Assembly: GCA_963829205.1 (NCBI GenBank)
Contig: CAWHHT010000005.1
Coordinates: 1,032,082 to 1,096,081 of the forward strand
Reading direction: 5' to 3'
Source: an uncultured Thermoleophilia bacterium
GTDB taxonomy: Bacteria; Actinomycetota; Thermoleophilia; UBA2241
Length of the DNA: 64,000 nt
Shown here: one piece after another, positions 1 to 64,000 of the stretch
How positions within the stretch are numbered: position 1 is the stretch's first letter
Layout of the letters: the number at the start of each line of letters is the position of its first letter
The notes under the pieces: model-generated
What the model was told of the DNA's origin: nothing
The model's database searches: none
What the model saw: the letters and a program-made list of their open reading frames with translations, nothing else
Translations under genes and position numbers: made by a program

Positions 1-1252
1 TGCCTGGACTTTACTGCGGCCGCCGGGCAGTGGCGCCACGAGCAGCGCCCGCGACTGGCGCGAGGCAAAGCGCCTGGTGACCGCAGCCGGCAACGACTCG
101 CTCGCGTACTTCGCGCTGCGTCGCGACAAGCGCTACTTCTTCAATGAGCAACACAGCGCGTTCCTGGCGTATCGCGCCGTGGGCGGCGTGGCCTTGGTCT
201 CCGGCGACCCGGTGGGAGACGCCACGGATCTGCCCGCGCTCCTCCACGACTTCGCCGCCTACTGCCGGGGTCGGGCCTGGCGCATGTCGGCGGTGGGCGT
301 GGGCAAGGAAGCACGCTCCCTGTGGGAAGCCGTCGGCCTCAAGACGATCTATGTCGGTGACGAGGCCATCGCGCACCCCTCGTCCTTCTCTCTGGAGGGG
401 CGCGCGGTGCGCAAGCTGCGCCAGTCGGTGAACCGCCTCGAACGTCTCGGGTATCGCGTCGAGATGCAGCGCGCCCGCGAGCTGGACGGCGCCACGCGAG
501 CTGCCATCGTGGAGGTCTCGGAGATCTGGCGCGGCGGCCAGCCCGAGCGCGGGTTCTCGATGGCGCTCGACGACGTGCGCAGCATCGAGCTGGAGGACAC
601 GTTGTTCGCGCTGGGGCGCGACCCGGACGGGCGTCTCGCCGGCTACTTGCACTTCGTGCCCGTGCCGGCGACCGGCGACCTCTCCCTTTCGGCGATGCGA
701 CGTCTGCCGGACACTCCCAACGGCTTGAATGAGTTCCTGGTGAGCTCCCTGCTGATGTGGGCTCGCGAACGCGGCATCGAGCGCGTCTCGCTCAACTTCT
801 CTGTGTTCGGCAGCCTGCTCCGGGAGGAGACCCCCAGCCCCGCGTCCCGTCTCACGCGCGGGGCACTGCGCTCCGCCGACAGGTACTTCCAGCTGGAGCG
901 TCTGCTCAACTTCAACCGCAAGTTCGACCCCGAGTGGGTGCCGCGCTATCTCGCCGTCGAGAGCCGGGCCGACGTACCGGCCGTCGCGCTCGCGCTCCTG
1001 CGTCTCGAGCGCCTGCTGCCGGGGGGAGGCGTCGCGGATGCGGAGGGATCAGGCGGAGCCGCCGCCGGGAGCCCGGAGGAGCCGAAGGCGGTCGCCGATC
1101 GAGTCCCAGCGCCGGCCAGCGTAGACGATGCCGGCGCTCAGGGCGAACGCGACGACGTGCTCGTAGCGGGCGAGGCCGTCCGAGTACAACGTCACGACGA
1201 TCAGCACGACGGGCGCGCCCACGGCGAGCAGCAGCCAGGTCCTGCGGCGTAG
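1..1252 (+). CDS. Aminoacyl-phosphatidylglycerol synthase C-terminal (DUF2156, MprF/LysX-type) domain protein, 5' end outside window
   Basis: The frame stays open from base 2, so the listed GTG at 77 is probably internal. The translation (DSLAYFALRRDKRYFF, ERGFSMALDD, VSLNFSVFG, FNRKFDPEWVPRYL) matches the lysyl-PG synthase transferase domain. The last ~200 nt look non-protein-like and overlap the convergent gene. Confidence 0.7.
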   Translation, partial: AWTLLRPPGSGATSSARDWREAKRLVTAAGNDSLAYFALRRDKRYFFNEQHSAFLAYRAVGGVALVSGDPVGDATDLPALLHDFAAYCRGRAWRMSAVGVGKEARSLWEAVGLKTIYVGDEAIAHPSSFSLEGRAVRKLRQSVNRLERLGYRVEMQRARELDGATRAAIVEVSEIWRGGQPERGFSMALDDVRSIELEDTLFALGRDPDGRLAGYLHFVPVPATGDLSLSAMRRLPDTPNGLNEFLVSSLLMWARERGIERVSLNFSVFGSLLREETPSPASRLTRGALRSADRYFQLERLLNFNRKFDPEWVPRYLAVESRADVPAVALALLRLERLLPGGGVADAEGSGGAAAGSPEEPKAVADRVPAPASVDDAGAQGERDDVLVAGEAVRVQRHDDQHDGRAHGEQQPGPAA

Positions 1253-1660
1253 CGGCCGCGTCTTCCACCAGGCCACGCCCGCCAGCACGCCCAGCGCGGC
1301 GCACCACACCAGCGACACGCCGAAGTCGGCCTCTCGCGTCAGCACGGCCATCCCTGACGGATCGGCGATGTCGGCGATCCACACGCCGGCGTAGACGAGC
1401 AGCGTGCCGAGGACGTGCGCCAGCACCGCGGCGCTCCAGAACACGCGGCCACCCGCGAGGCGGATGGCCATCACCCCCAGGACGGCTGTCGCCAGCACCT
1501 GAGGGATGAGCGGCCCGTCCGCCAGAAGCCCGCTCGTGCCTAGGTGCCACAGATGCGCGGCCGCCACGTCGTCGGGACTGGACGCCAGCGCGTGCACGAC
1601 AGACTGGCCCATCGCGTGCTGCATGATCGTGACCACCACGACGACCGCGAGGTAGGCCAT
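1049..1660 (-). CDS. Integral membrane protein, function unknown
   Basis: ORF 1049..1837 trimmed to the ATG at 1660 (MAYLAVVVVV...). It has several hydrophobic spans and high GC3. The part upstream of 1660 translates as PERPERPE and coincides with an 18-bp tandem repeat, so I treat it as non-coding. Confidence 0.5.
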   Translation of the reverse strand: MAYLAVVVVVTIMQHAMGQSVVHALASSPDDVAAAHLWHLGTSGLLADGPLIPQVLATAVLGVMAIRLAGGRVFWSAAVLAHVLGTLLVYAGVWIADIADPSGMAVLTREADFGVSLVWCAALGVLAGVAWWKTRPLRRRTWLLLAVGAPVVLIVVTLYSDGLARYEHVVAFALSAGIVYAGRRWDSIGDRLRLLRAPGGGSA

Positions 1661-1719
1661 GAGCACCCACTCTCCCGGCGACGGGCCGACATGCCGGCGT
1701 CTCGAGGCGCCCGCCTGAC

Positions 1720-1755
1720 GCTCAGGCCGCTCCGGGCGCTCAGGCCACTCCGGGC
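1720..1755. repeat. 18-bp tandem direct repeat x2 (GCTCAGGCCRCTCCGGGC) with a degenerate third copy; a 14-bp palindrome CTCCGGCGCCGGAG follows at 1774-1787
   Basis: Read directly: 1720-1737 and 1738-1755 differ at one base. The palindrome is perfect. Both lie upstream of the membrane-protein start. Confidence 0.6.
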
Positions 1756-1932
1756 GTTCAAGCCACGCGCCGTCTCCGGCGCCGGAGCTCGCGGCGGCTG
1801 GTGCGGAGGATCGTGGGCTGGCGTCGGCACCCTGCATACCGTGTCATGTTCCCATGGGCCGCGTGGCGTAGGCCAGCGACCGGTGGGAGCATCGCCCCCT
1901 GCACGCGCGCTGGGGCGCAGGGGTCTGGAGAT

Positions 1933-2808
1933 TCAGACCGGGCGGGTGCCGGCGACGCGGTCGGCGAGGGCCGCGTCGCCCAGCTCGCGGCAGACGCGGC
2001 GAAAGTCATCTGTCGGGCCGCGCCACTCGAGGTCGGCGAGCGTCTCCTCGAGTGGCACGTCCACGCGCAAGCGCGCCAGGCGCCTGTACAGCAGCGCCTC
2101 ATCGCGGTGCGCCGCGAGGCTCTCCGCCAGGCGCGCGGCGCGCCCGGCCGGCAGGCCCAGGGCGCCCGGGTCCTCGGGGATGGCCTCGAGATGCGCGAAG
2201 CGCGCCAGCACGGCGGCCGCGGACTTGGCGCCCCAGCCGGGGATCCCCGGGAAGCCGTCGGCCGCGTCCCCGACCAGCGCCAGCCAGTCGGGGATCGACG
2301 CCGGCGGTACGCCGAACTTCGCGACGACGCCGGCCTCGTCGAGGACGATGCCGCGGCGGCGGTCCCAGCTCACGACGCGCGTGCCGGAGACCGCCTGCGC
2401 CAGGTCTTTGTCGGGCGAGCAGATCACGACCTGCTCGACGCCCGGCTCGTCCTTGAAGCGCGCCGCCGCGGTCGCCAGGGCGTCGTCGGCCTCGAACTCC
2501 ACCATGGGCCACACCACCACACCCATCGCGGCGACCGCCGTCTCCGCCAGCTGGAACTGATCGAGCAAGCCGCGCTCGACCCCCTCGCCGGTCTTGTAGC
2601 CCGGGTAGAGGTCGTTGCGGAACGATTCGATGACATGGTCGAAGGCGCAGGCGACGTGCGTGACGCCGGGCTCCGACAGCAGCATCGCCAGGCTCCGGAG
2701 CAGGCCCACCGTCGCGCCCACTTCGCCGCCGTCAGGGCCCTTGCGGGGCGGCGCCCCGAAGTAGTTGCGAAAGAGCTCGTAGGTGCCGTCGATCAGGTGG
2801 AGCTTCAT
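1933..2808 (-). CDS. 5'-3' exonuclease (FEN / Pol I 5'-nuclease family)
   Basis: This is the C-terminal 291 aa of the 804-aa listed ORF, starting MKLHLIDGTYELFRNYF. It carries typical motifs (FDHVIESFRNDLYPGYK, EADDALAT, GFPGIPGWGAKSAA). Its ATG at 2808 overlaps the upstream stop as ATGA. Confidence 0.9.
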   Translation of the reverse strand: MKLHLIDGTYELFRNYFGAPPRKGPDGGEVGATVGLLRSLAMLLSEPGVTHVACAFDHVIESFRNDLYPGYKTGEGVERGLLDQFQLAETAVAAMGVVVWPMVEFEADDALATAAARFKDEPGVEQVVICSPDKDLAQAVSGTRVVSWDRRRGIVLDEAGVVAKFGVPPASIPDWLALVGDAADGFPGIPGWGAKSAAAVLARFAHLEAIPEDPGALGLPAGRAARLAESLAAHRDEALLYRRLARLRVDVPLEETLADLEWRGPTDDFRRVCRELGDAALADRVAGTRPV

Positions 2809-3747
2809 GCCACGAGGACGACCTTGCCGAGCTTCCCGCCGGCGGCGAAGCAGTCGTAGGCCGCCGCCGCGTCGCTCAGTGCGAAGGTCTCGCTCACGGG
2901 CACGCGCAGGCGCCCGCCGGCAAGCAGCGGCAGTGCCCGCGCGCCGAGTGCGGCGATCACCTGCGCCTTCTGCTCCCGGCTGCGGGAGCGCAGGTTCGAG
3001 GCGAAGAGCCGCCCGCGGCGGCCCATCAGCAGCCGCAGGTCGAGCTCGAGAGCAGCGCCGCCGCCGACCCCGATCACGACCGCCCGGCCCTGCGATGCCA
3101 GGTGCTGCAAGCGCGACCTGCAGGCTGGAGGCGCCGACCAGCTCGAGCACGACGTCGTAGGGGCCGTGCGCGGAGACGTCGCCTGGCGCTATCACTGCGG
3201 CGGCGCCGAACGCGGCAAGAGCCTCACCGTGCGCGGCGTGACGGGTCGAGGCCACCACGTGGGCGCCGGCGATGGCTGCCAGCTGCACGCCGGCGCAGCC
3301 GACGCCGCCAGACGCGCCCGTGACGAGGATCCGCTCACCGAGGGCGAGACCGGCCTGAGCGAACAGCGCGTCGAATGCGGTCGCGTACACCTCCATGAAC
3401 CCACCTGCCTCCGGCCACGCAGCGCCGACCGGCACGGCCAGCGCGTGTTCCTCATCGACCGTGGCCAGCGTCGCCTGGGCGCCGCCGCCGACCAGCGCCA
3501 TCACGCGGTCGCCCGGCGCGAAGCGCGTGACGCGAGCGCCGGCCGCCACCACCTCCCCCGCCATCTCGAGACCCGGGACGTCGGGCGGCCAGCCCGGCGG
3601 CGCCGGGTAGGCGCCCCGGCGCTGCGCAAGGTCGGCGCCGTTGACGCCGGCGGCCCGCACGGCCACAAGGAGCTCGTGGTCGCCCGGCGCAGGATCGGGC
3701 CGCTCCCGCCAGGCCAGTCGGCCATCTTCGATGACTATCGCCTGCAT
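2805..3747 (-). pseudogene. NADPH:quinone oxidoreductase / zinc-type alcohol dehydrogenase family, apparent 1-nt frameshift
   Basis: The N-terminal 213 aa (MQAIVIEDG...VVLELVGASSLQVAL) are in the frame of ORF 1933..4347. The C-terminal 101 aa (QHLASQGRAVVIGVGGG...GKLGKVVLVA) are in the frame of ORF 2805..3110. The junction is at TT 3109-3110, and the length of 943 nt equals 3n+1. GGAGG lies 7 nt before the ATG at 3747. Confidence 0.85.
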
Positions 3748-3787
3748 CGCCGGCCTCCGCGTGTGCTCATCCGCGCCCAGTGAGCTC

Positions 3788-4628
3788 TCATACCCCGGAC
3801 GGGCTGCGATGCACGCGCCAGCCCTGCCCGTCCGCGATCTCGAGCGAGGCCGCACCCGCGCTCGCCTCGATGGTGAAGAAGTCGCGCTCGGGCCGGCCGG
3901 GCACGTAGTCGAGCACGCGATGGATCGACAGCCGTCACGTCGGGATTGAGGACGCAGATGTGGACGCTGATGGTCTTCGCCCGCGGCTCCACCGTCTTGC
4001 CCGGCGCCAGGTAGTCCCGCAGCTTGAACGGGTTGCTGAGCCGCGAGATCGCCGCGTCCAGCGTGCGCAGAAGCCCCTGCAGTGTCGCCTCGTTGAGGTC
4101 GCGTGCTACCTGGAACCAGAGCGCGTCCGGCCGCTCGGCGAGGACCTTGGCGACGTCCTTCCTTATGCTCTCGTCGATCTCGGACCGGCCCGAGCGCCCG
4201 CCCGACTTGAAGTCGACCACCAGGGCGGGCTCGTCGTGCGGCCGCCGGTAGAGGGCAAGGTCCGTCAGCCCGCGCTGCGCCTTGCCCTCGCCGCGCAGCG
4301 CGAACCGGTAGGACAACCGCGTCGGCACCTCGGCGGCGAAGGCCCACTGGTCCGCGTCCGGATCGGCGAGGAGCGCGGCGACGAAGGCGGCGCGCGCTTC
4401 CTGCTCACCGGCGCGGCGCTCGCGGCCTTTGAGCGGCAGCATGACGCGCGGCCACGCCGCGCCGGGTCCGCCCAGAGCGAAGCGGTAGCCGTCCCAAAGG
4501 ATCTGGTCCGCGCGCCGGCAGACGTCTTCCAGCCAGGTCTCCTCCACCCCGCCCCCTTGCGGCCGCGACCTTCTCAGGCGCACTTCACGGCTGCGGGCCG
4601 CACGAATGCGGCCCACAGCCCGGATCAT
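3788..4628 (-). pseudogene. Hypothetical protein with PD-(D/E)xK-like motif; apparent frameshift near 3925-3940
   Basis: ORF 3735..4628 reads protein-like up to VHICVLNPDV. High GC3 then moves to another frame (SIHRVLDYVPGRPERDFFTIEASAGAASLEIADGQGWRVHRSPSGV, stop 3790-3788). The GLTDLALY...ALVVDFKSG...ESIRKD pattern resembles D...(D/E)xK nuclease motifs, which is an inference. An alternative GTG start is at 4547. Confidence 0.4.
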
Positions 4629-4649
4629 TTGGTGAGTACGGTGCCGCCG

Positions 4650-4856
4650 TCAGTGTACGGCGCCGCAGTAGGAGGCGTCGCCGAGCCGGCAGAGGAGCTC
4701 CTCCTCGGAGCCGTAGGTCCGGGACGGCATCGACTGTACCTGCGATATGACGTCGAGCGGGCAGCTGTTGCCCGAGGCGCAGTCGACGATCTTGTGGCCA
4801 TCGGCCGGGAAGCTGATGCCGCTCAGGCAGCGGTCCAGCGTGCTCTTGTCGATCAT
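4650..4856 (-). CDS. DUF2795-like small protein
   Basis: 68 aa with very high GC3 and a GAGAGG Shine-Dalgarno before the ATG. The pattern L.GISFPA.GHKIVDCA...G....V...VQSMP.R.Y.S..E resembles the DUF2795 family. Confidence 0.65.
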   Translation of the reverse strand: MIDKSTLDRCLSGISFPADGHKIVDCASGNSCPLDVISQVQSMPSRTYGSEEELLCRLGDASYCGAVH

Positions 4857-5021
4857 CTCGACCTCTCTTGGACTGGGCCCTGCGCGCCCTCGCTCGGTGC
4901 ACGCCCGGGTCGCGGGAGTGGGTCTGCGACCCGCCGCCGCCCTCTGTCTGTTCCCGAGGCGGCGGATGCGAGACCGTTGGCCTTCGCCTGCCGGACCGCC
5001 GCAGAGCGCCGCGCTCCGGCC

Positions 5022-5318
5022 TCAGCCGCTGCGGGTCCGCTGGCGGCCGCGATTGCGCTGCGCTGCCGCCGGTCGCGCCTTGCCCCACTCGGAGGGGCGG
5101 CCGTGGCCGCGCTCGGTCTGGTGGGCGAACAAGTCGCCGCGCCGGGCGAAGGATTCGCCGCAGGTGGCGCAGCGGAACGTGATGGGAGTGCCCAGCCGCG
5201 CCTCGCTGCACTGGTCGTGCTGCAGGCACATGTGATTATCCAAGTCGCGCTGCGACCTGAGCTCCGCGTGACAGATCTCACAGTCGTAGGTCTTTCTTGG
5301 GGTAGTGAGTGCGGGCAT
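5022..5318 (-). CDS. Small basic protein with two classical C2H2 zinc fingers
   Basis: 98 aa with good GC3. The fingers are YDCEICHAELRSQRDLDNHMCLQH (C-x2-C-x12-H-x4-H) and FRCATCGESFARRGDLFAHQTERGH (C-x2-C-x12-H-x5-H). Both keep the hydrophobic x3-(F/L)-x5-L spacing. The tail is Arg-rich. Confidence 0.7.
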   Translation of the reverse strand: MPALTTPRKTYDCEICHAELRSQRDLDNHMCLQHDQCSEARLGTPITFRCATCGESFARRGDLFAHQTERGHGRPSEWGKARPAAAQRNRGRQRTRSG

Positions 5319-5492
5319 ATGCTTCGTCCTCTCGACGACTGGCCGCGTCCGGTGGGCTCGACTGACCGGCCACGAACGTCACGGCCGTTTGAGCCAGCAA
5401 CAAAGTATTCCCGCGCCTACACATCGAGACGCACTCCGCCCGCCGCAGCGGCCTCGCGAGAGGACGCCCGTCGCTGAAGTGCCCGGCCGAGG

Positions 5493-6947
5493 CTAGCGGC
5501 CGCCCGCAGTCGCCGCCCCGACGCTGACGGGCTCCGGCGCGGCCTCGTCGGCCGCGGGTGAGTGTGCTGGCCGCCCGACGAGCGCCCGCAGGTAGGCGCG
5601 GTTGGCCGGCTCCCTCCGCCACCGGTGGATGTACAACCAGCCCCAGAGGTGCTCGAGCAGACGGCCAAAGCGCAGGCGCGCGAGGTACTTGAGACTCCGC
5701 CTCAGCGAGTAGAAGTGCAGGTAGCCCTTGACGACCTCGGTCTGCAGCTCGAGCGGCGTCATGTGCCGCGGCTCATAGATCACGTGCTGGCCGTCGTAGA
5801 ACTGCCAGCGCTCCTCGAAGACGCGAGCGCCGGCGTTCATGGTCTCGTACTGCTTGGTGCCAAGCCCGGGCGTGAGCACGTTGAGCATCAGGCTGTCGAT
5901 GCCGTGCTCCTCGGCGAACGCCACCGTGTCGCGCGCCGTCCTGGCGGTGTCGTTGTCGGCTCCGATGACGAACATCCCGTGGCACTTGATCCCGTGCCGG
6001 TGCAGGGCGGCGATGCAGTCCGTTATGTCCTCGACCGTCTGCGACTTGGCGTAGCTGTCCAGCGTGGCCTGGTCGACCGACTCGAAGCCGAGCGCAAGAC
6101 GGTTGCAGCCGGAGCGCTTCATGAGCTCCAGCAGCTCGTCGTCGCGGGCCACGTCGCTGCGGACCTGGGCCATCCACCTCGGGGTGATCCCGCGGTCGAT
6201 CATCATGCGGAGGAGCTCCTTCAGGCGCCGCTTGTTGGCGGCGAAGTTGTCGTCGTAGAAGAAGACCCGTTTCGGCCGCCTGGCCTCGAGCTCTGCGATC
6301 ACGTTCTCGTTGCTGCGGAAGCGGTAGGTGCGTCCGAACATCATGGTCACGGTGCAGAAGGTGCAGTCGAACGGGCAGCCCAGGCTCGTCATGATGGGCG
6401 TCTCGTAGATGCGCTCCGAGCCTACGATCAGCGAGAGGTCCGGGACCTGGAGGGCGTCGAGATCGGCGGGGCGCTCGCGCAGCTCGTTGTGCACCGCCTG
6501 CTCGCCGCGCCAGAACGTCAGCCCGCGGATGCTGTCGAGCTCGCGCTCGCCGCGCAGAGCCTCGATGAGCTCCAGCATGAGGCCGTCGCCGCCCTCGCCA
6601 CGAGCCACGAAATCGGCGTGTGGCAGGGCATCGTCGGGCACGAACGTGGGATGCGGGCCGCCGATGATCACGCGCAGACCGGAGGCGCGCAGCTCATCGG
6701 CCAGGGCGTAGGCGGCTGGAGCCGTCGATGTCGTCGTCGAGATGCCGACGAGATCGGCGGAAGCGACGTCGTCGCGGTCGATGGGCGCCGCCTGGGGACA
6801 GTAGATGAGCACGTCGTGGCCGGCGGCCTTGAGGGCCGCGCCGATGAGCGGCAAGCCGAGGCGCGGATAGAAGCCGTAGGAGAGGATGTTGACGCTGGGC
6901 GGAGCGGGCTCGATGAGCCGGATCTTGAGGCTCTCTGACGTGACCAT
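5493..6947 (-). CDS. B12-binding domain-containing radical SAM protein (class B)
   Basis: ORF 5493..7013 trimmed to the ATG at 6947 (MVTSESLKIRLIEP). It has an N-terminal B12-binding-like Rossmann segment and a CPFDCTFC (CxxxCxxC) cluster motif, with an rSAM core after that. Confidence 0.9.
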   Translation of the reverse strand: MVTSESLKIRLIEPAPPSVNILSYGFYPRLGLPLIGAALKAAGHDVLIYCPQAAPIDRDDVASADLVGISTTTSTAPAAYALADELRASGLRVIIGGPHPTFVPDDALPHADFVARGEGGDGLMLELIEALRGERELDSIRGLTFWRGEQAVHNELRERPADLDALQVPDLSLIVGSERIYETPIMTSLGCPFDCTFCTVTMMFGRTYRFRSNENVIAELEARRPKRVFFYDDNFAANKRRLKELLRMMIDRGITPRWMAQVRSDVARDDELLELMKRSGCNRLALGFESVDQATLDSYAKSQTVEDITDCIAALHRHGIKCHGMFVIGADNDTARTARDTVAFAEEHGIDSLMLNVLTPGLGTKQYETMNAGARVFEERWQFYDGQHVIYEPRHMTPLELQTEVVKGYLHFYSLRRSLKYLARLRFGRLLEHLWGWLYIHRWRREPANRAYLRALVGRPAHSPAADEAAPEPVSVGAATAGGR

Positions 6948-7073
6948 GCTCCCTACTTCCCAGGCCGGAGGTGACAAGAACATCCGGGCCGATGCTACAC
7001 CTGCGGCGCCCACACCGGCCCCGTTCCGAGGGCACCCGCGCCCTGCGAAACGCCGGCACAGTATACGCGCAGC

Positions 7074-7643
7074 CTACGTCATGGCGTCGTGCGCGGTGAT
7101 GATCGCCTCGGCCACTTCGCGCAGCGACTTGCGCTTGTCCATCGCCAGCTTCTGCAGCCGCTGGTAGGCCTCCGGCTCCGTGAGGCCGGTGGACATGAGC
7201 AGCCCCTTGGCTCGATCGAGCATCTTGCGGGTCTCGAGGCGTTCCTCCAGGTCGCCGACCTGGCGTGCGAGCACGGCCGCTTCGGCGAAACGGCTCACCG
7301 CGACCTGCATGGCCGGGATGATGTCGTGGCTCGAGAAGGGCTTGACGACGTAGCCCATGGCCCCGGCGCGCGCGGCCTCGTCGACCAGGCTTGCCTGCGA
7401 GAACGCCGTGACCATGACGACCGGCGCGATCGACTCGGCGCCGATCGATGCGGCGGCCTGGATGCCGTCGACGTTCGGCATGTTGACGTCCATGAACACG
7501 ACGTCCGGCCTCAGGCTGCGGGCAAGCGCGAGCGCCTCGGCGCCGTCTCGCGCCTCGCCGACCACCTCGTGCCCCTCTTCCTCAAGCATCTCGCGCAGAT
7601 CCATGCGGATGAGCGCTTCGTCCTCGGCGATCAGTACGCGCAT
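7074..7643 (-). CDS. pdtaR: ANTAR-domain response regulator (PdtaR type)
   Basis: MRVLIAEDEALIRMDL...DVNMP receiver domain plus a C-terminal ANTAR helix bundle (ETRKMLDRAKGLLM...EAYQRLQKLAMDKRKSLREVAEAI). The ATG at 7643 lies inside listed ORF 7074..7841. Confidence 0.9.
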   Translation of the reverse strand: MRVLIAEDEALIRMDLREMLEEEGHEVVGEARDGAEALALARSLRPDVVFMDVNMPNVDGIQAAASIGAESIAPVVMVTAFSQASLVDEAARAGAMGYVVKPFSSHDIIPAMQVAVSRFAEAAVLARQVGDLEERLETRKMLDRAKGLLMSTGLTEPEAYQRLQKLAMDKRKSLREVAEAIITAHDAMT

Positions 7644-7671
7644 GGGCGGCCTTCTGCCGGCGTTGAAGGGG

Positions 7672-9084
7672 TCATGCGGCGGCGTCCGGCAGCGGCACGC
7701 GTATCGTGACCTCCGAGCCGTGCTCGCTGCGCACCGCGAGCGAGCCGCGGAGGTCCTCCTCGACGAGCGTGCGGACGATGGAGAAGCCGAGGCTCCCCGA
7801 CGCGAGCAGATCGGCTCCGTCCGGCATGCCGCGACCGTCATCGCGCACGCTCAGCACGAGCTCGCTCGCGGTCCTCCCCAGCTGCACCTCCACGGCCCCG
7901 GCCGCGCCGGGCTCGAACGCGTGCAGCAGAGCGTTGTGCACGAGTTCCGTGAGCGCCAGGGCGAGGGACGTGGCCACGGCCGCGTCGATCTGGCCCAGGG
8001 AGCCGGAGACGCTCACCGCGATGCGGCCCTCGTCGCCGATGAGGCTGTCGCGCACGAGGGCGACCACCCTGCCCGCGACCTCCGAGAAATCGACGCACTC
8101 GTTGGTGGAATGTGCCAGCAGATCGTGCACCGTGGCCATCGAGGCCGCGCGTTCGGTCGCCTCGGTGAGGGCGCGGCGCACCTCGGCGCTGTCGCTCCGC
8201 CGCGCCTGCATGCGCAGCAGGGAGGCGATGGTCTGGAGGTTGTTCTTGACGCGATGGTGGACCTCGCGGATGGTCGCCTCTTTGACGTCGAGCTCGCGCT
8301 CGCGCCGGCGCTCTTCCGTGAGGTCTTCGACGAGCACGAGCACGCTCGAGCTCAGGGAGAGGGCGCGGTAGCCGAGGATGCGCCCCGCCACCTCGATCTC
8401 CGTCGCCACGGCGCCGGTGGCGCCCACGACGGGCGATATGCCGGCTCCGCCCCCGGGCAGCTCCGAGGCGCGCATGCTGGTCACGCGGCCCTCGACGCCG
8501 GCGATGCGCATGATGCTCACCGCGTTCGGCGACGCATAGCTGATGGAGCCGCGCGCGCCCACGCGCAGGAGCCCATCCCCGGGACTGCGGCTCGTCGAGA
8601 ACGGCTCACCGCTGCGCGCGTCCAGTATCGGTCCCGTACGCAGCGTCTCGAGAAGATCGCGGGAGCAGCCGATGAAGGCGTTCTCCATCCGGCTTGAAGT
8701 CGCGTCCAGCTGCTCGCCGTAGGTGCGCAACACGACGGCGTACGGCCGGGGCGCGCCGATCGGGAAGGCGTCGCAGCTGCGCGTCACGCCGCCCGTGGCG
8801 CAGCGCTTGGACCCTTCGACCGCATGGCGGCGCTCGACGGCGGCGTAGGCCTCCGGCTCCTCCTCGCGAGAGAGCACCTGGCCGACGCGGGAGGCTGGAA
8901 TGGGATCGGCGGCCGTGCTCGGGCGCGCGTCCGCGAGCACGCTGAGCAGGCCGCGCGCGTCCACGATCGCGAGCGCGGCGTCCCCGTACCCGAGATCCGC
9001 GACCAGCTGCAGATTATCGGCGACATTGGCAAGATGCTCGCGCACGTGCTGCGGGACGCGCGATGTCGGCGTAGTGCGAAGCAC
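7672..9084 (-). CDS. pdtaS: Sensor histidine kinase, PdtaS type (GAF/PAS + HisKA_2 + HATPase)
   Basis: H-box EVHHRVKNNLQTIASLLRMQ with ATPase motifs ELVHNALLHAF and DDGRGMP. A GTG at 9084 lies 4 nt after the upstream gene's stop. The exact start is uncertain. Confidence 0.85.
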   Translation of the reverse strand: MLRTTPTSRVPQHVREHLANVADNLQLVADLGYGDAALAIVDARGLLSVLADARPSTAADPIPASRVGQVLSREEEPEAYAAVERRHAVEGSKRCATGGVTRSCDAFPIGAPRPYAVVLRTYGEQLDATSSRMENAFIGCSRDLLETLRTGPILDARSGEPFSTSRSPGDGLLRVGARGSISYASPNAVSIMRIAGVEGRVTSMRASELPGGGAGISPVVGATGAVATEIEVAGRILGYRALSLSSSVLVLVEDLTEERRRERELDVKEATIREVHHRVKNNLQTIASLLRMQARRSDSAEVRRALTEATERAASMATVHDLLAHSTNECVDFSEVAGRVVALVRDSLIGDEGRIAVSVSGSLGQIDAAVATSLALALTELVHNALLHAFEPGAAGAVEVQLGRTASELVLSVRDDGRGMPDGADLLASGSLGFSIVRTLVEEDLRGSLAVRSEHGSEVTIRVPLPDAAA

Positions 9085-9088
9085 AGGC

Positions 9089-9907
9089 TCAGTATACGCG
9101 GGAGGCGAGCGGCTCAAGCGCCCGGTCCGAGAGGCGCAGCCACGAGTCGTAGCCTGCCGCCCGTGCCCAGGCGCGCGCCTCGGCGAGGTGCGCGCCCACC
9201 TCGGCCGCGGCGTGCGCGTCGGAGCCGAAGGTGACGGCGACGCCCGCCACGCGGGCACGCTCGAGGAGGCTCAGTGAGGGATACGGCTCCCCGATGGGAT
9301 GACGGTCGAGCCCAGCGGTGTTGACCTCGATCGCCATACCGGCCGCCGCGATGGCCCGGATCACCTCAAGCTCGAGGTCGCCCATGTCGCCGCGCGGGCG
9401 AAAGCCCCATTTCTTGGGGAGATCGAGATGGGCGACCACGTCGAACGCGCCGGTCTTGGCCGCTTCGATGAGCGTCTCGTAGTAGCGGCGCCAGAGGCGG
9501 TCCACGTCGCGCCAGCCCGCGGCCGCGCGGTTGTGCGATTCGTCGAAACTGAAGCCGTCGACGAAGTGCACCGCGCACAGGGCGTAGTCGAAGGGGTATG
9601 CCGCCAGCAGCTCCAGGATCTCTTCGGCGGCACCCGGCACATAGTCGGCCTCGACGCCGCAGAGGAGACGGATGCCCGGGTAGCGCGCCGCCGCCGAGCG
9701 CACCGCGGCCACGTACTGGCCGAAGTCCTCGCGAGGGCAGCAGGCGCTGTCCGCGAGGCATGCAGGCGTGAAGTGCTCGGCGAAGCCCAGCTCAGGCAGG
9801 CCCAGCTCCAAGGCGCGTTCGACGCAAGCGGAGATCCCGTCCGCACCGTCGGAGAACCGGGTGTGCACGTGGTAGTCGCACATGCCTGCCGTGCTGCCGG
9901 CTAGCAT
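9089..9907 (-). CDS. Histidinol-phosphate phosphatase, PHP family (HisJ/HisK type)
   Basis: MCDYHVHTRFSDG...EADY...HLDLPKK...GSDAH metal-ligand pattern of PHP histidinol phosphatases. The ATG at 9907 overlaps the upstream stop (ATGCTAG). An alternative ATG is at 9883. Confidence 0.8.
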   Translation of the reverse strand: MLAGSTAGMCDYHVHTRFSDGADGISACVERALELGLPELGFAEHFTPACLADSACCPREDFGQYVAAVRSAAARYPGIRLLCGVEADYVPGAAEEILELLAAYPFDYALCAVHFVDGFSFDESHNRAAAGWRDVDRLWRRYYETLIEAAKTGAFDVVAHLDLPKKWGFRPRGDMGDLELEVIRAIAAAGMAIEVNTAGLDRHPIGEPYPSLSLLERARVAGVAVTFGSDAHAAAEVGAHLAEARAWARAAGYDSWLRLSDRALEPLASRVY

Positions 9908-11106
9908 CCCTCGTCGCCCTCTGCCGCGATCGACTCGCGGAGTATGGCGAGACCCTCCGCGAGCTCCTCGCGTGTGATGGTCAGCGCCGGGAAGACGCGG
10001 ATCGCGTTTCCCTGGGTCCGGCGCACGAACAGGCGCCGCGAGAGGCAGCGAGCGTCGACTCTCGCGGCGCTCGCCTCGTCGCGGAGCTCGACGAGGAGCA
10101 GGAGCCCCGCGCCGCGGACGGCCGTGACGGCGCGCGGGTAGGCCTCAAGCCACGTGGTCATCTCCGCCAGCGCCCAGCGCCCGACCTCCGCCACGTGACC
10201 GGCGATGTCCTCGTCGAGCAGAACGCGCATGACGGCGCGAGCGACGGAGCAGGCGAGCGGGTTGCCGCAGTAGGTGCCGCCATGGTCCCCGGGCTCCAGC
10301 TTCTCCGAGACCTCCTCGGAGACGGCGAAGGCTCCCATCGGGAAGCCCCCGGCGATGCCCTTGGCCATCGTCAGGAAGTCCGGCCGCGCGCCGGAGCCGC
10401 TCACAGCGAACATCGGCCCTGTGCGGCAGAAGCCGGTCTGCACTTCGTCGACGATGAGGAGCGTCCCATTGGCTTTGCACAGCTCGGAGACCCCGGCGAG
10501 ATAGCCTGCGGTAGGGATCCGCACGCCACCTTCGCCCTGGATCGGCTCGACGATCACCGCGGCGACGTCGGCGTCGAGGGTCCCGCCCAGCCCCGCGAGG
10601 TCGTCGTAGCCAACGAAACGATACCCGGGCACCAGGGGAACGAACTTGTCGCGGTGAGCCGATTGTCCGGTGGCCGAGAGCGTGCTGAGCGTCCTGCCGT
10701 GGAAGCTGCCCTCCGTCGCGATGACCGCCCGGCGACCCGTCACCTTGCGGGCGAGCTTGATCGCCGCATCGTTGGCCTCGGCACCGCTGTTGGTGAAGAA
10801 CACGCGCGTCAGAGGAGACGGCAGCAGTTCCGTCAGCAGCGACAGCAGCGCCGCGCGAGCCGGCGAGTAGGTGAGCCCAGCGTTCGGGCCCTGGAGGATA
10901 CGCCCTCCCTGCTCGGCAAGCGCCGCGCGGATAGCGGGATGGGCGTGACCGATGGAGGTGACGCCCCAGCCGGCGGTCAGGTCGAGATAGCGACCGCCTT
11001 CCTCGTCCCACACGCGCACGCCGACGCCGCGCTCGATCGCGACCGGGATCTTGGCGAAGAACGGCGGCATGCACGCGTCCTCGATGGAGATGGTCTCAGC
11101 GCTCAC
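9901..11106 (-). CDS. Class-III PLP aminotransferase (acetylornithine/GABA aminotransferase-like)
   Basis: GHAHP, FFTNSGAEANDAAIKLAR, GSFHGRT, DEVQTGFCRTG and TMAKGIAGGFP motifs. A GTG at 11106 overlaps the hisA stop as GTGA. The N-terminal 72 codons of the listed ORF are Arg/Gly junk. Confidence 0.85.
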   Translation of the reverse strand: MSAETISIEDACMPPFFAKIPVAIERGVGVRVWDEEGGRYLDLTAGWGVTSIGHAHPAIRAALAEQGGRILQGPNAGLTYSPARAALLSLLTELLPSPLTRVFFTNSGAEANDAAIKLARKVTGRRAVIATEGSFHGRTLSTLSATGQSAHRDKFVPLVPGYRFVGYDDLAGLGGTLDADVAAVIVEPIQGEGGVRIPTAGYLAGVSELCKANGTLLIVDEVQTGFCRTGPMFAVSGSGARPDFLTMAKGIAGGFPMGAFAVSEEVSEKLEPGDHGGTYCGNPLACSVARAVMRVLLDEDIAGHVAEVGRWALAEMTTWLEAYPRAVTAVRGAGLLLLVELRDEASAARVDARCLSRRLFVRRTQGNAIRVFPALTITREELAEGLAILRESIAAEGDEGC

Positions 11107-11786
11107 GGGAGATCCGCCTCCGACCCGGCCGTGTAGACCGCCATGCCCACCACGGCGTCGACGCCCATCTCGTCGAGGGTCTGGATCTCGGCCCGCGTCG
11201 CGATCCCTCCCGCCGCGAAGAGCCGGCGCGACGTCGCGGCGCGAAGCCGCCGCACCGCCGCGAGAGGGATGCCCTCCATCAGACCCTCCGTGTCGATGTT
11301 GGTGTACAGAAAGCCGCCGCACCAGGGCTCGAGCGCCTGCATCATGTCGAAGGGCGCGATGGACGTGCGCTGCTGCCAGCCGGCTACAGCGACGTGCCCC
11401 TGCCGGGAGTCGAGCGCGAACACGAGGCGCTCCCGTCCCGCCGCGGCGGCCAGGCGCGCGGCGAAGTCGCGGTCGACGCCGTCCTCGCGCACGAGAGCGG
11501 ACCCCACGATCACCGCCTGAGCGCCCGCGTCGAGCATCGCCAGAGCCGCGTCGAGCGAGCGGATGCCGCCGCCGACCTGGCAGGGCAGCTCGCCGGCCAG
11601 GCGTGCCACCAGCGCGCGGTTGTCGCCGCTGCCCATGGCGGCGTCGAGGTCGATGAGCTGGACCAGCGGGTAGGCGGCGAAACGCTCCACCCAGGGTTCG
11701 ACGTCGTCGAACTCGAGCGCGACGTCCTTGCCGTGGACGAGCTGCACGACTTTGCCACCCATCAGGTCGATGGCGGGGATCAGCAT
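11103..11786 (-). CDS. hisA: ProFAR isomerase HisA
   Basis: [16 protein letters not shown]...QVGGGIRS...GGIATRAEI are typical HisA (beta/alpha)8 phosphate-binding motifs. The start overlaps the hisF stop. Confidence 0.9.
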
Positions 11787-12547
11787 GGCAACCTCACAGG
11801 GATACCGAGGGATTTGAGGAACCGCTTGAGATACTCCATCGACTCGATGCCGTAGTGGAAGATGGATGCCGCCAGGGCGGCGTCCGCGCGCCCCTCGCGG
11901 AACACGTCGCCGAAGTGCTCGGCGCCACCGGCGCCGCCGGAGGCGATCACGGGGATGCGTACCGCATCCGCGACGCGCGCGGTGAGCTCGCAGTCGAAGC
12001 CGGACTTGGTGCCGTCGCGATCCATGGACGTGAGGAGGATCTCGCCGGCGCCGCGCTGCTCGGCCTCGCGGACCCAGGCGAGGGCGTCCCGCCCGGTCGG
12101 CCGGCTGCCGCCCGCGCTCCAGACGTCCCAGCCGCCGCCATCCAGGCGCCGCTTCGCGTCGACCGCGACCACGACGGCTTGCGAGCCGAAGCGCGCGGCG
12201 ATCGCCTCGATGAGCTCCGGGCGAGCGAGCGCCGCCGAGTTCACTCCGACTTTGTCGGCGCCGGCCTCGATCACGGCGGCGGCCTGCGAGAGCGTGCCGA
12301 TGCCGCCGCCCACGGTGAACGGGATGAAGAGCTCGCGCGCCGCGCGGCTGACGACGTCGAGCGCCGTGCTGCGCCCGCCGCGGGTCGCGGAGATGTCGAG
12401 GAGCACGATCTCGTCGGCCCCGGATCCGCTGTGCCGGCAGGCGAGCTCCACCGGATCACCGGCATCGCGCAAGTCGCAGAACGAGACGCCTTTGACCACC
12501 CGTCCCCCGTCGACGTCCAGGCAGGCGATGATGCGTTTGCTCAGCAC
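11780..12547 (-). CDS. hisF: Imidazole glycerol phosphate synthase cyclase subunit HisF
   Basis: [17 protein letters not shown]...TVGGGI...DAK...SGGAG...[12 protein letters not shown] at 12547 overlaps the hisH stop (GTGCTGA). Confidence 0.95.
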
Positions 12548-13131
12548 GAGCAGAAGTTGTCGAGGATCGCGAGCCCGGCGTCGCCGGACTTCTCGGGGTG
12601 GAACTGCGTGCCGAAGAGGTTGCCGCGCTCGACCGCGGCCGTGTGCGGCGCGCCGTGAGTGCAGGTGGCTATGGTCTCGCCGACCAGTGGCGCGTAGTAG
12701 CCGTGCGTGAAGTACGCGTAGGTGCCCGAAGGCAGGCCGCGCAGCAGCCGGCTCTGCGCCCCGATCTCGAGCTGATCCCAGCCGACCTGAGGCGACTTCA
12801 CGTCCGCGGGGAACGCGCGGCAGCGGCCCCAGAAGGCTCCCAACCCCGCCAGCTCGGGGTCCTCGTCGGAGGCCTCGAAGAGCCACTGCATGCCGAGGCA
12901 GATACCGAGCACCGGCGTGCGCTCCGCGATGCGGCTCTCGATGATCGCGGTCAAGCCGCTGGCGGCGAGCGTCGTCGTCGCGCTGAAGTGGCCCACGCCG
13001 GGCACGATGACCCGATCCGCCGCGTTCACAACGGCCGGATCGCCGGTGACGACGCACTCGCGGCCGAGGTGGTCGAGCGCGCGCTGCACCGAGGTGACGT
13101 TGCCGGCGCCGTAGTCGACCACGGCGATCAC
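12541..13131 (-). CDS. hisH: Imidazole glycerol phosphate synthase glutaminase subunit HisH
   Basis: [15 protein letters not shown]...PGVG...GICLGMQ...QFHPEKS triad motifs. A GTG at 13131 overlaps the hisB stop as GTGA. Confidence 0.95.
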
Positions 13132-13733
13132 AGCAGGCCCTTGGTGCTCGGCAGCGTGTCCTGCAGCCGCGCGTCGATGCGGCAAGCCGCGCTCAGCGCG
13201 CGCGCGAAGGCCTTGAACAGCGCCTCGACCTTGTGGTGGCCGGAGCGGCCGTACAGCACGCGGACGTGGACGTTGGCGCGCGCTCCGCGCGCGAAGCCCT
13301 CGAAGAAGTCGGTGACCAGACCGCTCTGCAGGTCCCCCACGAGCTTCGCCCGTACCTTCGGCTCGACGACCGCCGCGCTGCGCCCGCCAAAATCGACCGC
13401 CGCCAGCGCAAGCGCCTCGTCCATCGGCATCAGGAAGCTGCCGGCGCGCGCGATGCCCTCCTTGCCGCCGAGCGCCTCATCGAACGCTTCGCCGAGGGCG
13501 ATGCCGACGTCTTCCACCGTGTGGTGCTGATCGACGTCGAGGTCGCCCTCGGCCCGCAGCTCCAGGTCGAAGCCGCCGTGGCGGGCGAGCAACTCGAGCA
13601 TGTGGTCGAGGAAGCGGATCCCGGTGGAGACCTCGTAGGCGCCGCGTCCTTCGAGGGCGAGCGTCAACGCGATGCTCGTCTCCGAGGTCCGCCGGTCGAC
13701 GCGGGCCGACCTCCCAGTGGTGGACGCCATCAC
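13128..13733 (-). CDS. hisB: Imidazoleglycerol-phosphate dehydratase HisB
   Basis: [11 protein letters not shown]...FLDHML...[14 protein letters not shown]...SGHHKVEA motifs. The start is the GTG at 13733 or the ATG at 13730, and both overlap the hisG stop. Confidence 0.95.
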
Positions 13734-14599
13734 CCGACCACCTTGTTGAGCGGGTACTCGACGATGCCCTCGGCCCGCGCCGCCTTGAGCTGCGGCAAGA
13801 CCGCCCAGGCCTTGGTCTCCTCGATCACCGTGTTCACGGCGACCCAGGCGCCGTCACTGAGCTCCGCCACGGTCGGCTTGTTGAGCGCCGGCAGCACGGC
13901 CAGCACCCCGTCGAGGTCGGCGCGGCGCACGTTGAGCATGAGACCCACGCGCCCTCTCGCCTCGAGGGCGCCGCCGAGCATCAGGGCGAGATCGCGGACC
14001 TTGGCGCGTCTGCGCGCATCGGCCCAGGAGGCGGGATTGGCGATCAGCTGTGTGCTGGACTCCAGCACGGTGTCGAGGATGCGCAGGTCGTGGGCTCGCA
14101 GCGAGCTCCCGGTCTCGGTGACCTCGACGATGGCGTCGGCGAGCTCAGGCGGCTTGAGCTCCGTGGCGCCCCACGAGAACTCGACCTCGACGGGTACGCC
14201 CTTGCCGGCGAAGTAGCGACGCGTGACCGCGACCAGCTCGGTGGCGATGGTGCAGCCGGCGAGGTCCTCGGGCTCGTGGAAGCGCGAGTCCCTGGGGGCC
14301 GCGAGGACCCACTGCACGCGGCCCCTGCTCTGCTTGGCGTAGGCGAGGTCGCACACGGTGGCCACCTCGAGGCCGCTCTCCATCACCCAGTCGAGCCCGG
14401 TGAGCCCGGCGTCGAGCACGCCGTGGGCGACGTAGCGCGCCATCTCCTGGGCGCGGATGAGCAGGCACTCGATCTCCGGGTCGCTCGTGGAGGCGTGGTA
14501 GGACCTGCCGCTCACGTAGACGTCGAGACCGGCGCAGGCCAGCAGCTTCAGAGTCGCGTCCTGCAGGCTGCCCTTGGGGATCCCCAGCTGCAGCTTCAT
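13730..14599 (-). CDS. hisG: ATP phosphoribosyltransferase HisG (long form)
   Basis: [20 protein letters not shown]...[12 protein letters not shown], with a C-terminal regulatory domain. The ATG at 14599 overlaps the hisI stop as ATGA. The upstream 128 codons of the listed 417-aa ORF are out-of-gene. Confidence 0.9.
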
Positions 14600-14949
14600 G
14601 GCGCCGCCTGCTGCGGTCCGGCGCCCGGCAGCTCCAGCCGCTCGGTGAAGCAGGTGGACGTGCCGTTGTGACAGATCTGGCCGTCGCCCTGCACCCGCAC
14701 GCGCAGCAGGAGCGCATCGCGGTCGCAGTCCGTGGTGATGGACGAGACGACGGCGAAGTTGCCGGATGTCTCCCCCTTGGTCCAGAGGCACTCGCGCGTG
14801 CGGCTCAGGAACGTCGCGAGACCCGTCTCCACGGTCTTCGCGAGCGCCTCCCTGTTCATGAACCCCACCATCAGCACCGCATCGCTGTCGGCGTCCTGAA
14901 GCACGACCGGCAGCAGGTGGCCGTGCTTCTCGAAATCGAGGTCGATCAT
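14596..14949 (-). CDS. hisI: Phosphoribosyl-AMP cyclohydrolase HisI (monofunctional, no HisE fusion)
   Basis: [26 protein letters not shown]...[10 protein letters not shown]...DCDRDALL...CHNG. The ATG at 14949 has AAAGGGGA 9 nt upstream. Confidence 0.9.
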
Positions 14950-14983
14950 GACGTCTGGTCCCCTTTGGCTCGGATGTGGGCAC

Positions 14984-15020
14984 AAAAAAAGCCCGCCTCA
15001 GCTTGTCGCTGCGGCGGGCT
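14984..15020 (-). terminator. Intrinsic terminator / attenuator hairpin upstream of hisI
   Basis: Minus strand reads AGCCCGCCGCAGC-GACAA-GCTGAGGCGGGCT (12 bp, one mismatch) followed by TTTTTTT. It ends about 35 nt before the hisI ATG. Confidence 0.75.
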
Positions 15021-15042
15021 TGACCTGAGAGAGTGCTTGCTT

Positions 15043-15117
15043 CTAGGTGCAGAGCTCCGCCGACGTGGGGGGCACGTGCTTGTGGTGATGGCGCTTGGTG
15101 TGCGTCAGCGGAGACAT
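15043..15117 (-). CDS. Candidate his-operon leader peptide (24 aa, [24 protein letters not shown])
   Basis: Unlisted small ORF with codons CAC...CAT CAC CAC AAG CAC, giving 5 His in 24 residues. It sits between a TTGACA/CATAGT promoter-like pair and the terminator. It has no Shine-Dalgarno, so it may be near-leaderless. Confidence 0.55.
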
Positions 15118-15126
15118 TGAGCAGGT

Positions 15127-15155
15127 ACTATGCGCGAGATCTGCGCCGCTGTCAA
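15127..15155 (-). promoter_or_regulatory. Candidate promoter of the his leader (-35 TTGACA, 17-nt spacer, -10 CATAGT)
   Basis: Read on the minus strand: TTGACA at 15155-15150 and CATAGT at 15132-15127. The leader ATG follows 9 nt after the -10 element. Confidence 0.45.
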
Positions 15156-15267
15156 TGGGAACTGTTGCACATTGCGAGCGCAGGGGTACTCAGTGGATGG
15201 GCGAACTAGGCGCCAGCAGGTTGACGCGCCGCGGACGTCTCGACCGTGGCAGGCAGAGGAGTCGACG

Positions 15268-15982
15268 ATGGGGGTCGATGGCTCGTTTCGCGATGGACGG
15301 TCGCTCTCTTTCCACGAGGGAGACACCGGGCTGTCCACGGTCCGTGACGAGTACGAGCAAGCCGTCGTCGACACGGACCAGGACCACGCCCTGGCCGTCC
15401 TGCAAGACGCGGTCGAGGCCGGCATGGGCTGAGGTCCTCGTGTCGAGATCGTCACGCTTCGCTCGACGCGAGTGCGGCTCTGACCGCGGCCAGTCGTCCC
15501 TGGCCCAGCACTTCATGACCTCGCAGATCGCGTCGAGAGCTACCGAGCTCCTCGTCGCTCAGTTCGAGACTCCGGCAAAGGCGATAGGCCGCGTCGTCAT
15601 CGGGACCGCGCAGGGCGACTTCCACGGCCTTGGCGCCCGCATCGTCGCGGGCTGCCTGCGGGCCTCCATGATCGACGTGGTCGACCTCGGGAGGGACGTG
15701 CCGCCGGGGCGTTTCGTCGACGCGGCCGTGGAATCGGGCGCAGGCGTGATCTGCGTGTCCTCGATGATGCTGCACACCGCTCGCGGGGCAAACGGCCCGG
15801 CGGCGGTGCGCAGGCTTCTCAGAGAACGCGAGCTGGAGCGTGACATCAAGATCGCCGTGGGCGGGGCACCCTTCCGCCACGATCCCGGCCTTTGGCAGGT
15901 CGTCGGAGCGGACACTTGGGCAGAGAACGGCCTCGCCGCGGGCAAGGTCGTCAACGGGTTGCTGCAGGGGGTGAGGCGGTGA
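15268..15982 (+). pseudogene. Corrinoid (cobalamin-binding) protein, MtaC/MtbC-like, apparent 1-nt insertion
   Basis: The N-terminal cap (YEQAVVDTDQDHALAVLQDAVEAGMG) is in frame 1 and ends at TGA 15430-15432. The B12-binding domain with DxHxxG (GDFHGLG) continues in frame 2 to 15982. The length is 3n+1. GAGGAG lies 7 nt before the ATG at 15268. Confidence 0.8.
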
Positions 15983-17006
15983 CGACAGGCATGGAGCGCC
16001 TCGAGGCCGCTGCGGGCGGCGGCATCGCCGACCGCATCCCGGTATTCTGCAACCTGCTGGATCAGGGGGCCCGCGCGCTCGGCATGCCTCTGCGCGAGTA
16101 CTACTCCAACGGCGAGCACGTGGCCGAGGCACAGTTGAAGATGAGCGAGGCCTACGGATACGACTGCCTCTGGAGCCTCTTCTACGTGGGCAAGGCGGCA
16201 GAGCTGCTCGGGTGCCGGAGCATCTTCTTCGCCGACGATGGGCCTTGAACGTCGGCGAGAAGGTCATCAGGACCTACGACGACATCCACAAGCTGGAGGT
16301 CCCCGCCGACGTGGCCGAGCATCCGGTGTTCGCGGAGTCGCTGGAGTGCCTGCGCATCCTTCGCCATGAGTCGGGCGGGCAGCGGCCGATCTGCGCCTAC
16401 CTGACCGCGTCGCTGACGCTGCCGGCGATCCTCATGGGCATGGACAAGTGGATCGAGCTCCTGCTCGGTGGTCCGGCCGAGGTGCGTGACGAGCTCCTGT
16501 CCAAGTGCTCGGAGTTCTTCCGCAAGGAGGCCAAGGCGTACCGTGACGCCGGCGCCGACGTGCTCCTGTACTCCAACCCCTTCGGCTCGCTGGACGTCGT
16601 GCCCGAGGGCGTGTTCGAGTCGCTCTCGATCCCGTGGATGGTGCGGGATCTCGAGGCCGACGGCACCGACGGAGTCGTGTACTACTGTGGCGGCGCGTGC
16701 CTCAACGATGTGCTCTCGCGCGTGCGCGCCGCGACCGGCATCGGGACCTACTACCTGAGCCCCTTCGACGATATCTCCGAGGCCAAGACGACACTGGACG
16801 ACGGGGCCATGGTCTTCGGGGTCATCAACGACATCCGCCTCGTCGACTGGACCGATGAGGAAATCGTCACCGACGTGCGCCGACTCCTGTCGGCCGGCAT
16901 GCCGGGCGGGCGCAATGGCTTCGGCACGCTCGTCATGCCGCTCGCCATCCCGGAGGCGCACATCCGCACGATGCTCCGCGCCGCATATGAGCTCGGCCGT
17001 GTCTGA
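15979..17006 (+). pseudogene. MtaA/CmuA-type (uroporphyrinogen decarboxylase-fold) methyltransferase, apparent 1-nt deletion
   Basis: The N-terminal part (...SLFYVGKAAELLGCRSIFFADDGP) stops at 16246-16248. The rest (NVGEKVIRTYDDIHKLEVP...YYCGGACL...) is in another frame to 17006. The length is 3n+2. A GTG at 15979 overlaps the corrinoid stop as GTGA. Confidence 0.8.
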
Positions 17007-20000
17007 CGAGCGGCTTGTAGACGATAGCCAGGGCGCCGTCGAGGAGCGGCTGGCCCGACTGGCGAGGGAGAAGTCCAGGCTGCAGTTCGCGGTGTACGTC
17101 ATGGATCGCATCGGCACCGCCTCCAGCCTCGAAGCCACCGTCCATGATCTCCTGCAAGTGATCGTCGACGCCTTCGGCGGGTCGGATGCGATGCTGTATT
17201 ACTTCTCCGGGGACGGCGTCTTCCGCGCCGACGTGCACGGGCCACTGTGAGCCTGGACGCCGTGGACGACCTCGCGGCAAGGCAGCCGAGTCGCTCCACC
17301 CCGCCAAGCGCCGGCATGCCCTGTCCGACACCAGGATGCTGACGCCTGAGTTCGGTGAGGCCTGGGATTGGGCGCTTCCTCTGGTCGCCGGTGACAGACT
17401 GGTCGGCGTCCTCGTCATGCGGGACACCCACGCCGCGCCGGAGGAGATCGAGCTGGACCTGCCCCCACTCCTCGCTCACGCGGCCCTCGTACTGCACAAC
17501 CAGATCCTCGAGCACTTGCACTTCGAACGGGCGCGCCGTCTGGCCGCGATCGTGGAATGCTCGGACGACGCCGTCATCGGCAAGACGCTCGACGGTGTGG
17601 TCACGAGCTGGAATGCCGGCGCGGAGGTCATCTACGGCTTCAGCGAGCAGGAGATGCTGGGGCAGCCGGTCTCCAGGCTCGTGCCTCCCGACCGGCTCGA
17701 CGAGATCCCGGAGCTCCTTGCCAGGCTGGCGTCTGGCGAACACGTCGAACACTACGAGACGGAGCGTCGCCGCAAGGACGGCGGGCTGATCTACGTCTCG
17801 CTGACCATATCGCCCATCCGTGACGCCGACGGCACTGTGGTCACTGCTTCGACGATCGCCCGCGCGTGAAGACGAGGCCAACGTTGAGGAGTGCGCCGCG
17901 CCCAACCGTGCACTTCGAGCTGTGAGCACCTGCAGCCAGAGCCGTGAGGCGGCGCCGAGAGTCACGAGCTCAAGGACAGCTGCCGCGTGATCTGCGACGA
18001 GGCCGGGACGCGCATAGACGGGTCGGCGAAACCGTAGGCGACGATAAGAGTGGCGCGCGGTGCTAGCGGGCGCGACGTCGGCTACGACGCCGCTGCGACG
18101 ACCTGGGCCGACGAACCGCGCGGGCGCGGACCCGTCGGCACCGCGATCCGTACCGGGCAGGCGTGCGCGGTGCTGGACTTCGCCAGCGACCAAAGAGCTG
18201 AGCTCTGGCGCGAGCAGGCCCTCGAGCGCGGCTTCCTCTCGGCGATCGCCCTTCCGCTCCGAAATGGAGACGACACCCCCTTCGGCGCGCTCGCCATCTA
18301 CTCCGGGAGCACCGGGTCCTTCACCCCGACGAGGCGCGGCTGCCCGGCACTCGCCGTCGACCGGCGTTCAGATCCACCTCGAAGCGCGCGCTGACTCGAG
18401 GCGGCGGAGGAGCAGCGCAGGAGCGTACGTCGACCTGCTCGAGAACATGGAGCGTATCGACCAGGTGATACGTCAGCAGGGAGACGCGGAAGAGATGCTT
18501 CACGGCGTGCTGGAGACCGTGCAGGCGATATTCGACTGCGACCGCACCTGGCTTCTCTACCCGTGCGATCCAGGCGCGCCTTCCTTCCGCGTGCCGGTCG
18601 AAGTCGCCAAACCCGAGTACGTCGGCCCGGGCGGCACGCACGTGGACGTGCCGATGGAAGCCGGCGTAGCCGACACCCTGGAGGCCGTGCTGGCCGCGGA
18701 CGGCCCGTTGCCGTTCGCGAACGGCACCGAACGGCCCGTCGACCCGCTGGCGGCCAAGCGCTTCGGGGTCCAGTCGCAGCTGCTCATGGCCGTCCATCCG
18801 AGAGTGGGCATGCCCTGGGTGTTCGGAGTTCACCAGTGCTCCCATCCGCGCAGGTGGACAAGTCGCGAGCTCACCGAGTTCAGGGAGATCGGTCGCCGCA
18901 TCGCGGACGGCCTGAGCAACGCTCTCATCCTCAGTGATCTCCACGTGAGCGAAGCGCGCCTCGCGACCGCGGTGAGCGAGTGGCGCACCACGTTCGACGA
19001 TGAGCGACTCCGTCGCCCTGCTCGACTCTCAGCATCGCTTCGTGCGCTGCAACGCGGCGACCAGCGAGTTCACCGGTGTCGCAACCGCCGACCTTGTCGG
19101 GCGCGACTGCTGCGAGCTCTTCCGCTGCGGCGCGGACGACTGCGGCGACTGCCCCGAGCGGCGAGCCCGCAGCAGCATGAAGGTGGAGTCAAGCATCATT
19201 CATGACGGAGACCGCTGGCTGAACGTCAGGTTCCACCCACAGACCGACGACGAAGGTCGCTTCAGCGGCGGCGTCCACACGGTGAGCGATATCACGGAGC
19301 TCAAGGAGACGGAACACGCGCTGCGCGAGAGCGAGACGCGCTTTCGCTCTCTGTTCGAGGACGCGCCGACGGCGATGGGTGGAGAAGGAACTCCGGTGGA
19401 GCCCGTGCTGAACGCCTGGTGGCCGCCGGCGTGCAGGACATCGCGGTATCTTCGCGCCCTCGACGAGCACCGGAGTGGGACTGGAGCGCGCTCGAAGTCA
19501 ATCGCGACGCCCAGAAGCTCTTCGGTGCGGATGACAAGGCCGATCTCATCGCCCACGCCGACGACCTCTCGGGGACATCGCAGATCGATGAGATGGCCGT
19601 GGTCTGGGCGGCGTTTCTGGCCGGCGAGCGCACGGCCAGCTACGAGGATGCCGGCGTCTCGCTCGACGGCAGGCGCCTGCAGGTTCTCGAGACGGTCACG
19701 CTCGCGCCGGGCAGCGAGGACACCTGGGAACGCATCTACCTGGACGACGTCGACATCACCCCCCTCAAGGACGCCCAGACGAGACTGGAGGAGAGTCTCG
19801 CGCGCCTGCAGACGATGACGGAGGAGGTGATCCGTGCCATCGGCGCCATCGTCGAGGTGCGCGATCCCTACACCGCGGGTCACGAACGGCGGGTGAGCGA
19901 GCTCGTCACCGCGATCGCCAAGCAGATGGGCTTCGATGAGGAGTCGGTCTCCGGCATGGCGGTAGGAGCGCTCCTGCACGATGTGGGCAAGATCAGCGTG

Positions 20001-20384
20001 CCCGCCGAGATCCTCTCGAAGCCGGGGCGGCTCAACGACAGGGAGTTCGATCTCGTCAAGAGCCATCCGCAGGTGACGCACGACCTGCTCTCGGGCATCG
20101 AGTTCCCGTGGCCGGTGGCGGAGATGGCCCTGCAACACCACGAGCGCATGGACGGGTCGGGCTATCCGCTCGGGCTGGCCGGAGACGAGATCGCCATGGA
20201 GGCGCGCATCCTCGCCGTGTCCGACGTCGTCGAGGCCATGGCCTCACACCGGCCGTACCGTCCCGCCCTGGGCGTCGATGCCGCGCTGGAGGAGATCGGC
20301 GACCAGCGCGGCACGCTCTACGACCCGAGCGTCGTCGACGCATGCGTGCGCATCTTCCGCGAGCAAGGATTCTCGTTCGAGTGA
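16999..20384 (+). pseudogene. Multidomain GAF-PAS-GAF-GAF-PAS-PAS-HD-GYP signalling protein, fragmented over all three frames
   Basis: Conserved pieces follow one another in different frames. A GAF sits at 16999-17250 and a GAF tail plus PAS at 17280-17869. NRALRAVSTCSQ / SHELKDSCRVICDEAG / VGETVGDDKS lie in three frames at 17870-18060. WADEPRGRGPVGTAIRTGQ sits at 18050-18330, a GAF at 18400-18990, and a PAS at 19000-19400. An intact HD-GYP (HDVGK, HHERMDGSGYP) runs from 19419 to 20384. Confidence 0.75.
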
Positions 20385-20477
20385 AGCGGGCCCGCGGCGA
20401 CTCGACTGAATGGCCGCGGGAGGAGCGCCGGCCGCCGGTCAGGCCGGCAAGCGCGTGGCCGACCGCCGGGCGCCCGC

Positions 20478-20933
20478 CTAGGGCGTCGCGCCCCGCGACG
20501 GCGTCGCGCCGGCGACCGCCGTCATGACCTCGCGCCAGGCGGCTTCGCGCGAAGGGCCGAGCTCGGCGAAGAGGCTCTCGAGACGGGCGCGCTGCACGCC
20601 GCTCAGCTCGCGTTCGAGGCGCATCCCGCTCTCGCTGAGCGTGAGGCAGCGCAGACGGCGATCGTGCTGCGCGACCCGCACGTCCACAAGCCCAAGCTGA
20701 GTCAGTCGCCGGAGTGGCCCGTGCAACGCCTGCTTCGACACTCCGAGGATGGCGAGCAGCTGGTGGACGCTGAGGCCTGGGTTGCGTCCCACGAAGTAGA
20801 GGATGCGATGGTGCATGCGCTGCAGGCCCTGAGCGGCGAGGATGTGGTCTGGTTCGGCGGTGAACGCTCGGTAGGCGAAGTAGAAGAGCTCGAGGGCGGC
20901 GTTCAGCTGGCGCTCGCGATTATGGTCAACCAT
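20478..20933 (-). CDS. MarR family transcriptional regulator
   Basis: 151 aa with a winged-helix core: LSVHQLLAILGVSKQALHGPLRRLTQLGLVDVRVAQHDRRLRCLTLSESG. Confidence 0.85.
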   Translation of the reverse strand: MVDHNRERQLNAALELFYFAYRAFTAEPDHILAAQGLQRMHHRILYFVGRNPGLSVHQLLAILGVSKQALHGPLRRLTQLGLVDVRVAQHDRRLRCLTLSESGMRLERELSGVQRARLESLFAELGPSREAAWREVMTAVAGATPSRGATP

Positions 20934-21023
20934 ATTGACATTTCCCTGTGAGCCAGCACATCATATAGGTCAACTCTATTGACCTTACGTGCCCGATGCA
21001 AGCGGTCTGGAGGCAAGTCGGGG

Positions 21024-22173
21024 ATGTTCGCGAAGCGCATCGACAGGCTCACCTCCTCCCTGGTCCGCGACGTCCTGGCGGCTGCGCAGCATCCGGGCAT
21101 GATCTCGTTCGCCGGCGGCCTGCCGGCGGCAGAAGCACTGCCGCGTCCAGATTGGCAGGCGGTGCCCAGCGCCGCCGGGCAATACGGCATGACCGAGGGC
21201 GAGACCGAGCTGCGCGAGGCGATCGCGGTGCAAGCGAGAGCCCTCGGACTGCGCTGCACTGCCGCGCAGGTCCTCGTGCTCTCGGGCTCGCAGCAAGGCA
21301 TCGACCTGGCCGCCAAGCTGTTCGTCGATGCCGGAACGCGAATCCTCGTGGAGAGACCCACCTACCTCGCGGCGCTCCAGGCGTTCCGCCTGTTCGGCGC
21401 CAAGTGCGTGGGTCTGCCGCTCACCACCACGGGGATCGACCCCGAGCGACTGCTGACGACGGCGCGCACCGAGCGGCCGGCGTTCACCTACCTGGTGCCG
21501 ACCTTCCAGAACCCGAGCGGGACCTGCTACGCCGCCGCCACGCGCGCGGAGGTCGCGCGCGCACTTGATGAGCTCCGCCTGCCGCTGCTCGAAGACGAGC
21601 CCTACCGCGACCTCGCCTACGAGCCCGTCGACCGCGTGCCGCTCTGCACCCGCCTCGAGAGGGCATCGTGGATGTACCAGGGCAGCTTCTCGAAGACCTT
21701 CCTGCCCGGCGCGCGAGTCGGGTACATGATCGCGACGCCGGACCTCTTCCCTCACCTGGTGCGCCTCAAGCAGGCCGCCGACCTGCACACCAACCGGCTC
21801 GGGCAGTGGGTCGGCCCTCGGCTGGCTACGCGGCCCCGAGCACGAGGAGCGCCTCGAAGAGCTGCGCATCCACTACTCGGCCAAGCGGGATGCCATGCAG
21901 GCCGCCTTGCAGCGCCACTTCGCCGAGCTGGCGGACTGGCAGCGCCCCGCCGGCGGCCTCTTCTTCTGGCTCCGCCTGCGCGCGGCGACCGACACCCGCC
22001 CACTGCTCACGCGCATGCTCGCCAAAGGAGTTGCGTTCATGCCCGGCGAGGTCTTCTTCCCCGAGGATGACCCGCCGCTCGGCTACCTGCGCCTGAACTT
22101 CTCCTGCGCCACTACCGGGGAGATGGACGAGGGGCTGGCGCGGCTGGCCGAGGAGGTGGCCCGAAGTTCGTAG
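21024..22173 (+). pseudogene. Class I/II PLP aminotransferase (2-aminoadipate/MocR-type catalytic domain), apparent 1-nt insertion
   Basis: ATG at 21024 with GGAGG 10 nt upstream. It carries PTFQNPSG and SFSKTFLPGARVGY (PLP lysine). The frame switches at about 21807-21818 (LHTNRLGQWV then ALGWLRGPEHEERLEEL...GGLFFWL...YLRLNFS). The length is 3n+1. Confidence 0.8.
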
Positions 22174-22459
22174 AGGACATCGGGGGCGCTGAGTGCGTCG
22201 AGGGCGATGCGGGCGGCGAAGTCTTCGAAGCAGACGCCTCGTCGTAGGCCGCTCGCCCAGCAGACCAACAGGCGCTGATCCTCACCGGGCCGGCCGGGCG
22301 TGCGCCGGCACCCGGCTGCTCGCCCGGCGGCGGCGCGGTATCATGCAGGGCGGCAGGACGCAGGACGCTGCCGGCCACGCCGACGCCGAGCCATCTCGGC
22401 CGGAGGACGTGCTCTTTCGCGATCCTGCCGACGAACACTGCAAGTGAAAGGGCCCAACC

Positions 22460-24553
22460 GTGAATGAACGCAGCCGGACGCGAGGCACGATGCCGAGGCT
22501 CGCGATAGCTCTCCTCGCGCTCGCCGCATCCCTCGTCCTGCCCAGCGCAGCGCTGGCGGCCGGCGGCTGGCACGCCCAGACGTCGGGCACGCAACAGGAC
22601 CTGGCCGCCCTCACCGCCGCGAGCGGCGGTCATCTCTGGGCGGTCGGCATGGGCGGGACCATCGTGGCCTCCGCGAACAGTGGAGCGGCTTGGCTGCGCG
22701 AGCCCTCCGGTACGACGCAGGGTCTGCGCGCCGTCGCGTTCGCCGACGCCTCCCACGGCTGGGCCGTCGGCGCCGGCGGCGCCATCCTCGCCACCGTCGA
22801 CGGGGGCGCCAGCTGGACGGCGCAGACGTCCGGCACGACGCAGGATCTGCGCGCCGTCACGTTCGCCGACGCCTCCCACGGCTGGGCCGTCGGCGCCGGC
22901 GGCGCCATCCTCGCCACCGTCGACGGGGGCGCGAGCTGGGCCGCGCAGACCTCGACTGTGACGCAGGACCTCTACGGCGTCGCTTGTAGCGGCGCGAGCA
23001 CGGCCTGGGCTGTCGGCGCGGGCGGCACGATCGTGGCCACCAGCGACGGCGGCGCCACATGGGTCAAACAGACTTCGACCGCGACGCAGGACTTGCACGC
23101 GGTCTCCTTCGCCGACGGCACCCACGGGTGGGCGGTCGGCGCCGGCGGCGCCGTCGTGGCCACCAGCAATGCCGGTGTCACGTGGGCGACGCAGGCGTCT
23201 CGCAGTACCCGGAATCTGACAGGAGTCGCCTTCCCCGATCCCTTGCACGGCTGGGCCGTGGGCGCCGGCGGCATCGTCCTTCACACGACGAACGGGGGCG
23301 CCGTCTGGACGGCGCAGACCTCGAACACCACCAGGGACCTCTCTGGCGTCGCCTTTGCCGACGCGCAGCATGGTGGCATCGTCGGCGCCGGCGGCGTGAT
23401 CCTCACGACCAGCGACGCCGGCATCGTCGACACCGTCGCGCCCCACACCTCGACCAAGGGCCTGCAGGCCAAGGACTCAACGGGTTGGCGCAACGCGGCC
23501 CAAACGGTCACCCTGCAGGCACGCGACGCGGGCTCCGGCCCCGCCGTCACGTACTACAAGCTCGGCGCAGGTGCGCGGCAGACCTACTCCGCCCCGTTTG
23601 CGGTCTCTTCGGCGGGATCGCACCTCGTCAAGTACTGGTCGGTCGACTGGGCCGGCAACGTCGAAGCCAAGCACGCCGGCTACGTCAACATCGACATGGG
23701 CAGGCCGATCTGCGTCGCGATGGGGAGCGTGAAGACGTACTCGGGGGCCTCTGCGACCTTCCGCTTTCGCATCAACGACCCCAAGCCGACCTGTGGTCGC
23801 GGCGACGCGCGTGTCACCATCTACAAGAACGGCAAGGCGAAGAAACGCTTCAAGCTCGCCCGGGTCACCTTCAACAAGCCCCAACACCAGGCCATCCGTT
23901 TGACCCTGCCGGCGGGCGACTACACGTGGACCGTGACCGCGACCGACCTCGCCGGGAACACGCAGGTCAGGGCGGACACGGCCAAACTGAAGGTCATCGC
24001 CATGCCGCTACCCACGATCGCCGACGTGCAGAGGCGCCTCGTGGCGTTGCGCTACCTGCCCAGCGGCGCCGTGAGCGGTGTGAGCGACTACCGCACCTCA
24101 CAGGCGCTGATGGCTTTCCAGGCCTGGAACGGCCTGGCCCGCGACGGGAGCGCCGGCGTGAAGACGCGGACGCGCCTCGTCACCGCCTCAGTGCCGCGGC
24201 CACGCCCTGAGTCGGTCATCGGCCACTACGTCGAGGTCTACCGCAGCCTCGGCGTCGTGCTCTGCGTCGACAGCGGATCGCTGGTGCGTGTGGTGCACTG
24301 CTCCACCGGGCGGCCCGGGCTCGAGACGACGCCGGGCCTCTGGTACGTGTACCTGAAGTCGCTGCGCTTCTGGTCGCAGGAGTACAGCTCGTGGATGCCT
24401 TACGCGAGCTTCTTCCACAACGGCGAAGGGCTGCACGGCTACGAGGAGGTGCCGGCGTACCCGGCCTCTCACGGTTGCGTGCGCCTGTCGATGCCCGAGG
24501 CCCCGTGGGTCTACGAGTTCGCCGCGATGGGCACGCCGGTGTTCGTGTTCTGA
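22460..24553 (+). CDS. Secreted beta-propeller (BNR/Ycf48-like repeats) - PG-binding - L,D-transpeptidase (YkuD) fusion protein
   Basis: Signal peptide MPRLAIALLALAASLVLPSAALA. About 8 repeats of ~41 aa follow (..HGWAVGAGGAILATVDGGASWTAQTSGTTQDL..). Next come PG_binding_1-like VQRRLVALRYLPSGAVSGVSDYRTSQALMAFQAWNGLARDG and a YkuD motif SHGCVRL. The start is the GTG at 22460 or the ATG at 22490. Confidence 0.85.
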   Translation: MNERSRTRGTMPRLAIALLALAASLVLPSAALAAGGWHAQTSGTQQDLAALTAASGGHLWAVGMGGTIVASANSGAAWLREPSGTTQGLRAVAFADASHGWAVGAGGAILATVDGGASWTAQTSGTTQDLRAVTFADASHGWAVGAGGAILATVDGGASWAAQTSTVTQDLYGVACSGASTAWAVGAGGTIVATSDGGATWVKQTSTATQDLHAVSFADGTHGWAVGAGGAVVATSNAGVTWATQASRSTRNLTGVAFPDPLHGWAVGAGGIVLHTTNGGAVWTAQTSNTTRDLSGVAFADAQHGGIVGAGGVILTTSDAGIVDTVAPHTSTKGLQAKDSTGWRNAAQTVTLQARDAGSGPAVTYYKLGAGARQTYSAPFAVSSAGSHLVKYWSVDWAGNVEAKHAGYVNIDMGRPICVAMGSVKTYSGASATFRFRINDPKPTCGRGDARVTIYKNGKAKKRFKLARVTFNKPQHQAIRLTLPAGDYTWTVTATDLAGNTQVRADTAKLKVIAMPLPTIADVQRRLVALRYLPSGAVSGVSDYRTSQALMAFQAWNGLARDGSAGVKTRTRLVTASVPRPRPESVIGHYVEVYRSLGVVLCVDSGSLVRVVHCSTGRPGLETTPGLWYVYLKSLRFWSQEYSSWMPYASFFHNGEGLHGYEEVPAYPASHGCVRLSMPEAPWVYEFAAMGTPVFVF
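22724..22940 (+). repeat. Near-identical 123-bp tandem units inside the propeller gene
   Basis: 22724-22815 and 22847-22938 align with a single mismatch over ~85 nt (CTGCGCGCCGTC[G/A]CGTTCGCCGACGCCTCCCACGGCTGGGCCGTCGGCGCCGGCGGCGCCATCCTCGCCACCGTCGACGGGGGCGC). Confidence 0.85.
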
Positions 24554-24788
24554 CGCCGGCGCGTCGGCGACGCCGCCAAACCCATCTTGAGCGGGCGGAG
24601 CCCTCCGGCACGCCCGCGCACCTCCGACGACCGGCCCATGCGGTCGACGCTGACGTCGTCACCTCGGCCGGACAAGACCCGGCAATCGGTCACTCCGTTG
24701 CGCTTCGTCGCCATGCGGGTACATTCCGCGCACGATACCTTCGCCCCTGACGACGCGGCCCCTCTCCACGACACGTCGCCTCGGACGT

Positions 24789-25220
24789 ATGCATAGGAGA
24801 CCACGAAATGGCTCCGAGCGACGTCTGCACGCGGCGTCTGATGACGCCCCGAGGTCGTGCAACCGGGATCTCTGGTGGGCCCTGTTGAGCCGACCGGCAA
24901 AGCCAAAGCTGGTGACCGACTTCGGTCACGGTCGCGTGTGCAACGCGGACGGTTGCGCCACGGTCCTCTCCAAGTACAACCCGTCGGTGTACTGCGTCGT
25001 GCATGCCGAGCGCGCAGCATCGTGCCGGGCGCGCGAGGGTCGTACCGCGTCCACAGCTGCTGGCATCGATGCCGGCAGCACCGGTACGCGCCAGTGCGCC
25101 AGGTGCGAAGAGTGGTTCGACGGGACCAACCCGCGCCGGGTCTACTGCAGCGACCGCTGCCGGGTGATGGCGTTCTACGCACGCAGACGCGAGTCCACGG
25201 AGACCGGCGTCGATGGTTGA
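24789..25220 (+). CDS. Cys-rich zinc-ribbon hypothetical protein
   Basis: High GC3 from about 24830 on. It carries VCNADGC...YCVVH and CARCEEWF...YCSDRCRVMAFYARRR (CxxC...CxxxC). The start is uncertain. A strong AGGAGA-ATG at 24808 is in a different frame, so another indel is possible. Confidence 0.5.
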   Translation: MHRRPRNGSERRLHAASDDAPRSCNRDLWWALLSRPAKPKLVTDFGHGRVCNADGCATVLSKYNPSVYCVVHAERAASCRAREGRTASTAAGIDAGSTGTRQCARCEEWFDGTNPRRVYCSDRCRVMAFYARRRESTETGVDG

Positions 25221-25282
25221 GCACGGACTGACCGGCCCATCGTGTGCAGGCGTCTGCGCACGCTTGACGGAGACGAGGTGAG

Positions 25283-25864
25283 ATGGAATTCGACAAGGAA
25301 CGATTCAGCACGCCGAACCCCTTGGCGCGGGCGCTCGTCCTCACGGCCGACGAGTTCGAGGACTTCGAGCTCTTCGTCCCGTATTTCCGCATGATGGAGG
25401 AAGGCGTGGCGGTCGACGTCGCGGCGCCGGCGAAAGAGACGCTCACCGGAGAGAACGGGTACTTCTTTGAGAACGTGGACCTCACCATCGATGAGGTCGA
25501 CCCGCAGATGTACGACTTCCTGTTCATCCCCGGTGGGCATCCGCACGGCGCTCCGACGACGATCCGGAACAACAAGAAGGCCCAGGAGATCGCGCGGGCA
25601 TTCTTCACGGCAGACAAACCAGTGGCGGCGATCTGTCACGGCCCCTACCTCCTGGTCTCCGCGGATCTCGTCGCCGGCAGGCGTCTCACCTCATTCTGGG
25701 GCGACGGCGTCCCCGACGAGATCAGGGCCGCCGGAGGCATCTACGTGGATGAGGACGTCGTCGTCGACGGGAACCTCATCACCTCCCGCTGGCCGATGGA
25801 CCTCCCGGCGTTCATGCGGGAAGTGATGCGGATGTTGAGAAAGCACGCCGCCGACGGGGCGTAG
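25283..25864 (+). CDS. DJ-1/PfpI family protein
   Basis: 193 aa with the nucleophile elbow AAICHGP and the flanking motif FIPGGH. Confidence 0.85.
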   Translation: MEFDKERFSTPNPLARALVLTADEFEDFELFVPYFRMMEEGVAVDVAAPAKETLTGENGYFFENVDLTIDEVDPQMYDFLFIPGGHPHGAPTTIRNNKKAQEIARAFFTADKPVAAICHGPYLLVSADLVAGRRLTSFWGDGVPDEIRAAGGIYVDEDVVVDGNLITSRWPMDLPAFMREVMRMLRKHAADGA

Positions 25865-25882
25865 CCAGGTATCCGCTCGTCT

Positions 25883-26806
25883 TCAGCTCAGCCGCGTGAC
25901 GAACCGCTCGTAATCGGGGTCCTCGCCCCTCAGGACGGCCAGGTACCGCTCCCTGATGCGCGCCGTGACCGGGCCGATACTGCAGCCGTTGACGACGCGT
26001 GCGTCGACCTCGACCACCGGCGCCACGTAGGTCGACGTCCCGCAAGCGAAGACCTCGTCGGCGATGTAGAGCTCGGTCAAGTCCACCTCACGCTCATGGA
26101 CCGGCAGGCCGAGTCGCTCCGCGATGAGCAACACGGTGCTGCGATTGATCCCCTCGAGGAGATCGCTCGCGGTGCTCGGCGTGATCAGCACCCCGTCGCG
26201 CACGATGAAGATGTTGGCGGCGCTGAGTTCACAGACGTGCCCGGAGGCGTCGAGGAAGATGCAGTCGTCGTAGCCGCTGTCGATCGCGTCCTGCTTGGCG
26301 AGCACCGAGTTCACGTAGGCGCCGTTGACCTTGGCGCGCGAGGGGATGGCGTAGTCGGGGATGCGCCGCCAGACGCTCGTCTTCAGGCGGGCGCCCTCGA
26401 GCGGCAGGATGGCCTCTGCCGTGTAGACGAAGATGCTGAGCAGCGTCGAGATGCCGCGCGAGCGCGTCCCCGGGAGCTGCTCGTCCACGTGCACACTCAC
26501 CCTCACGAACACGTCCTCGGAGACGTCATTCGCGTGCACGACCTCCTTGACGGCAGCGATGAAGCGCTCCTCGCTCCACGCCGGTTCGAACGTGTCGATG
26601 CCAATGATGCGGGCGGAATTGACGAGGCGGCGGTAGTGGTCGGCGAGGCGGAAGGCGACAGCGTCGCGACCGTGCGTCGTCGTGACGGGCAGGACCGTGT
26701 AGACGCTGAGGCCGTAGAGCACCGCCGCGCTGGTGATGCTGAGCTGCGCGTCCGCGGTCGAGATGATGCCGGATCCAAAGTACGCCTTGGGGTAGACCTG
26801 TGCCAT
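25883..26806 (-). CDS. ilvE: Branched-chain amino acid aminotransferase (class IV)
   Basis: 307 aa carrying SRAKVNGAYVNSVLAKQDA, ELSAANIF, EGINR and CGTS motifs of fold-type IV transaminases. Confidence 0.85.
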   Translation of the reverse strand: MAQVYPKAYFGSGIISTADAQLSITSAAVLYGLSVYTVLPVTTTHGRDAVAFRLADHYRRLVNSARIIGIDTFEPAWSEERFIAAVKEVVHANDVSEDVFVRVSVHVDEQLPGTRSRGISTLLSIFVYTAEAILPLEGARLKTSVWRRIPDYAIPSRAKVNGAYVNSVLAKQDAIDSGYDDCIFLDASGHVCELSAANIFIVRDGVLITPSTASDLLEGINRSTVLLIAERLGLPVHEREVDLTELYIADEVFACGTSTYVAPVVEVDARVVNGCSIGPVTARIRERYLAVLRGEDPDYERFVTRLS

Positions 26807-26931
26807 GTGAGACCTCTGTTGCGACTGATGGGGAGCTGCGCCTTGTCGAGAGGGGTGTACCTACCAGAACCCGCGGCCGCCCGCAACTGCGTCTCCGGCC
26901 GCTCGCCACCGACGCAAGGAGGGACAGGGAC

Positions 26932-27708
26932 CTAGGTGTTGACCACGATCGCCTTGCGTTTGTAGACCGTCACGGACAGAAGATACGAGACGATGAGAAG
27001 ACCGAGGATCCAGGCTATGGCCGTCCAGACCTTGGGGCCGGCCGTGCCATTGACCATCAGTGAACGCATCGTCTCAACCACCGGGGTCATTGGCTGATTC
27101 TCGGCGAAGCCCCGCAACAACGGTGTCATGGAGTTCGTCGGCACGAACGCGGGGCTGATGAAGATGAGCAGAAGGAGGACGTAGCTGAATGCGCCTGCCG
27201 CCTCCGTCGTCTTTGCAAGCAGGCCGAAGAAGATGGCCAGCCACGTCGTCGAAAGCGTGAACAGCACCAGGATCCCGGCGAAGGCCAACCATCCCACCAC
27301 GCCGGCCTGTGACCGGAACCCCATCGCGAACGCCACCAGAAAGACCAGCAAAGATGAGAAGAGGTTGGACAAGGTCGACGATGCGACCTGCCCGCCCAGG
27401 ATCGACGATGGCGCGACCGGCATCGTCCTGAAGCGGTTGATGATGCCACTCTGCACGTCCATGTTCAGGCGTACTGCGGCGTAGGCAATGCCGCTGATGA
27501 CCGTCATGACGACGATCCCCGGCACGATGAAGTCGATGTAGCTCACTGAGCCCGTCTGCTGCCCCAGCGCCCCACCCCACACGTAGACGAACAGGAGCAT
27601 GAGGGCGATCGGCATCAGGAGCACCGTGATGATCGTGTCTGGACTGCGGGTGATATGCCGCAGACTGCGCTTCGCCAGCGTCCAGGTATCTGAGAGCATG
27701 CGCATCAT
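26932..27708 (-). CDS. ABC-2 type transporter permease
   Basis: 258 aa with six hydrophobic spans. The ATG at 27708 overlaps the ATPase stop as ATGA. Confidence 0.85.
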   Translation of the reverse strand: MMRMLSDTWTLAKRSLRHITRSPDTIITVLLMPIALMLLFVYVWGGALGQQTGSVSYIDFIVPGIVVMTVISGIAYAAVRLNMDVQSGIINRFRTMPVAPSSILGGQVASSTLSNLFSSLLVFLVAFAMGFRSQAGVVGWLAFAGILVLFTLSTTWLAIFFGLLAKTTEAAGAFSYVLLLLIFISPAFVPTNSMTPLLRGFAENQPMTPVVETMRSLMVNGTAGPKVWTAIAWILGLLIVSYLLSVTVYKRKAIVVNT

Positions 27709-28646
27709 TCGTCCTCTCCGTTTGCGCCGGTTATCGCGAGGAAGACGTCGTCGAGCGTAGCCACCTCTTGGGAGAACTCAGTCGGCTCGATACGAGCCTC
27801 CTCGAGTCCGGCGAAGATGCTGGCTACTTGAGCCACCGTGCCATCTGTGGTGATCGTCAGCGTCGCGCCCTCGCCTTCAGTGTGAGCGTGACTCTTGCCA
27901 AGCACCCTCGCGGCAGCATCACGAGTCTCTTCGTCGTGGAAAGTCAGCTCGATCAGCCCACCCGGCACAAGCTTCTTCAGCTCGCTCGCTGTTCCACTGG
28001 CGACGATCCTGCCTTGGTGCAAGACCGCGATGGTGTCGGCCAGCTCATCGGCTTCTTCGAGATGCTGCGTCGTGAGGAAGACCGTCGTTCCGCCTTCGGC
28101 CAGTTCGCGGATCGTCCGCCACATCTCATTGCGGGCTTCCGGGTCAAACCCGGTGGTGGGTTCGTCCAGGAAGATGACCGAAGGGGTGCCGATCAGGCTC
28201 ATGGCGACGTCGAGGCGTCGGCGCATCCCGCCGGAGAACGTCGACACACCGCGATCGGCCGCTTCTTCCAGCCCGAACCGCCGCAACAGGTCTGCGGCGG
28301 TCTTGGCGGAGTCGGCTACATGGCGCAGGTCACCGATGAGCAGCAGGTTCTCACGGCCCGTCAGCTGATTATCGACGGCAGCGAATTGGCCGGTCAGACT
28401 GATCTCGTTGCGCACCCTGTCCGGTCGTGCAGCGATGTCGTAGCCGGCCACCGTGGCCGTGCCGCCATCGGCCTTGATGAGCGTCGTCAGGATGTTGATG
28501 GTCGTGGTCTTGCCGGCACCGTTGGAGCCCAGCAGCGCGAAGATGCTTCCCCGCGCCACGTCGAAGTCCACGCCCTTGAGCACCTGCAGCTTCTTGTAAG
28601 ACTTCTGCAATCCGTGGACATGGATCGCAACGTCCTTCGCTTCCAT
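27705..28646 (-). CDS. ABC transporter ATP-binding protein (DrrA-like)
   Basis: Walker A GSNGAGKTT, signature FSGGMRRR, Walker B VIFLDEPT. Confidence 0.9.
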   Translation of the reverse strand: MEAKDVAIHVHGLQKSYKKLQVLKGVDFDVARGSIFALLGSNGAGKTTTINILTTLIKADGGTATVAGYDIAARPDRVRNEISLTGQFAAVDNQLTGRENLLLIGDLRHVADSAKTAADLLRRFGLEEAADRGVSTFSGGMRRRLDVAMSLIGTPSVIFLDEPTTGFDPEARNEMWRTIRELAEGGTTVFLTTQHLEEADELADTIAVLHQGRIVASGTASELKKLVPGGLIELTFHDEETRDAAARVLGKSHAHTEGEGATLTITTDGTVAQVASIFAGLEEARIEPTEFSQEVATLDDVFLAITGANGEDE

Positions 28647-28659
28647 GCTTCTCGTCTCC

Positions 28660-29517
28660 CTATTCCACGGTCACGGTCGACAGGTCGGCGCCCATGCCTT
28701 TGAGCCCGGCGTACGTCAGCTTGTCCATGCGCGCCCCATCGAAGACGACGGTGCGGATGGCGGTGCGGTACTTCCTGCTCCAGGCGCGGAAGGACACATC
28801 GCGCAGCGTCGCACCCCGGAACGTGACGCCGTTCAGCGCCGCCCTGTCGAACCTCACGCCGGTGAAAGCTGCCCCGTCCAGGTTCAGACCGCGCAGATCG
28901 GAGTATGTGAAGTCCACACCGGTGAACGTGCAGTTCTCGAAGACCGTGCGCCTCAGGTCGACCATGCGGAACTTGACGTCCGTGAACGCGACCTCCGTGA
29001 ATCGGGCCTCGGTCAGCCCCGACTTGCTGAAGTCGGTGCGCACCAGGATGGAGCCGCGGAAGCTGGCACGTGCCAGCTCGGACGTCGATATCTTCGCATC
29101 GGTGAGATCGGCGCCGTCGAAGTTGACGTCCGCCACATCGCTGCTCCTGAACGAGCTGCCCGTCAGATCGGCACGCGAGAAATCGGAGCCGCGCAGCACG
29201 CTTGCATCGAACTTCCCGCCCGGCACCCTGACGTCCGCGAAATCGCTCTCCCCGAGCTCGCTCGCATCGAATCTCGTCACCAGTTGACGCTCGAGCGATC
29301 GGGAGAGGTTGGAGACCTCCTGCACGGTCTGCTCGATATCGCCGATACTGTCGATGGTCAACTCGAAGGCTGCCGCGTCGTCCTTGCCCTCGGCCTTGAG
29401 CTCGCGGAACCGCTCGTGCAGATCCGCAAGCAGGTCCGCTTTCAGCTCGTTGATGCTCTTAGCACCCTCGTAGGGCGCGAAGACGCCGTCCACGTATTCG
29501 TCTAGTCTGTCGCTCAT
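28660..29517 (-). CDS. Pentapeptide-repeat protein with N-terminal helical (PadR-associated) segment
   Basis: Long run of A(D/N)LxG-type pentapeptides (ADLTGSSFRSSDVADVNFDGADLTDAKI...). It lies directly downstream of padR. Confidence 0.8.
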   Translation of the reverse strand: MSDRLDEYVDGVFAPYEGAKSINELKADLLADLHERFRELKAEGKDDAAAFELTIDSIGDIEQTVQEVSNLSRSLERQLVTRFDASELGESDFADVRVPGGKFDASVLRGSDFSRADLTGSSFRSSDVADVNFDGADLTDAKISTSELARASFRGSILVRTDFSKSGLTEARFTEVAFTDVKFRMVDLRRTVFENCTFTGVDFTYSDLRGLNLDGAAFTGVRFDRAALNGVTFRGATLRDVSFRAWSRKYRTAIRTVVFDGARMDKLTYAGLKGMGADLSTVTVE

Positions 29518-29529
29518 CGATTCGTCTCC

Positions 29530-29859
29530 TCAAAGCAATGTGTCGAGCACGCGCTTCGCGTATTCCCAGTTGCTCTTGTTGCGGGCATGGGTCGCCCTGC
29601 CCTTCTCCGTGATCCGGAAGTACTTGCGCCTGCCGCCCTGAGATTCGTCGCCCCAGTACCACGTGATGTCGCCGTCCGCTTCCAGGCGCCGGACGCTTGA
29701 GTACATCGTGGCTTCCTTGAGCTCGTACTCGCCGTGCGAACGCTCGGCGATCAACTTGACGATCTCGTAGCCATAGCAGTCGGATTCCGTCAGCAGCCGT
29801 AGGATCATCGTGTCGGTGTTCCCACGCAGCAGATCGGATGTGATCCTGTTTGCGCTCAT
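29530..29859 (-). CDS. PadR family transcriptional regulator
   Basis: MILRLLTESDCYGYEIVKLI...ATMYSSVRRLEADGDITWYWGDESQGGRRKYFRITEKG. The ATG at 29859 has GGAGGTG 6 nt upstream. Confidence 0.9.
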   Translation of the reverse strand: MSANRITSDLLRGNTDTMILRLLTESDCYGYEIVKLIAERSHGEYELKEATMYSSVRRLEADGDITWYWGDESQGGRRKYFRITEKGRATHARNKSNWEYAKRVLDTLL

Positions 29860-30288
29860 CTCAGCACCTCCGACGGACAGTGTATGTCCTTGTACTGTGT
29901 CTGTCAAGGTAATAGTGATGGCACACTACATGGACGCGTGTAGGAGCTTGCTTCGGGCCGCCATCGACCCCAACGTCGTTTCCAATTCGAACGGGTGCTG
30001 GAGGCCTTGATGACGTGTCGCCGGCGGGCAAATGCACCGGATGCAGGCTCTTCCCAGCGGCCGCCGGCCGTGCCGACGCCCTGGCCACGGCCGCCAGGAC
30101 TCACGGGCCACGTTGCCGGGAGGCTCTGGTTCGCGAACCGAAAGGCTCCGCGCGGTGCCGGTATGCGATACTTAGTGGCAGCCGCGGCTGGTCAGGCCTC
30201 GTCGGGAAGCCGCACCACAGCCTCACGGTGAGCGGGGGCGATATGAAGCACGACAGAGGTCGGCTCGTTGCCACGACGATAGCGGCGC

Positions 30289-32220
30289 ATGGCCGCTGAG
30301 CGTCACTCCCCCCTCACCACGCAGCCGATCGCCGCTGCATCTCGCGGGGGCGCCCCCGAGGACTCCGGCTCCGGCTCACTCCTGGCGCGCGCAGCAGATG
30401 CGCTCGCGCGCCGGCCTCAGCCCAGTGCCTGGCGCCTGCTCGCCGTCGCCATCGCGGTCGAGTCCGCCTGTCTGCTAGCGCTCGGGGCCGTCCATCAAAC
30501 GCGCCACATCCTCGGCCTCCCTGGCTCGGTGATGGCGCTGGTGTCCGTCGTCGCCGGCGCTGTCGGCGGCCCCGCAGTCGGCCTCGTGACTGCCCTTGCC
30601 GGCGGCGCCGTGTACGCGGCGACCGTCGCGAGCCTGGGGGCGCGTGGCTCCTGGCCCGCGACGATCACTTCTATCGTGGTCTGGTCGGCGACCGCTCTTG
30701 CTGCAGGTGCCCTGGGAGATGCACTACGCGGCCAGCACAGGCAGTTGCGTCGTGCCTCCGACTACAACCGCAGCCTCCTCGAGGCCAGCCTCGACGCCCT
30801 CGTCACCATCGGGCCCACCGGCCAGATCACCGACGTCAACGAGGCCACGGAGCACCTCACCGGTGCCACTCGCGAGCAGCTCATCGGCAGCGATTTCAGC
30901 GACTACTTCACGAACCCGCAAGAGGCGCGCAGGGGGTACGAGCGGGTGTTCGATGAAGGACTCGTCATCGATTACCCGCTCGCCATCCACCACCCCTCGG
31001 GCAGGGTCACGGACGTGCTGTACAACGCGACCGTCTACAGAAGCGAGGCCGGCGAGGTCATCGGCGTCTTCGCCGCGGCGCGCGATATCACTGAGCGCAA
31101 GCGTGCCGAGGAGGGGTTGCGACGGGCCAGCAATTACAACCGCAGCCTCCTTGAGGCCAGCCTTGACGCCCTGGTCACTATCGGCCCCGACGGCAAGATC
31201 ACCGATGTGAACGAGGCCACCGAGCGTGTCACCGGCGTCCCTCGAGAGCGGATGGTGGGTAGCGATTTCAGCGACTACTTCACGGACCCGCACCAGGCGC
31301 GAAGGGGCTATGAACGGGTCTTCGAGGAGGGCCTCGTCACCGATTATCCGCTCGCCATTCGTCATGCCTTGGGGACGGTCACGGACGTGCTCTACAACGC
31401 CACCGTCTACCACGACGAGGGCGGCGCCGTCGCCGGCGTCTTCGCCGCCGCGCGCGACGTCACCGAGCGCAAGCGTGCCGAGGAGGCGCTGCTCCGCGCT
31501 GAGGCGGCGCTGCGGGCCGAAAGGAACGAGCTGGCGCGCTCGAACGCCGAACTCGAGCAGTTCGCCTACGTGGCCTCGCATGACTTGCAGGAGCCGCTAC
31601 GCATGGTGGCGAGCTACACGCAGCTGCTGGCGCGCCGCTACGAGGGCAAGCTCGACGAGGACGCCCACGAATTCATCGGCTACGCAGTCGATGGCGCTAC
31701 GCGCATGCAGCAGCTCATCAGCGACCTGCTCGCCTTCTCGCGGGTCGGCACGCGCGGCAAGCCGCTCGAGCCGATGGAGTCGCAGGCCGCCTACGAGGAG
31801 GCAGTCACGAACCTCGAACTGAGTATCGAGGAGTGCGACGCCGAGGTGAGCGCCGACCCCCTGCCTGCCATTCTCGGAGATCACATGCAGATCGTGCAGT
31901 TGCTGCAGAACCTCATCGGCAACGCCATCAAGTTCCACGGAGAGTCCGCGCCCCGCGTGCACGTTTCGGCGCAGCGTCGGGACAGCGACTGGCTGTTCTC
32001 GGTAGCCGACAACGGCATCGGCATCGATCCGCAGTACTTCGAGCGCATCTTCGTGATCTTCCAGCGCCTCCAGGGCCGCCGCGAGTTCCCCGGCACCGGC
32101 ATCGGCCTCGCGCTCTGCCAGAAGATCGTTGCGCGCCACCACGGCCGCATCTGGGTCGAGTCCGAGCCCGCTCTAGGGTCCACCTTCTACTTCACGATCC
32201 CCATCCAAGGAGAGAGCTGA
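30289..32220 (+). CDS. Membrane-anchored PAS-PAS sensor histidine kinase
   Basis: N-terminal hydrophobic spans, two PAS modules, H-box [14 protein letters not shown], and an ATPase domain with [16 protein letters not shown] and GTGIGL. Confidence 0.9.
30761..31504 (+). repeat. Tandem duplication of a 372-bp PAS-encoding unit
   Basis: [29 protein letters not shown]...[14 protein letters not shown] occurs twice. The DNA offset is 30761 to 31133, i.e. 372 nt, with high but imperfect identity. Confidence 0.75.
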
Positions 32221-32666
32221 TGATGGTCACGAGTCCGATCGAGATCCTCATGGTCGAGGACAGCCCTGGCGACGCGCGGCTGACGATCGAGGCGCTCAAA
32301 GACGCCAAGGTCCTCAACCGCATCAGCGTCGTTGAGGACGGCGTCGACGCGATGGCGTTCCTGCGCCGGGAGGGCAAGCATGCCGATGCACCACGGCCCG
32401 ACCTCATCCTCCTCGACCTGAATCTGCCGAAGAAGGATGGCCGCGAGGTATTGGCTGAGGTCAAGGGCGACCCGGGGCTGGCGCAGATCCCGGTCGTCGT
32501 GCTGACGACATCGCAGGCCGAGCAGGACATCCTCCAGAGCTACCAGCTGCACGCCAACTGCTACATCACGAAGCCCGTCGACCTCGACCAGTTCATGACC
32601 GTGATCAAGTCGGTCGAGTCGTTCTGGTTGAGCGTCGTCAGGCTGCCCAAGGTCGATTTCGAGTAA
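32220..32666 (+). CDS. Single-domain response regulator (receiver only)
   Basis: [19 protein letters not shown]...[13 protein letters not shown]...ANCYITKP. The ATG shares one base with the kinase TGA (TGATGATG). Confidence 0.9.
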
Positions 32667-32669
32667 CGG

Positions 32670-34265
32670 GTGACCCTTCTGGCCCCAGAGTCCTCCGGCG
32701 ATGGCGCGCGAAGTGCGGGCGATGGCCAACGTCGCCGGCTCCGCGTCCTGCTGATCGAGGACAATCCCGGCGATGCCCGCCTCATTCGCGTGCAGCTGGC
32801 CTCGACAGGGGCGCGCATCCACCTCGAGTGGGTGGAGCGCCTCACCGAAGGCCTGGCAATGCTGGCTGCCGGGGGGCAGGCCTTTGACGCCGTCCTCCTC
32901 GACCTTTCCCTGCCGGACAGCCAGGGCCTCGCCACTTTCGAGCGCCTCCACGCGGCGGCGCCGCGCGTACCTACCATCGTGCTCACCGGCCTCGAGGACG
33001 AGGAGCTCGCCGCCACAGCCGTCCGCAACGGAGCTCAGGACTACCTGCCAAAGAGCCAGGTCGATGGTCCTTTGTTGGTGCGCGCCGTGCGCTACGCGAT
33101 CGAGCGCCAACGATCCGAGGACGCTTTGCGCCGAAGCGAAGAGAAGCTGCGCCTCGCGATGGAGGCGAGTGAGTCGGCCGTCTGGGACCTCGACGTTCGT
33201 GCACGGACAATGACTGCCAGCGCCGAGAGCCAGGCGATGCTCGGACGCGAGGCCGCCGAAGTGACCGAGAGCCTCGATGCGGCATGGGCTGAACACATCC
33301 ACCCGGACGACCGGGCGGACACGTTGCGGGCGCTTGAGGACGCACTCGTGGGACGGATGCCCTACTTCGAGCACGACCACCGCCTCCTCGCAGCAGACGG
33401 CAGCTGGCTCTGGGTCCACGGCAAAGGCAGCGTCGTTGAGCGCGACGCGCACGGAGCACCACTGCGCCTCCTCATGACGCGGACGAACATCACGGCGCGC
33501 AAGGCCGCCGAAGCGGCGGCGGCTGAGAACGCGGACCGCTTCGAGGAGCAGCGCCGCATCGCCACGGCACTTCAGGAGAATTTCGTCCGTGCCCTGCCTG
33601 AGGTACGTGGTCTTGAGTTCGGCCGGGTCTTGCGAGCCGCCTACCAGGCCGAGCTCGTCGGGGGCGACTTCAGTGACGTCTTCTTCGTCGACGATGCGCA
33701 CGTCGCCGTCCTCATCGGCGACGTGGCTGGAAAAGGCATCCGCGCCGCGGGGCACGCCGAGACGGTGCGCGCCGCGGTGAGGGCCTTTGCCATGATCGAT
33801 GCTTCGCCGGCCTTCGTCCTTCGCAAGACAAACGAGATGCTTCTGCGCAATCGGCCCGCCTCCGGCGGGCTGGAGTTCGTGACTGCCTCCCTGGCTGTGA
33901 TCGATTTGCAGACGGGGCACGCCGCGTTCAGTAGCGCAGGACATCCCGCCGCGGTGCACGCGGGTCCCTTCTCATGTTCCCCCCTCGATATCGTCCAGGG
34001 CGTCGCGCTCGGCTTCCTGGCGTCGGACTATGTCGACGGACACACGATGCTGGCGCTCGGCGACTATCTCGTCTTCTATACGGACGGGGTGACGGAGGCG
34101 CGCCGTGACGGCGAGCTCTTCGAAGAGGAACGCCTCGTGGCCGCCATCTGCCGCCTGCGCCACGAGCCGCCGCAGGCACTAGTAGAGGGTGTCTTGGATG
34201 CGGCGGCTACCTTTGCCGGCGAGCTGCGAGACGACCTGCTGGTGCTCGCCGTGCGCTTCGGCTAG
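32670..34265 (+). CDS. Response regulator receiver - PAS - PP2C (SpoIIE/RsbU-type) phosphatase
   Basis: REC (VLLIEDNPGDA...LLDLSLPDSQG...DYLPK), a PAS module, and PP2C motifs GGDFSDVF, IGDVAGKG and FYTDGVTEAR. Confidence 0.9.
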   Translation: MTLLAPESSGDGARSAGDGQRRRLRVLLIEDNPGDARLIRVQLASTGARIHLEWVERLTEGLAMLAAGGQAFDAVLLDLSLPDSQGLATFERLHAAAPRVPTIVLTGLEDEELAATAVRNGAQDYLPKSQVDGPLLVRAVRYAIERQRSEDALRRSEEKLRLAMEASESAVWDLDVRARTMTASAESQAMLGREAAEVTESLDAAWAEHIHPDDRADTLRALEDALVGRMPYFEHDHRLLAADGSWLWVHGKGSVVERDAHGAPLRLLMTRTNITARKAAEAAAAENADRFEEQRRIATALQENFVRALPEVRGLEFGRVLRAAYQAELVGGDFSDVFFVDDAHVAVLIGDVAGKGIRAAGHAETVRAAVRAFAMIDASPAFVLRKTNEMLLRNRPASGGLEFVTASLAVIDLQTGHAAFSSAGHPAAVHAGPFSCSPLDIVQGVALGFLASDYVDGHTMLALGDYLVFYTDGVTEARRDGELFEEERLVAAICRLRHEPPQALVEGVLDAAATFAGELRDDLLVLAVRFG

Positions 34266-34416
34266 GAGAGAGCGCCTCCTGAGCGCGTCGCCGCGTACTC
34301 AGGGCACGATCCTCCAGCGAGAGGCGCTTCACAACATCTGAAGACGCGTCCCAGCCGCGGAAGCTGGCCCTATGCGGCCGTTCCGTCCCGGCCGCAGACG
34401 GGATGCCCACGCACGT

Positions 34417-35058
34417 TCAATCCTCGTCGCGACGCCCGCTCCGCGCCGCTTCCAGCGCCTCCGCGGCTTCACCACGGATCCACCAGATCATCGCCAGCGC
34501 GGCGGCCGGGTCGGCCCACCACCAGCCGAGGAGACGGTTCAGGAGCAGGCCCGCGAGCAAGGTCGCCGACATGTAGATGCAGACCAGCGAGCAGGCGGCA
34601 TCGGCGCGCAAGGCCGGGCTCTCCAGCTTCTCTGCGAGTCGCCGGCGCCAGCGCCAAAGCAGCGGCATGATGACGAGCGCCGCGACGGCGAGCACGAGGC
34701 CGGCCGTCGAAGACTCGGGGTGGCTGCGGCTCACGAGGCTCCAGACCGACGTCGCCACGATGTAGACGATGAGGCCGTAGAGGCCCCAGCCGACGAGGCG
34801 GGACGCCTGGCGCTCGCGGGCGTCGAGCTCCTCGTCGCTGGCACGGTCGGTGTGCAGCAGCAGCTGGCGCAGCACCACGGCAGCGGTGAAGAGCTCGATG
34901 CCGCTGTCGACGCCGAAGGAGGTGAGCGCCACCGAGCGCGCGGCGATGCCGGCCCAGAGCGCCACCGCCAGCTCGACCACCATCCACGCCAGTGTCAGCG
35001 CCTCGGCGAGGCGCGCCTGGCGGATCAAGCCGTCGACTGATCGGGTCGCTGTGGCCAT
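34417..35058 (-). CDS. Cation-efflux (CDF-like) membrane protein, transmembrane domain only
   Basis: 213 aa with about 6 hydrophobic spans. The pattern LTLAWMVVELAVALWAGIAARSVALTSFGVDSGIE resembles the CDF TM1-2 region. Confidence 0.65.
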   Translation of the reverse strand: MATATRSVDGLIRQARLAEALTLAWMVVELAVALWAGIAARSVALTSFGVDSGIELFTAAVVLRQLLLHTDRASDEELDARERQASRLVGWGLYGLIVYIVATSVWSLVSRSHPESSTAGLVLAVAALVIMPLLWRWRRRLAEKLESPALRADAACSLVCIYMSATLLAGLLLNRLLGWWWADPAAALAMIWWIRGEAAEALEAARSGRRDED

Positions 35059-35143
35059 CTCACCGGAGCATACCCGCGAACGACAAAGGGCCGGCTGCCG
35101 CCGGCCCTAGAGTCGCGTCTGTGCTCCGCTCGTGCGTAAGGGT

Positions 35144-36005
35144 CTACCAGCCGAAGCCGCCCCACATGCCGCCGAGGCCCATCCAGCCGCCGGCGCCGTT
35201 GCGCATGCGGGTGGCTGGTCGTCGCCATGCCGTGGTGGCGATAGAAGCTCTTCACCTGAGTGCGGTTGTGCATGGTCAGCGTGCGCAGAGCCGTCTGCGC
35301 CGTTGCACTCCTCAGGTTGGAGGCGTAGCGCTGCTGCCAGCCACGCATCGCGGTGGTCTGCCGGCCGCGCATCGTGAGCCAGTTGCCGAAGCCCCTCGTG
35401 TGGCTGGTCATCCACGACGCTCCGTAGCCCGCGCCCCACATGTGGCTCGCGTTCCAGGAGCCGCTGCCCATCATGCCGCCCGTCTGCCAGCCGCCCCACA
35501 TGCCACCAGACGGACAGGTCCACGCCGTACCGTTGCCGTACTGCTGGTAGAACGCCTTCATGTCGTTCCAGAAGCTTGTCCACAGCGTGTGCAGCGCCTG
35601 CTGGGCCGCCGCCGAGGTGAGGTCGGTCTTGTAGCTGTCGTGCCAGGCCTGCACGGCCTTGAGGTGATCGGCGCGCAGCTGAAGCCAAGCCTGAAGGGCG
35701 GCGGGGTTGCTGGTGAGCCAGCCAATGCCGGAGCCCATGCCCCACATGCCAGTGCCGCCCCAAGCGCCGGCGCCGCCGCCGTTCCAGATGCCGCCGCCAC
35801 ACCACGAGGCGCCCCCGCCGCCGGGCGGGGTCGTCGAGCTCGGCGATGGTGTGGGAGTCGGCATCATGGACGACGTCGGCCTCGGCATTGGCGTCGGCAT
35901 CATGGCTGTGGAGCTGGAAGTCGCGCCCGCGATAGGCGCCAGCACGACCGAGGCCAGCACGACGACCGCGCCGGTCGCGAGCAGTGGCTTGAGTCCGAAC
36001 CTCAT
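35144..36005 (-). pseudogene. Secreted Gly/Met/Trp-rich protein, ZraP/Spy (LTxxQ)-like, internally duplicated; apparent 1-nt insertion near 35207-35211
   Basis: Signal peptide MRFGLKPLLATGAVVVLASVVLAPIAGA and a Pro/Thr/Ser linker. Two helical units (..LTSAAAQQALHTLW.., ..LRSATAQTALRTL..) are flanked by GMWGMG, GGMWGGWQTGGMMGSGSW and HMWGAGYG. High GC3 moves to another frame for the last 24 codons (RMRNGAGGWMGLGGMWGGFGW, TAG 35146-35144). Confidence 0.55.
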
Positions 36006-36299
36006 GAAATGACCATCCCTTGTCTGATTGGCAGCTTGCAGGTTGCGAGCGTCCCATGGCACTTTACTTGATCACCGTGAAGAACTTGTGTCGAGGCGTT
36101 GCCGGCGCCTTCGCCGAAATGCGCGTGACGGGACTTGCTGGAGGTTGGGAAGACATGTTCGCGTCGGAGAAGTGGGCGGTGTGCTGGACTTCACGCCTCG
36201 CTGCCGACAGGGGAGCAGCCCAAGCCGTCGCCGATACCGAAGCGGACGAGTCAACCAGGGCGTGTCACGCACACGCGCCGGCATTCCCGAGCGCGAGCG

Positions 36300-36483
36300 C
36301 TAGACGCGCTCGAACATCCTCGCCGCCAGCTTGGTGTTCATCTTCCTCGGCGCGAACCTCAGGGCGAAGACCAGCAGCCGGTTCCCGGAACCCGGGATGG
36401 CGATCAGCTGGCAGCCAGTTGGCGGGCGAGCTCCCGTCCGATCCCGCTGGACGCCCCCGTGACGAGCGCGTACTCGGTATCGT
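36300..36483 (-). pseudogene. Short-chain dehydrogenase remnant (N-terminal 29 aa joined out of frame to C-terminal 37 aa)
   Basis: MQSDDTEYALVTGASSGIGRELARQLAAS (the TGxxxGxG cofactor motif) runs into a stop. The next frame gives CQLIAIPGSGNRLLVFALRFAPRKMNTKLAARMFERV, a typical SDR C-terminal tail. About 180 central codons are missing. Confidence 0.6.
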
Positions 36484-36936
36484 CGCTCTGCATCGGTCCC
36501 CCTCTCGTCGACCCCGACGCCCGCCCTTGCTGCCACTGGCGCCGCTGACGGAGCAACTGCTCTCGTTGTTCGATACCCGAATGGCTCCGGCAACGCACTC
36601 GCTCGCCTCGTCCACGCCGCCCACCCAACCCAGATGAATGCACTCTCGCGCCCAAGCTCCGGCGCCGATCCCGGCGATGCAGGAGGAGGCTGCGGAGCTG
36701 ATCGCGGGGCTGGTGTTCGCGGGCAGCGATCACGCCAAGGAGCAGCCGGACCGGCATCGAAGAGCTACTCCGAGACTCGCGAAATCTCGTCGGCGCGGCA
36801 GGGGACGTGATCCTGGCTGCCGCGGAACCATCGCTTGCGCTCGCCGTCGACTCAAGCAGAGGCACCGCGCCTGCCGATGCTTGGAGTTGCGGGGCTCGAC
36901 GCACGGTCTCACGATTCGAAGAGGAGAGGCAGCACG

Positions 36937-38361
36937 ATGGTCGGAACAATCTCACGATGGTGCGGCGTGGTGGTCGTCTGCTTGTCTGGGCTGGCCGTGC
37001 TGGCGATGGCACCCTGCACAGCGTCCGCCTCGAAAGCCCAGTACGAGAAGGCCTACCGCATCGGGCTCGAGGCATACACCTACGGTCTGCCGTTGCTCGA
37101 GACCAACAAGACCTTCCTCACGATGACCAGCATCAACGTCTCGAAGAAGGGCTTCGGTCCCGTCAACCAGTTCAACAGCGTGCGCAAGCTGAACAACCCG
37201 GCAAGCAAGGCCGTCGTCGCACCGGGTTCGAGCACGCTCTCCTCCGTCGCTTGGCTCGACCTCACGAGGGAGCCGCAGGTCCTCCACGTGCCGCGGGTGA
37301 AGAATCACTTCTTCGTCCTCGGCCTGATCGACCCGTACACCACGGACATCGCGAACCTCGGCAGCGTCCATGACACCAAGCCTGGGTACTACGTCATCTG
37401 CGGGCCCGGCCAGCACTCACTGTCGATCCCGGCAGGGACGCAGCGGATCGACGTCAACTACACGCGCATCTGGATCATCGGGTCGACCCAGCTGAAGGGC
37501 AAGAAGGACCTCGCCAACGTGCACCGCATACAGGACCGCTACACGCTGACGCCCCTCAGCAAGTACGGCTCCGGCTACAAGCCGAGGCGCCCGGCGCATC
37601 CGCACAGCAAGGTCAGGGAGTACTCGCTGCCCGGGAAGCTGCGCTTCTTCGACGTGCTCGGGCGGCAGCTCCAGAAGTTCCCGCCGCCGGCCGCCGATCG
37701 AGCCGTCCTTCGCAGGTTCGCCGAGGTCGGGATCGGCCCCGGGAAGCGGCCCTCGCGGAGCCATCACCTGAACGCCGACACGCTTCGCGGCCTGCGGGCC
37801 GCCGTCGAGGCGGGACCGGCGCAGATCGTGAGTGACACCGAGTCCCTGTTCCTCGCCGGCTTCGACAAGCACGACGGCTACCTGCTCGGCGGCTTCGGCC
37901 GCTACGGTACCAACTACAAGCTGCGCGCGGTCGTCTCCCAGATCGGCCTCGGGGCCCTCACGTCGCAGCAGACCATCTTCGCGATAAGCTCGACCGACCA
38001 CAGCGGGCAGCCGCTGAGCGGATCGACCGACTACGTCATGCACATGGCCAAGGCGCCGCCGGTGAACGAGGGTTGGTCACTCACCGTCTACGACCTGCAG
38101 GGGTTCCTGATCCCCAATCCCATCGACCGCTATAAGTTCAACAACAAGTCCCGACTCACGCGCAATGCCGACGGCTCGGTGGACATCTACCTCCAGGCCG
38201 AGCAGCCGACGGACCCGGCGCAGGCCAGGAACTGGCTGCCGACCGCCGGCGGCCAGGGGTTCGAGGTGATCTGGCGACTCCTCGCGCCGAAGCCTGGCAA
38301 GATCAAGGGCATCCTCGATGGCACAGGCTGGGAGCCGCCGGCGATCACACCGGCGCCGTGA
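36937..38361 (+). CDS. DUF1254/DUF1214 domain-containing secreted protein
   Basis: ATG at 36937 with GAGGAGAGG upstream, followed by a signal-like N-terminus. It carries YTYGLPLLETNKTF...PVNQF...VAPGSSTLSSVAWLDL...FFVLGLIDPYT and C-terminal DUF1214-like WSLTVYD...NWLP. Confidence 0.8.
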   Translation: MVGTISRWCGVVVVCLSGLAVLAMAPCTASASKAQYEKAYRIGLEAYTYGLPLLETNKTFLTMTSINVSKKGFGPVNQFNSVRKLNNPASKAVVAPGSSTLSSVAWLDLTREPQVLHVPRVKNHFFVLGLIDPYTTDIANLGSVHDTKPGYYVICGPGQHSLSIPAGTQRIDVNYTRIWIIGSTQLKGKKDLANVHRIQDRYTLTPLSKYGSGYKPRRPAHPHSKVREYSLPGKLRFFDVLGRQLQKFPPPAADRAVLRRFAEVGIGPGKRPSRSHHLNADTLRGLRAAVEAGPAQIVSDTESLFLAGFDKHDGYLLGGFGRYGTNYKLRAVVSQIGLGALTSQQTIFAISSTDHSGQPLSGSTDYVMHMAKAPPVNEGWSLTVYDLQGFLIPNPIDRYKFNNKSRLTRNADGSVDIYLQAEQPTDPAQARNWLPTAGGQGFEVIWRLLAPKPGKIKGILDGTGWEPPAITPAP

Positions 38362-38455
38362 CCTCTCAGCCGCGAAGCCACTCGCACGCCATCCCGACGA
38401 TGCAGGAAGAAGCGGCGGCGCTACCACCGAGAGAGACCAACCCTGCAGGTCACGG

Positions 38456-40123
38456 CTACCCCTCGCGAATCGCCAGCACTTCCGCAGCGTGGACACTGAG
38501 ATACGCCTCCGCCTGGCCGCCGCTGCTGCCAAGGTCGAGATCAGTGAGTGCCTCGATCCGCGCCAATCGCTTCCGCAGCGTGTTGCGATGCACGTAGAGC
38601 ACGGCCGCGGTCTCGCTCACCGAGTAGGCCGCTGCGAGATACGACTCGAGGGTGAGCAGAAGCTCGGTGCCGTGTTCGGCGTCGGCGACGGCCAGCACTC
38701 CGGCGACGCCGTCGCGCAGTTCGCGGAGGACCTCGTCGGGCAAGCTGTCCAGGGCTTTGTAGCGCACACCCAGTTCGTCGAAGAGCATGACCGGTGTCCC
38801 GCCTTCGGCCAAGCCATGCCGCAAGGCGAGACGGGCCTGGCCTACGGCCCTCGGCAGCCCATCGAGTCCGCTGCACGATGCCGAGACTCCGGCGACGACT
38901 CGGACTCCGCGCAGCCTGGCCTGGACGGCGGTGAGCGCCTCGACAAGAAACCCACGCGCCGCGTCCGCATCATCGCCACCCTCCAGCGGACTCAGGACCA
39001 GCACTTCGCCATGCCCGCTCCTTGAGACGAACGGCACCTCGCTCTCTTCCAGGACGTGGTCGACCGTCGAGAGGAACGCGTCCGTCACCGTCTCGGCAAG
39101 GCCGGGATCAACAGCCGCCCCCCCTTCGAGGGTCCCAGGTTCGGTCGGCAGTGCGGTCAGAGCAAGCATGCGCCAAGGCTCGCGCGGCTCGATGCCGTGG
39201 TAGAGGAGGCGTTCGGCGAGCTCCGCTGGAGTGCCGCGGCTGTGCAGGAGCATGTCCAGCAACCCAGCCCTCGTGCGCCTGCGCACCATGCCGGCATTCT
39301 GGCTCGTCACGAGCTCCACTTCGAGCAGACGCTGAGCGAAGCTGAGTGCAGCGTCTGCGAACTCCGAGATGAGGCTGTCCTCCGGGTAGATCGCCATCAG
39401 CACCTGCTCGGTGCGACCGTGAATGCGGATCTCGCGAAAGGCGATCGGCCGGCCGCGGACGTCGACGATCACCGATCGCGGCACACCGGCACGAAGCACT
39501 CTCTGATACTCGGCCCATGCCTCCTTGATCAGCATCTGGCCAGCGGGTCCTGTCGGAGTCGCGCCTCCTGCGAGGCCGCCGCTGCCATCCAGCAGCAGCA
39601 TGTCGGCCTCGACCAGCTGACCCAGCCTCGTGACCAGTCCGGACGGCGTTTGCTCGGCCAGTAGGGTCTCCAGGAGGTGCTTCTGCAGGGCCACGCTGCG
39701 CCGCAAGCGGTGCATGTCGCGAGAGGCGAGAGCATTGAACACGTAGCTCGTGATCTGACGGAACGGCGTGCCTTCCGGGACTCTGAGGAGCGGCAGGCCA
39801 CATTCGTCGGCAGCGTCCAGCATGACCGCAGGGATCTCGCGGACGTGGGGCATGATGGCCACGCCGATGCCCACCATCCGGTGCTCCCTGAGGAGACGTA
39901 CGAGGCGCGCCCCGCTCTGCGCATCACCCTCAAGACGCGGCCCGGTCGTGAGAAGGAGGCTGCCCTGCACCATCCACGGCGTCGGATCATCGAGGTCGCC
40001 GATGTAGACGGCCTCGATGATCTGGTCGACGCCGGAGCGTCCCGCGACCACCTCGAGCTGCAGGTCGCTGTTCTCGACCAGCTCGCGGATGGTGAGCGCG
40101 TCCCCGACTGACTGTTCGGTCAC
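38456..40123 (-). CDS. PucR family transcriptional regulator
   Basis: N-terminal PucR-type sensor domain (LTIRELVENSDLQLEVVAG...) and C-terminal HTH (AAVLYVHRNTLRKRLARIEALT). A GTG at 40123 has GAGGGA 7 nt upstream. An alternative ATG is at 40162. Confidence 0.85.
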   Translation of the reverse strand: MTEQSVGDALTIRELVENSDLQLEVVAGRSGVDQIIEAVYIGDLDDPTPWMVQGSLLLTTGPRLEGDAQSGARLVRLLREHRMVGIGVAIMPHVREIPAVMLDAADECGLPLLRVPEGTPFRQITSYVFNALASRDMHRLRRSVALQKHLLETLLAEQTPSGLVTRLGQLVEADMLLLDGSGGLAGGATPTGPAGQMLIKEAWAEYQRVLRAGVPRSVIVDVRGRPIAFREIRIHGRTEQVLMAIYPEDSLISEFADAALSFAQRLLEVELVTSQNAGMVRRRTRAGLLDMLLHSRGTPAELAERLLYHGIEPREPWRMLALTALPTEPGTLEGGAAVDPGLAETVTDAFLSTVDHVLEESEVPFVSRSGHGEVLVLSPLEGGDDADAARGFLVEALTAVQARLRGVRVVAGVSASCSGLDGLPRAVGQARLALRHGLAEGGTPVMLFDELGVRYKALDSLPDEVLRELRDGVAGVLAVADAEHGTELLLTLESYLAAAYSVSETAAVLYVHRNTLRKRLARIEALTDLDLGSSGGQAEAYLSVHAAEVLAIREG

Positions 40124-40254
40124 CTGGCGTTCCCTCGCGGTGTGCGTCCGCCTACCGCCCATGCTAGCAGCATATGGCCGGCGCGGCGCTCCCGGGGGTC
40201 GAGAAGCGCCGCGCCGGCACGCTCCCGGCACGCATTCGAGGTCGCGACTACTGT

Positions 40255-41736
40255 CTAGGCGGATTCCGACTCGAGGTCGATCGATTGCAGCATGCGCTCG
40301 CTCTCCGCGATGGCTCCCCGCTCAGCTGCGACATCAAGATTGCGGGTCAGGAGCCAGTAGGCGATCCCCGTCGTCGCCGCGCCGACGATCCAGGCGATGT
40401 CGACGCTGTTGATGTGAGTGGCCAAGGGGCCGGTGAAGTAGCTCTTCAGCGTGACCAGATTGAGCAGCACCATGAACGGGATCTCGCAGGCGAACCCGAT
40501 GCCGTAGGCGATGAGGCCGCGAGGCGACCATACTCCGTAGATGCCGTGCGGCGCGAAGATGTCGATGATGGAGTAGTGCCCGCGGCGGACGAAGAAGAAG
40601 TCGATCAGGTTCACCGTGGTCCACGGAACGAGAAGGTACAGCATGAGCGTCAGAGAGGTGAACACGACGCCGACGGCGCTCGTGGAGATCAACTTGGCGA
40701 TCACAAACCAGATGACCATGAGAATCAGGATCGTGACGACGCGCGCTCGCCGCGTCGGGTTGACCTTTCGGAATGAGTCGACCCCAGCCAAAGACGTCAG
40801 CATGCCACCGTAGGCGTTCATGCCCATCGTCGCAGCCAGCGCCGCGGCCGAGATGAACGCAGCCGCAGTACCGAGGTGAGAGAACACGTGATTGCCGGCC
40901 GTCTGCAGGCCGACGAGGCCGTCGACCGCGCCCAGCCGGATCGCGAGCCAAGCTCCCAGCGCGATCAGCCAGACCGCCGGCGTGGTGGCTCCTGCGAAGA
41001 CCCAGGCGATGACGCTTCTCCGGCGGGTCTTCCGCGGCAGGTAACGAGAATAGTCCGACACGTAGCATGCATAGGTGATGTTGTACGCCGCCGCTGCTGA
41101 GAGCTGCGCCATGAACCCGGTCCAGTTGAAGCCGTACGCAGTGTGGGGGGCGACTCCGCCGGCATGTCCCGTGATCACTCCGACGGTGATGATCGCGATA
41201 AGCGGAAGGAGGATGTAGAGCAGCCAGCGGAAGATGCGGTGGAGCCAATCGTAGCCGTAGATCGCGAGCAGCGCCGCGCCTACGGTCGCGACGATCGCGA
41301 CCACATTTGCATTCCAGCCGAACGCTCCGTGCAGACCCTCCGCAAGGAGCACCTGGTCGGCGATGTTGAAGGCCAGGTAGGTGAAGAGGGCCGCAAACAG
41401 CGCCACCACCACGCCGCGAAACCCGAACTGCGCACGGGACTGGATCATCTGAGGGAGTCCGAAGACGGGGCCCTGGGCCGCATGGAACGCCATGAAGCAC
41501 GTGCCGATCAGGATGCCCAGGGTGCCGGCCACGATCGTCCACCAAAGCGACAGACCAAAGGCCGGACCCACGAAGCCGATCGGGATCGTGAAGTACTGGA
41601 AGTTGCCGAGGAACCACAGCGGTCCCTGGTGCCACACCTTTCCGTGACGCTCGGTGTCGGGGATCCAGTCGATCGAGCGCACCTCGATGCCACGGACGAG
41701 GCCAACGTCATCGGCTGGTTTGGGCTCAGTCACCAT
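40255..41736 (-). CDS. NCS1 family permease (purine-cytosine / hydantoin / allantoin type)
   Basis: 493 aa with 12 hydrophobic spans. The N-terminal IDWIPDTERHG..W.....WF..N is typical of cytosine/purine permeases. Confidence 0.85.
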   Translation of the reverse strand: MVTEPKPADDVGLVRGIEVRSIDWIPDTERHGKVWHQGPLWFLGNFQYFTIPIGFVGPAFGLSLWWTIVAGTLGILIGTCFMAFHAAQGPVFGLPQMIQSRAQFGFRGVVVALFAALFTYLAFNIADQVLLAEGLHGAFGWNANVVAIVATVGAALLAIYGYDWLHRIFRWLLYILLPLIAIITVGVITGHAGGVAPHTAYGFNWTGFMAQLSAAAAYNITYACYVSDYSRYLPRKTRRRSVIAWVFAGATTPAVWLIALGAWLAIRLGAVDGLVGLQTAGNHVFSHLGTAAAFISAAALAATMGMNAYGGMLTSLAGVDSFRKVNPTRRARVVTILILMVIWFVIAKLISTSAVGVVFTSLTLMLYLLVPWTTVNLIDFFFVRRGHYSIIDIFAPHGIYGVWSPRGLIAYGIGFACEIPFMVLLNLVTLKSYFTGPLATHINSVDIAWIVGAATTGIAYWLLTRNLDVAAERGAIAESERMLQSIDLESESA

Positions 41737-41786
41737 CTCAGACTCCTATCGCTCGCCATGGAGGATCGCGCGTACAGGAACACCTT

Positions 41787-42659
41787 CTATGTCCTTTCCG
41801 GAGAGTGCGGTGCACTGACCGGTGCCGTCGCAGCGACGGCACCGTAGAGCTCTGGCCGGCGATCGCGAAGCTGCGACCCGTAGCCGGTTCTCATCTCTCG
41901 TGTCTGCTCGAAGTCGACCCTCGCAACGAGCAGACCATCCTCTTCCTCGCCCAGCGCGGCGAGTGGTCTGCCGAGACAGTCGAGCGCGCAGGAATGGCCG
42001 GAGAAATGCGCGTCGCCATCGGCGCCGGCGCGATTGACGGCCACGATGGGAGTGACATTGTCGTACGCCCGAGCCCGCATGACGAGGTCCCAGTCAGGCA
42101 CGTGCGGGTCCTCCCAGGCGCCGATGACGACGAACAACTCGGCGCCGGCGAGCGCATGCGTGCGTGCTACCTCGGGGAAGGCGGCATCCCAGCAGATCAT
42201 GACGCCGAGGCGGCCCACAGACGAGTCAACGAGAGGCAGCTCATCGCCATTGACGAAGAACCTCCGCTCGGTGTCCAGGCAGTGGGTCTTGCGATAGGAG
42301 ATCAGCGGCGTGCCGTCCCGCTCGAAGACGGCAGCGGAGTCGTAGATGATATCCGTGGCCGCCGCCTCCGCATAGCCCGCAACCAGCACGACTTCCAGGT
42401 CCGCCGCCAGCTGTGAAAGACGACGCAGGCCAGGGCCGTCCGGCCAGAGCTGGGCCAAGTCGTGGAAGCGCTCGCCGACCGAGTAGCCCGTCACGCCGAG
42501 CTCGGGAATCACGAGCAAGCCGAGCTCGGAGTGAGCCTGTTTCAGAGAGCGCCCCAGCTGCTCGATCTTGGTCAAGTTGGCCTCGATGTCGCCGGTCTTC
42601 GAGACGAGCTGGATGCCGGCGGCAAGGAGCGCGGAGGGCGGCTGCGTCGAGCGGCTCAT
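41787..42659 (-). CDS. Carbon-nitrogen hydrolase (nitrilase superfamily)
   Basis: Glu-Lys-Cys triad contexts IPELGVTGY, YRKTHC and VMICWD. Confidence 0.85.
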   Translation of the reverse strand: MSRSTQPPSALLAAGIQLVSKTGDIEANLTKIEQLGRSLKQAHSELGLLVIPELGVTGYSVGERFHDLAQLWPDGPGLRRLSQLAADLEVVLVAGYAEAAATDIIYDSAAVFERDGTPLISYRKTHCLDTERRFFVNGDELPLVDSSVGRLGVMICWDAAFPEVARTHALAGAELFVVIGAWEDPHVPDWDLVMRARAYDNVTPIVAVNRAGADGDAHFSGHSCALDCLGRPLAALGEEEDGLLVARVDFEQTREMRTGYGSQLRDRRPELYGAVAATAPVSAPHSPERT

Positions 42660-42660
42660 G

Positions 42661-43509
42661 TCAGTCGTCCCGGAGCAGCGGGAAGGTCATGCAGTGTGGT
42701 CCACCGCCGCCCTTGAGGATCTCGGTGATCTCGGGTGCGATGACTTCGAGCCCGAAGGCCTTGAGCTTCGCGTTGACCTTGGCGTTGCCCGCGAACGTGA
42801 GCACGCGGTCGTCGCCCAGGCACTGGATGTTGCAGTGGTGCTTGAAGACGCCCTCACTGGGCACGTCGATGAGCTCGAAACGTCGCTTGCGCAGCATGCG
42901 CAGAAGGAAGTCGGGCATCTGCTCCGTCGCGCAGACCGCAAGGCCCGGCGCCACGATATTGAAGGCCATGTCGAGATGCAGGTTCTTGCTCGCGAGTTGC
43001 ACGCCGCGCACGTTGTAGCCCAAGGGTTCCAGGATCTCCGCGGCGCTGCGCAGACCTTCCCAGGTCGTGCGGGCGACGACGCCGTGGACGATCGTCGCCC
43101 CGTCGAGGAACCAGAAGTCCCCGCCCTCGAACGAGCCCCTCGTGACCTTGCCCACGACCGGCACCCCGAGTTCGCGCACCTTGCGCTCGTAGTGGATCTC
43201 CTCGCCTTGCCGGGCCGGTTCCTTGAAGCTGCCGATGAGGACCCCTTCGGCAAGGCATGCACCGAAGTCGCGGGCGTAGACCATATACGGCAGGCCCGGC
43301 GCCGGGTCTGCAAGCTCGACCTCGACTCCAGCCGAACGATAGGCCTGCACAAACTCGGCATGCTCGCGCGCGAACGCCTCGAGATCGGGCTCTTCACCGC
43401 TGGCGAGCACCCGGTTGGTGATCTCGTTGATGGGCTGAAAACGGAAATGCGTCGGAGGGCAGAGGAGAACCCTGCGCAGTCTGCCGGTGGAATTTGAGAC
43501 GAATGTCAT
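42661..43509 (-). CDS. Amidinotransferase-fold (DDAH / arginine deiminase-like) guanidino-group-modifying enzyme
   Basis: MVYARDF, FEGGDF, HLDMAFN and C-terminal GGGGPHCMT (nucleophile Cys). The ATG at 43509 has GGAAGGA upstream. The listed ORF begins at a TTG at 43539. Confidence 0.75.
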   Translation of the reverse strand: MTFVSNSTGRLRRVLLCPPTHFRFQPINEITNRVLASGEEPDLEAFAREHAEFVQAYRSAGVEVELADPAPGLPYMVYARDFGACLAEGVLIGSFKEPARQGEEIHYERKVRELGVPVVGKVTRGSFEGGDFWFLDGATIVHGVVARTTWEGLRSAAEILEPLGYNVRGVQLASKNLHLDMAFNIVAPGLAVCATEQMPDFLLRMLRKRRFELIDVPSEGVFKHHCNIQCLGDDRVLTFAGNAKVNAKLKAFGLEVIAPEITEILKGGGGPHCMTFPLLRDD

Positions 43510-43554
43510 GCGGTGGGTCCTTCCGTTCTCGTCAGTCAAGGCGATCGATGGGCG

Positions 43555-44709
43555 TCATTCGGCGTAGGCCTTGCGGAAGAGCTCCAGGTAGTCGTCGTAG
43601 CCGATGTCGCGCGCGTTGTCCGGTGAGCAGACATGTTCGTCGGAGAGGCGTGCCATGGTCTCGAGGTCACTCCGGTCGAGCTCCTGCAGATCACGCAGCT
43701 TGGGGATGCCGATCTGGGCCATCAGGGCTCGCGTCGCCTCCACCCCCGAGCGCCCCGCCTCGGCCTCGGTCATGTCCGCCGCTCCCGGGCTGAGAGCACG
43801 CGCGACCGCGGCGTGCTTCGCCGGATCGGCCTCGAGGTTGAACTCAAGGACGTAGGGGAGGAACACGGCGCAGGCGACTCCGTGCGGCGTGTCGTAGAGA
43901 CCGCCAAGGCTCTCCCCCATGCAGTGCACAGCGCCGACGTCGGCGTTGCCGAAGGCAAGGCCGGCGAGGAGGCTTGCGAGCAGCATGTCGGCGCGCGCTC
44001 CTGCGTTCGCTCCCTCCTTGACGGCGACCGTCAACGCCCCGGCGACCAAGCCGATGGCTCGAAGCGCCAAGGCGTCACTGATCGGATTGGCCGCCTTGCA
44101 CGTGTACGCCTCGATCGCATGCACCAGCGCGTCCATGCCCGTGGCGGCCGTCATGCCAGGTGGCAGGGTGAGTGTGAGATCGGGATCAAGGATCGCGACT
44201 TCGGGGGCGATCCGCTGATCGAGGAGCGTCATCTTGTAGTGATGCTCCTGGTCGGTGATGACAGCGACCCACGTGACTTCGCTCCCCGTCCCCGCTGTCG
44301 TGGGGACGGCTATCGTCGGAAGAGGAGCCCGCTCAAGCTGCCGCGGGTCTTCCCAGTCTTTGACCCGGCCGCCGTTGGTCACCAGCGCGGCGGCGGACTT
44401 GGCGGTGTCCAGTGCGCTCCCTCCGCCCAAGCCGATGATGGCTTGGGCGCCGAAGGCCACGGCAGCGGCGGCGGCTTCACAGCAATCTTCGTCGCGAGGG
44501 TTGGCAGACACGCCCGCGAAGACCGAGGACTTGAGACCAGCGCCTTTGAGGACTTCCACAGCCTTGTCTGCAAGTCCCGCGGCAACGATCCCGGGGTCAG
44601 TGACGATCAGGACGCTCTGGTCTGCGAAGGCCTTTGCCTCGCGGCCGAGATCGGCCAGTCTTCCCGCGCCAAAGATGATCTTGGTTCTCAGCTCATACGT
44701 GAAATCCAC
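43555..44709 (-). CDS. Iron-containing (group III) alcohol dehydrogenase
   Basis: 384 aa carrying GLGGGSALDTAK and the His-rich metal site region (MDALVHAIEAY..., GAVHCMGESL). Confidence 0.85.
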   Translation of the reverse strand: MDFTYELRTKIIFGAGRLADLGREAKAFADQSVLIVTDPGIVAAGLADKAVEVLKGAGLKSSVFAGVSANPRDEDCCEAAAAAVAFGAQAIIGLGGGSALDTAKSAAALVTNGGRVKDWEDPRQLERAPLPTIAVPTTAGTGSEVTWVAVITDQEHHYKMTLLDQRIAPEVAILDPDLTLTLPPGMTAATGMDALVHAIEAYTCKAANPISDALALRAIGLVAGALTVAVKEGANAGARADMLLASLLAGLAFGNADVGAVHCMGESLGGLYDTPHGVACAVFLPYVLEFNLEADPAKHAAVARALSPGAADMTEAEAGRSGVEATRALMAQIGIPKLRDLQELDRSDLETMARLSDEHVCSPDNARDIGYDDYLELFRKAYAE

Positions 44710-44787
44710 GGCACGACCCCCTCACAGATCTGTCATGTCCAGTCGAGTGCGTTGCCAGCGAAGACCGAGGCCCAGGATCACCTCGCC

Positions 44788-45723
44788 TCACAGCGTCGTG
44801 AGCACGAGCACCGCCTTTTCGGTGTGCATGCGGTTCTCGCCCTGGTCCCAGAAGACGCAGTACTTGCTCTCGATGACCTCGTCGACCATGTCCTCGCCGC
44901 GCGTGCCGGGAAGGCAGTGCATGTAGATCACGTCCGGCTTGGCCATCTCGATCACGCGCATGTTGACCTGGTAGGGCGCGAAGTCCTTGACGCGCTGTTC
45001 GGGGTCGGTCGTCGCCATCGAGTGCCAGGTGTTGCCGTAGATCACGTCGGCGCCGGAGGCGACCTCTTCGAGGTCCTTCGTGTAGACGATCTTCGAGCCG
45101 CTGAGCTCCGCCCACTTCTGCGCCGTGGCGAGCTGCTCGGCGTTGGGCTGGTAGGTCTCGTTCGGCTGCGCCGCGTAGAAGTCCATGCCCATCATCGCGG
45201 CGCCCATCATCAGCGAGTGGCAGACGTTCCAGATGTCGCCGAGGTAGCCGATCTTGAGGCCCTTGTAGGCGCCCTTCTTCTCCTTGATCGTCATCAGGTC
45301 GCAGAGGCCCTGGCAGGGGTGCGTCTCGTTGGTGAGCGCGTTGATCACCGGGTTGCGCATGTACTGCGCGAACTCCTCCACGACCTCCTGGCCGAAGGTG
45401 CGGATGAAGAGGCCGTCGCAGTAGCGGTCGATGATGCGCGCCGTGTCGCGGATCGGTTCGCCGCGGCTGGTCTGCATCTGGTCGGGGCTCATGTAGAAGG
45501 TCTGCGCCCCGAGCTGGGCGGCGCCGGCCTGGAAGCTCACGCGCGTGCGCGTGCTGAGCTTCTCGAAGATCATCGCGAAGGTCTTGCCGGCGAGCGGCGC
45601 GAAGGCTTCGCCCTGTGCGCGCTTGCGCTTGAGGTCGATCGCCGTATCGACGGCATAGCCGACCTCTTCGGGCGTGAAGTCGGCCAGCTTTAGGAAGTCC
45701 TTGCCTTGGAAGTGGTGAAGCAT
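44788..45723 (-). CDS. Ornithine-carbamoyltransferase-family enzyme with divergent second-substrate loop
   Basis: The carbamoyl-phosphate motifs STRTR, HPCQ and HCLP(G) are present. The position of the ornithine-binding DxxxSMG loop reads GNTWHSMA. GAGGAGG lies upstream of the ATG. Confidence 0.8.
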   Translation of the reverse strand: MLHHFQGKDFLKLADFTPEEVGYAVDTAIDLKRKRAQGEAFAPLAGKTFAMIFEKLSTRTRVSFQAGAAQLGAQTFYMSPDQMQTSRGEPIRDTARIIDRYCDGLFIRTFGQEVVEEFAQYMRNPVINALTNETHPCQGLCDLMTIKEKKGAYKGLKIGYLGDIWNVCHSLMMGAAMMGMDFYAAQPNETYQPNAEQLATAQKWAELSGSKIVYTKDLEEVASGADVIYGNTWHSMATTDPEQRVKDFAPYQVNMRVIEMAKPDVIYMHCLPGTRGEDMVDEVIESKYCVFWDQGENRMHTEKAVLVLTTL

Positions 45724-45946
45724 TCGCTCTGCGCCTCCTCTAGTCGCTGGGCATGCCGAGCCATCGGGCTTGCGTCAGGTGGGCACGGCGAGCCTAGGCA
45801 AGCAGCGACGTGCGGAGAAGTGGACGATCGGACACGATTTGCGGGGTTCGGCGGTGCCTCCGTACACGGGATCACCGACGCGAGGCAAGACCCACGTGTC
45901 GGCGAAGCAAGGCGAGTAGCAGAGAATCCGACGACCGAGATGGAAC

Positions 45947-45979
45947 GGACAAGGGACCGGCTCGGCCGGTCCCTTGTCC
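45947..45979 (-). terminator. Perfect 14-bp GC-rich hairpin downstream of the peptidase gene
   Basis: GGACAAGGGACCGG-CTCGG-CCGGTCCCTTGTCC, 46 nt past the stop at 46025. It has no clear U-tract, which is common in high-GC genomes. Confidence 0.5.
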
Positions 45980-46024
45980 GTCGTCTTGCGCCCGGTCCGC
46001 TTGCCGGGCGCCCACTGCGCGGAG

Positions 46025-48085
46025 CTAGTTCAGGGCCTCGATCTGCGGGGTCACAGTCTCGAGGGCGCCGCTCATGGCGTTCAGGCGCGAGTTCAGGTCG
46101 CTCAGCTTGGCATCACGCATGGTCTGCAAGTCGGTGATGGTCTGCGCGTTCCAAGTGCCCGCGCCAATGGCGTTGTACTGCGGCATCACGTCGAGGAGAG
46201 GCCACACGGGATGACCCTGGCCGCCCCAGGCGACCCGATAGTAGCTCGGGTCGAGGCGACTGAGCAGGTGAACGTAGACGGAGTGGCTCAAGGAGAGTCC
46301 GTTCGAGGTCCAATCGACGCTGACCAGCGCGCTCTGAGCGCCGTCGGTGTCGGCCGGGCTGGCCTGGAGGTCGGCAATCGCCGTATTGAGCGACTGCACG
46401 TCAAGCAGCACCTGCTCGTGCGGGTAGACGGTCGACTGGAACGGGGTCAGTCCCGTGAGCTCCTTGCTCACCGTCTTCTGGATCTTGAGGAGCGAGGCGT
46501 TCACCGCCGCAATGTGTGCGGCGGGAATCGTGCTCTTGCGTGCCTCGTAGGCTGCGCTCGCGCTCTTGAAGGCAGCCACGGCGTTGTCTATCCGGGTAAC
46601 CGCAGCGGCATTGGCGCCGGCCGCGAGCAGGTCGCTCGGCACGACGGTACCGGCAAGGCTGTCGGCACGCGATGCGAGGCCGTAGGGCAGCAGGCTGCGG
46701 TTGTTGAACTGGTCCTCGACTCGGAACACGAACTTGGCGATGTTCGCGAGGTTGTTCCAGTCGATCAGGTTGGCGCGCATGTACTGCGTGTGGTAGCTGC
46801 CGGTGCTGTCGACCTTGTTGTCGAAGGAGACGATCGGCACGCCCGCGGCCCCGAACGACCAGCTGTCCTTCCAGGTGCTCGAGGTTGAGCTGATCTTGTA
46901 GCCGTAGGGCAGGAAGTTGGAGGCGGCCGCCATGTCGCTCACGAGCGGCGTGAAGTCCGGGCTCGTGATCTTTAGCGGGTTGTCGCCGACGAAGTGGTCG
47001 CTGTTCAGCATCGCGCGGATCTTGCCGGGCCACGCAGGATGCGTGTGCGTGATCGACCACCAGGAGCCGATGCACCAGTCGTAGTAGGAGTTCACGTAGC
47101 CGAAGTCCTCGCCGGTCGTGGCCATGAAGCGCACCGTGTGCTGCGGGCGATAGTGGCTCTTGACCATTGCCTTGGCGATGACGAGGTTGTTGGTCACCCC
47201 GTCGGTGTCGTCGGTGGCGGTGTGGAAATATCCGTCATGGTGGGCCGAGAAGAGTACGAAGGTGCCGTCCTTGACCCTGCCGGGCAGATCGCCGAAGACG
47301 TTGTAGCCAAAGCCGCCGTTCTTGGCGAGGCGCACCTTCTCGATCAGCTTCATGTTGACCGTGGGGCCGACGCCGGCGGCGTTGAGCTGGCTGCGCAGCC
47401 AGGCGCCGTCCTGAGCTGAGACGTAGACCGAGGGCGCGTCATGCCAGTCGAACTCGCCGTCGAAGCTGCCGAGCGCATCGGGTGCGACCGTGTAGTAGGG
47501 CGCGGTGTTGGGCCCCCAGGTGAAGATGACGCCGGCTGCGCCGCGCGAAGTCGCCTCTGCCGCCTGGTAGTTGACCCACCAGGTGCCCAGGTCGGCGTCG
47601 AGGATCACGATCTTTCCCTTGACGCTGATGCCGGCAGCGGCGAGCTTGTCGAAGTCCTGCGCCGTGCCGTCGTGGCCCTCCACGAGTTGCGCCGTGAGGC
47701 CATGAGCCGACGTCGGCCGTGTGCCGGCGAACGTCGAGGCGATGAACTTGTTCAGTCCGACCTTCACGCTCGCCGACTTGAAGGTGAAGACGTCGAGTGG
47801 CACGCGCTCGAGGTGCACGTTCTTGAGGCCCATGGCGCGCATCTGCGAGGCGATGTAGCGGGCCCTGGCGTTGTCCGACCAGGTCCCGCCGATGAAGAAG
47901 CCGAGCTGGGGATTGGTGCCGGGCATGTCGGCGAGGTGGCTGTTGACCTTTTGCGGGTATCCGCGCGCAAACAGCTGGTCTATAGCGCGGTCGAACGTCG
48001 GCCGGGAGGCCTGAGCATACGAAGCTGCGGGAGCGACCAGAACGAGGCACGTCGCCGCGAGAATGGCGTAGAGAAGCTTCTTCAA
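46025..48085 (-). CDS. Secreted M28 family metallopeptidase with PA domain and long C-terminal extension
   Basis: Signal peptide MKKLLYAILAATCLVLVAPAASYA, a PA-domain segment (GKIVILDAD...AAGVIF), and M28 ligand contexts (FSAHHDGY, DDTDGV, TTGEDFG). It is visibly less GC-rich than its neighbours. Confidence 0.8.
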   Translation of the reverse strand: MKKLLYAILAATCLVLVAPAASYAQASRPTFDRAIDQLFARGYPQKVNSHLADMPGTNPQLGFFIGGTWSDNARARYIASQMRAMGLKNVHLERVPLDVFTFKSASVKVGLNKFIASTFAGTRPTSAHGLTAQLVEGHDGTAQDFDKLAAAGISVKGKIVILDADLGTWWVNYQAAEATSRGAAGVIFTWGPNTAPYYTVAPDALGSFDGEFDWHDAPSVYVSAQDGAWLRSQLNAAGVGPTVNMKLIEKVRLAKNGGFGYNVFGDLPGRVKDGTFVLFSAHHDGYFHTATDDTDGVTNNLVIAKAMVKSHYRPQHTVRFMATTGEDFGYVNSYYDWCIGSWWSITHTHPAWPGKIRAMLNSDHFVGDNPLKITSPDFTPLVSDMAAASNFLPYGYKISSTSSTWKDSWSFGAAGVPIVSFDNKVDSTGSYHTQYMRANLIDWNNLANIAKFVFRVEDQFNNRSLLPYGLASRADSLAGTVVPSDLLAAGANAAAVTRIDNAVAAFKSASAAYEARKSTIPAAHIAAVNASLLKIQKTVSKELTGLTPFQSTVYPHEQVLLDVQSLNTAIADLQASPADTDGAQSALVSVDWTSNGLSLSHSVYVHLLSRLDPSYYRVAWGGQGHPVWPLLDVMPQYNAIGAGTWNAQTITDLQTMRDAKLSDLNSRLNAMSGALETVTPQIEALN

Positions 48086-48275
48086 AGTGGTCCCCCAAGT
48101 GAGAGCAACTGGTCAGCCACGCGATAGAGTCATGGGCATCCCCCCGGACGATGTGCTCGGTGCGGCAAGTCGCATCGGCAGTGTCAAGCAGATAGACCAC
48201 CCTGTCAAGCACAACGAACATCCCTAGTCGATCCGACGCGTGCCGCGTAGCGTGGCGGCGCCGGCCGCTGGCCCA

Positions 48276-48319
48276 TTGACCTAGTCCTCGAACAGCCCAT
48301 AGGCTCGCATCCATGCGAG
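48276..48319 (+). promoter_or_regulatory. Candidate promoter (TTGACC-18 nt-TAGGCT) and 7-bp palindrome CTCGCATCCATGCGAG ahead of the XRE gene
   Basis: Read directly. The palindrome at 48304-48319 sits between the -10 element and the GAGGAG Shine-Dalgarno. Confidence 0.4.
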
Positions 48320-48336
48320 GATCAGAGGAGACGCCC

Positions 48337-48924
48337 ATGGCGGATGATGAGCTCCAGGACGTGGTCGCCAAGATCGGACAGCGCCTGCGCGAAGCACGCC
48401 TTGAGCGTCATCTCACATTGTCCCAGGTGGCGACCAGCGCGGGCGTCACGCGGGCGTTCGTAAGTCAGGTGGAACTCGGCCAGACATCGGCGTCGGTCTC
48501 GAACATGTACCGAATCTCCTCGGCGCTGGGGCTCGACCTGGGCACCTTGTTCGAGCCGCCCTTGTTCGAGCCGCTGCAGTCGAGACTCGTCCGCGTCGAT
48601 GAGCGCAAGGCCGCCTTCTACGGCGGCTCCGATGTCGCCTATCACCGCCTGACGCCGGAGGACGAACGCCGCGTCGAGCTCATCGAGACGCGCGCCAAGC
48701 CCGGCGGCTCCCCGGACGAGGAGCTGTATGCGAGAGAGGGCGACGTGGCCATCGCCCACGTGAAGCAGGGCAGTCTCGAGATCCGCTTCGAGAGCGAGAC
48801 CGTCGTGCTGGACGAGGGCGACACGCTGACCTACGACCCCACCGTGTCGCACACCTGGCGTAACCCTTCACGGCGCGACGACCTGATCGTACTCTTCGTG
48901 CACCTGCCGGGCGGCATGTTCTAG
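48337..48924 (+). CDS. XRE-family HTH regulator with C-terminal cupin domain
   Basis: HTH LTLSQVATSAGVTRAFVSQVELGQ and a cupin core GDVAIAHVKQGSLEIRFESETVVLDEGDTLTYDPTVSHTWRN. Confidence 0.85.
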   Translation: MADDELQDVVAKIGQRLREARLERHLTLSQVATSAGVTRAFVSQVELGQTSASVSNMYRISSALGLDLGTLFEPPLFEPLQSRLVRVDERKAAFYGGSDVAYHRLTPEDERRVELIETRAKPGGSPDEELYAREGDVAIAHVKQGSLEIRFESETVVLDEGDTLTYDPTVSHTWRNPSRRDDLIVLFVHLPGGMF

Positions 48925-49099
48925 CGACCGAAGCCACTGTGTCGGCTCTGTGCCGGGGCAGCACGCGGGATCACGCAGCAGTGAGAAGGGTGCCGACAGT
49001 GCCGGAGGCGGCGCGATTGTCGGCATCTTGCGAAGGTCGACGCCGCAGTACAGCCCAGGAGCAAGGTCCTATATGAGCGGCACAACCCCGAGAGCGCGC

Positions 49100-49915
49100 C
49101 TAGAAGTGCTCGACCAATGCCGCGCGAAGCGACTTCTGGGCGCCTTCGTCGATGCCGAGTCCTTCGACGAAGTAGCGCTCGACGGTGCCGTATTCCTTGC
49201 TCATCTCGGCGAGCGCAGCCTCGAGGTACTCCGGCGCCACAGCGACCACCGCGAGCAGCGTGTCAGGGTCGCCGCCGAGCGCCCGGAAGTGGTCGAGGAC
49301 CGGCTTCTCGGCAGGCAGCAGCTGCTTGTTCGTCAGCAGGTACTCTCGCATCACAAGGTCGTCCGGGACGCCGAGCAACAGCAGCAGGGACGCCGCCGCC
49401 CAGCCGGTGCGGTCCTTGCCGGTCGTGCAGTGGAAGAGCGCCGGCCGGTGCTCGTCTTGAGTGAGCTCCGTGAACAGACTGTGGTACGCGGCGCAGGCGC
49501 TGGGCAGGCTCACGATCTCGCGGTAGCCGTTCTCGAAGAGCGGCTCCCCTCTGCCGCCGCCGAGCATCTCCTCGGCCGCCTTCGGGTCCGAGCGCACGTC
49601 GAGAAGCTTTGCGGGCGCCGCCACCGCCGAATCCTTGATCACATCGAGGACGACGTACTCGGTGCCGGGTGGCAGACGATCGGGCTGGGCGGCACGTTCG
49701 CCCTCCGTGCGCAGGTCGTAGACCGAGCGGATGCCGAGTGCCGCGAACGTCGCCATGTCGGCGCCCTCGAGGTGGTCCAGCGCGGTGGAGCGGTAGACCA
49801 GGCCCCAGCGCACCCGGCCGCCGCCCTTCGTTGGCCAGCCGCCAAGGTCGCGCAGGTTGGGCAGCTCGCCGATCGCGATGCTCGCGCCCGGTTCACGGTC
49901 AGCGTCCATGTCCAT
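49100..49915 (-). CDS. Tyrosine/serine protein phosphatase-like (Y_phosphatase3 family)
   Basis: CX5R signature HCTTGKDRTG and the N-terminal NLRDLGG motif. Confidence 0.8.
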   Translation of the reverse strand: MDMDADREPGASIAIGELPNLRDLGGWPTKGGGRVRWGLVYRSTALDHLEGADMATFAALGIRSVYDLRTEGERAAQPDRLPPGTEYVVLDVIKDSAVAAPAKLLDVRSDPKAAEEMLGGGRGEPLFENGYREIVSLPSACAAYHSLFTELTQDEHRPALFHCTTGKDRTGWAAASLLLLLGVPDDLVMREYLLTNKQLLPAEKPVLDHFRALGGDPDTLLAVVAVAPEYLEAALAEMSKEYGTVERYFVEGLGIDEGAQKSLRAALVEHF

Positions 49916-49930
49916 CCTCTCGCCGGACGC

Positions 49931-51505
49931 TCATCGGCTGAGCATGGCCTGCATCTCAGGGCTCAGCTGCACAACGAGCTCAGCGTTGTAGGAGCCGCTC
50001 GGCAAGAGTCCGATCTCGTTGTTGAAGATCTGCTGGGCCGCGACGGCGTAGGTGCGCGACGTCGCGGCCGGCGACCCGGCTTCCAGGACCGGGTCGACGT
50101 CGGTGGTCACGATCGAGACGGTGTCGTCACCGTTGCGCACGATCTCGAGGATGCGCAGCTGCTGCGGGAAGTCCCGCAACGACGAAGTCTCGATCTCCCA
50201 GAAGCCGAGCTCGGGGCGGTCGGCGTCAGGCGACGGGAATGCGGTCGCCGGGTTGCGGTGGCGATGTCCCGCGATCCAGGCGATGAGGTTCGGATAGGTG
50301 TGGAGCTTCGCGATCAGGTCCTCCTCGGACCCGTGCGCGCTCGAGCACCAGCCCATTGGAGAACCGGCTTTCTCGACCCCGATCGGGCAGTGTGCGGCGA
50401 TGATCATGAGCCGGCCGTCGGCCTGGCCCCGGTCCAGCTCGCGCACGAGCCAGTCGTGGCGTTCTTTGTCGAGCGACACGTGCCCGTAGCCGTTGTCGTA
50501 GGGGTCGTCGTCGCGCTGGGTGTCGTCCAGGACGAGGACCCTGACGGGCACGTCGGCCTTGGGCTCGAAGGTGTAGCAGGCGAACCCGGCGTCGACGCAG
50601 GCCTCGTCGAAGCCGTGCCCCACGGGGTTCGACGAGGTACTGAAGAACTCGCCCATCCACTCGCTCTTCGAAAGTGAGCGACGGTCCGGGTCGGCCGCCA
50701 GCACCTTCGGCGGCGTCGCGAAGTCGGCGACCGGCCCGAGGCCGAAGATGTCGCCGTAGGGCGTGCGTCCGTCGAGACAGCCCATGTAGATGCCGCGGCT
50801 GTCCGGGCCGCGCGGGTCCTGGAAGACGTTGCCGAGGTCGAGGATCTCCTCGCCGACATACGTCTTGCGGAGGTAGTCGTCGACCCGCAGGAAGCCCGTC
50901 CAGAAGTGGTCGTGATTGCCGCGCACCTGGTACCAGGGGATGGACTCATCGAGCCCCGCCGCCTCATAGGCGTTCAGGAAGGCGGCCCGAGGGCCTGCGG
51001 TGGCGTCCTTCTTGGCCCCCGAATCCGGGTCGATGCGCTTGCCGTCGAGCACGTCGATGTACCACCTCAGCTCATTGTGCTGGGTGTTGTTGCACGTGTC
51101 GCCGAGGGAGATGCCGAAATCGATCGGCTCCTCGGCGTGCAGGGCGTTGACCGTCTGCACGGCCGCGTCGAGCACATGGTGCGTGTACATCATGACGCCC
51201 GAGTAGGCCGATGAGAGGAAGCCCTTGTAGCCGAAGAAGATCGCCTGGGCGGGAGACTGCACGTCGGTGATGTGGATGTCGGTGATGGCGAAGAAGCGCA
51301 GGAGTCTCGCGCCGCCGGCGATCGAGGCGCCGTCGTAGCCGGCCGGCATGAGGTCGAGCCGCCGCACGGCGCTGAGTCCCGGCCCGTAGCTCCACGTACC
51401 GTAGCCGTTCTGCGCGTACTTGGAGAGCTCGTACGGCAGGAGCTTCGCCGCGTCGGCCGGGATCGGGTCAGGCACGATCGTCTTCTGGAGAGTGGTCGGG
51501 ATCAT
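49931..51505 (-). CDS. Calcineurin-like metallophosphoesterase (large, TIGR03768-like)
   Basis: ITDIHITD, SLGDTCNN, VRGNHDHFW, IIAAHCP and IAGHRHRN motifs. The ATG at 51505 has AGGAGG upstream and overlaps the preceding stop as ATGA. The upstream 422 codons of the listed 946-aa ORF are not part of it. Confidence 0.8.
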   Translation of the reverse strand: MIPTTLQKTIVPDPIPADAAKLLPYELSKYAQNGYGTWSYGPGLSAVRRLDLMPAGYDGASIAGGARLLRFFAITDIHITDVQSPAQAIFFGYKGFLSSAYSGVMMYTHHVLDAAVQTVNALHAEEPIDFGISLGDTCNNTQHNELRWYIDVLDGKRIDPDSGAKKDATAGPRAAFLNAYEAAGLDESIPWYQVRGNHDHFWTGFLRVDDYLRKTYVGEEILDLGNVFQDPRGPDSRGIYMGCLDGRTPYGDIFGLGPVADFATPPKVLAADPDRRSLSKSEWMGEFFSTSSNPVGHGFDEACVDAGFACYTFEPKADVPVRVLVLDDTQRDDDPYDNGYGHVSLDKERHDWLVRELDRGQADGRLMIIAAHCPIGVEKAGSPMGWCSSAHGSEEDLIAKLHTYPNLIAWIAGHRHRNPATAFPSPDADRPELGFWEIETSSLRDFPQQLRILEIVRNGDDTVSIVTTDVDPVLEAGSPAATSRTYAVAAQQIFNNEIGLLPSGSYNAELVVQLSPEMQAMLSR

Positions 51506-52554
51506 CGAGCCTCCTGGTGCTGGGCGAAGTACTGCGCGACCCGGTCGGCGGCGTTGGCGCGCACGCTGAAGAAGTAGAGCGGGTAGTCGAAGGTGTGGAG
51601 GACGCCCATGGGGAAGCCGCCCGGCTTGAAGTAGGGCGGGGCCGAGGCGTCGATCGTGCTGCAGATGACGACGCCCTTGGCCTTGTCGACGCGCGCGTCG
51701 GCGACGTTCCTGAAGCGCTTGATGGTCCCGTCGGCGTTCAGGAACGGCGTGCCGTCGGTCGCCGGGTTCAGCTCGATGGAGCCGCGGTTCCTGGCGGCGC
51801 TCGCCTCCGTCTGCTTCCTCGTCCAGGTGATGGGGTTGATGGCGATGGCGCCGGGCTGCACGACCGGGCTCGGGGCCGCGATCGTCGGCGCCTCGGTGTT
51901 CCAGGAGGCGATGACCCCGGTGTCGTTGCGCGCTTTGGCGAACTTGAGGAACCCGTGCTGCCGAAGGTAGGAGCGCTGGATCGGGTAGCCGGGGACGTAG
52001 GCGCAGATCATGCGCGCATACACGGCCGGGTGTGCCTTCATGTACTTCGCCAGGAGATTGGCGAGCACGGCCGAGCCCTGCGAGTGGCCGACGAGGATGA
52101 AGGGGCGGCCGCGGTCGAAGTGCTTGAGGAAGTGCTTGAAGGCGGCGAAGACGTCGGTCGAGGGGATGCCGGCGATGTTCTTCTTCTGCTGTGCGAAAGG
52201 CAGCGAGAGCTGGTAGGTGGCATCGATCTGCCGGTAGTAGGGCGCATAGACAGTGCCGACAGTGCGAAACGCGGTGGCCTGGCGCTGGAACGCCACCTGC
52301 GCGTTCTGCATCATCCCGGGGTCGTTCACGGTGGAGTAGATCGGCCCGCCGGGAGCACGCGCGTAGGCGGTGGGATAGACATAGAAGACGGCGACCTTCT
52401 TCTGCTTCACGGACTTGCCCGGCAGGTAGAGCCAGTGAGAGCGCGACTGGTAGTCGGTGGGCTTCACCGAAGCGGCCAAGGCCGTCGATTCCAGGAGCGC
52501 AGTGCACGCCAATAGGGCGGCGATGATCAGGAGCAGAAGTCTGCGTGCGCGCAT
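51502..52554 (-). CDS. Secreted DUF3089-like alpha/beta hydrolase
   Basis: Signal peptide MRARRLLLLIIAALLACTALL, nucleophile elbow GHSQG, and GAGGAGG 7 nt before the ATG at 52554. Confidence 0.75.
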   Translation of the reverse strand: MRARRLLLLIIAALLACTALLESTALAASVKPTDYQSRSHWLYLPGKSVKQKKVAVFYVYPTAYARAPGGPIYSTVNDPGMMQNAQVAFQRQATAFRTVGTVYAPYYRQIDATYQLSLPFAQQKKNIAGIPSTDVFAAFKHFLKHFDRGRPFILVGHSQGSAVLANLLAKYMKAHPAVYARMICAYVPGYPIQRSYLRQHGFLKFAKARNDTGVIASWNTEAPTIAAPSPVVQPGAIAINPITWTRKQTEASAARNRGSIELNPATDGTPFLNADGTIKRFRNVADARVDKAKGVVICSTIDASAPPYFKPGGFPMGVLHTFDYPLYFFSVRANAADRVAQYFAQHQEAR

Positions 52555-52775
52555 TCGACGTCCTCCTCGAGCGATGGTCCCATTGCGGCCGACAGACCAG
52601 ACCCCGGGGGAGCCGTGATCCGAGGCTGAAGTCAGACGACGTATCGGCATCGGCAGCGGCGCACTTGAAGGCATGCACGCTCTGCGGAAGGCCGACGGCC
52701 GCCATGACGGGCCTTACGGGTGTACTTGACGCCCCGACCTCGGCATTCCTGCAAGCGGGGGTCCAGGTCACATGG

Positions 52776-53366
52776 TCAGGTGACGCGTCCGCCCGGAGCT
52801 ACCAGCGCTGTGCAGGCACTCCTCCCCATCCACTCTGACTGCAAGGCAGCGAACACCACGTCATCGGCCCACTCGCCTTTGAACCACAGACTCTCGCGGA
52901 AGTGTGCCTCCTGGCGCATCCCGACTCTGCGAAGCAGCGCCATGGACGGCTCGTTGCGCGGATCGACAGAGGCAAACACGCGATGCTTGTGCTGCGGTCC
53001 GAAGAGGTGGGCGAGCAACCCTGTGACCGCCTCCAGGCCAAGGCCGCGGCGCTGGTGGCTGGGTGAGACCGTGCAGCCGATCTCCGCCTGACGCGGCTCG
53101 TCCGCCGGACAGTGGACACCGAGGTCGCCGACGAGGAGCCCCGAGTCCTGAAGGCGGATCCCGAGCTGAGACCAGCTTCCCGGCGTGTCGAAGGGGGCTG
53201 CTCGGCAGCCCTCGATGAAACGCCGCGCATCATCGAGCGCGCGCGGCATCCACGTTTGATAGCGGGATACGTCAGGGCTGCTGCGGTAGTCGAACACGAC
53301 GTCGGCGTCGCTGCTGCGGAGCGGCGTCAGCACAAGACGCTCAGTGACGATCTCAGGTGTGGACAC
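52776..53366 (-). CDS. GNAT family N-acetyltransferase (RimJ/RimL-like)
   Basis: TERLVLTPL...QRRGLGLEA...acetyl-CoA loop. A GTG at 53366 has AAGGAG 8 nt upstream. Confidence 0.8.
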   Translation of the reverse strand: MSTPEIVTERLVLTPLRSSDADVVFDYRSSPDVSRYQTWMPRALDDARRFIEGCRAAPFDTPGSWSQLGIRLQDSGLLVGDLGVHCPADEPRQAEIGCTVSPSHQRRGLGLEAVTGLLAHLFGPQHKHRVFASVDPRNEPSMALLRRVGMRQEAHFRESLWFKGEWADDVVFAALQSEWMGRSACTALVAPGGRVT

Positions 53367-53500
53367 GTTCTGCACTCCTTTCCATCGGGCGCTGGTCCAA
53401 GAGAGCGGCACAGACCAGCCTGTCGGATCTTCCGCGCTGCCACAATCCCTGATGAGGCGAGTCTATCTAAGGCAGGCGCCGCAGCCTGCGGTGCGGCGCG

Positions 53501-54586
53501 TCAGTCGAGCGACACCACCAGGTAAGGGTTCTCGCAGGGCCGGCCTGCGCAGACGTGCATGCGGCGCTCTTCGAGTTCGATGATCACGCTCCCCGTCGTG
53601 GGGCCGTCCTCGGGGTCGTCGGGGACGGGGTGGCCGCAGATCGAGTCGGGCGCGTTGGCGTGGTCTCGCAGGACGGCGGCGACGATGGCGAAGGGGTCCT
53701 CACCGCGCGCCAGTCCGGCGGCGACCAGCTCGCGCCCGCGCTCCAGCCGCAGCCGCGAGCCCAGCGAGTCGGAGCGTTCGACGTCCTGCAGCTCGGCAGC
53801 GGTGAAATGGTTCGTGTGCACGAGCCAGCCGTCGGCCTCGATGGTCACGGCGCGCTCGGCCGAGACCTCGACGTCCCAGATCTCACCGCCGGCCCGCGCG
53901 TTGAGGTGATTGGAGCCGCGGGCACGCCCCGGCACGCGGGCGCGCGCATCGGCCTCCGCTCGCGTGGCAGCCTCGAGCAGCCAGCGGTGCTTGAAGGCGT
54001 TGGGCAGACCGAGGCGTTCGTCGCGTGCGTAGAGCGTGTTGCCGTAGAAGGCCATCCCGTGCGAGTTGAGGCCGCACATCGGCAGGTAGGCGGCCCCGGT
54101 CAGGGCCAGGATGCGCGTGCCGTCGGGCACCGTGAGCGAGAGCACGACCATGTTCGCGACGTCGTCTTCGATCCAATCCTCGTTGTGGCCGACGATCGTG
54201 CGGCCGGGCGCGGCTAGGGCCAGGCAGGTGCAGTGGTCGACGGGCCGTTGCGCGCGGTCACTCGTGCCGGGCCGCGGGGCACAGAGCACCTCTTCTCCGC
54301 AGTTGAGCACGAGCAACTTCTCGAACGGGACGCCAGCACCCTCGGCCATGCCGGCGAGCTCCTCGACCTGCAGCGCCGAGTCGTGTTCGGCGTACCGGAG
54401 CAAGGCCCGTGCGCGCTCTTCAGCCGCGGCGAAGGGCATGCCCGCCAGCCACTCGATGTGCTCTTCGTAGTAGGCGAGCGAGCGCCTGATACGTTCGCGG
54501 GCCGCCTCGCCGACCAGGCGCCCGATCTCGCGGTGGGTACCGCGCGCCTCGATGATGGGCAGAGAAGACCGGTCGTCGTGCGTCAT
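53501..54586 (-). CDS. C45 family acyl-CoA:6-APA acyltransferase-like autoproteolytic hydrolase
   Basis: HCTCLAL (catalytic Cys after the propeptide), GHNEDW and HTNH motifs. The ATG at 54586 has GGAGG upstream. Confidence 0.75.
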   Translation of the reverse strand: MTHDDRSSLPIIEARGTHREIGRLVGEAARERIRRSLAYYEEHIEWLAGMPFAAAEERARALLRYAEHDSALQVEELAGMAEGAGVPFEKLLVLNCGEEVLCAPRPGTSDRAQRPVDHCTCLALAAPGRTIVGHNEDWIEDDVANMVVLSLTVPDGTRILALTGAAYLPMCGLNSHGMAFYGNTLYARDERLGLPNAFKHRWLLEAATRAEADARARVPGRARGSNHLNARAGGEIWDVEVSAERAVTIEADGWLVHTNHFTAAELQDVERSDSLGSRLRLERGRELVAAGLARGEDPFAIVAAVLRDHANAPDSICGHPVPDDPEDGPTTGSVIIELEERRMHVCAGRPCENPYLVVSLD

Positions 54587-54841
54587 TTCTCGCCTCCACA
54601 CCGTCGTGCGTGCCACAGATCGTGACTGCGCAGCGCCTCCTCGGCCCAGCCAGACCCTTGACGCCGAGCTCGTGCCGATGACTTGCCTCGTAGGCTACCA
54701 GCGTTTTCCACGCGATGGGGCAGTGTGTGCCAGGAGAGCTGCTTGTGCCGCTGTCGCCCGCGTCGTAGCTCAGCCGCTTGACTTTGCACTGCAAAGGGAA
54801 TTACCTTTGTGCCACAAAGTCCAGTGAGGACGGAGCGAGAG

Positions 54842-55495
54842 ATGAACGAGCCACAGAAGAGAGACGACAACGCAGACGACGAGTCTGAACTCAGTCCCGA
54901 GCAAGCGGCGAGACTGATCAAGCAGACCAACCGGCAGGCACAGCACCAGTTCGAGCTGAGGTCCCCGTGGCAGACGCTGATCCAAGCGCTGGGATGGCTG
55001 GCCATCTACGGCACGATCTGGCTCTCGGTGCGCGGGCAGCACCCCTACAAGGGCCCGACAGGCTGGGCCGTGCTGATCGTATTCGCACTCGTCATCGTCG
55101 TCGTAGTCGCGGCCAGCGTTTTCATCAGGCGCCGGAAGGCCGGCGTCAGCGGGCGCTCACGGCGGCAGGACGCCTTCATCGGTGCCGCTATGGTGACGGC
55201 CTTCGTCGCCGCCTATGTGTTCATGGGTGCGCTGCGCTACCTCGGGGTGAGCTACGCGATCGTCTACGGGGTGTATGCGGCCGCCGGATGGCTGATCGTT
55301 GTCGGCGCGGCCGGGGTCGCCATCGCGGCGATGCGAGAAGACCTGCAGAATCTCTGTTTCGGGATCGCCTTCGTCGCCATCGCCGCCGGGAGCTGCTTCG
55401 CGGGACCGATCGGGGTCTGGCTGATCATGGGCGTGGGCGGCTTCCTCGCGCTGCTCGCGCTGGCCGCCTACCAGGTCAGGCTGCGATGGCGATGA
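54842..55495 (+). CDS. Membrane protein, function unknown
   Basis: An acidic N-terminus is followed by 5-6 hydrophobic spans. The 3' end overlaps the next gene by 10 nt. Confidence 0.55.
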   Translation: MNEPQKRDDNADDESELSPEQAARLIKQTNRQAQHQFELRSPWQTLIQALGWLAIYGTIWLSVRGQHPYKGPTGWAVLIVFALVIVVVVAASVFIRRRKAGVSGRSRRQDAFIGAAMVTAFVAAYVFMGALRYLGVSYAIVYGVYAAAGWLIVVGAAGVAIAAMREDLQNLCFGIAFVAIAAGSCFAGPIGVWLIMGVGGFLALLALAAYQVRLRWR

Positions 55496-55791
55496 TGGCC
55501 GACGCTCTCGACCCAGTGATCCACGCCCCGGCGCGGCTGCGCATCGTCGTGACGCTGGCGAACCTGCCGGACGGCGACGAGCTCTCCTTCCCGCGCCTGC
55601 AGGAGATACTCGCTCTGACGCCCGGCAACCTGATCACGCACCTGCGAAAGCTCGAGGAGGCCGGCTACGTCGTGACCGTGAAGACCGGCCACGGGATCTG
55701 GTCACGCACCACGGTGACGCTGACCAACCGGGGCCGGGCGGCGCTCGACGCCTACACCGAGGCGCTGCGCGGCCTCCTCGGCGGGCTCTAG
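55486..55791 (+). CDS. Winged-helix transcriptional regulator (small, MarR/ArsR-like)
   Basis: IHAPARLRIVVTLANL...LSFPRLQEILALTPGNLITHLRKLEEAGYV. Confidence 0.7.
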   Translation: MAMMADALDPVIHAPARLRIVVTLANLPDGDELSFPRLQEILALTPGNLITHLRKLEEAGYVVTVKTGHGIWSRTTVTLTNRGRAALDAYTEALRGLLGGL

Positions 55792-56108
55792 CCCGCCTGC
55801 GCCTCCTCCCTCCGGCCGCCTGCCTCGAGGTACCTTCCAGGTCTCCCTCGAGCTGGCGACGGAGGTGAGTTCGCGCTCCGCTCTCACGGCGTGAGCTGCA
55901 AGTCCTTCGTCGACGAGTCGCACGCAGGCCGCAGCTCCATCGACGTCGTACTCGACCCCGCCGTGCTGGCGCACCTCGGTCAGCGCAGCCCATGCCAAGT
56001 GGCGCGCGACATGGGCGGTGAGGACATTGCCCCACGACGTCGGCGACGGCGCTCGCGTCTGTGCCGCATCCGCGTCGAACCGGCCCAGCGGCGGCGAATC
56101 GCCTTCCG

Positions 56109-56306
56109 CTACCGAGAGGTATCGGCCGTGGATCCCACCGCGTACCTCTCTGGGTGCAGGGCGAAGAGCATGCGGCAGTGCTCCGAGCAGAACGGGTACA
56201 CCTTCCCGTTGTACTCGGAGTCAAGGAGCTCCATGCCCACAGTCATCTCTCTGCCGCAGACGGGGTCTGTGGTCAGCGGTTCGGTGTCGGTCTCGATCGC
56301 GTCCAT
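56109..56306 (-). CDS. YHS-domain protein
   Basis: DPVCGREM...YNGKVYPFCSEHCRMLFALHPERY matches the YHS/TRASH metal-binding pattern. GC3 is high. Confidence 0.7.
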   Translation of the reverse strand: MDAIETDTEPLTTDPVCGREMTVGMELLDSEYNGKVYPFCSEHCRMLFALHPERYAVGSTADTSR

Positions 56307-56576
56307 GTTCTCTCGCTCTCACTCGTGCGTTCCCGCCGGGATCGGCGGTGCCTGGTCACGACATGGTCTCAGGGACCCCGTAAGCCTTCCGTGAAATCGA
56401 AGGGTGCCGGAGTAAAAGTCCCGCATAGGCTGCGCGCCTTCCGCGTTTCCGGGCCTTGACGGAGGTTTTACGGAAGGAGCCGGGAGTTCACTCGGCCTTT
56501 ACCCGTGGCCGGGCATAGTCATCAAAGAGGCTGCGCCCTTGCCGCCGTTGGTGCAGCCCGATCGGGAGGGAGTGCG

Positions 56577-56669
56577 ATGTTCCTGTTCGGAGTCCTGTGG
56601 CTCGCTCTGCTCGCGGCGGAGCTGCTGATCGCCTACGAGTTCTTGAAGTCCCAGATCAGGCATCACTGA
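56577..56669 (+). CDS. Unlisted 30-aa hydrophobic peptide (MFLFGVLWLALLAAELLIAYEFLKSQIRHH)
   Basis: ATG at 56577 preceded by GGGAGGGAG at 6 nt. It has one predicted transmembrane helix and GC-rich third positions. Confidence 0.4.
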   Translation: MFLFGVLWLALLAAELLIAYEFLKSQIRHH

Positions 56670-56780
56670 GACGGGGCCGCGAGCCCGGCGCGAGGGCGTC
56701 GCGCGGCAGCGTGGCACGCCACAGCGCGGGCCCCGCTGCAACGCAAAGCCTTTGGTGCTGGATCAGGAGGAAGCGCAAGA

Positions 56781-57010
56781 GTGACGGTAGGTGTCGCAAA
56801 TCGAGTGACCGAACGGGCCGGGTTCCTCGCAAGACACGCGCCCTTCAGGCGACTGAGCCAAGATGAGCTCGAGTGGGTGGCGACGTCGCTCGTCGAGCGC
56901 ATTGTGCCGGCCGGCGAGATGGTGCTCGTGGAGAGCGGCGTCCCGGGGACCGAGCTCTACGTGATTCGCGAAGGCGCCTTCGAGCTCACCCACAAGCAGG
57001 CCGGCGTCGT
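56781..57010 (+). pseudogene. 5' fragment of a cyclic-nucleotide-binding-domain gene
   Basis: FLARHAPFRRLSQDELEWVATSLVERIVPAGEMVLVESGVPGTELYVIREGAFELT is the start of a cNMP-binding beta-barrel. The rest of the listed ORF (to 57446) is antisense to two minus-strand genes and is not protein-like. Confidence 0.55.
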
Positions 57011-57019
57011 ACTCGTCCG

Positions 57020-57250
57020 TCACAGTGGCGAGCGTCGGCATGGCCGTGCCGAGGAGGCGATGGCCTGCGGACTGAGCTTCGGGGCGGGGTTGCTGCTGGC
57101 GTGGAGATGCGCGCAGCCGATGACGCCGACGAAGAGCAGCAGGAAGATGCCGCCGATGACAGCCCAGCTCTTGGCCGTAAGGCCGACGACGAGGCGCTTC
57201 GGTGGTCCCGGCGGTCGTGCCGGTACCGGCGGCGGCGGTTGCACGGTCAT
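57020..57250 (-). CDS. Small Pro-rich, single-pass membrane protein
   Basis: ATG at 57250 with AAGGAGA upstream. The sequence is MTVQPPPPVPARPPGPPKRL followed by a TM helix WAVIGGIFLLLFVGVIGC. GC3 is high. Confidence 0.45.
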   Translation of the reverse strand: MTVQPPPPVPARPPGPPKRLVVGLTAKSWAVIGGIFLLLFVGVIGCAHLHASSNPAPKLSPQAIASSARPCRRSPL

Positions 57251-57313
57251 GGCTCTCCTTGGCATCCATGACTGCGCCCTGGCGCACGGGGCAAGGCCGC
57301 GACTGAGCACGAC

Positions 57314-57529
57314 CTACCGGCGTGAGCGACCAGTCAGGCCGGCGACCACGAGATACGCCGCCGTCAGCAGAACGAGTGCGATCAGGAAGAGTGCGACGTG
57401 GCGCGCCGCCAGCGCCCTCGCCAGGACAATGGCGATTACCACGTAGATCCCGGTCGCAGCCCAGCCCTGCCAAGAGGTTGGGCGCACGCCCCAGCCGAGC
57501 CGCTTACTGCCGAACCACCCTGGCGGCAT
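57314..57529 (-). CDS. Small two-helix membrane protein
   Basis: 71 aa: MPPGWFGSKRLGWGVRPTSWQGW followed by two hydrophobic helices. Confidence 0.5.
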   Translation of the reverse strand: MPPGWFGSKRLGWGVRPTSWQGWAATGIYVVIAIVLARALAARHVALFLIALVLLTAAYLVVAGLTGRSRR

Positions 57530-57585
57530 CGTCCCCTCCCGTGGTCATCATCCGCAACGGCGAGCGGACGGACTCATGACTCCCC

Positions 57586-58152
57586 ATGATGTTCCCCGAT
57601 TCTGCGCGAGGGCAGTACGAGGCCATGCGCCCGGGACTCCCCGCAGACAAGAGGCAGCGCGTCGTTGGCCAGGCCTTCGATATCGGCGTGGTCCTCAAAG
57701 GCTTCGACGGCGTGCTGGAGATCCTCGGCGGGTTGTTCCTTCTGCTCGTGCCACTCAGGGACATACGCAGGTTCTTGATCTGGGTGACCGGCCATGAGCT
57801 GAACCAGGACCCGAAGGATTTCGTCGCCACGCACCTGGTCCACCTGGCCAACACGCTGTCGGTGAGTGGCTACCGTCTGACGATCGCCTACCTGCTCATC
57901 CACGGGTTCGTGAAAGTCTTCCTTGTAGTCATGCTTCTTCGCCGGCGTCTCTGGGCCTATCCGACGGCCATTGCCGTCTTCACCGCGTTCGGTGTCTATC
58001 AGGTCTATCAGTACACCTTCTCGCATTCGCTTCTCTTGTTGGCGCTCACCGTACTGGACGTGGCCGTCATCGTGCTCACGGCTTGGGAGTACCGGATACT
58101 GATCGGTCGGGCTCGCGAGGCGGAAGGCGAGCCGGCCACGTCCGATCGGTGA
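57586..58152 (+). CDS. DUF2127-like membrane protein
   Basis: 188 aa with four hydrophobic helices, including LKGFDGVLEILGGLFLLLVP. A 56-codon hydrophobic ORF (58264-58434) follows in the same frame, but I have low confidence in it. Confidence 0.6.
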   Translation: MMFPDSARGQYEAMRPGLPADKRQRVVGQAFDIGVVLKGFDGVLEILGGLFLLLVPLRDIRRFLIWVTGHELNQDPKDFVATHLVHLANTLSVSGYRLTIAYLLIHGFVKVFLVVMLLRRRLWAYPTAIAVFTAFGVYQVYQYTFSHSLLLLALTVLDVAVIVLTAWEYRILIGRAREAEGEPATSDR

Positions 58153-58543
58153 ACGCGTCGAGGGGGCCAAACACGTTCGTGCACTGGCTCAGTTCGCGAC
58201 GTCGGGGGCGCGTCGGCCAGCTGGAGGTTCAAGTGTTCTCGACCTGCGCCGGCGCTCGCCACCTTGGTGGGATGCGCCGGCGCCCTGTTCGTGGTCTCCG
58301 GCGAATCGGGCGGACTCGCCTTCCAGATCCCGATGGTGATCCTCGCCGTCGCCGTGGTCATCCTCGTCCTGCAAGCCCTGCGGGTACCGCGCCGGGCGAA
58401 AGGGCTCGAGGCGCAGCTGTTGGTCAACGAGTAGCGGAGCGTTCGGTGCCGCACGGGTCAAGCCAACATGCATGGGAGGGAGACTCGCTGCACACGGCCT
58501 CGGCGCCGATCAGATGCCGACGCGCGGCAGGGCCTGTTTGGCG

Positions 58544-59044
58544 TCAGTGCTTCAGGTGCACGGTCCCGAGGTGTTCCAGTTGAATGCGCAGGCTGCGGCT
58601 CCACTGCGGCGGCCCGCTGCGCAGCAGCCGAGCGGTCGCGGAGTGGTGCACGCTTGCGGTGATGGGCAGCTGCGCAGCGGGCAGCAGGAGCAGGCTGACA
58701 GTAATGAGCCAGATGCCGAGCAGGGCCAGCGCCGCCCCGGCAAGCAGCCCGCCGAGGCGGTTCACCCCGCCGGCAAGCGGCACGTGCCGGATCGCGTCTG
58801 TGAGTAGACCCGCCGCCAGGCGGACGCCCAATGAGACCACCAGAAGGATGGCGAGGAAGGCGACGACGCGCGCTTCCGTGGCGGTGAGGCGGGGGATGAC
58901 ACGGCCGAGCCAGTGTCCCAGCTCGCGGTCGAGACGGAAGGCGAGCAGCAGCGCAAGGGCGAAGGCGGCCAGGCCGGCGAGCTCGCCGATGAGGCCACGC
59001 CGCGAGCCGCGCTAAGCGAGGAGCACGAGCAGGCCGAGCATCAC
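58544..59044 (-). pseudogene. CvpA-family membrane protein with in-frame TAG at 59014-59012
   Basis: A single frame reads VMLGLLVLLA-TAG-RGSRRGLIGELAGLAAFALALLLAF...GVNRLGGLLAGAALALLG. The stop falls just before the conserved RrG motif of the first loop. Confidence 0.6.
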
Positions 59045-59242
59045 GAAATCGTAGGGGTGAAAGGCGGGCTCCTTTCTCGGTGCGGCGTCCTCGAGCATCA
59101 TCCTGACACAGGCCGATGGCCGCTGGTACCTTCGCGGTCGGCTGCGCGGCGCCTCCTTCGGACCCACGACGCAAGCCGGCGCGCCGCGTGGCAAGATGGG
59201 GCGTGATCTGGATCAGCCCCGTCCTCTCTCCAAGGAGCCAAC

Positions 59243-59827
59243 GTGAAGCAGTCGCTCGGCGCCAAGACCCTGATCTACCCGACCCCGGTACTCGTCGTCG
59301 GCTCCTACGACGCCGACGGTGGGCCCAACGTCATGACCGCGGCCTGAGGCGGCATCGCCTGTTCGAAGCCGCCCTGCATCTCCGTGTCATTACGCGCCGC
59401 GACCGCGACGCACGGCAACATCCTCGCGCGCAAGGCATTCACCATCAGCCTGCCAAACGGCGCCCAGGTCGCCGCGGCCGATTACTTCGGGCTGGTCTCC
59501 GGACGCACGGTGGACAAGTTCGCCGTCACGGGACTCACGCCGGTGAGGTCCGAGCTCGTCGACGCGCCCTACGTGGCGGAGTTCCCGCTCACCGTCGAAT
59601 GCGCGTTGACGGCGGTGCACGAGCTCGGCCTGCACACGCAGTTCATCGGTGAGGTCAAGGACGTCAAGATCGATGAGGCTTGCCTCAACGACGACGGCCA
59701 CATCGACGTAGGGAAGCTCGACCCGCTCGCGTTCGCCCCCGACACCGGTGCCTACTTCGCCCTCGGTGCACTGGTCGGCCGGGCCTACTCCGTGGGCAAG
59801 AGCTTCATCGCGGAGCAGAACTCCTAG
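59243..59827 (+). pseudogene. Flavin reductase-like (FMN-binding split barrel) protein with in-frame TGA at 59345-59347
   Basis: AAGGAG then GTG at 59243. The frame reads [43 protein letters not shown], and the stop occupies the position where this family has Trp (TGG). Confidence 0.65.
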
Positions 59828-59904
59828 GCGAGGACGCCCGGCCGAAGAGCGGCCCTCCCACAGGGTGACGCACCATCGGAAATCGCCAGGTGCAGGGAAG
59901 AAGT

Positions 59905-59961
59905 TGGAGGCGGCGACCGGAGTCGAACCGGTGATGGAGGTCTTTGCGACCTCTCGCCGCT
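59905..59961 (-). other. tRNA-like minihelix: acceptor-like stem + one hairpin + canonical T-arm + UCCA, lacking D and anticodon arms
   Basis: Minus strand reads AGCGGCG-A-GAGGTCGCAAAGACCTC-CATC-ACCGGTTCGACTCCGGT-CGCCGCC-T-CCA. The T-loop TTCGACT is canonical. I found no matching complete 5' half within 400 nt. Confidence 0.5.
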
Positions 59962-60278
59962 GAGGAAGAGCCCCCTTTGCGGCCCCTATTGAGACCGCGC
60001 CGACGTGATGCCGCTGGGGGACTTGGGAACCTGTGACGGCTCAGAAGGAGCGCCACGCGCAGGAGCGGAATCGTCGCTCGCACTGGCAGCACGCGGACAT
60101 GCCTGGTTCCAGGAACTGCAGGGGTCATGTCGGCACGTCCGTCTGATAGGCATCAGCACGCGCAGCGACCGCGCCCGAGCTTCCCTCGGACCATTGCGAA
60201 TGCATTTCGGTAGGCGTATTCTCTTGCCGTAAATAGTAAGACAGAATAGCGATTCTGGCGCGCTATAGGAGGCGATTG

Positions 60279-60722
60279 GTGGATTCTACCGATATTCGTA
60301 TCATCAGCGCCCTGCAGCAGGACGGCCGCCGGCCGATCGTCTCTCTGGCACGCGAGCTCGGCATGGCGCCGTCGTCGGTGAAGGAACGCATCGCCAAGCT
60401 TGAGGAATCCGGTGTCATCACAGGATATGTGGCCCTCGTCGACCCCGCCAAGGTCGGCTGCGGAGTGCAGGCATTCCTCCTCGCCACCGTGCAGCACGGC
60501 GAAGCGGAGTTCGAGGAGAAGATGAAGGGTCTGCCTCAGGTCAGGAACTGCTACATGACGAGCGGCCGCTTCGACTACCTCCTGCACGTGGGCGCCCGCG
60601 ATGTCGCCGAGCTGGGGCGCTTCATCCGTGAGAGCCTCGAGATCGAGCCGGGCGTCCCGCGCGTCGAGTCGGTCATCGTGTTCCAGGAAGTGAAGTCCGA
60701 GTCCGGCTGGCCCGTGTCGTGA
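60279..60722 (+). CDS. Lrp/AsnC family transcriptional regulator
   Basis: IRIISALQQDGRRPIVSLARELGMAPSSVKERIAKLEESGVI plus a C-terminal RAM domain. A GTG at 60279 lies 6 nt after AGGAGG. The listed TTG at 60276 is too close to the Shine-Dalgarno. Confidence 0.85.
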   Translation: MDSTDIRIISALQQDGRRPIVSLARELGMAPSSVKERIAKLEESGVITGYVALVDPAKVGCGVQAFLLATVQHGEAEFEEKMKGLPQVRNCYMTSGRFDYLLHVGARDVAELGRFIRESLEIEPGVPRVESVIVFQEVKSESGWPVS

Positions 60723-60812
60723 GCGGTCCTCGAAAGGCGAGCCCGGCTGTCAGACGCCCAGAGAAGGAGTGACGTGGTGAGCGAGCATGAGCGCGGTGGA
60801 GATCTCGAGCGG

Positions 60813-62466
60813 ATGATGGTGACTCGGCGGCAGGTCCTCAAAGGCGCCGCCATCATGGGGACCGGCATGGCGCTAGGGCCGCTCCTCACCGCGTGCGGTA
60901 CATCGACGATCAGCGCCAGCACCGGCGCCGCCGTGGCGCGAACTAAGGGCGGCACGCTGGTGGTCGCCTTCCAGAGCGAGCCCGGGACGCTCGATCCGGC
61001 GATCGGCTGGAACAACATCGAGTGGACGATCGAGCACGCCGTGTTCGAGGGCCTGTACCGCTACTCCTCCGACGCAAACAAAGGCACCGAGCTCGTGCCT
61101 TGTCTGGCCGAGGGCATGCCCACGGTCACCAACGGCGGCAAGACCTACACGATCAAGCTGCGCAAGGGCGTCATGTTCCAGGCCCCGGTGAGCCGAGAGG
61201 TGACGGCCGCCGACTTCAAGTACAGCTTCGAGCGCATGATGCGGCTGCCGCTCGCGCCCGCCACCTACTTCTACACCGGCGTCGTCGGCGCGGCCGACTA
61301 CCAGGCCAAGAAGGCGAGCCACATCGCCGGCTTCAAGACCCTCGACGCGAACACGATCCAGATCGATCTCACGCAGCCGCAGAGCGCGTTCCTCAACATC
61401 CTCACGATGGAGTTCTGCGACGTCGTCGCCAAGGAGTGGGTCGAGAAGTGGGGCGACAAGCAGGTGGGCCGGCATCCGCTGGGCACCGGCCCCTTCGCGC
61501 TGGCGCATTGGACGTCTGGGCAGGAGATCCTGCTCACGGCGAACCCCAGCTACTGGGACAAGAGCAGGGTGTACCTCGACGCGATCAAGTTCGCGCTCTC
61601 GTTCGCGCCCGAGGCCGCCTTCCTCAGGCTGCAGCGCGGCGAGGTCGACATCCTCGGCGACAACCTGCCGACCTCCGATGCACCGAGGATCGCCGCCGAC
61701 CCGACATGGAAGGCGTACGTGCTCTCGGCACCGCTCATCGCCGTCCAGAACCTCTTCCTCAACGTCGAGATGAAGCCGTTCGACAACCTGCAGGTGCGGC
61801 AGGCGCTCTCGTGGGCTGATCGATCGCGACAAGCTCGTGAAGCTGCTCAGCGGCTCGGGGCGCTCCCTCTGGCAGGTCTACCCCGAAGGCATGCCCGGTC
61901 ACGTCCAGGGCAAGGTCTACTACGGCCACGATCCCGCCAAGGCGAAGCAGCTCCTCTCCGCCGCCGGCTACCCGAACGGATTCAGCACGACGCTCTGCAC
62001 CGATAACGTCGACCCACGTCCGAAGCTCATGCAATCGGTCCAGAACGACCTCGCTCGGATCGGCGTGAAGGCTGAGATCAAGTCGATGAGCAACCAGACG
62101 TACTACGACTACTCGTCCACGCCGAAGACCGCTCCGATGGGACCTTCGGGCTGGTGGATGGACTACCCCGACCCGTCGGACTGGATGGCGCTCTACAGCC
62201 GTGGCAGTGCGATCAAGGGCGGCACCAACAACTCCTTCTGGTGGAGCCCGACCCTGGAGAAGATGATCGTGACGGCGGAGGGCCTCCAGGACCCGCAGCA
62301 GCGTATTGCCGAGTACCAACGGATGCAGGACTACATCATGAGCCAAGCTCCCTACGTCTCGCTCTACCAGCCGGTGATGACGACCATGCGCTCCAAGCGA
62401 CTCGGGGGCTTCACGCAGATTCATCCTGTGTACTGGTGGGAGCCGCAGTGGATGTGGGTCGCCTAG
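60813..62466 (+). pseudogene. ABC transporter solute-binding lipoprotein, family 5 (peptide/nickel type), apparent 1-nt insertion
   Basis: Tat-like RRQVLKGAA and a lipobox LLTACG. The frame switches at about 61811-61826 (VRQALSWA then LIDRDKLVKLLSG...). The length is 3n+1. Confidence 0.8.
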
Positions 62467-62482
62467 GTCGAGAGCGCTTCGG

Positions 62483-63964
62483 ATGATCAGCGCCCTCGAC
62501 CTCGCTGCGGTCGATGCCGTCTTCTCGGAGTTCTGGGCTTCGGCGCCCGCGCCCGGCCTGGCCTATGGCGTGGTCGCGGCCGGCAAACTGGTGCACTTCC
62601 GCGGGCTGGGGGCGCTCAGGACAGGCGGACCAGCGCCCACCCCCGACTCGGTCTTCCGGATCGCCTCGATGACCAAGTCGTTCACCGCCGCGGCCCTCCT
62701 CCTCCTGCGCGATGAAGGCCATCTCAGGCTCGATGACCCGGTGGCGCAGTACGTCCCGCTTCTCGCAGCGCTCCGCAAACCGACGAGCGACTCGCGCTCG
62801 GTGACGCTGCGCGACCTCGCGACCATGAGCGCCGGCTTCCCGACCGACAACCCCTGGGGGGACAGCCAACTCTCGCTCTCACGTGCTGAGTTCGACGCAC
62901 TTCTCGCCGGCGGTTTTCGCTTCGCCTCCTCACCCGGCACGGCCTTTGAGTACTCGAACCTGGGCTACGCAGTCCTGGGGCGTGCGCTGGCGGCGGCGGC
63001 TGGGACTGAATATGACGCCATCGTGAGCTCGCGGCTTCTGCGACGACTCGGCATGTCGGCGAGCGTGTTCGAGGCAAGCAAGGTCAATTGTGACGATCTC
63101 GCGCTCGGACACCGGCCAGCCTGCGCCGCGGAGGCAGCGGACGCCGGCGACATTTGGGTAGAGCTTCCCACGGCCGGCCCTGGCGAGTTCGCAGCCATGG
63201 GCGGACTCTTCAGCTCGGTCAGCGACCTGGCGCATTGGATCGGCGAGCTTGCCGACGCGTTTCCGGCTCGCGACGGCAAGGAGGTCGACCACCCGCTGAG
63301 CCGAGCCTCGCGGCGCGAGATGCAGACGGCCTGCTGCGTCATTCCTCCGGCGGCGCCCGATCCCGTGGCCGACGGCGACGCTCCCGGCGGACTGCTCTCA
63401 GGGAGCTACGGGATGGGCTTGGCCGTGGCTCACGACCCCGTCCGGGGCCTGCTGGTGGGACATCCTGGCGGACTGCCGGGATTCGGATCGGCGATGCGCT
63501 GGCACCCCGCCTCGGGTATCGGGGTCGTGGCACTCGCCAACGCCACCTATGCGGCCGTCGATGCTCCGGTCATGGCCGCTCTCGACGGCTTGGTGGACGC
63601 TACGTCGGGAAAGGACGTGGCGGCGGCGCTCTGGCCCGAGACTCTGGATGCGCGAGACAACGTCACACGCCTCCTGCTGGACTGGAACGAGGAGCTCGCC
63701 GCCCGCATCTTCGCGGCGAACGTCGCCCTCGACGCGCCCCTCGAACAGCGCCGCGCCGAAGCGGCCCGCATCCGCGACCGCTTTGGCGATCTCCGCGTCG
63801 ACGCCTCCGCCCCGGTCGAGACATCCTCTCCGGCGCAGCTCACCTGGTGGATGGTAGGCGAGAGTGGACGAGTGCGGGTCGCGATCTCCCTGAACCCGGT
63901 ATCCCCACCAGCGATTCAGTCTCTTGAGCTGACGCCGTGGCCGGGACCGGTGGCGCAGACCTGA
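62483..63964 (+). CDS. Serine hydrolase, beta-lactamase class C / esterase family
   Basis: SxxK motif IASMTKSF and YxN motif FEYSNLGY. 493 aa with a C-terminal extension. Confidence 0.8.
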   Translation: MISALDLAAVDAVFSEFWASAPAPGLAYGVVAAGKLVHFRGLGALRTGGPAPTPDSVFRIASMTKSFTAAALLLLRDEGHLRLDDPVAQYVPLLAALRKPTSDSRSVTLRDLATMSAGFPTDNPWGDSQLSLSRAEFDALLAGGFRFASSPGTAFEYSNLGYAVLGRALAAAAGTEYDAIVSSRLLRRLGMSASVFEASKVNCDDLALGHRPACAAEAADAGDIWVELPTAGPGEFAAMGGLFSSVSDLAHWIGELADAFPARDGKEVDHPLSRASRREMQTACCVIPPAAPDPVADGDAPGGLLSGSYGMGLAVAHDPVRGLLVGHPGGLPGFGSAMRWHPASGIGVVALANATYAAVDAPVMAALDGLVDATSGKDVAAALWPETLDARDNVTRLLLDWNEELAARIFAANVALDAPLEQRRAEAARIRDRFGDLRVDASAPVETSSPAQLTWWMVGESGRVRVAISLNPVSPPAIQSLELTPWPGPVAQT

Positions 63965-64000
63965 CGAAGGGCAGCGTCGGCGAACAGGTCTGATCGCGCT

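What the first reader, a model, noticed from the sequence alone, without database searches (positions are those of the whole stretch)
5022..5318. Bacterial small protein with two eukaryote-style C2H2 zinc fingers
The 98-aa product has two motifs that match the full classical pattern (F/Y)-x-C-x2-C-x3-(F/L)-x5-L-x2-H-x4-5-H. They are YDCEICHAELRSQRDLDNHMCLQH and FRCATCGESFARRGDLFAHQTERGH. A 13-residue linker separates them and an Arg-rich tail follows. Codon usage (GC3) supports real coding. Classical tandem C2H2 fingers are rare in bacteria, where the known Ros/MucR type is a single, divergent finger. This is therefore a candidate nucleic-acid-binding protein of an unusual kind.
Basis: partly seen in the sequence, partly recalled or inferred. 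Interest (0 to 1): 0.65.

Follow-up and report, generated by a model that had tools for sequence, protein, structure and literature searches.

The report
Bacterial two-finger classical C2H2 protein
A soil actinobacterium (class Thermoleophilia) encodes a real, conserved 98-residue protein with two textbook 'eukaryote-style' C2H2 zinc fingers and an arginine-rich tail, most likely a small nucleic-acid-binding regulator, from a domain class that is rare and uncharacterised in bacteria.

Summary
Window 5022-5318 (minus strand) encodes a 98-aa protein with two complete classical C2H2 motifs. These are the only two such matches in all six frames of the 64-kb window, against none in 200 shuffles. 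Pfam zf-C2H2 scores above its curated cut-off. AlphaFold2 predicts beta-beta-alpha twice at moderate confidence. Sequence and fold searches of PDB return only classical finger arrays (designed fingers, CTCF, Zif268, Tramtrack).

The gene is real. GC3 is 0.86, and dN/dS is 0.29 in the fingers and 0.20 in the linker. It belongs to a narrow family of about 140 clusters, found almost only in uncultured Thermoleophilia genomes, with up to four old paralogues per genome. All eight zinc ligands are invariant.

Three things are new:
- The base-contacting helix positions are conserved across the whole family.
- Every copy has its own conserved ~115-nt upstream unit: a SigB-type promoter (GTGCCC-N14-GGGAAT; 16-nt spacer in the window) and a conserved leader seen only before these genes.
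- There is no conserved partner gene.

Best reading: a stand-alone, probably stress-induced, zinc-dependent DNA- or RNA-binding regulator. The target is unknown and zinc binding is untested. It is a new bacterial member of a known domain class and moderately interesting.

The parts
5022..5318 (-). Coding sequence of the 98-aa two-finger protein (stop codon 5022-5024)
   Evidence: ORF and translation. GC3 0.86. Median dN/dS 0.35 over 740 locus pairs. 95-140 homologous clusters.
5217..5288 (-). Finger 1 (residues 11-34). Predicted Zn ligands C13, C16, H29, H34 (H-x4-H). Helix positions S22(-1), R24(+2), D25(+3), N28(+6).
   Evidence: Pattern match. Pfam zf-met/zf-C2H2 stretch 11-30. Strands 11-12 and 19-20 plus helix 23-32 in the AF2 model. 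Ligands invariant in 88 sequences and in the distant subfamily. Helix positions have low entropy.
5178..5216 (-). Conserved 13-residue inter-finger linker (residues 35-47, DQCSEARLGTPIT), not TGEKP-like. It holds invariant D35, C37, G43, I46 and T47. C31 (inside the finger 1 helix) and C37 form an extra Cys pair specific to the main subfamily.
   Evidence: Invariant columns. Lowest dN/dS of the protein, 0.20. C31 is replaced by W/S/G and C37 is lost in some members of the distant subfamily.
5103..5177 (-). Finger 2 (residues 48-72). Predicted Zn ligands C50, C53, H66, H72 (H-x5-H). Helix positions R59(-1), R60(+1), G61(+2), D62(+3), A65(+6).
   Evidence: Best Pfam zf-C2H2 stretch 48-68. Aligns to designed and consensus fingers in PDB 2i13 and 1mey. 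Strands 48-49 and 56-57 plus helix 60-70. Ligands invariant. R60 invariant and R59, D62 nearly invariant.
5025..5102 (-). Arg-rich, probably disordered C-terminal tail (residues 73-98), with the conserved P75-x-E77-W78 motif followed by R/G/P-rich sequence
   Evidence: pI 12.0. pLDDT about 48-56. dN/dS 0.49, but Arg-richness is kept across the family.
5327..5333 (-). Shine-Dalgarno GAGAGGA, inside the most conserved block of the leader (TCGAGAGGACGATGCC in the family)
   Evidence: Read from sequence. Block pairwise difference 0.18, against 0.32 at third codon positions and 0.51 in the variable part of the leader. Alignment.
5319..5400 (-). Conserved 5' leader: TTGCnnGGTCAAAcGGCCGTG box (5380-5400), a variable GC-rich hairpin-prone middle, then GGACGCGGCCAGTCG (right arm CGCGGCC at 5341-5347) and the SD block
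   Evidence: Conserved in about 35 of 40 loci, including paralogues. The box is unique in the window. The leader box together with the upstream GGGWAY box is found only upstream of two-finger genes in 472 kb of loci, and in 8 of 8 interpretable metagenome cases. No Rfam match. RNA structure not demonstrated.
5407..5434 (-). Putative promoter: -35-like GTGCGT (5429-5434), 16-nt spacer, -10-like GGGAAT (5407-5412). The family consensus is GTGCCC-N14-GGGAAT. The inferred transcription start is near 5400.
   Evidence: Conserved boxes. No sigma-70 consensus promoter in 4600-5600. GGG plus A at position 5 is the signature of SigB-type promoters in Streptomyces coelicolor and B. subtilis (PMC8346170). 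The start site is inferred, not mapped.
4990..5020 (-). GC-rich inverted repeat immediately after the stop codon; a possible U-tract-less terminator
   Evidence: Inverted repeat I3: 13-nt arms, 85% complementary, 5-nt loop. No canonical intrinsic terminator found. The downstream sequence is not conserved between loci.

Best explanation
The gene encodes a small (11 kDa, pI 9.4), stand-alone nucleic-acid-binding protein.

**Proposed mechanism.** Each of two classical beta-beta-alpha fingers is folded around one Zn(II), through C13/C16/H29/H34 and C50/C53/H66/H72. The two recognition helices present a family-invariant set of polar and basic side chains (S-1, R+2, D+3, N+6; R-1, R+1, D+3) to a nucleic-acid groove. 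The disordered Arg-rich tail adds non-specific phosphate contacts, as basic extensions do for one- and two-finger eukaryotic proteins. The 13-residue linker is not TGEKP-like and is the most constrained part of the protein, so the two fingers probably do not read two contiguous triplets in the canonical way.

**Expression.** The gene is a self-contained unit made of its own promoter, leader and hairpin. The promoter looks like a SigB-type general-stress or differentiation promoter rather than a housekeeping one, so the protein is probably induced under stress or in stationary phase.

**Target.** Both the recognition residues and the ~115-nt upstream region are co-conserved in all paralogues, and the leader occurs only in front of these genes. 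The most economical specific hypothesis is that the protein binds its own promoter/leader (autoregulation) as well as other, unknown targets.

**Shown:** the motifs, a real gene under purifying selection, the family and its taxonomic range, ligand conservation, the predicted fold, conserved upstream DNA, and no conserved partner gene.

**Inferred:** zinc binding, nucleic-acid binding, the sigma-factor class, stress induction and autoregulation.
For: - **Motifs and Pfam.** PF00096 scores 33.4 bits against a cut-off of 25.2.
- **Chance expectation.** Zero strict-pattern matches in 200 shuffles.
- **Predicted fold.** AF2 gives two strand-strand-helix units, with pLDDT 72-74 in the finger blocks.
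- **Fold search.** Foldseek top hits are all DNA-bound classical finger arrays, including the two-finger Tramtrack 2drp, at probability 0.9-1.0.
- **Sequence search of PDB.** phmmer returns Aart, ZFP568, the consensus finger and CTCF.
- **Ligand conservation.** The eight ligands are invariant in 88 family members and in the distant subfamily.
- **Selection.** dN/dS is 0.29 in the fingers, 0.20 in the linker and 0.49 in the tail.
- **Recognition positions.** They have low entropy family-wide.
- **Taxonomy and copy number.** 41 loci, almost all in Thermoleophilia MAGs, with 4 copies on one 948-kb contig. Paralogues are old: L007 is 94% identical to a copy in another MAG but 67-87% identical to its genome-mates.
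- **Gene context.** No conserved neighbours, and intergenic gaps on both sides.
- **Upstream unit.** It is conserved and exclusive to these genes.
- **Promoter class.** The SigB-type consensus comes from PMC8346170, and no sigma-70 consensus promoter is present.
- **Host context.** The gene is native to the chromosome in this window: GC3 matches its neighbours, and the flanks are ordinary genes (DUF2795, B12 radical-SAM, PdtaS/ANTAR two-component system).
Against: - There is no experimental evidence of any kind for zinc, binding, expression or phenotype.
- The AF2 model is only moderately confident overall (mean pLDDT 62, pTM 0.36). Foldseek E-values are no better than 2e-3, and the global TM-score is low because the fingers are matched one at a time.
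- Classical fingers can also bind RNA or proteins. Finger 1 also passes the cut-off of zf-met, a family that includes dsRNA binders.
- The window's own promoter copy has a 16-nt spacer, outside the 12-14/15 nt seen in characterised SigB-type promoters, and its -35 is weak.
- Autoregulation rests only on co-conservation.
- Five loci lack the middle ~55 nt of the leader, so that part is dispensable.
- The invariant extra cysteines C31 and C37 are unexplained.
Confidence: 0.6

Rival explanations
1. It is an RNA-binding zinc-finger protein, for example a binder of structured or double-stranded RNA, or a ribosome- or RNA-chaperone-associated factor, rather than a DNA-binding transcription factor. 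Its conserved leader would then be an RNA target for translational autoregulation.
For: Finger 1 exceeds the gathering score of zf-met PF12874 (24.5 against 21.2), and there is a weak hit to the dsRNA-binding zf-C2H2_jaz family. Finger 2 has the H-x5-H spacing typical of that class, and the linker is long and not TGEKP-like. The Arg-rich tail resembles arginine-rich RNA-binding motifs. The leader is GC-rich and hairpin-prone, with fold z-scores down to -3.7 in some copies. The SD lies in the most conserved block. The family-wide invariance of the recognition residues would suit a conserved cellular RNA.
Against: PF12171 is below its cut-off (17.0 against 22.6). Every closest structural match is a DNA-bound finger array. 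No consensus RNA structure was found. Pairing and covariation in the candidate stems do not exceed the controls. The window's own leader folds no better than shuffles (z = -0.42). There is no Rfam family.
Confidence: 0.2
2. It acts mainly through protein-protein contacts, for example as a small adaptor or modulator of RNA polymerase, a sigma factor or a signalling protein. The fingers would serve as structural or interaction modules and the C31/C37 pair as a redox sensor.
For: The linker, which has no nucleic-acid role in canonical fingers, is the most constrained segment (dN/dS 0.20), and it carries invariant C37, D35, G43, I46 and T47. The conserved PxEW motif lies after finger 2. An RpoD-like sigma gene lies within 0.3-2 kb in three loci. 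A distant relative sits beside PAS kinase, response-regulator and SpoIIE phosphatase genes. Classical fingers are known protein-recognition modules (general knowledge; cited in PMC3541406).
Against: No partner gene is conserved across loci. C31 and C37 are not kept in the distant subfamily. The helix positions that contact bases in canonical fingers are the conserved ones. High pI and an Arg-rich tail favour polyanion binding.
Confidence: 0.1
3. It is an accessory protein of integrative mobile elements, such as a regulator or a recombination directionality factor working with a tyrosine integrase. The window copy would be a domesticated or stranded cassette.
For: In one clade (L004, L005, L007, L009, L013, L032) a tyrosine integrase, or its 3' remnant, lies convergently 50-90 nt after the stop codon. 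A ~60-bp sequence identical to the integrase 3' end flanks the finger cassette on both sides in L004 and L009 and is repeated in arrays. The protein is small and basic, like excisionases. The family is multi-copy, with sharply bounded conservation (promoter to stop) and variable surroundings.
Against: 35 of 41 loci, and the window itself, have no integrase or att-like repeat next to the gene. The window's neighbours are ordinary chromosomal genes, partly syntenic with close relatives. The orientation is convergent, not an int-xis operon. The paralogues are old orthologous lineages, not recent transposition products.
Confidence: 0.07
4. It is a spurious ORF, or eukaryotic contamination, that happens to contain finger-like patterns.
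For: High-GC DNA produces many long spurious ORFs; several overlap this locus.
Against: The frame-specific GC3 is 0.86. dN/dS is well below 1, and start and stop are conserved in 39 loci. Shuffles gave zero matches. The contig is 1.12 Mb and bacterial, with bacterial genes on both sides.
Confidence: 0.01

Closest known systems
Classical (TFIIIA/Kruppel-type) C2H2 zinc fingers of eukaryotes, Pfam PF00096; closest solved examples are designed/consensus fingers (2i13, 1mey), CTCF, Zif268 and the two-finger Tramtrack (2drp)
   Same: Both fingers have the full (F/Y)-x-C-x2-C-x3-(F/L)-x5-L-x2-H-x4-5-H pattern. The protein passes the Pfam cut-off, and beta-beta-alpha is predicted for each finger. Finger 2 (FRCATCGESFARRGDLFAHQ) aligns residue for residue with consensus fingers (YKCPECGKSFSQRANLRAHQ).
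   Different: The host is bacterial and there are only two fingers. A conserved 13-residue Cys-containing linker replaces TGEKP. His spacing is x4 and x5 rather than the commonest x3. Recognition positions are invariant across paralogues instead of diversified. The C-terminus is an Arg-rich tail, and there is no effector domain.
Ros/MucR family of Alphaproteobacteria (Pfam PF05443), the characterised 'prokaryotic C2H2 zinc finger'
   Same: A bacterial, small, zinc-dependent (Cys2His2-type) DNA-binding regulator. Its relation to the eukaryotic finger is debated (PMC7710501 abstract).
   Different: There is no profile match even at E<=10. Ros has one divergent site with C-x2-C-x9-H-x3/4-H inside a larger ~58-residue globular domain (established knowledge). 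Here there are two independent fingers with canonical x12 spacing. The phyla also differ.
AFV1p06 and relatives from archaeal viruses: a classical single finger with a basic extension (PMC3541406)
   Same: A small prokaryote-associated protein with a true eukaryote-type beta-beta-alpha finger plus a basic, flexible segment. DNA binding was shown experimentally for AFV1p06.
   Different: AFV1p06 has one finger, is archaeal/viral, and has its basic region N-terminal. That study found no bacterial homologues. No direct sequence relationship was detected here.
GAGA factor and similar one- or two-finger proteins whose basic regions supplement the finger
   Same: It is a working model of how one or two fingers plus basic flanking residues can achieve specific DNA binding. 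There is a weak Pfam GAGA hit (E 0.046, 14.3 against 20.2 bits, below cut-off).
   Different: This is not a member, because it scores below the cut-off. The basic region here is C-terminal and much longer. The resemblance is functional only and comes from general knowledge.
dsRNA-binding fingers (zf-met PF12874, JAZ-type PF12171)
   Same: Finger 1 passes the zf-met cut-off. Finger 2 has H-x5-H, and the linker is not TGEKP-like.
   Different: JAZ-type scores below its cut-off. The linker is far shorter than in JAZ/ZFa proteins (from memory). The overlap with PF00096 means this hit does not discriminate.

Membership tests
Classical C2H2 zinc finger (Pfam PF00096) | Sequence pattern (F/Y)-x-C-x2-4-C-x3-hydrophobic-x5-L-x2-H-x3-5-H | tested here: met
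   Two matches, residues 11-34 and 48-72; none in 200 shuffles.
Classical C2H2 zinc finger (Pfam PF00096) | Profile score at or above Pfam's gathering threshold | tested here: met
   33.4 bits against 25.2; E = 5e-8; two stretches.
Classical C2H2 zinc finger (Pfam PF00096) | Beta-hairpin plus alpha-helix (beta-beta-alpha) fold for each finger | tested here: met
   The AF2 secondary structure is EE..EE..H(23-32) and EE..EE..H(60-70), with pLDDT 72-74 in the finger blocks but a mean of only 62. Foldseek hits are exclusively classical fingers. This is a prediction, not a solved structure.
Classical C2H2 zinc finger (Pfam PF00096) | Conservation of the two Cys and two His of each finger among homologues | tested here: met
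   C13, C16, H29, H34, C50, C53 and H66 are invariant. H72 is present in all 87 sequences with a residue at that column, out of 88 aligned. In the distant subfamily the last His sits at x3 instead of x5.
Classical C2H2 zinc finger (Pfam PF00096) | Stoichiometric Zn(II) binding required for folding | not testable with these tools
   Needs purified protein (ICP-MS, PAR assay, Co(II) titration, NMR).
Canonical tandem (Kruppel-like) finger arrays | Short conserved TGEKP-type linker (7 residues from His to the next aromatic/Cys block) | tested here: not met
   The linker is 13 residues, DQCSEARLGTPIT (consensus DDCGEARLGTPIT), and is conserved but unrelated to TGEKP.
Ros/MucR (Pfam PF05443) | Match to the ROS_MUCR profile, with a single C-x2-C-x9-H-x3-4-H site | tested here: not met
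   PF05443 is absent from the 24 families listed at E<=10. The spacing here is x12 in both fingers.
dsRNA-binding zinc fingers (PF12874 zf-met / PF12171 zf-C2H2_jaz) | Profile score above the gathering threshold | tested here: inconclusive
   zf-met scores 24.5 against 21.2 (met), and zf-C2H2_jaz 17.0 against 22.6 (not met). Both overlap the stronger PF00096 match.
SigB-type (SigB/F/G-like) promoters | A -10 element GGG(A/T)A(A/T/C), with GGG and the A at position 5 nearly invariant | tested here: met
   GGGAAT at 5407-5412. The same box is seen in nearly all loci. The consensus is taken from PMC8346170.
SigB-type (SigB/F/G-like) promoters | A -35 element GTTT/GNNT about 12-14 (up to 15) nt upstream | tested here: inconclusive
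   The family has GTGCCC with a 14-nt spacer, comparable to the GTGATG-N14 and GTGTAG-N14 promoters listed in PMC8346170. The window copy has GTGCGT with a 16-nt spacer.
SigB-type (SigB/F/G-like) promoters | Transcription start mapped downstream, and dependence on the sigma factor | not testable with these tools
   Needs 5'-RACE, a transcriptome, or in vitro transcription.
Excisionase / recombination directionality factors | Encoded next to the cognate integrase inside an integrative element | tested here: not met
   There is no integrase and no att-like repeat near the window gene; the only remnant in the window is at 36663-36725. The feature is met only in 6 of 41 related loci, and there in convergent orientation.
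Known RNA families (Rfam 15), for the 5' leader | Covariance-model match | tested here: not met
   No relevant hit at E<=10 in 4600-5800.

The most novel reading that the evidence does not exclude
Thermoleophilia carry a lineage-specific family of true classical (eukaryote-type) tandem C2H2 zinc-finger proteins that act as sequence-specific, stress-sigma-controlled and autoregulated regulators. This would be the first functional classical finger transcription factors in Bacteria. The extra Cys pair (C31/C37) may make them redox-responsive, and in one clade they are moved as promoter-plus-gene cassettes between ~60-bp att-like repeats by a tyrosine integrase. Such a family would give an independent bacterial reference point for the debated origin of the eukaryotic finger, against the view that Ros/MucR is the ancestor.
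Probability: 0.3. Interest if true: 0.7.

Novelty: new member of a known kind. Interest (0 to 1): 0.5.

Why it matters
The classical C2H2 finger is the commonest DNA-binding domain of animals, yet it is regarded as practically absent from bacteria. There, the only studied 'C2H2' regulator, Ros/MucR, is a divergent single-site domain. This is a conserved, multi-copy bacterial family with two fully canonical fingers, under purifying selection, in an abundant but uncultured class of soil actinobacteria.

- It offers a tractable 11-kDa protein for asking whether bacterial classical fingers bind zinc and DNA as eukaryotic ones do.
- It adds a data point to the open question of where the eukaryotic finger came from.
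- It points to an unstudied layer of regulation in Thermoleophilia, probably stress-linked.

The dedicated promoter and leader co-inherited with every copy provide a concrete first binding target to test.

Tried and rejected
1. **Conserved operon or partner gene.** tblastn of the window's ten neighbours against 41 loci, plus de novo clustering of all flanking ORFs, found only patchy synteny with close relatives: 5'-3' exonuclease, ADH, B12 radical-SAM and DUF2795, in 1-8 loci each. A functional gene cluster is rejected.
2. **Structured RNA or riboswitch in the leader.**
   - Rfam gave no hit.
   - RNAalifold predicted no consensus pairs.
   - Fold z-scores ranged from +0.03 to -3.7, and -0.42 for the window copy.
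   - The candidate stem GGCCGTG/CGCGGCC is 88% paired, but pairing and covariation do not exceed the shuffle controls (17/500 and 86/500).
   - The inner region folds differently in different copies.
   - A defined RNA structure is therefore not claimed.
3. **A regulon sharing the promoter/leader.** The boxes were searched in the window, in 472 kb of loci and in the metagenome collection. They occur only in front of two-finger genes. The other 69 of 80 fetched metagenome matches lack the GGGWAY box and the two-finger ORF, are mostly in lower-GC contigs, and look like chance.
4. **Known bacterial or defence families.** NCBIfam and PADLOC gave no hit for the protein.
5. **A third zinc site from C31/C37 with H72/H74.** This is rejected as a family feature. 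H74 is only 78% conserved and is Arg in the window protein, and C31/C37 are absent from the distant subfamily.
6. **The neighbouring sigma factor as the cognate SigB-like factor.** It is a generic RpoD-like paralogue and is uninformative.
7. **tRNA genes as integration sites.** There are none in the window or in ten loci.
8. **Other copies of the gene in the window.** There are none.
Full report
**1. Checking the observation**

The ORF at window 5022-5318 on the minus strand (ATG start, TGA stop) is listed by the ORF finder. It translates to MPALTTPRKTYDCEICHAELRSQRDLDNHMCLQHDQCSEARLGTPITFRCATCGESFARRGDLFAHQTERGHGRPSEWGKARPAAAQRNRGRQRTRSG.

- Both quoted motifs are present at residues 11-34 and 48-72, and both fit the full classical pattern. 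A 13-residue linker separates them. A 26-residue tail with 8 Arg follows; the tail has a pI of 12.0 and the whole protein a pI of 9.4.
- GC at codon positions 1/2/3 is 0.63/0.60/0.86. The same phase of high third-position GC continues into the flanking minus-strand genes.
- In the six-frame translation of the whole 64-kb window the strict pattern occurs exactly twice, both in this ORF. It never occurred in 100 mononucleotide shuffles or in 100 triplet shuffles.
- Pfam's zf-C2H2 model scores 33.4 bits against a gathering cut-off of 25.2, with two matched stretches. Ros/MucR is not among the 24 families listed at E<=10.

**2. Is it a real gene and a real family?**

A search of 5.8 billion protein clusters found 95 relatives, almost all 94-97 aa and 58-80% identical to the window protein. 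A profile search that included distant members raised this only to 140. An exhaustive HMMER pass over 1.84 billion representatives found three family representatives and a handful of small distant relatives. Otherwise it found long multi-finger proteins, matched finger by finger.

- In an 88-sequence alignment, C13, C16, H29, H34, C50, C53 and H66 are invariant. H72 is present wherever the column is occupied.
- A distant subfamily (P0140, P0158, P0189, P0224; 36-40% identity) keeps the same eight ligands, with the last His at x3 instead of x5. It also keeps the invariant G-x2-ITFRC junction.
- Across 39 loci the median dN/dS is 0.35: 0.29 for the fingers, 0.20 for the linker and 0.49 for the tail.

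**3. Fold**

AlphaFold2 with the 88-sequence alignment gives only moderate overall confidence (mean pLDDT 62, pTM 0.36). The secondary structure is strand-strand-helix twice: strands 11-12 and 19-20 with helix 23-32, then strands 48-49 and 56-57 with helix 60-70. The finger blocks have pLDDT 72-74, while the N-terminus, the mid-linker and the tail are low.

Foldseek against PDB returns only classical finger-DNA complexes: CTCF, ZFAT, Aart, Zif268, ZBTB7A and the two-finger Tramtrack peptide 2drp. Probabilities are 0.9-1.0, but E-values are no better than 2e-3 and the global TM-score is low, as expected for two beads on a flexible string.

By sequence, finger 2 aligns with designed and consensus fingers, for example FRCATCGESFARRGDLFAHQ against YKCPECGKSFSQRANLRAHQ.

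**4. Who has it, and in what context?**

A scan of one genome per species (GTDB) found 41 loci. Almost all are in MAGs labelled Thermoleophilia, Solirubrobacteraceae or unclassified Actinomycetota from soil, peat and sediment. One record is labelled Deltaproteobacteria. No cultured species appears.

- One 948-kb contig carries four copies, and two other MAGs each have two loci (one of them a partial match).
- The paralogues are old. L007 is 94% identical to a copy in a different MAG but 67-87% identical to its own genome-mates.
- The window has a single copy.
- Its neighbours are a DUF2795 gene 165 nt downstream, a B12-binding radical-SAM gene upstream, then an ANTAR response regulator and PdtaS-type kinase, a PHP protein and an aminotransferase.
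- Neither tblastn of these neighbours nor de novo clustering of all flanking ORFs finds a partner that travels with the finger gene. The gene is flanked by intergenic gaps on both sides in nearly every locus.
- NCBIfam and PADLOC have no model for it. JGI's pipeline calls relatives 'uncharacterized C2H2 Zn-finger protein'.

**5. The unexpected part: a dedicated upstream unit**

The upstream DNA is conserved in about 35 of 40 loci, including paralogues. The family consensus is GTGCCC-N14-GGGAAT-A..T-A-(G)TTGCtcGGTCAAAcGGCCGTGG-(variable GC-rich segment)-GGACGCGGCCAGTCG-TCGAGAGGACGATGCC-nn-ATG. This spans about 135 nt in most loci and about 115 nt in the window copy.

- Downstream of the stop codon nothing is conserved, except within one clade described in section 7.
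- Pairwise differences in the conserved blocks are 0.18-0.30. This compares with 0.32 at third codon positions and 0.51 in the variable segment.
- In the window the elements are: -35-like GTGCGT 5429-5434, a 16-nt spacer, GGGAAT 5407-5412, the TTGC/GGTCAA box 5380-5400, and the SD GAGAGGA 5327-5333.
- No sigma-70 consensus promoter is present.
- The -10 box has the signature reported for SigB-type promoters. The consensus is GTTTAA-N12-14-GGG(A/T)A(A/T), with GGG and the fifth-position A almost invariant and a weak GNNT/GTTT -35. Examples include GTGATG-N14-GGGTAG and GTGTAG-N14-GGGAAC (PMC8346170).
- A distant-subfamily locus (L043) also has GGGTAC about 45 nt upstream. It lies beside PAS-kinase, response-regulator and SpoIIE-phosphatase genes.

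The sigma-factor assignment is an inference from consensus resemblance. The window's 16-nt spacer is atypical.

The box combination is specific to these genes. In 472 kb of loci plus the window it occurs only upstream of finger genes. Among 80 fetched metagenome matches to the TTGC..GGTCAA...GCCGTG box, 11 also have the GGGWAY box. Of those, 8 are followed by a two-finger ORF, 2 are cut by the contig end, and 1 is a low-GC chance hit.

**6. Is the leader a structured RNA?**

I could not show it.

- Rfam has no match.
- RNAalifold predicts no consensus pairs.
- Single-sequence fold z-scores run from +0.03 to -3.7, and -0.42 for the window copy.
- The recurrent stem GGCCGTG/CGCGGCC is paired in 88% of cells, but this is because both arms are conserved. 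Neither pairing (17/500) nor covariation (86/500) exceeds the shuffles.
- The inner 'CGAGAG' segment sits in a loop in some copies and in a stem in others.
- Five loci lack the middle ~55 nt altogether.

The conservation may equally reflect DNA-level operator sites.

**7. How it most likely works**

*Shown:* two canonical finger motifs with invariant ligands, the predicted beta-beta-alpha fold, a basic disordered tail, purifying selection, a self-contained transcription unit, and no partner gene.

*Inferred:* one Zn(II) per finger, with nucleic-acid recognition through the helices. In canonical numbering the base-contacting positions are S22(-1), R24(+2), D25(+3) and N28(+6) in finger 1. In finger 2 they are R59(-1), R60(+1), G61(+2), D62(+3) and A65(+6). 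These positions are among the least variable in the family: R60 is invariant, and R59, D62, Q23 and R24 have entropy of 0.36 bits or less.

Unlike eukaryotic finger families, then, the paralogues have not diversified their specificity. They probably all see the same kind of site. Both the recognition residues and the cis region are co-conserved in every copy, and the leader is exclusive to these genes. Autoregulatory binding to the gene's own promoter/leader, as DNA or as RNA, is therefore the most concrete testable hypothesis.

The linker is not TGEKP-like and is the most constrained segment (dN/dS 0.20). This suggests a fixed inter-finger geometry or an interaction surface, rather than the canonical wrap around contiguous triplets. 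Two extra cysteines, C31 and C37, are (nearly) invariant in the main subfamily but absent from the distant one. They cannot be core ligands. A redox role is possible but untested.

The rivals, with their confidences, are RNA binding (0.2), protein-protein adaptor (0.1), mobile-element accessory protein (0.07) and artefact (0.01).

**8. Comparison with what is known**

Membership of the classical C2H2 domain family is met on every feature testable here: pattern, Pfam cut-off, predicted fold and ligand conservation. The exception is the TGEKP linker of canonical tandem arrays, which is not met. Zinc binding is not testable with these tools.

It is not Ros/MucR, since there is no profile hit and the spacing differs. 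The closest prokaryote-associated precedent is AFV1p06 from an archaeal virus, a single classical finger with a basic extension that binds DNA. That study found no bacterial homologues and called the motif 'practically absent in bacteria', with 489 UniProt examples, or 0.003% (PMC3541406). A census of prokaryotic transcription factors counted 59 PF00096 proteins in about 3% of genomes (PMC7017128).

I found no paper on classical fingers in Thermoleophilia. A 'C2H2-like protein' is listed among the cargo of Frankia integrative elements, but it is not characterised (PMC3218068).

**9. Verdict**

It is a new, lineage-restricted bacterial member of a known domain class. Its interesting particulars are canonical tandem fingers, a conserved unusual linker with an extra Cys pair, invariant recognition residues, and a private SigB-type promoter and leader.

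It is not a new kind of system. Function, zinc binding and target are all untested. Interest is 0.5.

Noticed in passing
window 36663-36725; L009 (1317-1373, 3987-4043, 4884-4943, 5585-5645, 6387-6444), L032, L005, L004, L007, L013: A ~60-bp sequence (CGATCCCGGCGATGCAGGAGGAGGCTGCGGAGCTGATCGCGGGGCTGGTGTTCGCGGGC) is 85-96% identical across different MAGs. It equals the 3' end of a tyrosine integrase gene (full length in L013 679-1926, frameshifted in L007). It is repeated in same-strand arrays, with at least 5 copies in 5 kb of L009. The units between repeats carry assorted small accessory genes: two glyoxalases, a nitroreductase, a BlaI-type repressor and the zinc-finger gene. This looks like att-site accretion, or an integron-like cassette array.
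   Followed up: partly
L004, L005, L007, L009, L013, L032 (one clade of the finger family): In this clade the integrase, or its 3' remnant, lies convergently a constant 50-90 nt after the finger gene's stop codon. In L004 and L009 att-like repeats flank the promoter-plus-gene cassette on both sides. This is not so in the window.
   Followed up: partly
window 5319-5434 (minus strand): The upstream unit is conserved: a SigB-type promoter-like GTGNNN-N14/16-GGGAAT plus a leader with TTGC..GGTCAA and GGCCGTG/CGCGGCC boxes. It is exclusive to the two-finger genes. Whether it acts as DNA or as RNA is unresolved.
   Followed up: yes
window 5210-5227 (residues C31 and C37): Two extra cysteines, in H-M-C-L-x-H-D-x-C, are invariant (C37) or nearly invariant (C31) in the main subfamily but absent from the distant one. 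They are not needed for the canonical zinc sites. A redox switch or another role is unexplained.
   Followed up: partly
window 1933-4347 (minus strand): A single 804-codon ORF with no internal stop joins a zinc-type alcohol dehydrogenase (residues about 220-415) to a 5'-3' exonuclease (residues 515-779). In related loci the two occur separately (L006, L025 and L012 have the exonuclease; L014, L019 and L023 the ADH). These are probably two adjacent in-frame genes in high-GC DNA rather than a fusion.
   Followed up: no
window 7074-9258 (minus strand): A PdtaS-type histidine kinase (GAF_PdtaS, HisKA_2) is followed by an ANTAR response regulator (PdtaR-like). This is an RNA-binding antitermination two-component pair about 2 kb upstream of the finger gene. 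The adjacency is not conserved in other loci.
   Followed up: no
window 26000-30000: GC content dips to 0.62-0.64, against about 0.68-0.72 elsewhere. This may be a horizontally acquired segment, and it lies a few kb from the att-like repeat at 36663-36725.
   Followed up: no
window 4650-4856 (minus strand): A 68-aa DUF2795 protein is encoded 165 nt downstream on the same strand. The same pair appears on an independent 1.4-kb Logan contig (ERR11594405), and a DUF2795 gene lies about 600 nt downstream in L018. Otherwise the two are not linked.
   Followed up: partly
L043 1786-5728 and 6001-6300: A member of the distant subfamily sits divergently beside a PAS histidine kinase, two response regulators (one fused to a SpoIIE/PP2C phosphatase) and a truncated RpoD-like sigma gene. 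It has its own GGGTAC box upstream.
   Followed up: no

Follow-up and report, generated by a model that had tools for sequence, protein, structure and literature searches.

Histidine biosynthesis genes are controlled by leader-peptide attenuators in Proteobacteria, by T-boxes in Firmicutes and Actinobacteria, and by HisR in Firmicutes (PMC9413887, PMC4833913, PMC2965389). Lineage-specific His-leader attenuators that are not detected by the Rfam model RF00514 have been predicted in the Bacillus cereus group, Peptostreptococcaceae/Lutispora, and Erysipelotrichales (PMC9413887 and PMC2965389). According to a 2010 survey, almost no attenuator predicted in Acidobacteria has an assigned function (PMC2965389). 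Two other described systems bear on the locus studied here. In Deinococcus deserti, 14 putative leader peptides for transcription attenuation precede genes of amino-acid biosynthesis and of tRNA synthetases; they open the transcript, whose mapped start coincides with the AUG or GUG or is 1 nt upstream of it (PMC4007540). In mycobacteria, the leaderless poly-Cys sORFs of the 'Cys ribulon' act by sequestration of the ribosome-binding site (10.1101/834739). Searches of the full-text literature, in which subscription journals are thinly covered, turned up no account of a his leader from Acidobacteriota, so an earlier mention is possible.

We analysed a stretch of DNA of 64 kb (hereafter the window), in which a His-codon leader peptide followed by a strong terminator had been proposed as a candidate attenuator in front of hisIGBHFA. 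Our reading, to which we give a probability of roughly 85%, is that this is a ribosome-mediated leader-peptide transcription attenuator, which would set the expression of the his operon by the level of charged tRNA-His and which belongs to a family conserved in Acidobacteriota. Re-reading the minus strand at 14800-15400 recovered every element of the original prediction at the position given for it: the promoter-like pair, the His-rich ORF, the hairpin with its T-run, and the start of hisI (Table 1). The window has a His-codon leader ORF before hisIGBHFA, an intrinsic terminator, and a mutually exclusive antiterminator, which are three features of the class.

Table 1. Features of the his leader and operon in the window.
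Feature	Position	Strand	Remarks
-35 box TTGACA	15150..15155	-	TTGAC invariant in all 42 aligned leaders
-10 box CATAGT	15127..15132	-	17-nt spacer to the -35 box; counterpart of TATACT/TATATT in the nearest genome relatives; identical in L081
Leader ORF, 24 codons	15043..15117	-	ATG at 15117, TAG at 15045-15043; ATG 9 nt after the -10 box; without Shine-Dalgarno
Putative regulatory His codons	15076..15102	-	His6 15102-15100, His10-12 15090-15082, His14 15078-15076
Segment 1, CUCCGCUGACG	15103..15113	-	Predicted to pair with segment 2 in untranslated RNA (anti-antiterminator)
Segment 2, CGUCGGCGGAGCU	15053..15065	-	Pairs with segment 1 or with the terminator 5' arm (antiterminator)
Inner antiterminator helix	15023..15048	-	ACCU 15048-15045 (reaching one base into the stop codon), paired to AGGU 15026-15023
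Spacer motif AGCACU	15032..15037	-	About 12 nt before the terminator arm; conserved
Intrinsic terminator	14984..15021	-	5' arm 15021-15008, loop 15007-15003, 3' arm 15002-14989, T-run 14990-14984
hisI Shine-Dalgarno and CDS	14596..14965	-	AAGGGGA at about 14965-14959, about 10 nt upstream of the ATG at 14949; CDS 14949-14596
Rest of the presumed operon	9089..14599	-	Long-form hisG, hisB, hisH, hisF, hisA, class-III aminotransferase, PHP-type histidinol phosphatase; NCBIfam and Pfam matches

The his locus and its relatives

The gene following the leader was identified as hisI by the NCBIfam profile for phosphoribosyl-AMP cyclohydrolase (NF000768, 129.6 bits for a cutoff of 126). The his genes of the window lie on the same strand, are tightly packed or overlapping, and probably share one transcript. 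The gene upstream of hisI is divergent, which makes the 318-nt gap between them a divergent promoter region and means that the terminator in the gap cannot serve that gene. There is no hisD in the 64-kb window; in the relatives that we checked (L001, L005, L065) hisD follows hisG, whereas the window continues with hisB-H-F-A.

We searched for HisI in 185,579 species-representative genomes. Among the 80 matches listed, the nine best are all from Acidobacteriota (Terriglobales, Acidobacteriaceae; 55-68% identity) and the rest are mostly from Bacteroidota. The operon had been described as being of an actinobacterial type. This label is unsupported, since no match among the 80 listed is labelled as an actinobacterium, and the leader family is shared with Acidobacteriota genomes. 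The link of the locus with Acidobacteriota follows from its nearest HisI and HisG relatives and from this common leader.

The layout of the leader recurs in front of hisI-hisG in a further 42 distinct loci (44 in total), and every one of these that carries a taxonomic label is from Acidobacteriota. Mini-ORFs of 21-28 codons with a His run are found upstream of hisI in 11 loci from Acidobacteriota genomes and in 32 metagenome loci. Homologous leader ORFs of 21-28 codons occur in 41 distinct sequences, over a range of HisI identity of 55-86%, and they keep the frame, the length, and the distances to the promoter and the terminator. Wherever hisI heads the cluster in an Acidobacteriota locus that has 300 nt or more of sequence upstream, a His-run mini-ORF of 20-28 codons is present. 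Among the loci of the genome scan, those of Bacteroidota type lack a His-run mini-ORF at that position upstream of hisI, and there is no leader in front of hisI in two Acidobacteriota loci (L052 and L042) where this is the last gene of a hisBHAFI cluster. A nhmmer profile made from the alignment of the 42 sequences matches exactly one copy per locus in the 44 loci, and one in the window (15158-14984, minus strand). Every locus with enough downstream sequence to show it has the order leader-hisI-hisG. The closest relative is a metagenome locus (L081) with 86% identity in HisI; it shares the CATAGT box and the gap of 9 nt to the ATG with the window, and its leader is MTPMARNHQHRHHHVPHTSAEPCA. 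The original prediction had named a lack of conservation of the His-rich ORF and hairpin in relatives as evidence against itself; both are conserved there, and so is the alternative pairing.

The start of the leader peptide

The promoter pair of the window is the only sigma-70-like site found by a consensus scanner in positions 9000-18000 (10 out of 12 matches, for 0.3 sites expected from shuffled sequences), and the -10 box of the family fits TAnnnT in the alignment of 42 leaders. The start codon lies 9-10 nt after this box in 30 of the 42 sequences (range 6-12, once the start of L081 is corrected). These starts are predicted to pair poorly with the ribosome: the energy of the Shine-Dalgarno duplex is +0.7 kcal/mol at the leader start of the window and -0.7 on average in the family, to be compared with -6.25 at hisI. 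Values of -6 or below were found for a single leader start out of 41, versus 24 of the 41 hisI starts. Given this weak pairing and the spacing of the start, we regard the near-leaderless arrangement as a conserved trait of the family. It had been flagged as an unusual variant; it is kept across the family, and no quirk of the locus in the window. We prefer 'near-leaderless' to 'leaderless' because the transcription start was placed from promoter spacing only: with a typical start, around 7 nt downstream of the -10 box, the 5' UTR would measure 1-4 nt, which makes the former the safer term. The conservation of this arrangement suggests that near-leaderless translation is functional in Acidobacteriota.

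The ORF itself stands out in the window, where it is the only mini-ORF of at most 45 codons, on either strand of the 64 kb, to show a run of one amino acid and then a T-run. The leaders of the family have 5-10 His codons (median 7), interrupted by Arg or Lys codons. The window leader has five, with a longest run of three, and these are fewer and less contiguous than in most relatives. Across the family, the entropy of the His run is zero at the first and second codon positions and around 1 bit at the third (180 CAT and 125 CAC), which points to selection acting on the meaning of the codons.

Termination and antitermination

The terminator hairpin of the window, AAGCCCGCCGCAGC-GACAA-GCUGAGGCGGGCUU (15021-14989), overlaps the run of seven T and has a free energy of -25.9 kcal/mol (ViennaRNA). 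A simple consensus terminator scanner did not pick it up, presumably because its pattern forbids the mismatch inside the stem. A terminator with a T-run is present in all 42 sequences, with energies from -19 to -27 kcal/mol (mean -23.3). The T-run ends about 35 nt before the start of hisI in the window, and in relatives the first long ORF begins approximately 0-60 nt past the extracted terminator region.

The original prediction had noted that CGGCGGAGCT (15062-15053), in the tail of the ORF, can pair with AGCCCGCCG in the 5' arm of the terminator with one bulged A. This antiterminator pairing is real, and 11 of the 14 nucleotides of the terminator arm in the window pair with segment 2. The latter lies at -19 to -6 nt relative to the stop codon in the window and at about -22 to -10 in relatives, and nearly all sequences have it within 6-22 nt of the stop. 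With an assumed size of the footprint, a terminating ribosome would mask segment 2 and a ribosome on the His codons would leave it free. To represent the starved state in the 42 sequences, we masked the ribosome at the middle of the His run and cut the RNA before the 3' arm of the terminator. Under these conditions, the 5' arm pairs with segment 2 in 42 out of 42 folds, with on average 11.4 of the 13.8 arm nucleotides paired (6.8 in shuffled sequences) and a mean free energy of -24.2 kcal/mol (-17.9 in shuffled sequences), next to the mean of -23.3 given above for the terminator.

The leaders were aligned with MAFFT without any fitting to a structure. RNAalifold returned only the terminator and a 3-bp hairpin from this alignment; the program is blind to alternative folds, and we therefore checked explicit structures against the alignment. 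The terminator stem is paired in 90.9% of the alignment cells and the antiterminator in 88.9%, compared with 35-43% when the partner columns of the antiterminator are slid by 1-3 positions; the structure strings were taken from one member (L001), and these percentages are thus somewhat inflated. Six pairs of the antiterminator change on both sides and none of 500 shuffles reaches the observed covariation score, with the proviso that many of the 42 sequences are closely related and the counts overstate the number of independent events. All four pairs of the inner helix, which links the region of the stop codon to the bases immediately ahead of the terminator arm, have changed on both sides across the family (GGAU:AUCC versus ACCU:AGGU). 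When segment 2 and the arm were swapped across lineages, the duplex energy hardly moved (-19.3 kcal/mol with the own partner and -18.9 when swapped), and the swap matrix across lineages gave no sign of a general co-evolution of the outer antiterminator helix, which is mostly conserved rather than covarying. This follows from the GGCGG/CCGCC core common to all lineages. We therefore claim covariation for the inner helix, not for the outer one. Two divergent loci (L065 and L058) clearly prefer their own partner, and real compensation is limited to these and to the inner helix.

A different type of signal comes from the codons that overlie segment 2 (-8 to -4 from the stop), in which variation is smallest at the third positions (0.28-0.44 bit, lower than at position 2). 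Such a pattern is the signature of selection on the sequence of the RNA rather than on the peptide.

The pairing between segments 1 and 2 is the weakest part of the model. The original prediction had also noted a pairing of codons 2-4, and this holds in the window, where CUCCGCUGACG (15113-15103) and CGUCGGCGGAG (15065-15055) form a helix of 11 bp in the minimum-free-energy fold. A comparable pairing exists in 40 of the 42 relatives, with a position that shifts between subgroups; on the alignment it is 71.9% paired, and its covariation is not significant. Segment 1 of the window covers nucleotides 5-15 of the ORF, and a ribosome stalled at His10-14 would leave most of it uncovered on the 5' side. 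The exclusion of the 1:2 pairing is therefore a purely steric argument: when this ribosome is masked, the folding program still pairs segments 1 and 2 around it. Between the ORF and the terminator, a spacer motif AGCA(C/A/G)T was found in 33 out of 41 sequences, and GCAC in 27 out of 41, compared with 9% of shuffled spacers.

Folding of the window leader gave the mutually exclusive structures that had been expected. The leader of 177 nt is more stable than its dinucleotide shuffles (z = -2.4), and its minimum-free-energy structure comprises the segment 1:2 helix and the terminator. In the model of the switch, free RNA forms these two elements as well (-53.8 kcal/mol). If a ribosome occupies His10-14 before the 3' arm has been transcribed, segment 2 and ACCU pair with AGGU and the 5' arm. 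A ribosome at the stop codon instead leaves this arm free, and the terminator forms. In the folds of the window, the Shine-Dalgarno of hisI is not paired with leader elements. Once the RNA is complete, the conformation with the terminator is favoured by around 13 kcal/mol, also downstream of a stalled ribosome in the starved state, and read-through would therefore have to be kinetic. Read-through is decided kinetically in classical attenuators too.

A model for the regulation of the operon

These results can be put together in a model with three states. Transcription would start a few nucleotides after the -10 box, leaving the leader AUG at the 5' end or some 1-4 nt from it, and the ORF would be translated without a Shine-Dalgarno. 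When histidine is plentiful, the ribosome would reach the stop codon and cover segment 2 (6-22 nt upstream of the stop). The 5' arm would then be free, the terminator and its U-run would form, and transcription would end some 35 nt short of hisI. Under a shortage of charged tRNA-His, the ribosome would stall in the His codons (10-14 in the window), exposing segment 2 and keeping it physically apart from segment 1. Segment 2 and the region of the stop codon could then pair with the newly made 5' arm in a two-helix antiterminator, allowing read-through into hisI-hisG-hisB-hisH-hisF-hisA. In RNA that is not translated, segment 1 is expected to pair with segment 2, resulting in termination. The comparative data argue for the interpretation as a His-leader transcription attenuator, since the ORF, the terminator, and the antiterminator are all conserved.

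Alternative explanations

The genome has around 70% GC, short ORFs and GC-rich hairpins are common in such a background, and the His run of the window is modest; one could thus suppose a divergent intergenic region in which a chance ORF happens to adjoin an ordinary terminator or an insulator. The comparative data effectively refute this reading, whose probability we regard as negligible: chance would not keep the ORF and its distances to promoter and terminator in 41 distinct sequences, the divergent gene upstream has no use for the terminator, and no other such mini-ORF exists in the window. It is also extremely improbable that a T-box, or a protein acting as antiterminator or repressor, regulates the operon and that the His codons are incidental. 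Such systems are precedented, because his genes are under T-boxes in Firmicutes and Actinobacteria and under HisR repressors in Firmicutes (PMC9413887). However, the leader is about 135 nt long, too short for a T-box, and Rfam 15 has no family at gathering score in the 64-kb window, nor any relevant weak match in 14800-15400 at E-values up to 10, with both RF00514 (His_leader) and RF00230 (T-box) absent. The scan with these two models that the original prediction had suggested thus recognised nothing. The invariance of the first two positions of the His codons across the family also implies that these codons are not incidental.

The two remaining alternatives retain the His-rich ORF as a functional element. 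It could control translation, if stalling opened a structure hiding the ribosome-binding site of hisI, as in the mycobacterial leaderless poly-Cys sORFs. Leaderless sensory sORFs that use such sequestration are known (10.1101/834739), and some attenuators have swapped the terminator for a hairpin that sequesters the ribosome-binding site (PMC9413887). We consider this very improbable here, given the canonical GC-rich intrinsic terminator with its T-run in 42 of 42 sequences, a hisI that begins about 35 nt past the T-run in the window, and a Shine-Dalgarno left unpaired with leader elements in the folds. The other alternative gives the short terminated transcript, or else the His-rich peptide, a separate function beyond cis attenuation or instead of it, either as a trans-acting sRNA like rnTrpL or as a metal-binding peptide. 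The attenuator RNA of the Sinorhizobium trp genes (rnTrpL) and its peptide reportedly act in trans, which provides a precedent. The conserved spacer motif, which has no role in the attenuator model, and the fairly conserved tail of the peptide (A-M-S-V-S-A-x) would also fit. We nevertheless find it improbable. The RNA offers the best account of the conserved tail, because the third codon positions are more conserved than the second. Each locus has a single copy of the element, invariably just ahead of hisI-hisG, and the element matches no sRNA family of Rfam. Searches of six leader peptides against Pfam and NCBIfam matched no family at E-values up to 10, and the sensitivity of these searches is poor for low-complexity peptides of 24 residues.

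Implications

Under the reading as a transcription attenuator, the locus would place Acidobacteriota, an abundant but poorly studied phylum of soils, on the short list of groups with a defined amino-acid attenuator. It would be a clean case of leader-peptide attenuation reinvented with an unrelated sequence, to which RF00514 is blind. The alignment of 42 sequences could seed a new RNA family model and thereby correct the annotation of his operons, in which gene callers now miss the mini-ORF. The understanding of attenuation itself would remain unchanged.

A more speculative possibility, which we hold to be unlikely, is that the start at 9-10 nt from the -10 box is a functional design: a 70S ribosome would load on the 5' end of the RNA as it leaves the polymerase, giving a hard-wired coupling of transcription and translation without a Shine-Dalgarno and perhaps without a classical pause hairpin, and AGCA(C/A/G)U might serve as a pause or checkpoint of the polymerase. 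If so, this would be a mechanistically distinct class of 'leaderless-coupled' attenuators, common to several phyla rich in leaderless mRNAs.

Comparison with known systems

The enterobacterial hisL (RF00514) is the natural reference. The attenuator proposed here shares with it a short ORF in which His codons form a run, antiterminator and terminator hairpins as alternatives, an intrinsic terminator just before the first his gene, and the presumed sensing of charged tRNA-His by the position of the ribosome (PMC9413887). It differs in that no similarity of sequence or structure is detectable in the window element (no match to RF00514 at E-values up to 10), in the acidobacterial leader lacking a Shine-Dalgarno and starting 9-10 nt after the -10 box, in having hisI instead of hisG as the first regulated gene, and in His codons broken by Arg or Lys codons. 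The His-leaders of Firmicutes resemble it in having been found by comparative genomics, in being missed by RF00514, and in combining a terminator with an antiterminator; the peptides of Firmicutes have 3-5 consecutive His codons (PMC9413887, PMC2965389). They belong to another phylum and have unrelated sequences, and a conserved near-leaderless start is not among the features given for them in the accessible portions of these sources.

The closest parallels for the start of the leader are in Deinococcus and mycobacteria. The Deinococcus deserti leaders also combine leaderless initiation with terminator-based attenuation (PMC4007540). Their starts were mapped by dRNA-seq, whereas we infer that of the window from promoter spacing, and the main text of that paper has no histidine case (no occurrence of 'histidine'; PMC4007540). 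The mycobacterial poly-Cys sORFs have in common with the window element a leaderless or near-leaderless sORF, tandem codons, a putative sensing of the amino-acid supply by stalling of the ribosome, and control of the operon downstream (10.1101/834739). In contrast with them, the element of the window has a canonical intrinsic terminator with a U-run and no predicted sequestration of the hisI ribosome-binding site, and the amino acid differs. In summary, the element falls outside RF00514 and yet would work like the attenuators of that family, as a mechanistically ordinary leader-peptide attenuator.

Distribution and variation of the predicted attenuator

The predicted attenuator, a His-rich leader ORF followed by an intrinsic terminator ahead of hisI, is tied to clusters that begin with hisI-hisG and does not occur throughout the Acidobacteriota. 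In two members of this phylum (L052 and L042), hisI is the final gene of a hisB-hisH-hisA-hisF-hisI cluster, and no leader immediately precedes it. These clusters thus indicate that the attenuator accompanies a particular gene order instead of being a phylum-wide trait.

Coordinates of the features discussed, in the window unless a locus is named
Feature	Coordinates	Strand	Remarks
hisB-hisH-hisA-hisF-hisI cluster	L052:279-3288		uncultured Acidobacteriota MAG
hisB-hisH-hisA-hisF-hisI cluster	L042:46-3309		Pyrinomonadaceae MAG
Divergent leader of the family	L058:2872-2984		shorter leader, own terminator sequence
AGCA(C/A/G)T spacer motif	15032-15037	minus	conserved in related leaders
Divergent gene, B12-binding-domain protein	15256-15982	plus	Pfam B12-binding domain, GC3, Shine-Dalgarno
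his operon 3' part, after hisA	9089-11322	minus	class-III aminotransferase, PHP-type histidinol phosphatase
Other His leader	L046:950-1140		Perlabentimonas gracilis (Bacteroidota)
Other His leader	L157:434-620		unlabelled metagenome contig

One divergent leader (L058) is shorter than usual (MSASHHHHGMGGRSLF) and its terminator differs in sequence (CCCGCCGG/CCGGCGGG); its segment 2, the stretch that would pair with the terminator 5' arm as antiterminator, is GGCGGGCG and fits the arm of its own terminator. Further in-frame candidate starts lie upstream of its leader start, and the promoter-to-start spacing may therefore be different in this lineage.

The spacer carries a motif, AGCA(C/A/G)T, to which the attenuator model assigns no role. 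It is found at the equivalent position, ~12 nt ahead of the terminator 5' arm, in 33 of 41 related leaders, and a subgroup with a spacer ~15 nt longer retains it as well. GCAC occurs in 27/41 leader sequences, versus 9% of shuffled spacers. The motif might make the polymerase pause, or offer the 5' half of segment 2 an additional pairing partner.

Genes surrounding the leader in the window

The window's his operon lacks hisC and hisD, and no hisD homologue was found across the entire 64 kb, unlike in all three relatives checked, where hisD immediately follows hisG. The aminotransferase encoded downstream of hisA (ArgD-like, PF00202), next to the phosphatase gene, may stand in for HisC as a non-orthologous replacement, or its gene may simply belong to the arginine pathway. 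The exact HisI protein (14596-14949) is also recorded on one contig of >1 Mb and, from run ERR11594405, on a Logan contig of 957 bp.

The divergent upstream gene appears to be frameshifted. A plus-strand ORF from 15268 (start) to 15432 (stop) has high GC3 and is preceded by GAGGAG, a good Shine-Dalgarno; past ~15440, high GC3 and the B12-binding domain run on in a different frame (ORF 15095-15982). Either the gene is a pseudogene or the sequence contains an error here.

A second type of His leader

Two further leaders, nearly identical to each other, come from a Bacteroidota genome and a metagenome contig (L046 and L157). Neither matched the nhmmer profile of the acidobacterial family, and at the sequence level they are unrelated to it. 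They encode a peptide starting MHHHHHSL(H/P)SEW, after which come a strong terminator ending in U7-8, hisG ~30 nt on, and then hisI.

Follow-up and report, generated by a model that had tools for sequence, protein, structure and literature searches.

A PucR-linked gene cluster in a Thermoleophilia bacterium and its possible role in the breakdown of a guanidino acid

Organization of the gene cluster

The window analysed here, a 64,000-nucleotide stretch of DNA from an uncultured Thermoleophilia bacterium (a soil actinobacterium), contains at positions 38456-45723 six co-directional open reading frames on the minus strand, which the ORF listing places where a preliminary description had put them. 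The genes and the features that flank them are, from the upstream side:

45947..45979, minus strand: 14-bp perfect stem-loop (GGACAAGGGACCGG ... CCGGTCCCTTGTCC), 3' of the preceding peptidase gene, seen by sequence inspection
44788..45723, minus strand: N-type transcarbamylase (TC), 311 aa; Pfam OTCace_N and OTCace
43555..44709, minus strand: group III Fe-ADH, 384 aa; Pfam Fe-ADH and ADH_Fe_C
42661..43509 (ORF to 43539, 292 aa), minus strand: pentein-fold Cys hydrolase (putative deiminase); Pfam DDAH_eukar/ADI
41787..42659, minus strand: nitrilase-superfamily CN-hydrolase, 290 aa; Pfam CN_hydrolase
40255..41736, minus strand: divergent NCS1 permease, 493 aa; Pfam Transp_cyt_pur (NCS1), PF02133
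38456..40231, minus strand: PucR-family regulator, 591 aa; Pfam PucR, GGDEF_2 and HTH_30
38413..38429, minus strand: terminator-like hairpin with a T-rich tail, 27 nt past the PucR stop

All six proteins exceed the Pfam gathering thresholds by far. The stem-loop, lying between the cluster and the peptidase gene, delimits the unit upstream, and the hairpin at 38413-38429 delimits it downstream; Rfam gave only spurious hairpin-type hits for the stem-loop and no riboswitch, and no intrinsic-terminator-like sites were found between the six genes. The TC gene has a ribosome-binding site (GAGGAGG) 8 nt ahead of its ATG. The deiminase most likely starts at ATG 43509, giving a product of 282 aa, because GGAAGGA lies 9 nt upstream and homologues are 282-285 aa long, and PucR probably starts at 40162 or 40123. 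The single nucleotide that the preliminary description had reported between the deiminase and CN-hydrolase genes was confirmed, the other gaps measuring 78, 15-45, 50 and 23-108 nt, and the motifs it had listed are all present: STRTR, HPCQ, HCLP and GNTWHSMA in the TC, GGGGPHCMT in the pentein enzyme, and a Glu-Lys-Cys triad in the CN-hydrolase (Glu53/Lys124/Cys157), which aligns with the catalytic residues of N-carbamoylputrescine amidase.

Substrate-binding residues of the transcarbamylase and the pentein enzyme

With an OTC fold, the TC shares about 50% identity with the OTC of P. furiosus. It belongs to a separate, coherent clade of 111 sequences (52-100% identity), set apart from canonical OTCs, whose members come from lineages as far apart as Thermoleophilia, Listeria, Serratia, Chloroflexi and Bathyarchaeia; canonical representatives match the window TC with at most 44% identity and 264 bits, whereas its nearest variant reaches 345 bits. 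Position 231 is Asn in all 111 clade members and Asp in all 96 canonical OTCs, and it is this Asp that binds the alpha-amino group of ornithine (PMC4581275). Elsewhere in the pocket the clade has I/V at 164 (G in canonical OTCs), W/Y/F at 165 (N), G/A at 230 (T), H at 234 (V/A/T), G at 273 (A) and Y/F at 274 (H), the altered residues of the window TC including N231, H234, I164/W165 and G273. Unchanged are the motifs for carbamoyl phosphate, the carboxylate binders N166, S235 and M236, and Lys55. Judged by its sequence, the TC is a non-canonical member of the OTC family in a distinct clade, a widespread enzyme most likely mislabelled in databases as ornithine carbamoyltransferase. The earlier suggestion that its second-substrate loop is altered and that ornithine is probably not used thus gains from the invariance of the D-to-N change in a large clade and from the further pocket changes.

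The pentein enzyme keeps the catalytic residues C283/H188/E138, the guanidino-binding D91, and R110 and R157, which in the alignment correspond to R85 and R132, the carboxylate binders of PaDDAH. Its Tyr85 occupies the position of an Asp (D60 in PaDDAH, the equivalent Asp in ArgZ, Asp73 in human DDAH1) that binds the alpha-amino group (PMC10958460). The residue patterns of the TC and the deiminase therefore indicate that both have lost the alpha-amino binder and kept the carboxylate binders. DDAH and the arginine dihydrolase ArgZ/AgrE are the closest relatives of the pentein enzyme in sequence and structure, sharing its catalytic residues and the two carboxylate-binding arginines, but identity is 22-26%, the AF2 model (pLDDT 91) matches ArgZ with a TM score of 0.83-0.85 at an identity of at most 26%, and scores fall far under all curated DDAH/ArgZ cut-offs (88 bits against DDAH equivalog cut-offs of at least 300); no model covering the enzyme was found in the NCBIfam library. 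Since linkage to the TC is obligate, a simple deiminase is favoured: a dihydrolase could do without a TC, and the products of a DDAH would include an alkylamine. We propose that the enzyme converts a guanidino acid into a ureido acid and NH3.

These residues weigh on a methylarginine or arginine route, in which the pentein enzyme, as a DDAH or small arginine deiminase, would make citrulline for a TC acting as catabolic OTC, and which we consider decidedly unlikely. The ornithine-site residues Lys55, Asn166 and Ser235-Met236 fit that route, as do the DDAH_eukar/ADI label of the partner and the annotation of homologues by JGI and RefSeq as OTC, DDAH or arginine deiminase family. The TC also passes the curated OTC models TIGR00658 (360 bits, cut-off 280.85) and NF001986 (352 bits), but the TIGR00658 result is uninformative because a sister clade without any SMG motif passes too. 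Against the route stand the Asn that replaces Asp231 throughout the clade, the missing alpha-amino-binding Asp and low DDAH score of the deiminase, and the absence of ornithine- or arginine-handling genes from every cluster. In Enterobacterales and Listeria, moreover, the cluster is an extra module, standard argI/argF being present there.

The logic of the arginine deiminase (ADI) pathway (ArcA, the catabolic OTC ArcB, the carbamate kinase ArcC and the antiporter ArcD) would nevertheless be shared: a guanidino group becomes a ureido group and NH3, an OTC-family TC carries out phosphorolysis, and carbamoyl phosphate yields ATP. Both systems have a dedicated permease, a pentein deiminase with a Cys/His/acid triad and an [F/Y]-x-R-D guanidino motif, and a TC on the OTC branch. 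The differences are that the window deiminase, a minimal pentein of 282 aa, lacks the helical insertion of ADI and shares no more than 26% identity with any solved relative; that neither the deiminase nor the TC retains its alpha-amino binder (Tyr85; Asn231); that PucR stands in place of an ArgR/Crp-type regulator; that carbamate kinase is missing from the window cluster; and that in relatives the downstream genes point to GABA, not ornithine.

Gene neighbourhoods and accessory proteins

The identical six genes occur in identical order in another Thermoleophilia MAG (L026) and in permuted versions at two further loci (L008 and L011), so the arrangement goes beyond chance. Linkage of TC and deiminase extends over at least six phyla with differing gene orders, and the combination TC-APC permease-deiminase-carbamate kinase (CK), with or without PucR, is found in Listeria kieliensis, Atlantibacter, Serratia quinivorans, Scandinavium and one Bacillota genome. 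Among 69 species-level clade-1 loci, 20 have the deiminase, 12 have CK and 23 have a GABA-transaminase-like gene (within 2.6 kb in 20 of the 23). PucR genes are found alongside the TC in Listeria, Bacillota, Thermoleophilia and a subsurface metagenome, and APC or YfcC permeases stand in for the NCS1 permease in other lineages. The conserved core consists of TC, deiminase, permease and PucR, plus CK outside Thermoleophilia; the Fe-ADH, the CN-hydrolase and a permease of NCS1 type are accessories specific to particular lineages. The exchange of these three for other genes in sister Thermoleophilia clusters would suit chance neighbours or separate pathways, but the order kept in L026, the recurrent linkage across phyla, the 1-nt gap and the lack of internal terminators make that reading highly improbable.

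Four TC-adjacent aminotransferases pass the GABA-transaminase equivalog TIGR00700 (550, 512, 528 and 554, against 506.65), and genes for aldehyde:ferredoxin oxidoreductase or aldehyde dehydrogenase lie downstream of TC-linked aminotransferases. In Bathyarchaeial loci the TC is paired with an aminotransferase, and no deiminase was found nearby. A closely related Thermoleophilia MAG (L001), whose TC is 88% identical to that of the window, has after its deiminase a gene that passes an aminobutyraldehyde dehydrogenase model (704 against 615). Dehydrogenases of this type have C4 omega-amino or guanidino aldehydes as substrates. Both CK and GABA transaminase are absent from the window cluster, and the energy-yielding logic and the link to GABA therefore come from relatives (55-62% TC identity).

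The best curated match of the CN-hydrolase is N-carbamoylputrescine amidase (146 bits, cut-off 410), which it also matches structurally in an alignment to 5h8i, and its gene adjoins the deiminase in L008, L011 and L026; we propose that it is an N-carbamoyl (ureido) amidohydrolase providing a hydrolytic bypass of the TC. The Fe-ADH, which adjoins the TC in L011 and L026 and has a 44% homologue in a Chloroflexia cluster (L057), reached no equivalog cut-off, its best matches being ErcA, GbsB and lactaldehyde reductase and its PDB relatives methanol, 1,3-propanediol and lactaldehyde enzymes. The permease (PF02133, 114.8 bits; TIGR00800, 65 against 353), for which no PDB relative was found by sequence, is presumed to import the substrate, and PucR to activate the operon.

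The agmatine deiminase pathway, the decarboxylated-arginine analogue of the ADI route, combines AguA with either putrescine carbamoyltransferase (PTC) and CK or the amidase AguB, and is the sole known case of a ureido intermediate cleaved by a TC or a CN-hydrolase. The window has both, AguB being the best CN-hydrolase match, and a similar route could run from a guanidino amine through an N-carbamoyl amine, cleaved by an AguB-like CN-hydrolase or a PTC-like TC, to a diamine, aminobutyraldehyde and GABA, with which the dehydrogenase of L001 and the downstream GABA transaminases agree. The deiminase, however, lies outside the AguA (PAD_porph) family, and the TC lacks every PTC signature: its FxKxSxRT motif has Lys where a PTC has Gln, the SM(G/A) loop is still there, the C-terminal extension is missing and the score against TIGR04384 is 264 (cut-off 500). 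Carboxylate-binding residues, including both Arg of the deiminase, are retained in the window enzymes, so the substrate should be an acid, not an amine, and we regard an agmatine-type route as very unlikely.

The substrate could instead be a three-carbon acid: either 3-guanidinopropionate or the N-carbamoyl-beta-alanine that arises in reductive pyrimidine breakdown, brought in by NCS1, would give beta-alanine and carbamoyl phosphate, the CN-hydrolase serving as beta-ureidopropionase. Beta-ureidopropionase is a CN-hydrolase, NCS1 carriers transport uracil and hydantoins, and beta-alanine is a common substrate of GABA transaminases. On this reading the TC would be the catabolic transcarbamylase for beta-alanine that has long been predicted, a type of enzyme foreseen by Shi et al. 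(2015). A small substrate suits the bulky I164/W165, Fe-ADHs reduce three-carbon aldehydes, and two Amidohydro_1 genes adjoin the TC in L088 and L053. Yet the TC is tightly linked to a hydrolase of guanidino groups and not to a dihydropyrimidinase, the L088 amidohydrolases bear only a faint resemblance to hydantoinase models, dihydropyrimidine dehydrogenase was not found in any examined cluster, and the L001 dehydrogenase fits a C4 model; we judge this alternative unlikely.

A candidate guanidino-acid deiminase route

Tentatively, and at somewhat less than even odds, we hypothesize that the operon serves the PucR-controlled uptake and breakdown of a 4-guanidinobutyrate-like omega-guanidino carboxylic acid without a free alpha-amino group. 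What each enzyme catalyses, and on which substrate, we infer from the genes present, their conserved synteny, the residue patterns and the folds; 4-guanidinobutyrate is the most likely substrate, while C3 or C5 chains and other acidic groups are compatible with the data. The NCS1 permease would import the guanidino acid, and the pentein enzyme would deiminate 4-guanidinobutyrate to 4-ureidobutyrate and NH3. The TC is proposed to act on this omega-ureido acid by phosphorolysis, giving GABA and carbamoyl phosphate, which in relatives would yield ATP through the adjacent CK and here would enter biosynthesis or meet an unlinked kinase. Alternatively, the CN-hydrolase would cleave 4-ureidobutyrate irreversibly to GABA, CO2 and NH3, a choice mirroring that between AguB and putrescine carbamoyltransferase in agmatine catabolism. 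Least certain is the Fe-ADH, which may handle a C4 aldehyde or alcohol of the same carbon skeleton, or more broadly interconvert C3-C4 aldehydes and alcohols (succinate semialdehyde/4-hydroxybutyrate or a guanidino-alcohol, for example).

Several observations count against the 4-guanidinobutyrate scheme, among them the lack of CK and GABA transaminase in the window cluster and of a nearby deiminase in the Bathyarchaeial loci. Lys55 is retained in the TC, which also clears the OTC HMM cut-off; TC and CN-hydrolase acting on one intermediate would be redundant; and nothing in the scheme requires the Fe-ADH. NCS1 permeases are not known to transport guanidino acids, and some archaeal 'GABA-AT-like' enzymes act on ornithine. 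Another guanidino compound whose alpha-amino group is modified or absent (N-alpha-acetylarginine, argininic acid, 2-oxoarginine, 5-guanidinovalerate, taurocyamine or guanidinoacetate) is an improbable substrate, about on a par with the three-carbon acids. The lost binders say only that a free alpha-NH3+ goes unrecognised, and a hydroxyl, keto or amide group could hydrogen-bond to Asn231 and Tyr85; a D-2-hydroxyacid dehydrogenase in the TC sister clade and a moderate similarity of the Fe-ADH to sulfoacetaldehyde reductase also fit. The aromatic and branched residues, however, fill the TC pocket and do not enlarge it, and the GABA-transaminase and aminobutyraldehyde dehydrogenase matches, together with the aldehyde oxidoreductases, speak for a simple omega-amino acid.

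The preliminary description had read the cluster as a catabolic pathway under PucR control for some guanidino or ureido compound, a reading supported by the TC-deiminase-permease-PucR association recurring across phyla, and had matched it to no described pathway; a literature search likewise found no description of the operon or pathway, nor did the curated NCBIfam library. Its hydantoin/allantoin flavour, drawn from the NCS1 permease, finds no support in the relatives, which carry APC permeases, and the context narrows the interpretation, pointing to an omega-guanidino acid that gives GABA.

If correct, the 4-guanidinobutyrate scheme would add a third pathway of deiminase type to the analogous routes for arginine and agmatine. 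The guanidinobutyrase (GbuA) route shares its proposed substrate and its product, GABA, but GbuA is an Mn ureohydrolase that releases urea, unrelated to the window deiminase in fold and chemistry, whereas the route proposed here would release NH3 and conserve the carbamoyl group as carbamoyl phosphate. The ureidoglycine transcarbamylase of purine catabolism in Rubrobacter (Barba et al. 2013) is likewise a non-ornithine catabolic TC, recognised in an actinobacterial relative from its gene context, and it too has PucR and CK in its vicinity; it differs in belonging to the ATCase branch, in its allantoate-derived substrate and in having no pentein enzyme.

Organization of the gene cluster

The window has a GC content of about 67%, and its source is a soil Thermoleophilia-type actinobacterium. 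All motifs quoted for the cluster in the preliminary description were recovered in the protein sequences and their alignments, and Pfam assigns the six genes, listed in order of transcription and followed by two flanking hairpins, as below.

44788-45723, minus strand: transcarbamylase (TC; OTCace_N/OTCace)
43555-44709, minus strand: Fe-ADH
42661-43539, minus strand: open reading frame of a pentein-fold enzyme (DDAH_eukar/ADI)
41787-42659, minus strand: CN_hydrolase
40255-41736, minus strand: NCS1 permease
38456-40231, minus strand: PucR-family regulator
45947-45979: 14-bp stem-loop after the upstream M28-peptidase gene
38429-38413: terminator-like hairpin after the PucR gene

For the pentein gene, the ATG at 43509 is the probable start, as indicated by GGAAGGA upstream and by the length of its homologues (282-285 aa), and the PucR gene probably starts at 40162 or 40123. 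The gaps between the six genes are, in transcription order, 78, 45, 1, 50 and at most 108 nt. A terminator-like site is absent from the intergenic stretches (38456-45723), and GAGGAGG precedes the TC start; together with the bounding hairpins, these features make the six genes look like one predicted operon. An Rfam search (E<=1) for RNA elements, riboswitches included, in the 300-nt leader and the rest of 38000-48400 gave only spurious miRNA-model matches to the stem-loop, and hence no guanidine riboswitch. A sigma-70 promoter scan gave nothing, as expected for an actinobacterium of 67% GC, and no conserved promoter or operator was found 5' of TC; in sister MAGs this stretch belongs to the coding part of another gene, and the sequences cannot be aligned. 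No RNA runs with the sequence were found; only DNA metagenomes from soil, wetland and peat hold it. The window TC shares 94% identity with the TC of an uncultured Thermoleophilia MAG, and an exact-protein lookup found the window protein itself not on record.

The cluster is flanked by a gene for a DUF1254/DUF1214 protein (36835-38361, 508 aa), convergent with the PucR gene, and by a divergent pair of genes at 46025-48924, for a secreted M28 peptidase (PA domain, 686 aa, signal peptide) and an XRE-HTH/cupin regulator. In the homologous locus L001, an XRE-cupin regulator 35% identical to that of the window adjoins TC directly upstream, so regulators of this type may share the cluster's regulon. 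Elsewhere in the window, at 5493-9258 and 30289-34265, genes unrelated to the cluster encode a B12-binding radical SAM protein, two histidine kinases (one PdtaS-like with GAF, the other with PAS) and a response regulator whose long C-terminal region contains PAS.

The transcarbamylase clade

The carbamoyl-phosphate motifs SxRT, HPxQ and HxLP are present in the window TC as STRTR, HPCQ and HCLP and are invariant throughout its clade, in which K55 (the Lys of FxKxSxRT, here FEKLSTRTR) and N166 (the Asn167 equivalent) are also conserved. The loop, by contrast, reads NTWHSMA and not the DxxxSMG of ornithine carbamoyltransferases (OTCs). DxxxSMG is the accepted OTC signature, Asp231, Ser235 and Met236 contacting ornithine directly and the Asp holding its alpha-amino group; replacement of this Asp sets the diaminopropionate and diaminobutyrate transcarbamylases apart (PMC4581275). 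When 111 clade members were compared column by column with 96 canonical OTCs, position 231 was Asn in 111/111 of the former and Asp in 96/96 of the latter, and six further positions differed; no change was seen at the carbamoyl-phosphate motifs, Lys55, Asn166, Ser235 or Met236.

Further positions at which the TC clade differs from canonical OTCs (position; clade; canonical OTC)
164; Ile/Val; Gly
165; Trp/Tyr/Phe; Asn
230; Gly/Ala; Thr
234; His; Val/Ala/Thr
273; Gly; Ala
274; Tyr/Phe; His

The window TC is about 50% identical to the Pyrococcus furiosus OTC, YGNTWHSMA aligning with YTDVWASMG. In a search of 5.8 billion proteins its homologues form an unbroken series from 90% to 59% identity, nearly all of them having N-T-[WF]-H-S-M-[GA], GD[IV][WYF]NVCHS and HCLPG[YF]RGE[ED]. 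A search of 1.84 billion 50%-identity representatives revealed a score gap, with a few variant-loop representatives at 301-345 bits; below it, canonical OTCs (GDGNNV, TDVWxSMG) begin at 264 bits, with at most 44% identity to the window TC. Asp occupies the loop position in 117 of 132 representatives.

The clade is labelled ornithine carbamoyltransferase by RefSeq, JGI and TIGR00658, the NCBI OTC equivalog, on which the window TC scores 360 against a cut-off of 280.85. A sister clade with the loop YNVAYTTMI also lies above this cut-off (345 bits), which therefore does not discriminate OTCs; the conclusion from the TIGR00658 score that the protein is just an OTC was rejected, as a clade without any SMG motif clears the same cut-off. 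Canonical OTC identity was likewise rejected on the replacement of the DxxxSMG Asp by Asn, a replacement that also makes a methylarginine or citrulline route with a catabolic OTC quite improbable. Putrescine carbamoyltransferase (PTC) is marked by Gln in FxQxSxRT, by a (Y/W)(G/W)(V/L/I)x loop that replaces SMG, and by a helix of about 20 residues at the C-terminus (PMC4581275). The window TC has Lys55 instead of Gln, keeps SMA and ends at 311 aa without a C-terminal extension, so PTC identity was rejected and an agmatine-type route becomes very unlikely; its score on the PTC model TIGR04384 is 264, where the cut-off is 500. As judged from its sequence, the window TC belongs to a distinct clade and is not a canonical OTC.

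The putative deiminase and the accessory proteins

In the pentein enzyme, the catalytic residues C283, H188 and E138 (the Cys/His/acid triad) and D91 align to C249, H162, E114 and D66 of the Pseudomonas aeruginosa DDAH (PaDDAH), and Asp91, the guanidino clamp, lies in an ADI-like [Y/F]-[A/T]-R-D motif. Alignment to PaDDAH and ArgZ indicates that the carboxylate binders are kept, Arg110/Arg157 corresponding to Arg85/Arg132 of PaDDAH and Arg98/Arg145 of human DDAH1. Six residues before the clamp Asp, Tyr85 stands where PaDDAH has Asp60, ArgZ an Asp and human DDAH1 Asp73, the residue that binds the substrate alpha-amino group (PMC10958460). All deiminases linked to a TC of the clade have Tyr at position 85, in Thermoleophilia, Listeria, Enterobacterales, Chloroflexi, Anaerolineae and Deltaproteobacteria. 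Tyr85 and, in the TC, Asn231 suggest that each enzyme has independently lost its alpha-amino binder and kept its carboxylate binders.

An AlphaFold model built from a 19-sequence alignment has a pLDDT of 91, and Foldseek places it nearest to the solved structures of NnhA and the ArgZ/AgrE N-domains (TM 0.83-0.85, 22-26% identity), followed by amidinotransferases, DDAH and ADI; against DDAH the TM is 0.77-0.80, and on this modelling the pentein fold is certain. The deiminase is without a characterised close relative: it reaches at most 88 bits on the curated DDAH, ADI and ArgZ models (cut-offs 300-1025), the best score being that on the DDAH equivalog (88 against 300), and none of the NCBIfam models (June 2026) covers it. 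Databases give its homologues generic or mistaken names ('N-dimethylarginine dimethylaminohydrolase', 'arginine deiminase family protein', 'nitrate reductase'); the last, given by NCBI to P0185 and P0233, two close homologues of the 42661-43509 product, is an evident error that propagates in MAG records.

The CN-hydrolase gene lies 1 nt downstream of the deiminase gene, and E53, K124 and C157 of its product align to the Glu-Lys-Cys triad of 5h8i. N-carbamoylputrescine amidases are its best curated and structural relatives, and it scores 146 against a cut-off of 410 on their equivalog, TIGR03381. The permease matches PF02133 over residues 25-452 (114.8 against 23.5) and scores 65 against a cut-off of 353 on TIGR00800; no PDB relative was found, and we take it to be a divergent NCS1 member. 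The regulator has an N-terminal PucR, a GGDEF-like middle and a C-terminal HTH_30 domain, all above gathering scores. The Fe-ADH (group III) gives 176 bits on PF00465 and 173 bits on PF25137, reaches no functional equivalog cut-off, and shows similarity to methanol, 1,3-propanediol and lactaldehyde enzymes. It adjoins TC repeatedly in Thermoleophilia and has a 44% homologue in a Chloroflexia cluster; interconversion of succinate semialdehyde and 4-hydroxybutyrate, or oxidation of a guanidino-alcohol, would be a speculative role.

Gene neighbourhoods and the proposed pathway

The same six genes in identical order are found in a Thermoleophilia MAG (L026), and permuted versions occur at two further loci (L011, L008). 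L001-L003 contain a CN-hydrolase, two NCS1 genes, XRE-cupin, TC, the deiminase and an aldehyde dehydrogenase, which in L001 lies beside the deiminase and scores 704 on an aminobutyraldehyde-dehydrogenase model (cut-off 615). Listeria kieliensis carries TC-APC permease-deiminase-carbamate kinase (CK)-PucR; Atlantibacter subterraneus, Serratia quinivorans and Scandinavium carry TC-APC-deiminase-CK, a version absent among 5,426 complete E. coli genomes; and one Bacillota genome has CK, PucR, APC, TC and deiminase. Deiminase, TC, CK and permease occur together in relatives from Listeria, Enterobacterales, Bacillota and Deltaproteobacteria, and the window cluster has deiminase, TC and permease without CK. 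Over 69 species-level loci of the clade, many on short contigs so that the counts are lower bounds, the deiminase is present in at least 20, CK in at least 12, PucR in at least 8 and a GABA-transaminase-like gene in at least 23 (20 of these within 2.6 kb). Four TC-linked aminotransferases, from a subsurface metagenome, an archaeon, a Pseudomonadota MAG and a Deltaproteobacteria MAG, score above the GABA-transaminase equivalog TIGR00700 (550, 512, 528 and 554 against 506.65) and are followed by an aldehyde:ferredoxin oxidoreductase (AFOR) or aldehyde dehydrogenase (ALDH) gene. Loci with such aminotransferase (AT) genes include L088 (deiminase ... TC-AT-AFOR, PucR), L060 (TC-deiminase-AT-ALDH) and L025 (PucR-TC-CK-AT). 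The conserved core is TC, deiminase, permease and PucR, with CK in part, and the recurring neighbourhoods suggest that the amine product goes to a GABA-type transaminase. The window has neither CK nor a GABA transaminase; a class III aminotransferase at 9901-11322 was rejected as the missing GabT, being ArgD-like (TIGR00707 370; GABA-AT model 239) and 30 kb from the cluster.

An N-type TC (YANT[FW]HSMG) is widespread in Bathyarchaeia (L017, L020, L027, L028, L048, L062, L090 and others), where a GABA-transaminase-like gene follows it directly and no deiminase or CK lies within 10 kb. Some archaeal members of this transaminase family act on ornithine, so the argument for GABA has its greatest strength in the bacterial clusters.

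We propose a third deiminase-transcarbamylase pathway, analogous to those for arginine and agmatine. The pentein deiminase would convert an omega-guanidino acid to a ureido acid, which the TC would cleave phosphorolytically to an omega-amino acid and carbamoyl phosphate; where CK is encoded, it would yield ATP from the latter, and the CN-hydrolase would provide a hydrolytic bypass of TC, as AguB does for PTC, although it could instead be a guanidino-amide amidase. Our tentative best single guess is 4-guanidinobutyrate to 4-ureidobutyrate to GABA, given the loss of alpha-amino binders and retention of carboxylate binders in both enzymes, the pocket-filling Ile164, Trp165, His234 and Tyr85, and the C4-specific accessory enzymes. 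If the GABA carboxylate carbon were placed where C-alpha of ornithine sits in OTC, Asp231 would repel it, whereas Asn/His could bind it. A C3 version, with 3-guanidinopropionate or N-carbamoyl-beta-alanine as substrate, is unlikely, though a catabolic beta-alanine transcarbamylase has been predicted (PMC4581275); other alpha-modified guanidino compounds have a similarly low probability as substrates. A new pentein 4-guanidinobutyrate deiminase with a new OTC-branch GABA (omega-amino acid) transcarbamylase may form an undescribed, phylogenetically wide pathway, a possibility that falls somewhat short of even, spanning Actinomycetota, Bacillota, Enterobacterales, Chloroflexota and Deltaproteobacteria, and Bathyarchaeia only probably.

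Reviews of 2015 and 2018 list only ornithine, putrescine and ureidoglycine transcarbamylases as established catabolic enzymes and ask what further ureido compounds microbes ferment (PMC4581275, PMC6022934); an oxamate enzyme of 2024 belongs to an unrelated family. Within full texts that include few subscription journals, we found no guanidinobutyrate, guanidinopropionate or guanidinoacetate deiminase, no ureidobutyrate-cleaving enzyme, no GABA or beta-alanine carbamoyltransferase and no description of DDAH combined with PucR and CK, in agreement with the earlier statement that the cluster could not be equated with a described pathway. 4-Ureidobutyrate has been detected by metabolomics in stool and serum and is assigned there to pyrimidine metabolism, although no enzyme is known for it (PMC11543857); after antibiotics it drops along with citrulline, which fits the proposed microbial origin. 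If the proposal is true, the ATCase/OTCase family gains a fourth catabolic member, with Asp231->Asn, His234 and an aromatic residue at 165 as annotation rules for specificity; hundreds of 'argF' annotations need correcting; this orphan metabolite acquires a biosynthetic source; and soil, possibly gut, microbes have a new energy-conserving path from arginine-derived guanidino acids to GABA. The TC clade is large and is present in cultured Serratia quinivorans, Atlantibacter subterraneus and Listeria kieliensis, and, if the chemistry is right, two recombinant enzymes with commercial substrates would allow a direct test.

A second TC clade, with YNV[AC]YTTMI as its SMG loop and 'argF' as its RefSeq name, was observed in L075 10001-15652 (Streptococcus suis), L079, L080, L082, L084, L086 and L091 (1902-7840, on the conjugative Enterococcus mundtii plasmid pLDW-8). 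Its module runs PucR - TC - YfcC-family carrier - pentein deiminase - D-2-hydroxyacid dehydrogenase - carbamate kinase; the deiminase is about 50-55% identical to its counterpart in the first clade and has Val for Tyr at the alpha-amino position, and the substrate is probably a different guanidino compound, perhaps an alpha-hydroxy or alpha-keto one. In another Thermoleophilia MAG (L016 16300-19345), a pentein gene, 40% identical, adjoins two tandem transcarbamylases closest to N-acetylornithine carbamoyltransferase (286 and 255 against a cut-off of 288), which suggests that Thermoleophilia hold several deiminase/TC modules. In the sister Thermoleophilia clusters L008 6465-9982 and L012 6505-11643, CN-hydrolase, NCS1 and Fe-ADH are replaced between deiminase and PucR by genes for Cyclase-family (PF04199) hydrolases, for a 536-aa APC permease and for a 332-aa protein that has an HGHIHE-type motif and matches nothing in Pfam. 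The subsurface metagenome locus L088 (3267-15440) is a large cluster encoding two penteins, one of them of 336 aa with an N-terminal extension and Lys/Arg at the alpha-amino position, together with an oligopeptide ABC transporter, a polysaccharide deacetylase, a glyoxalase, two Amidohydro_1 proteins, TC, GABA-AT, AFOR and PucR; it may serve a pathway that begins with a guanidino compound of greater complexity.
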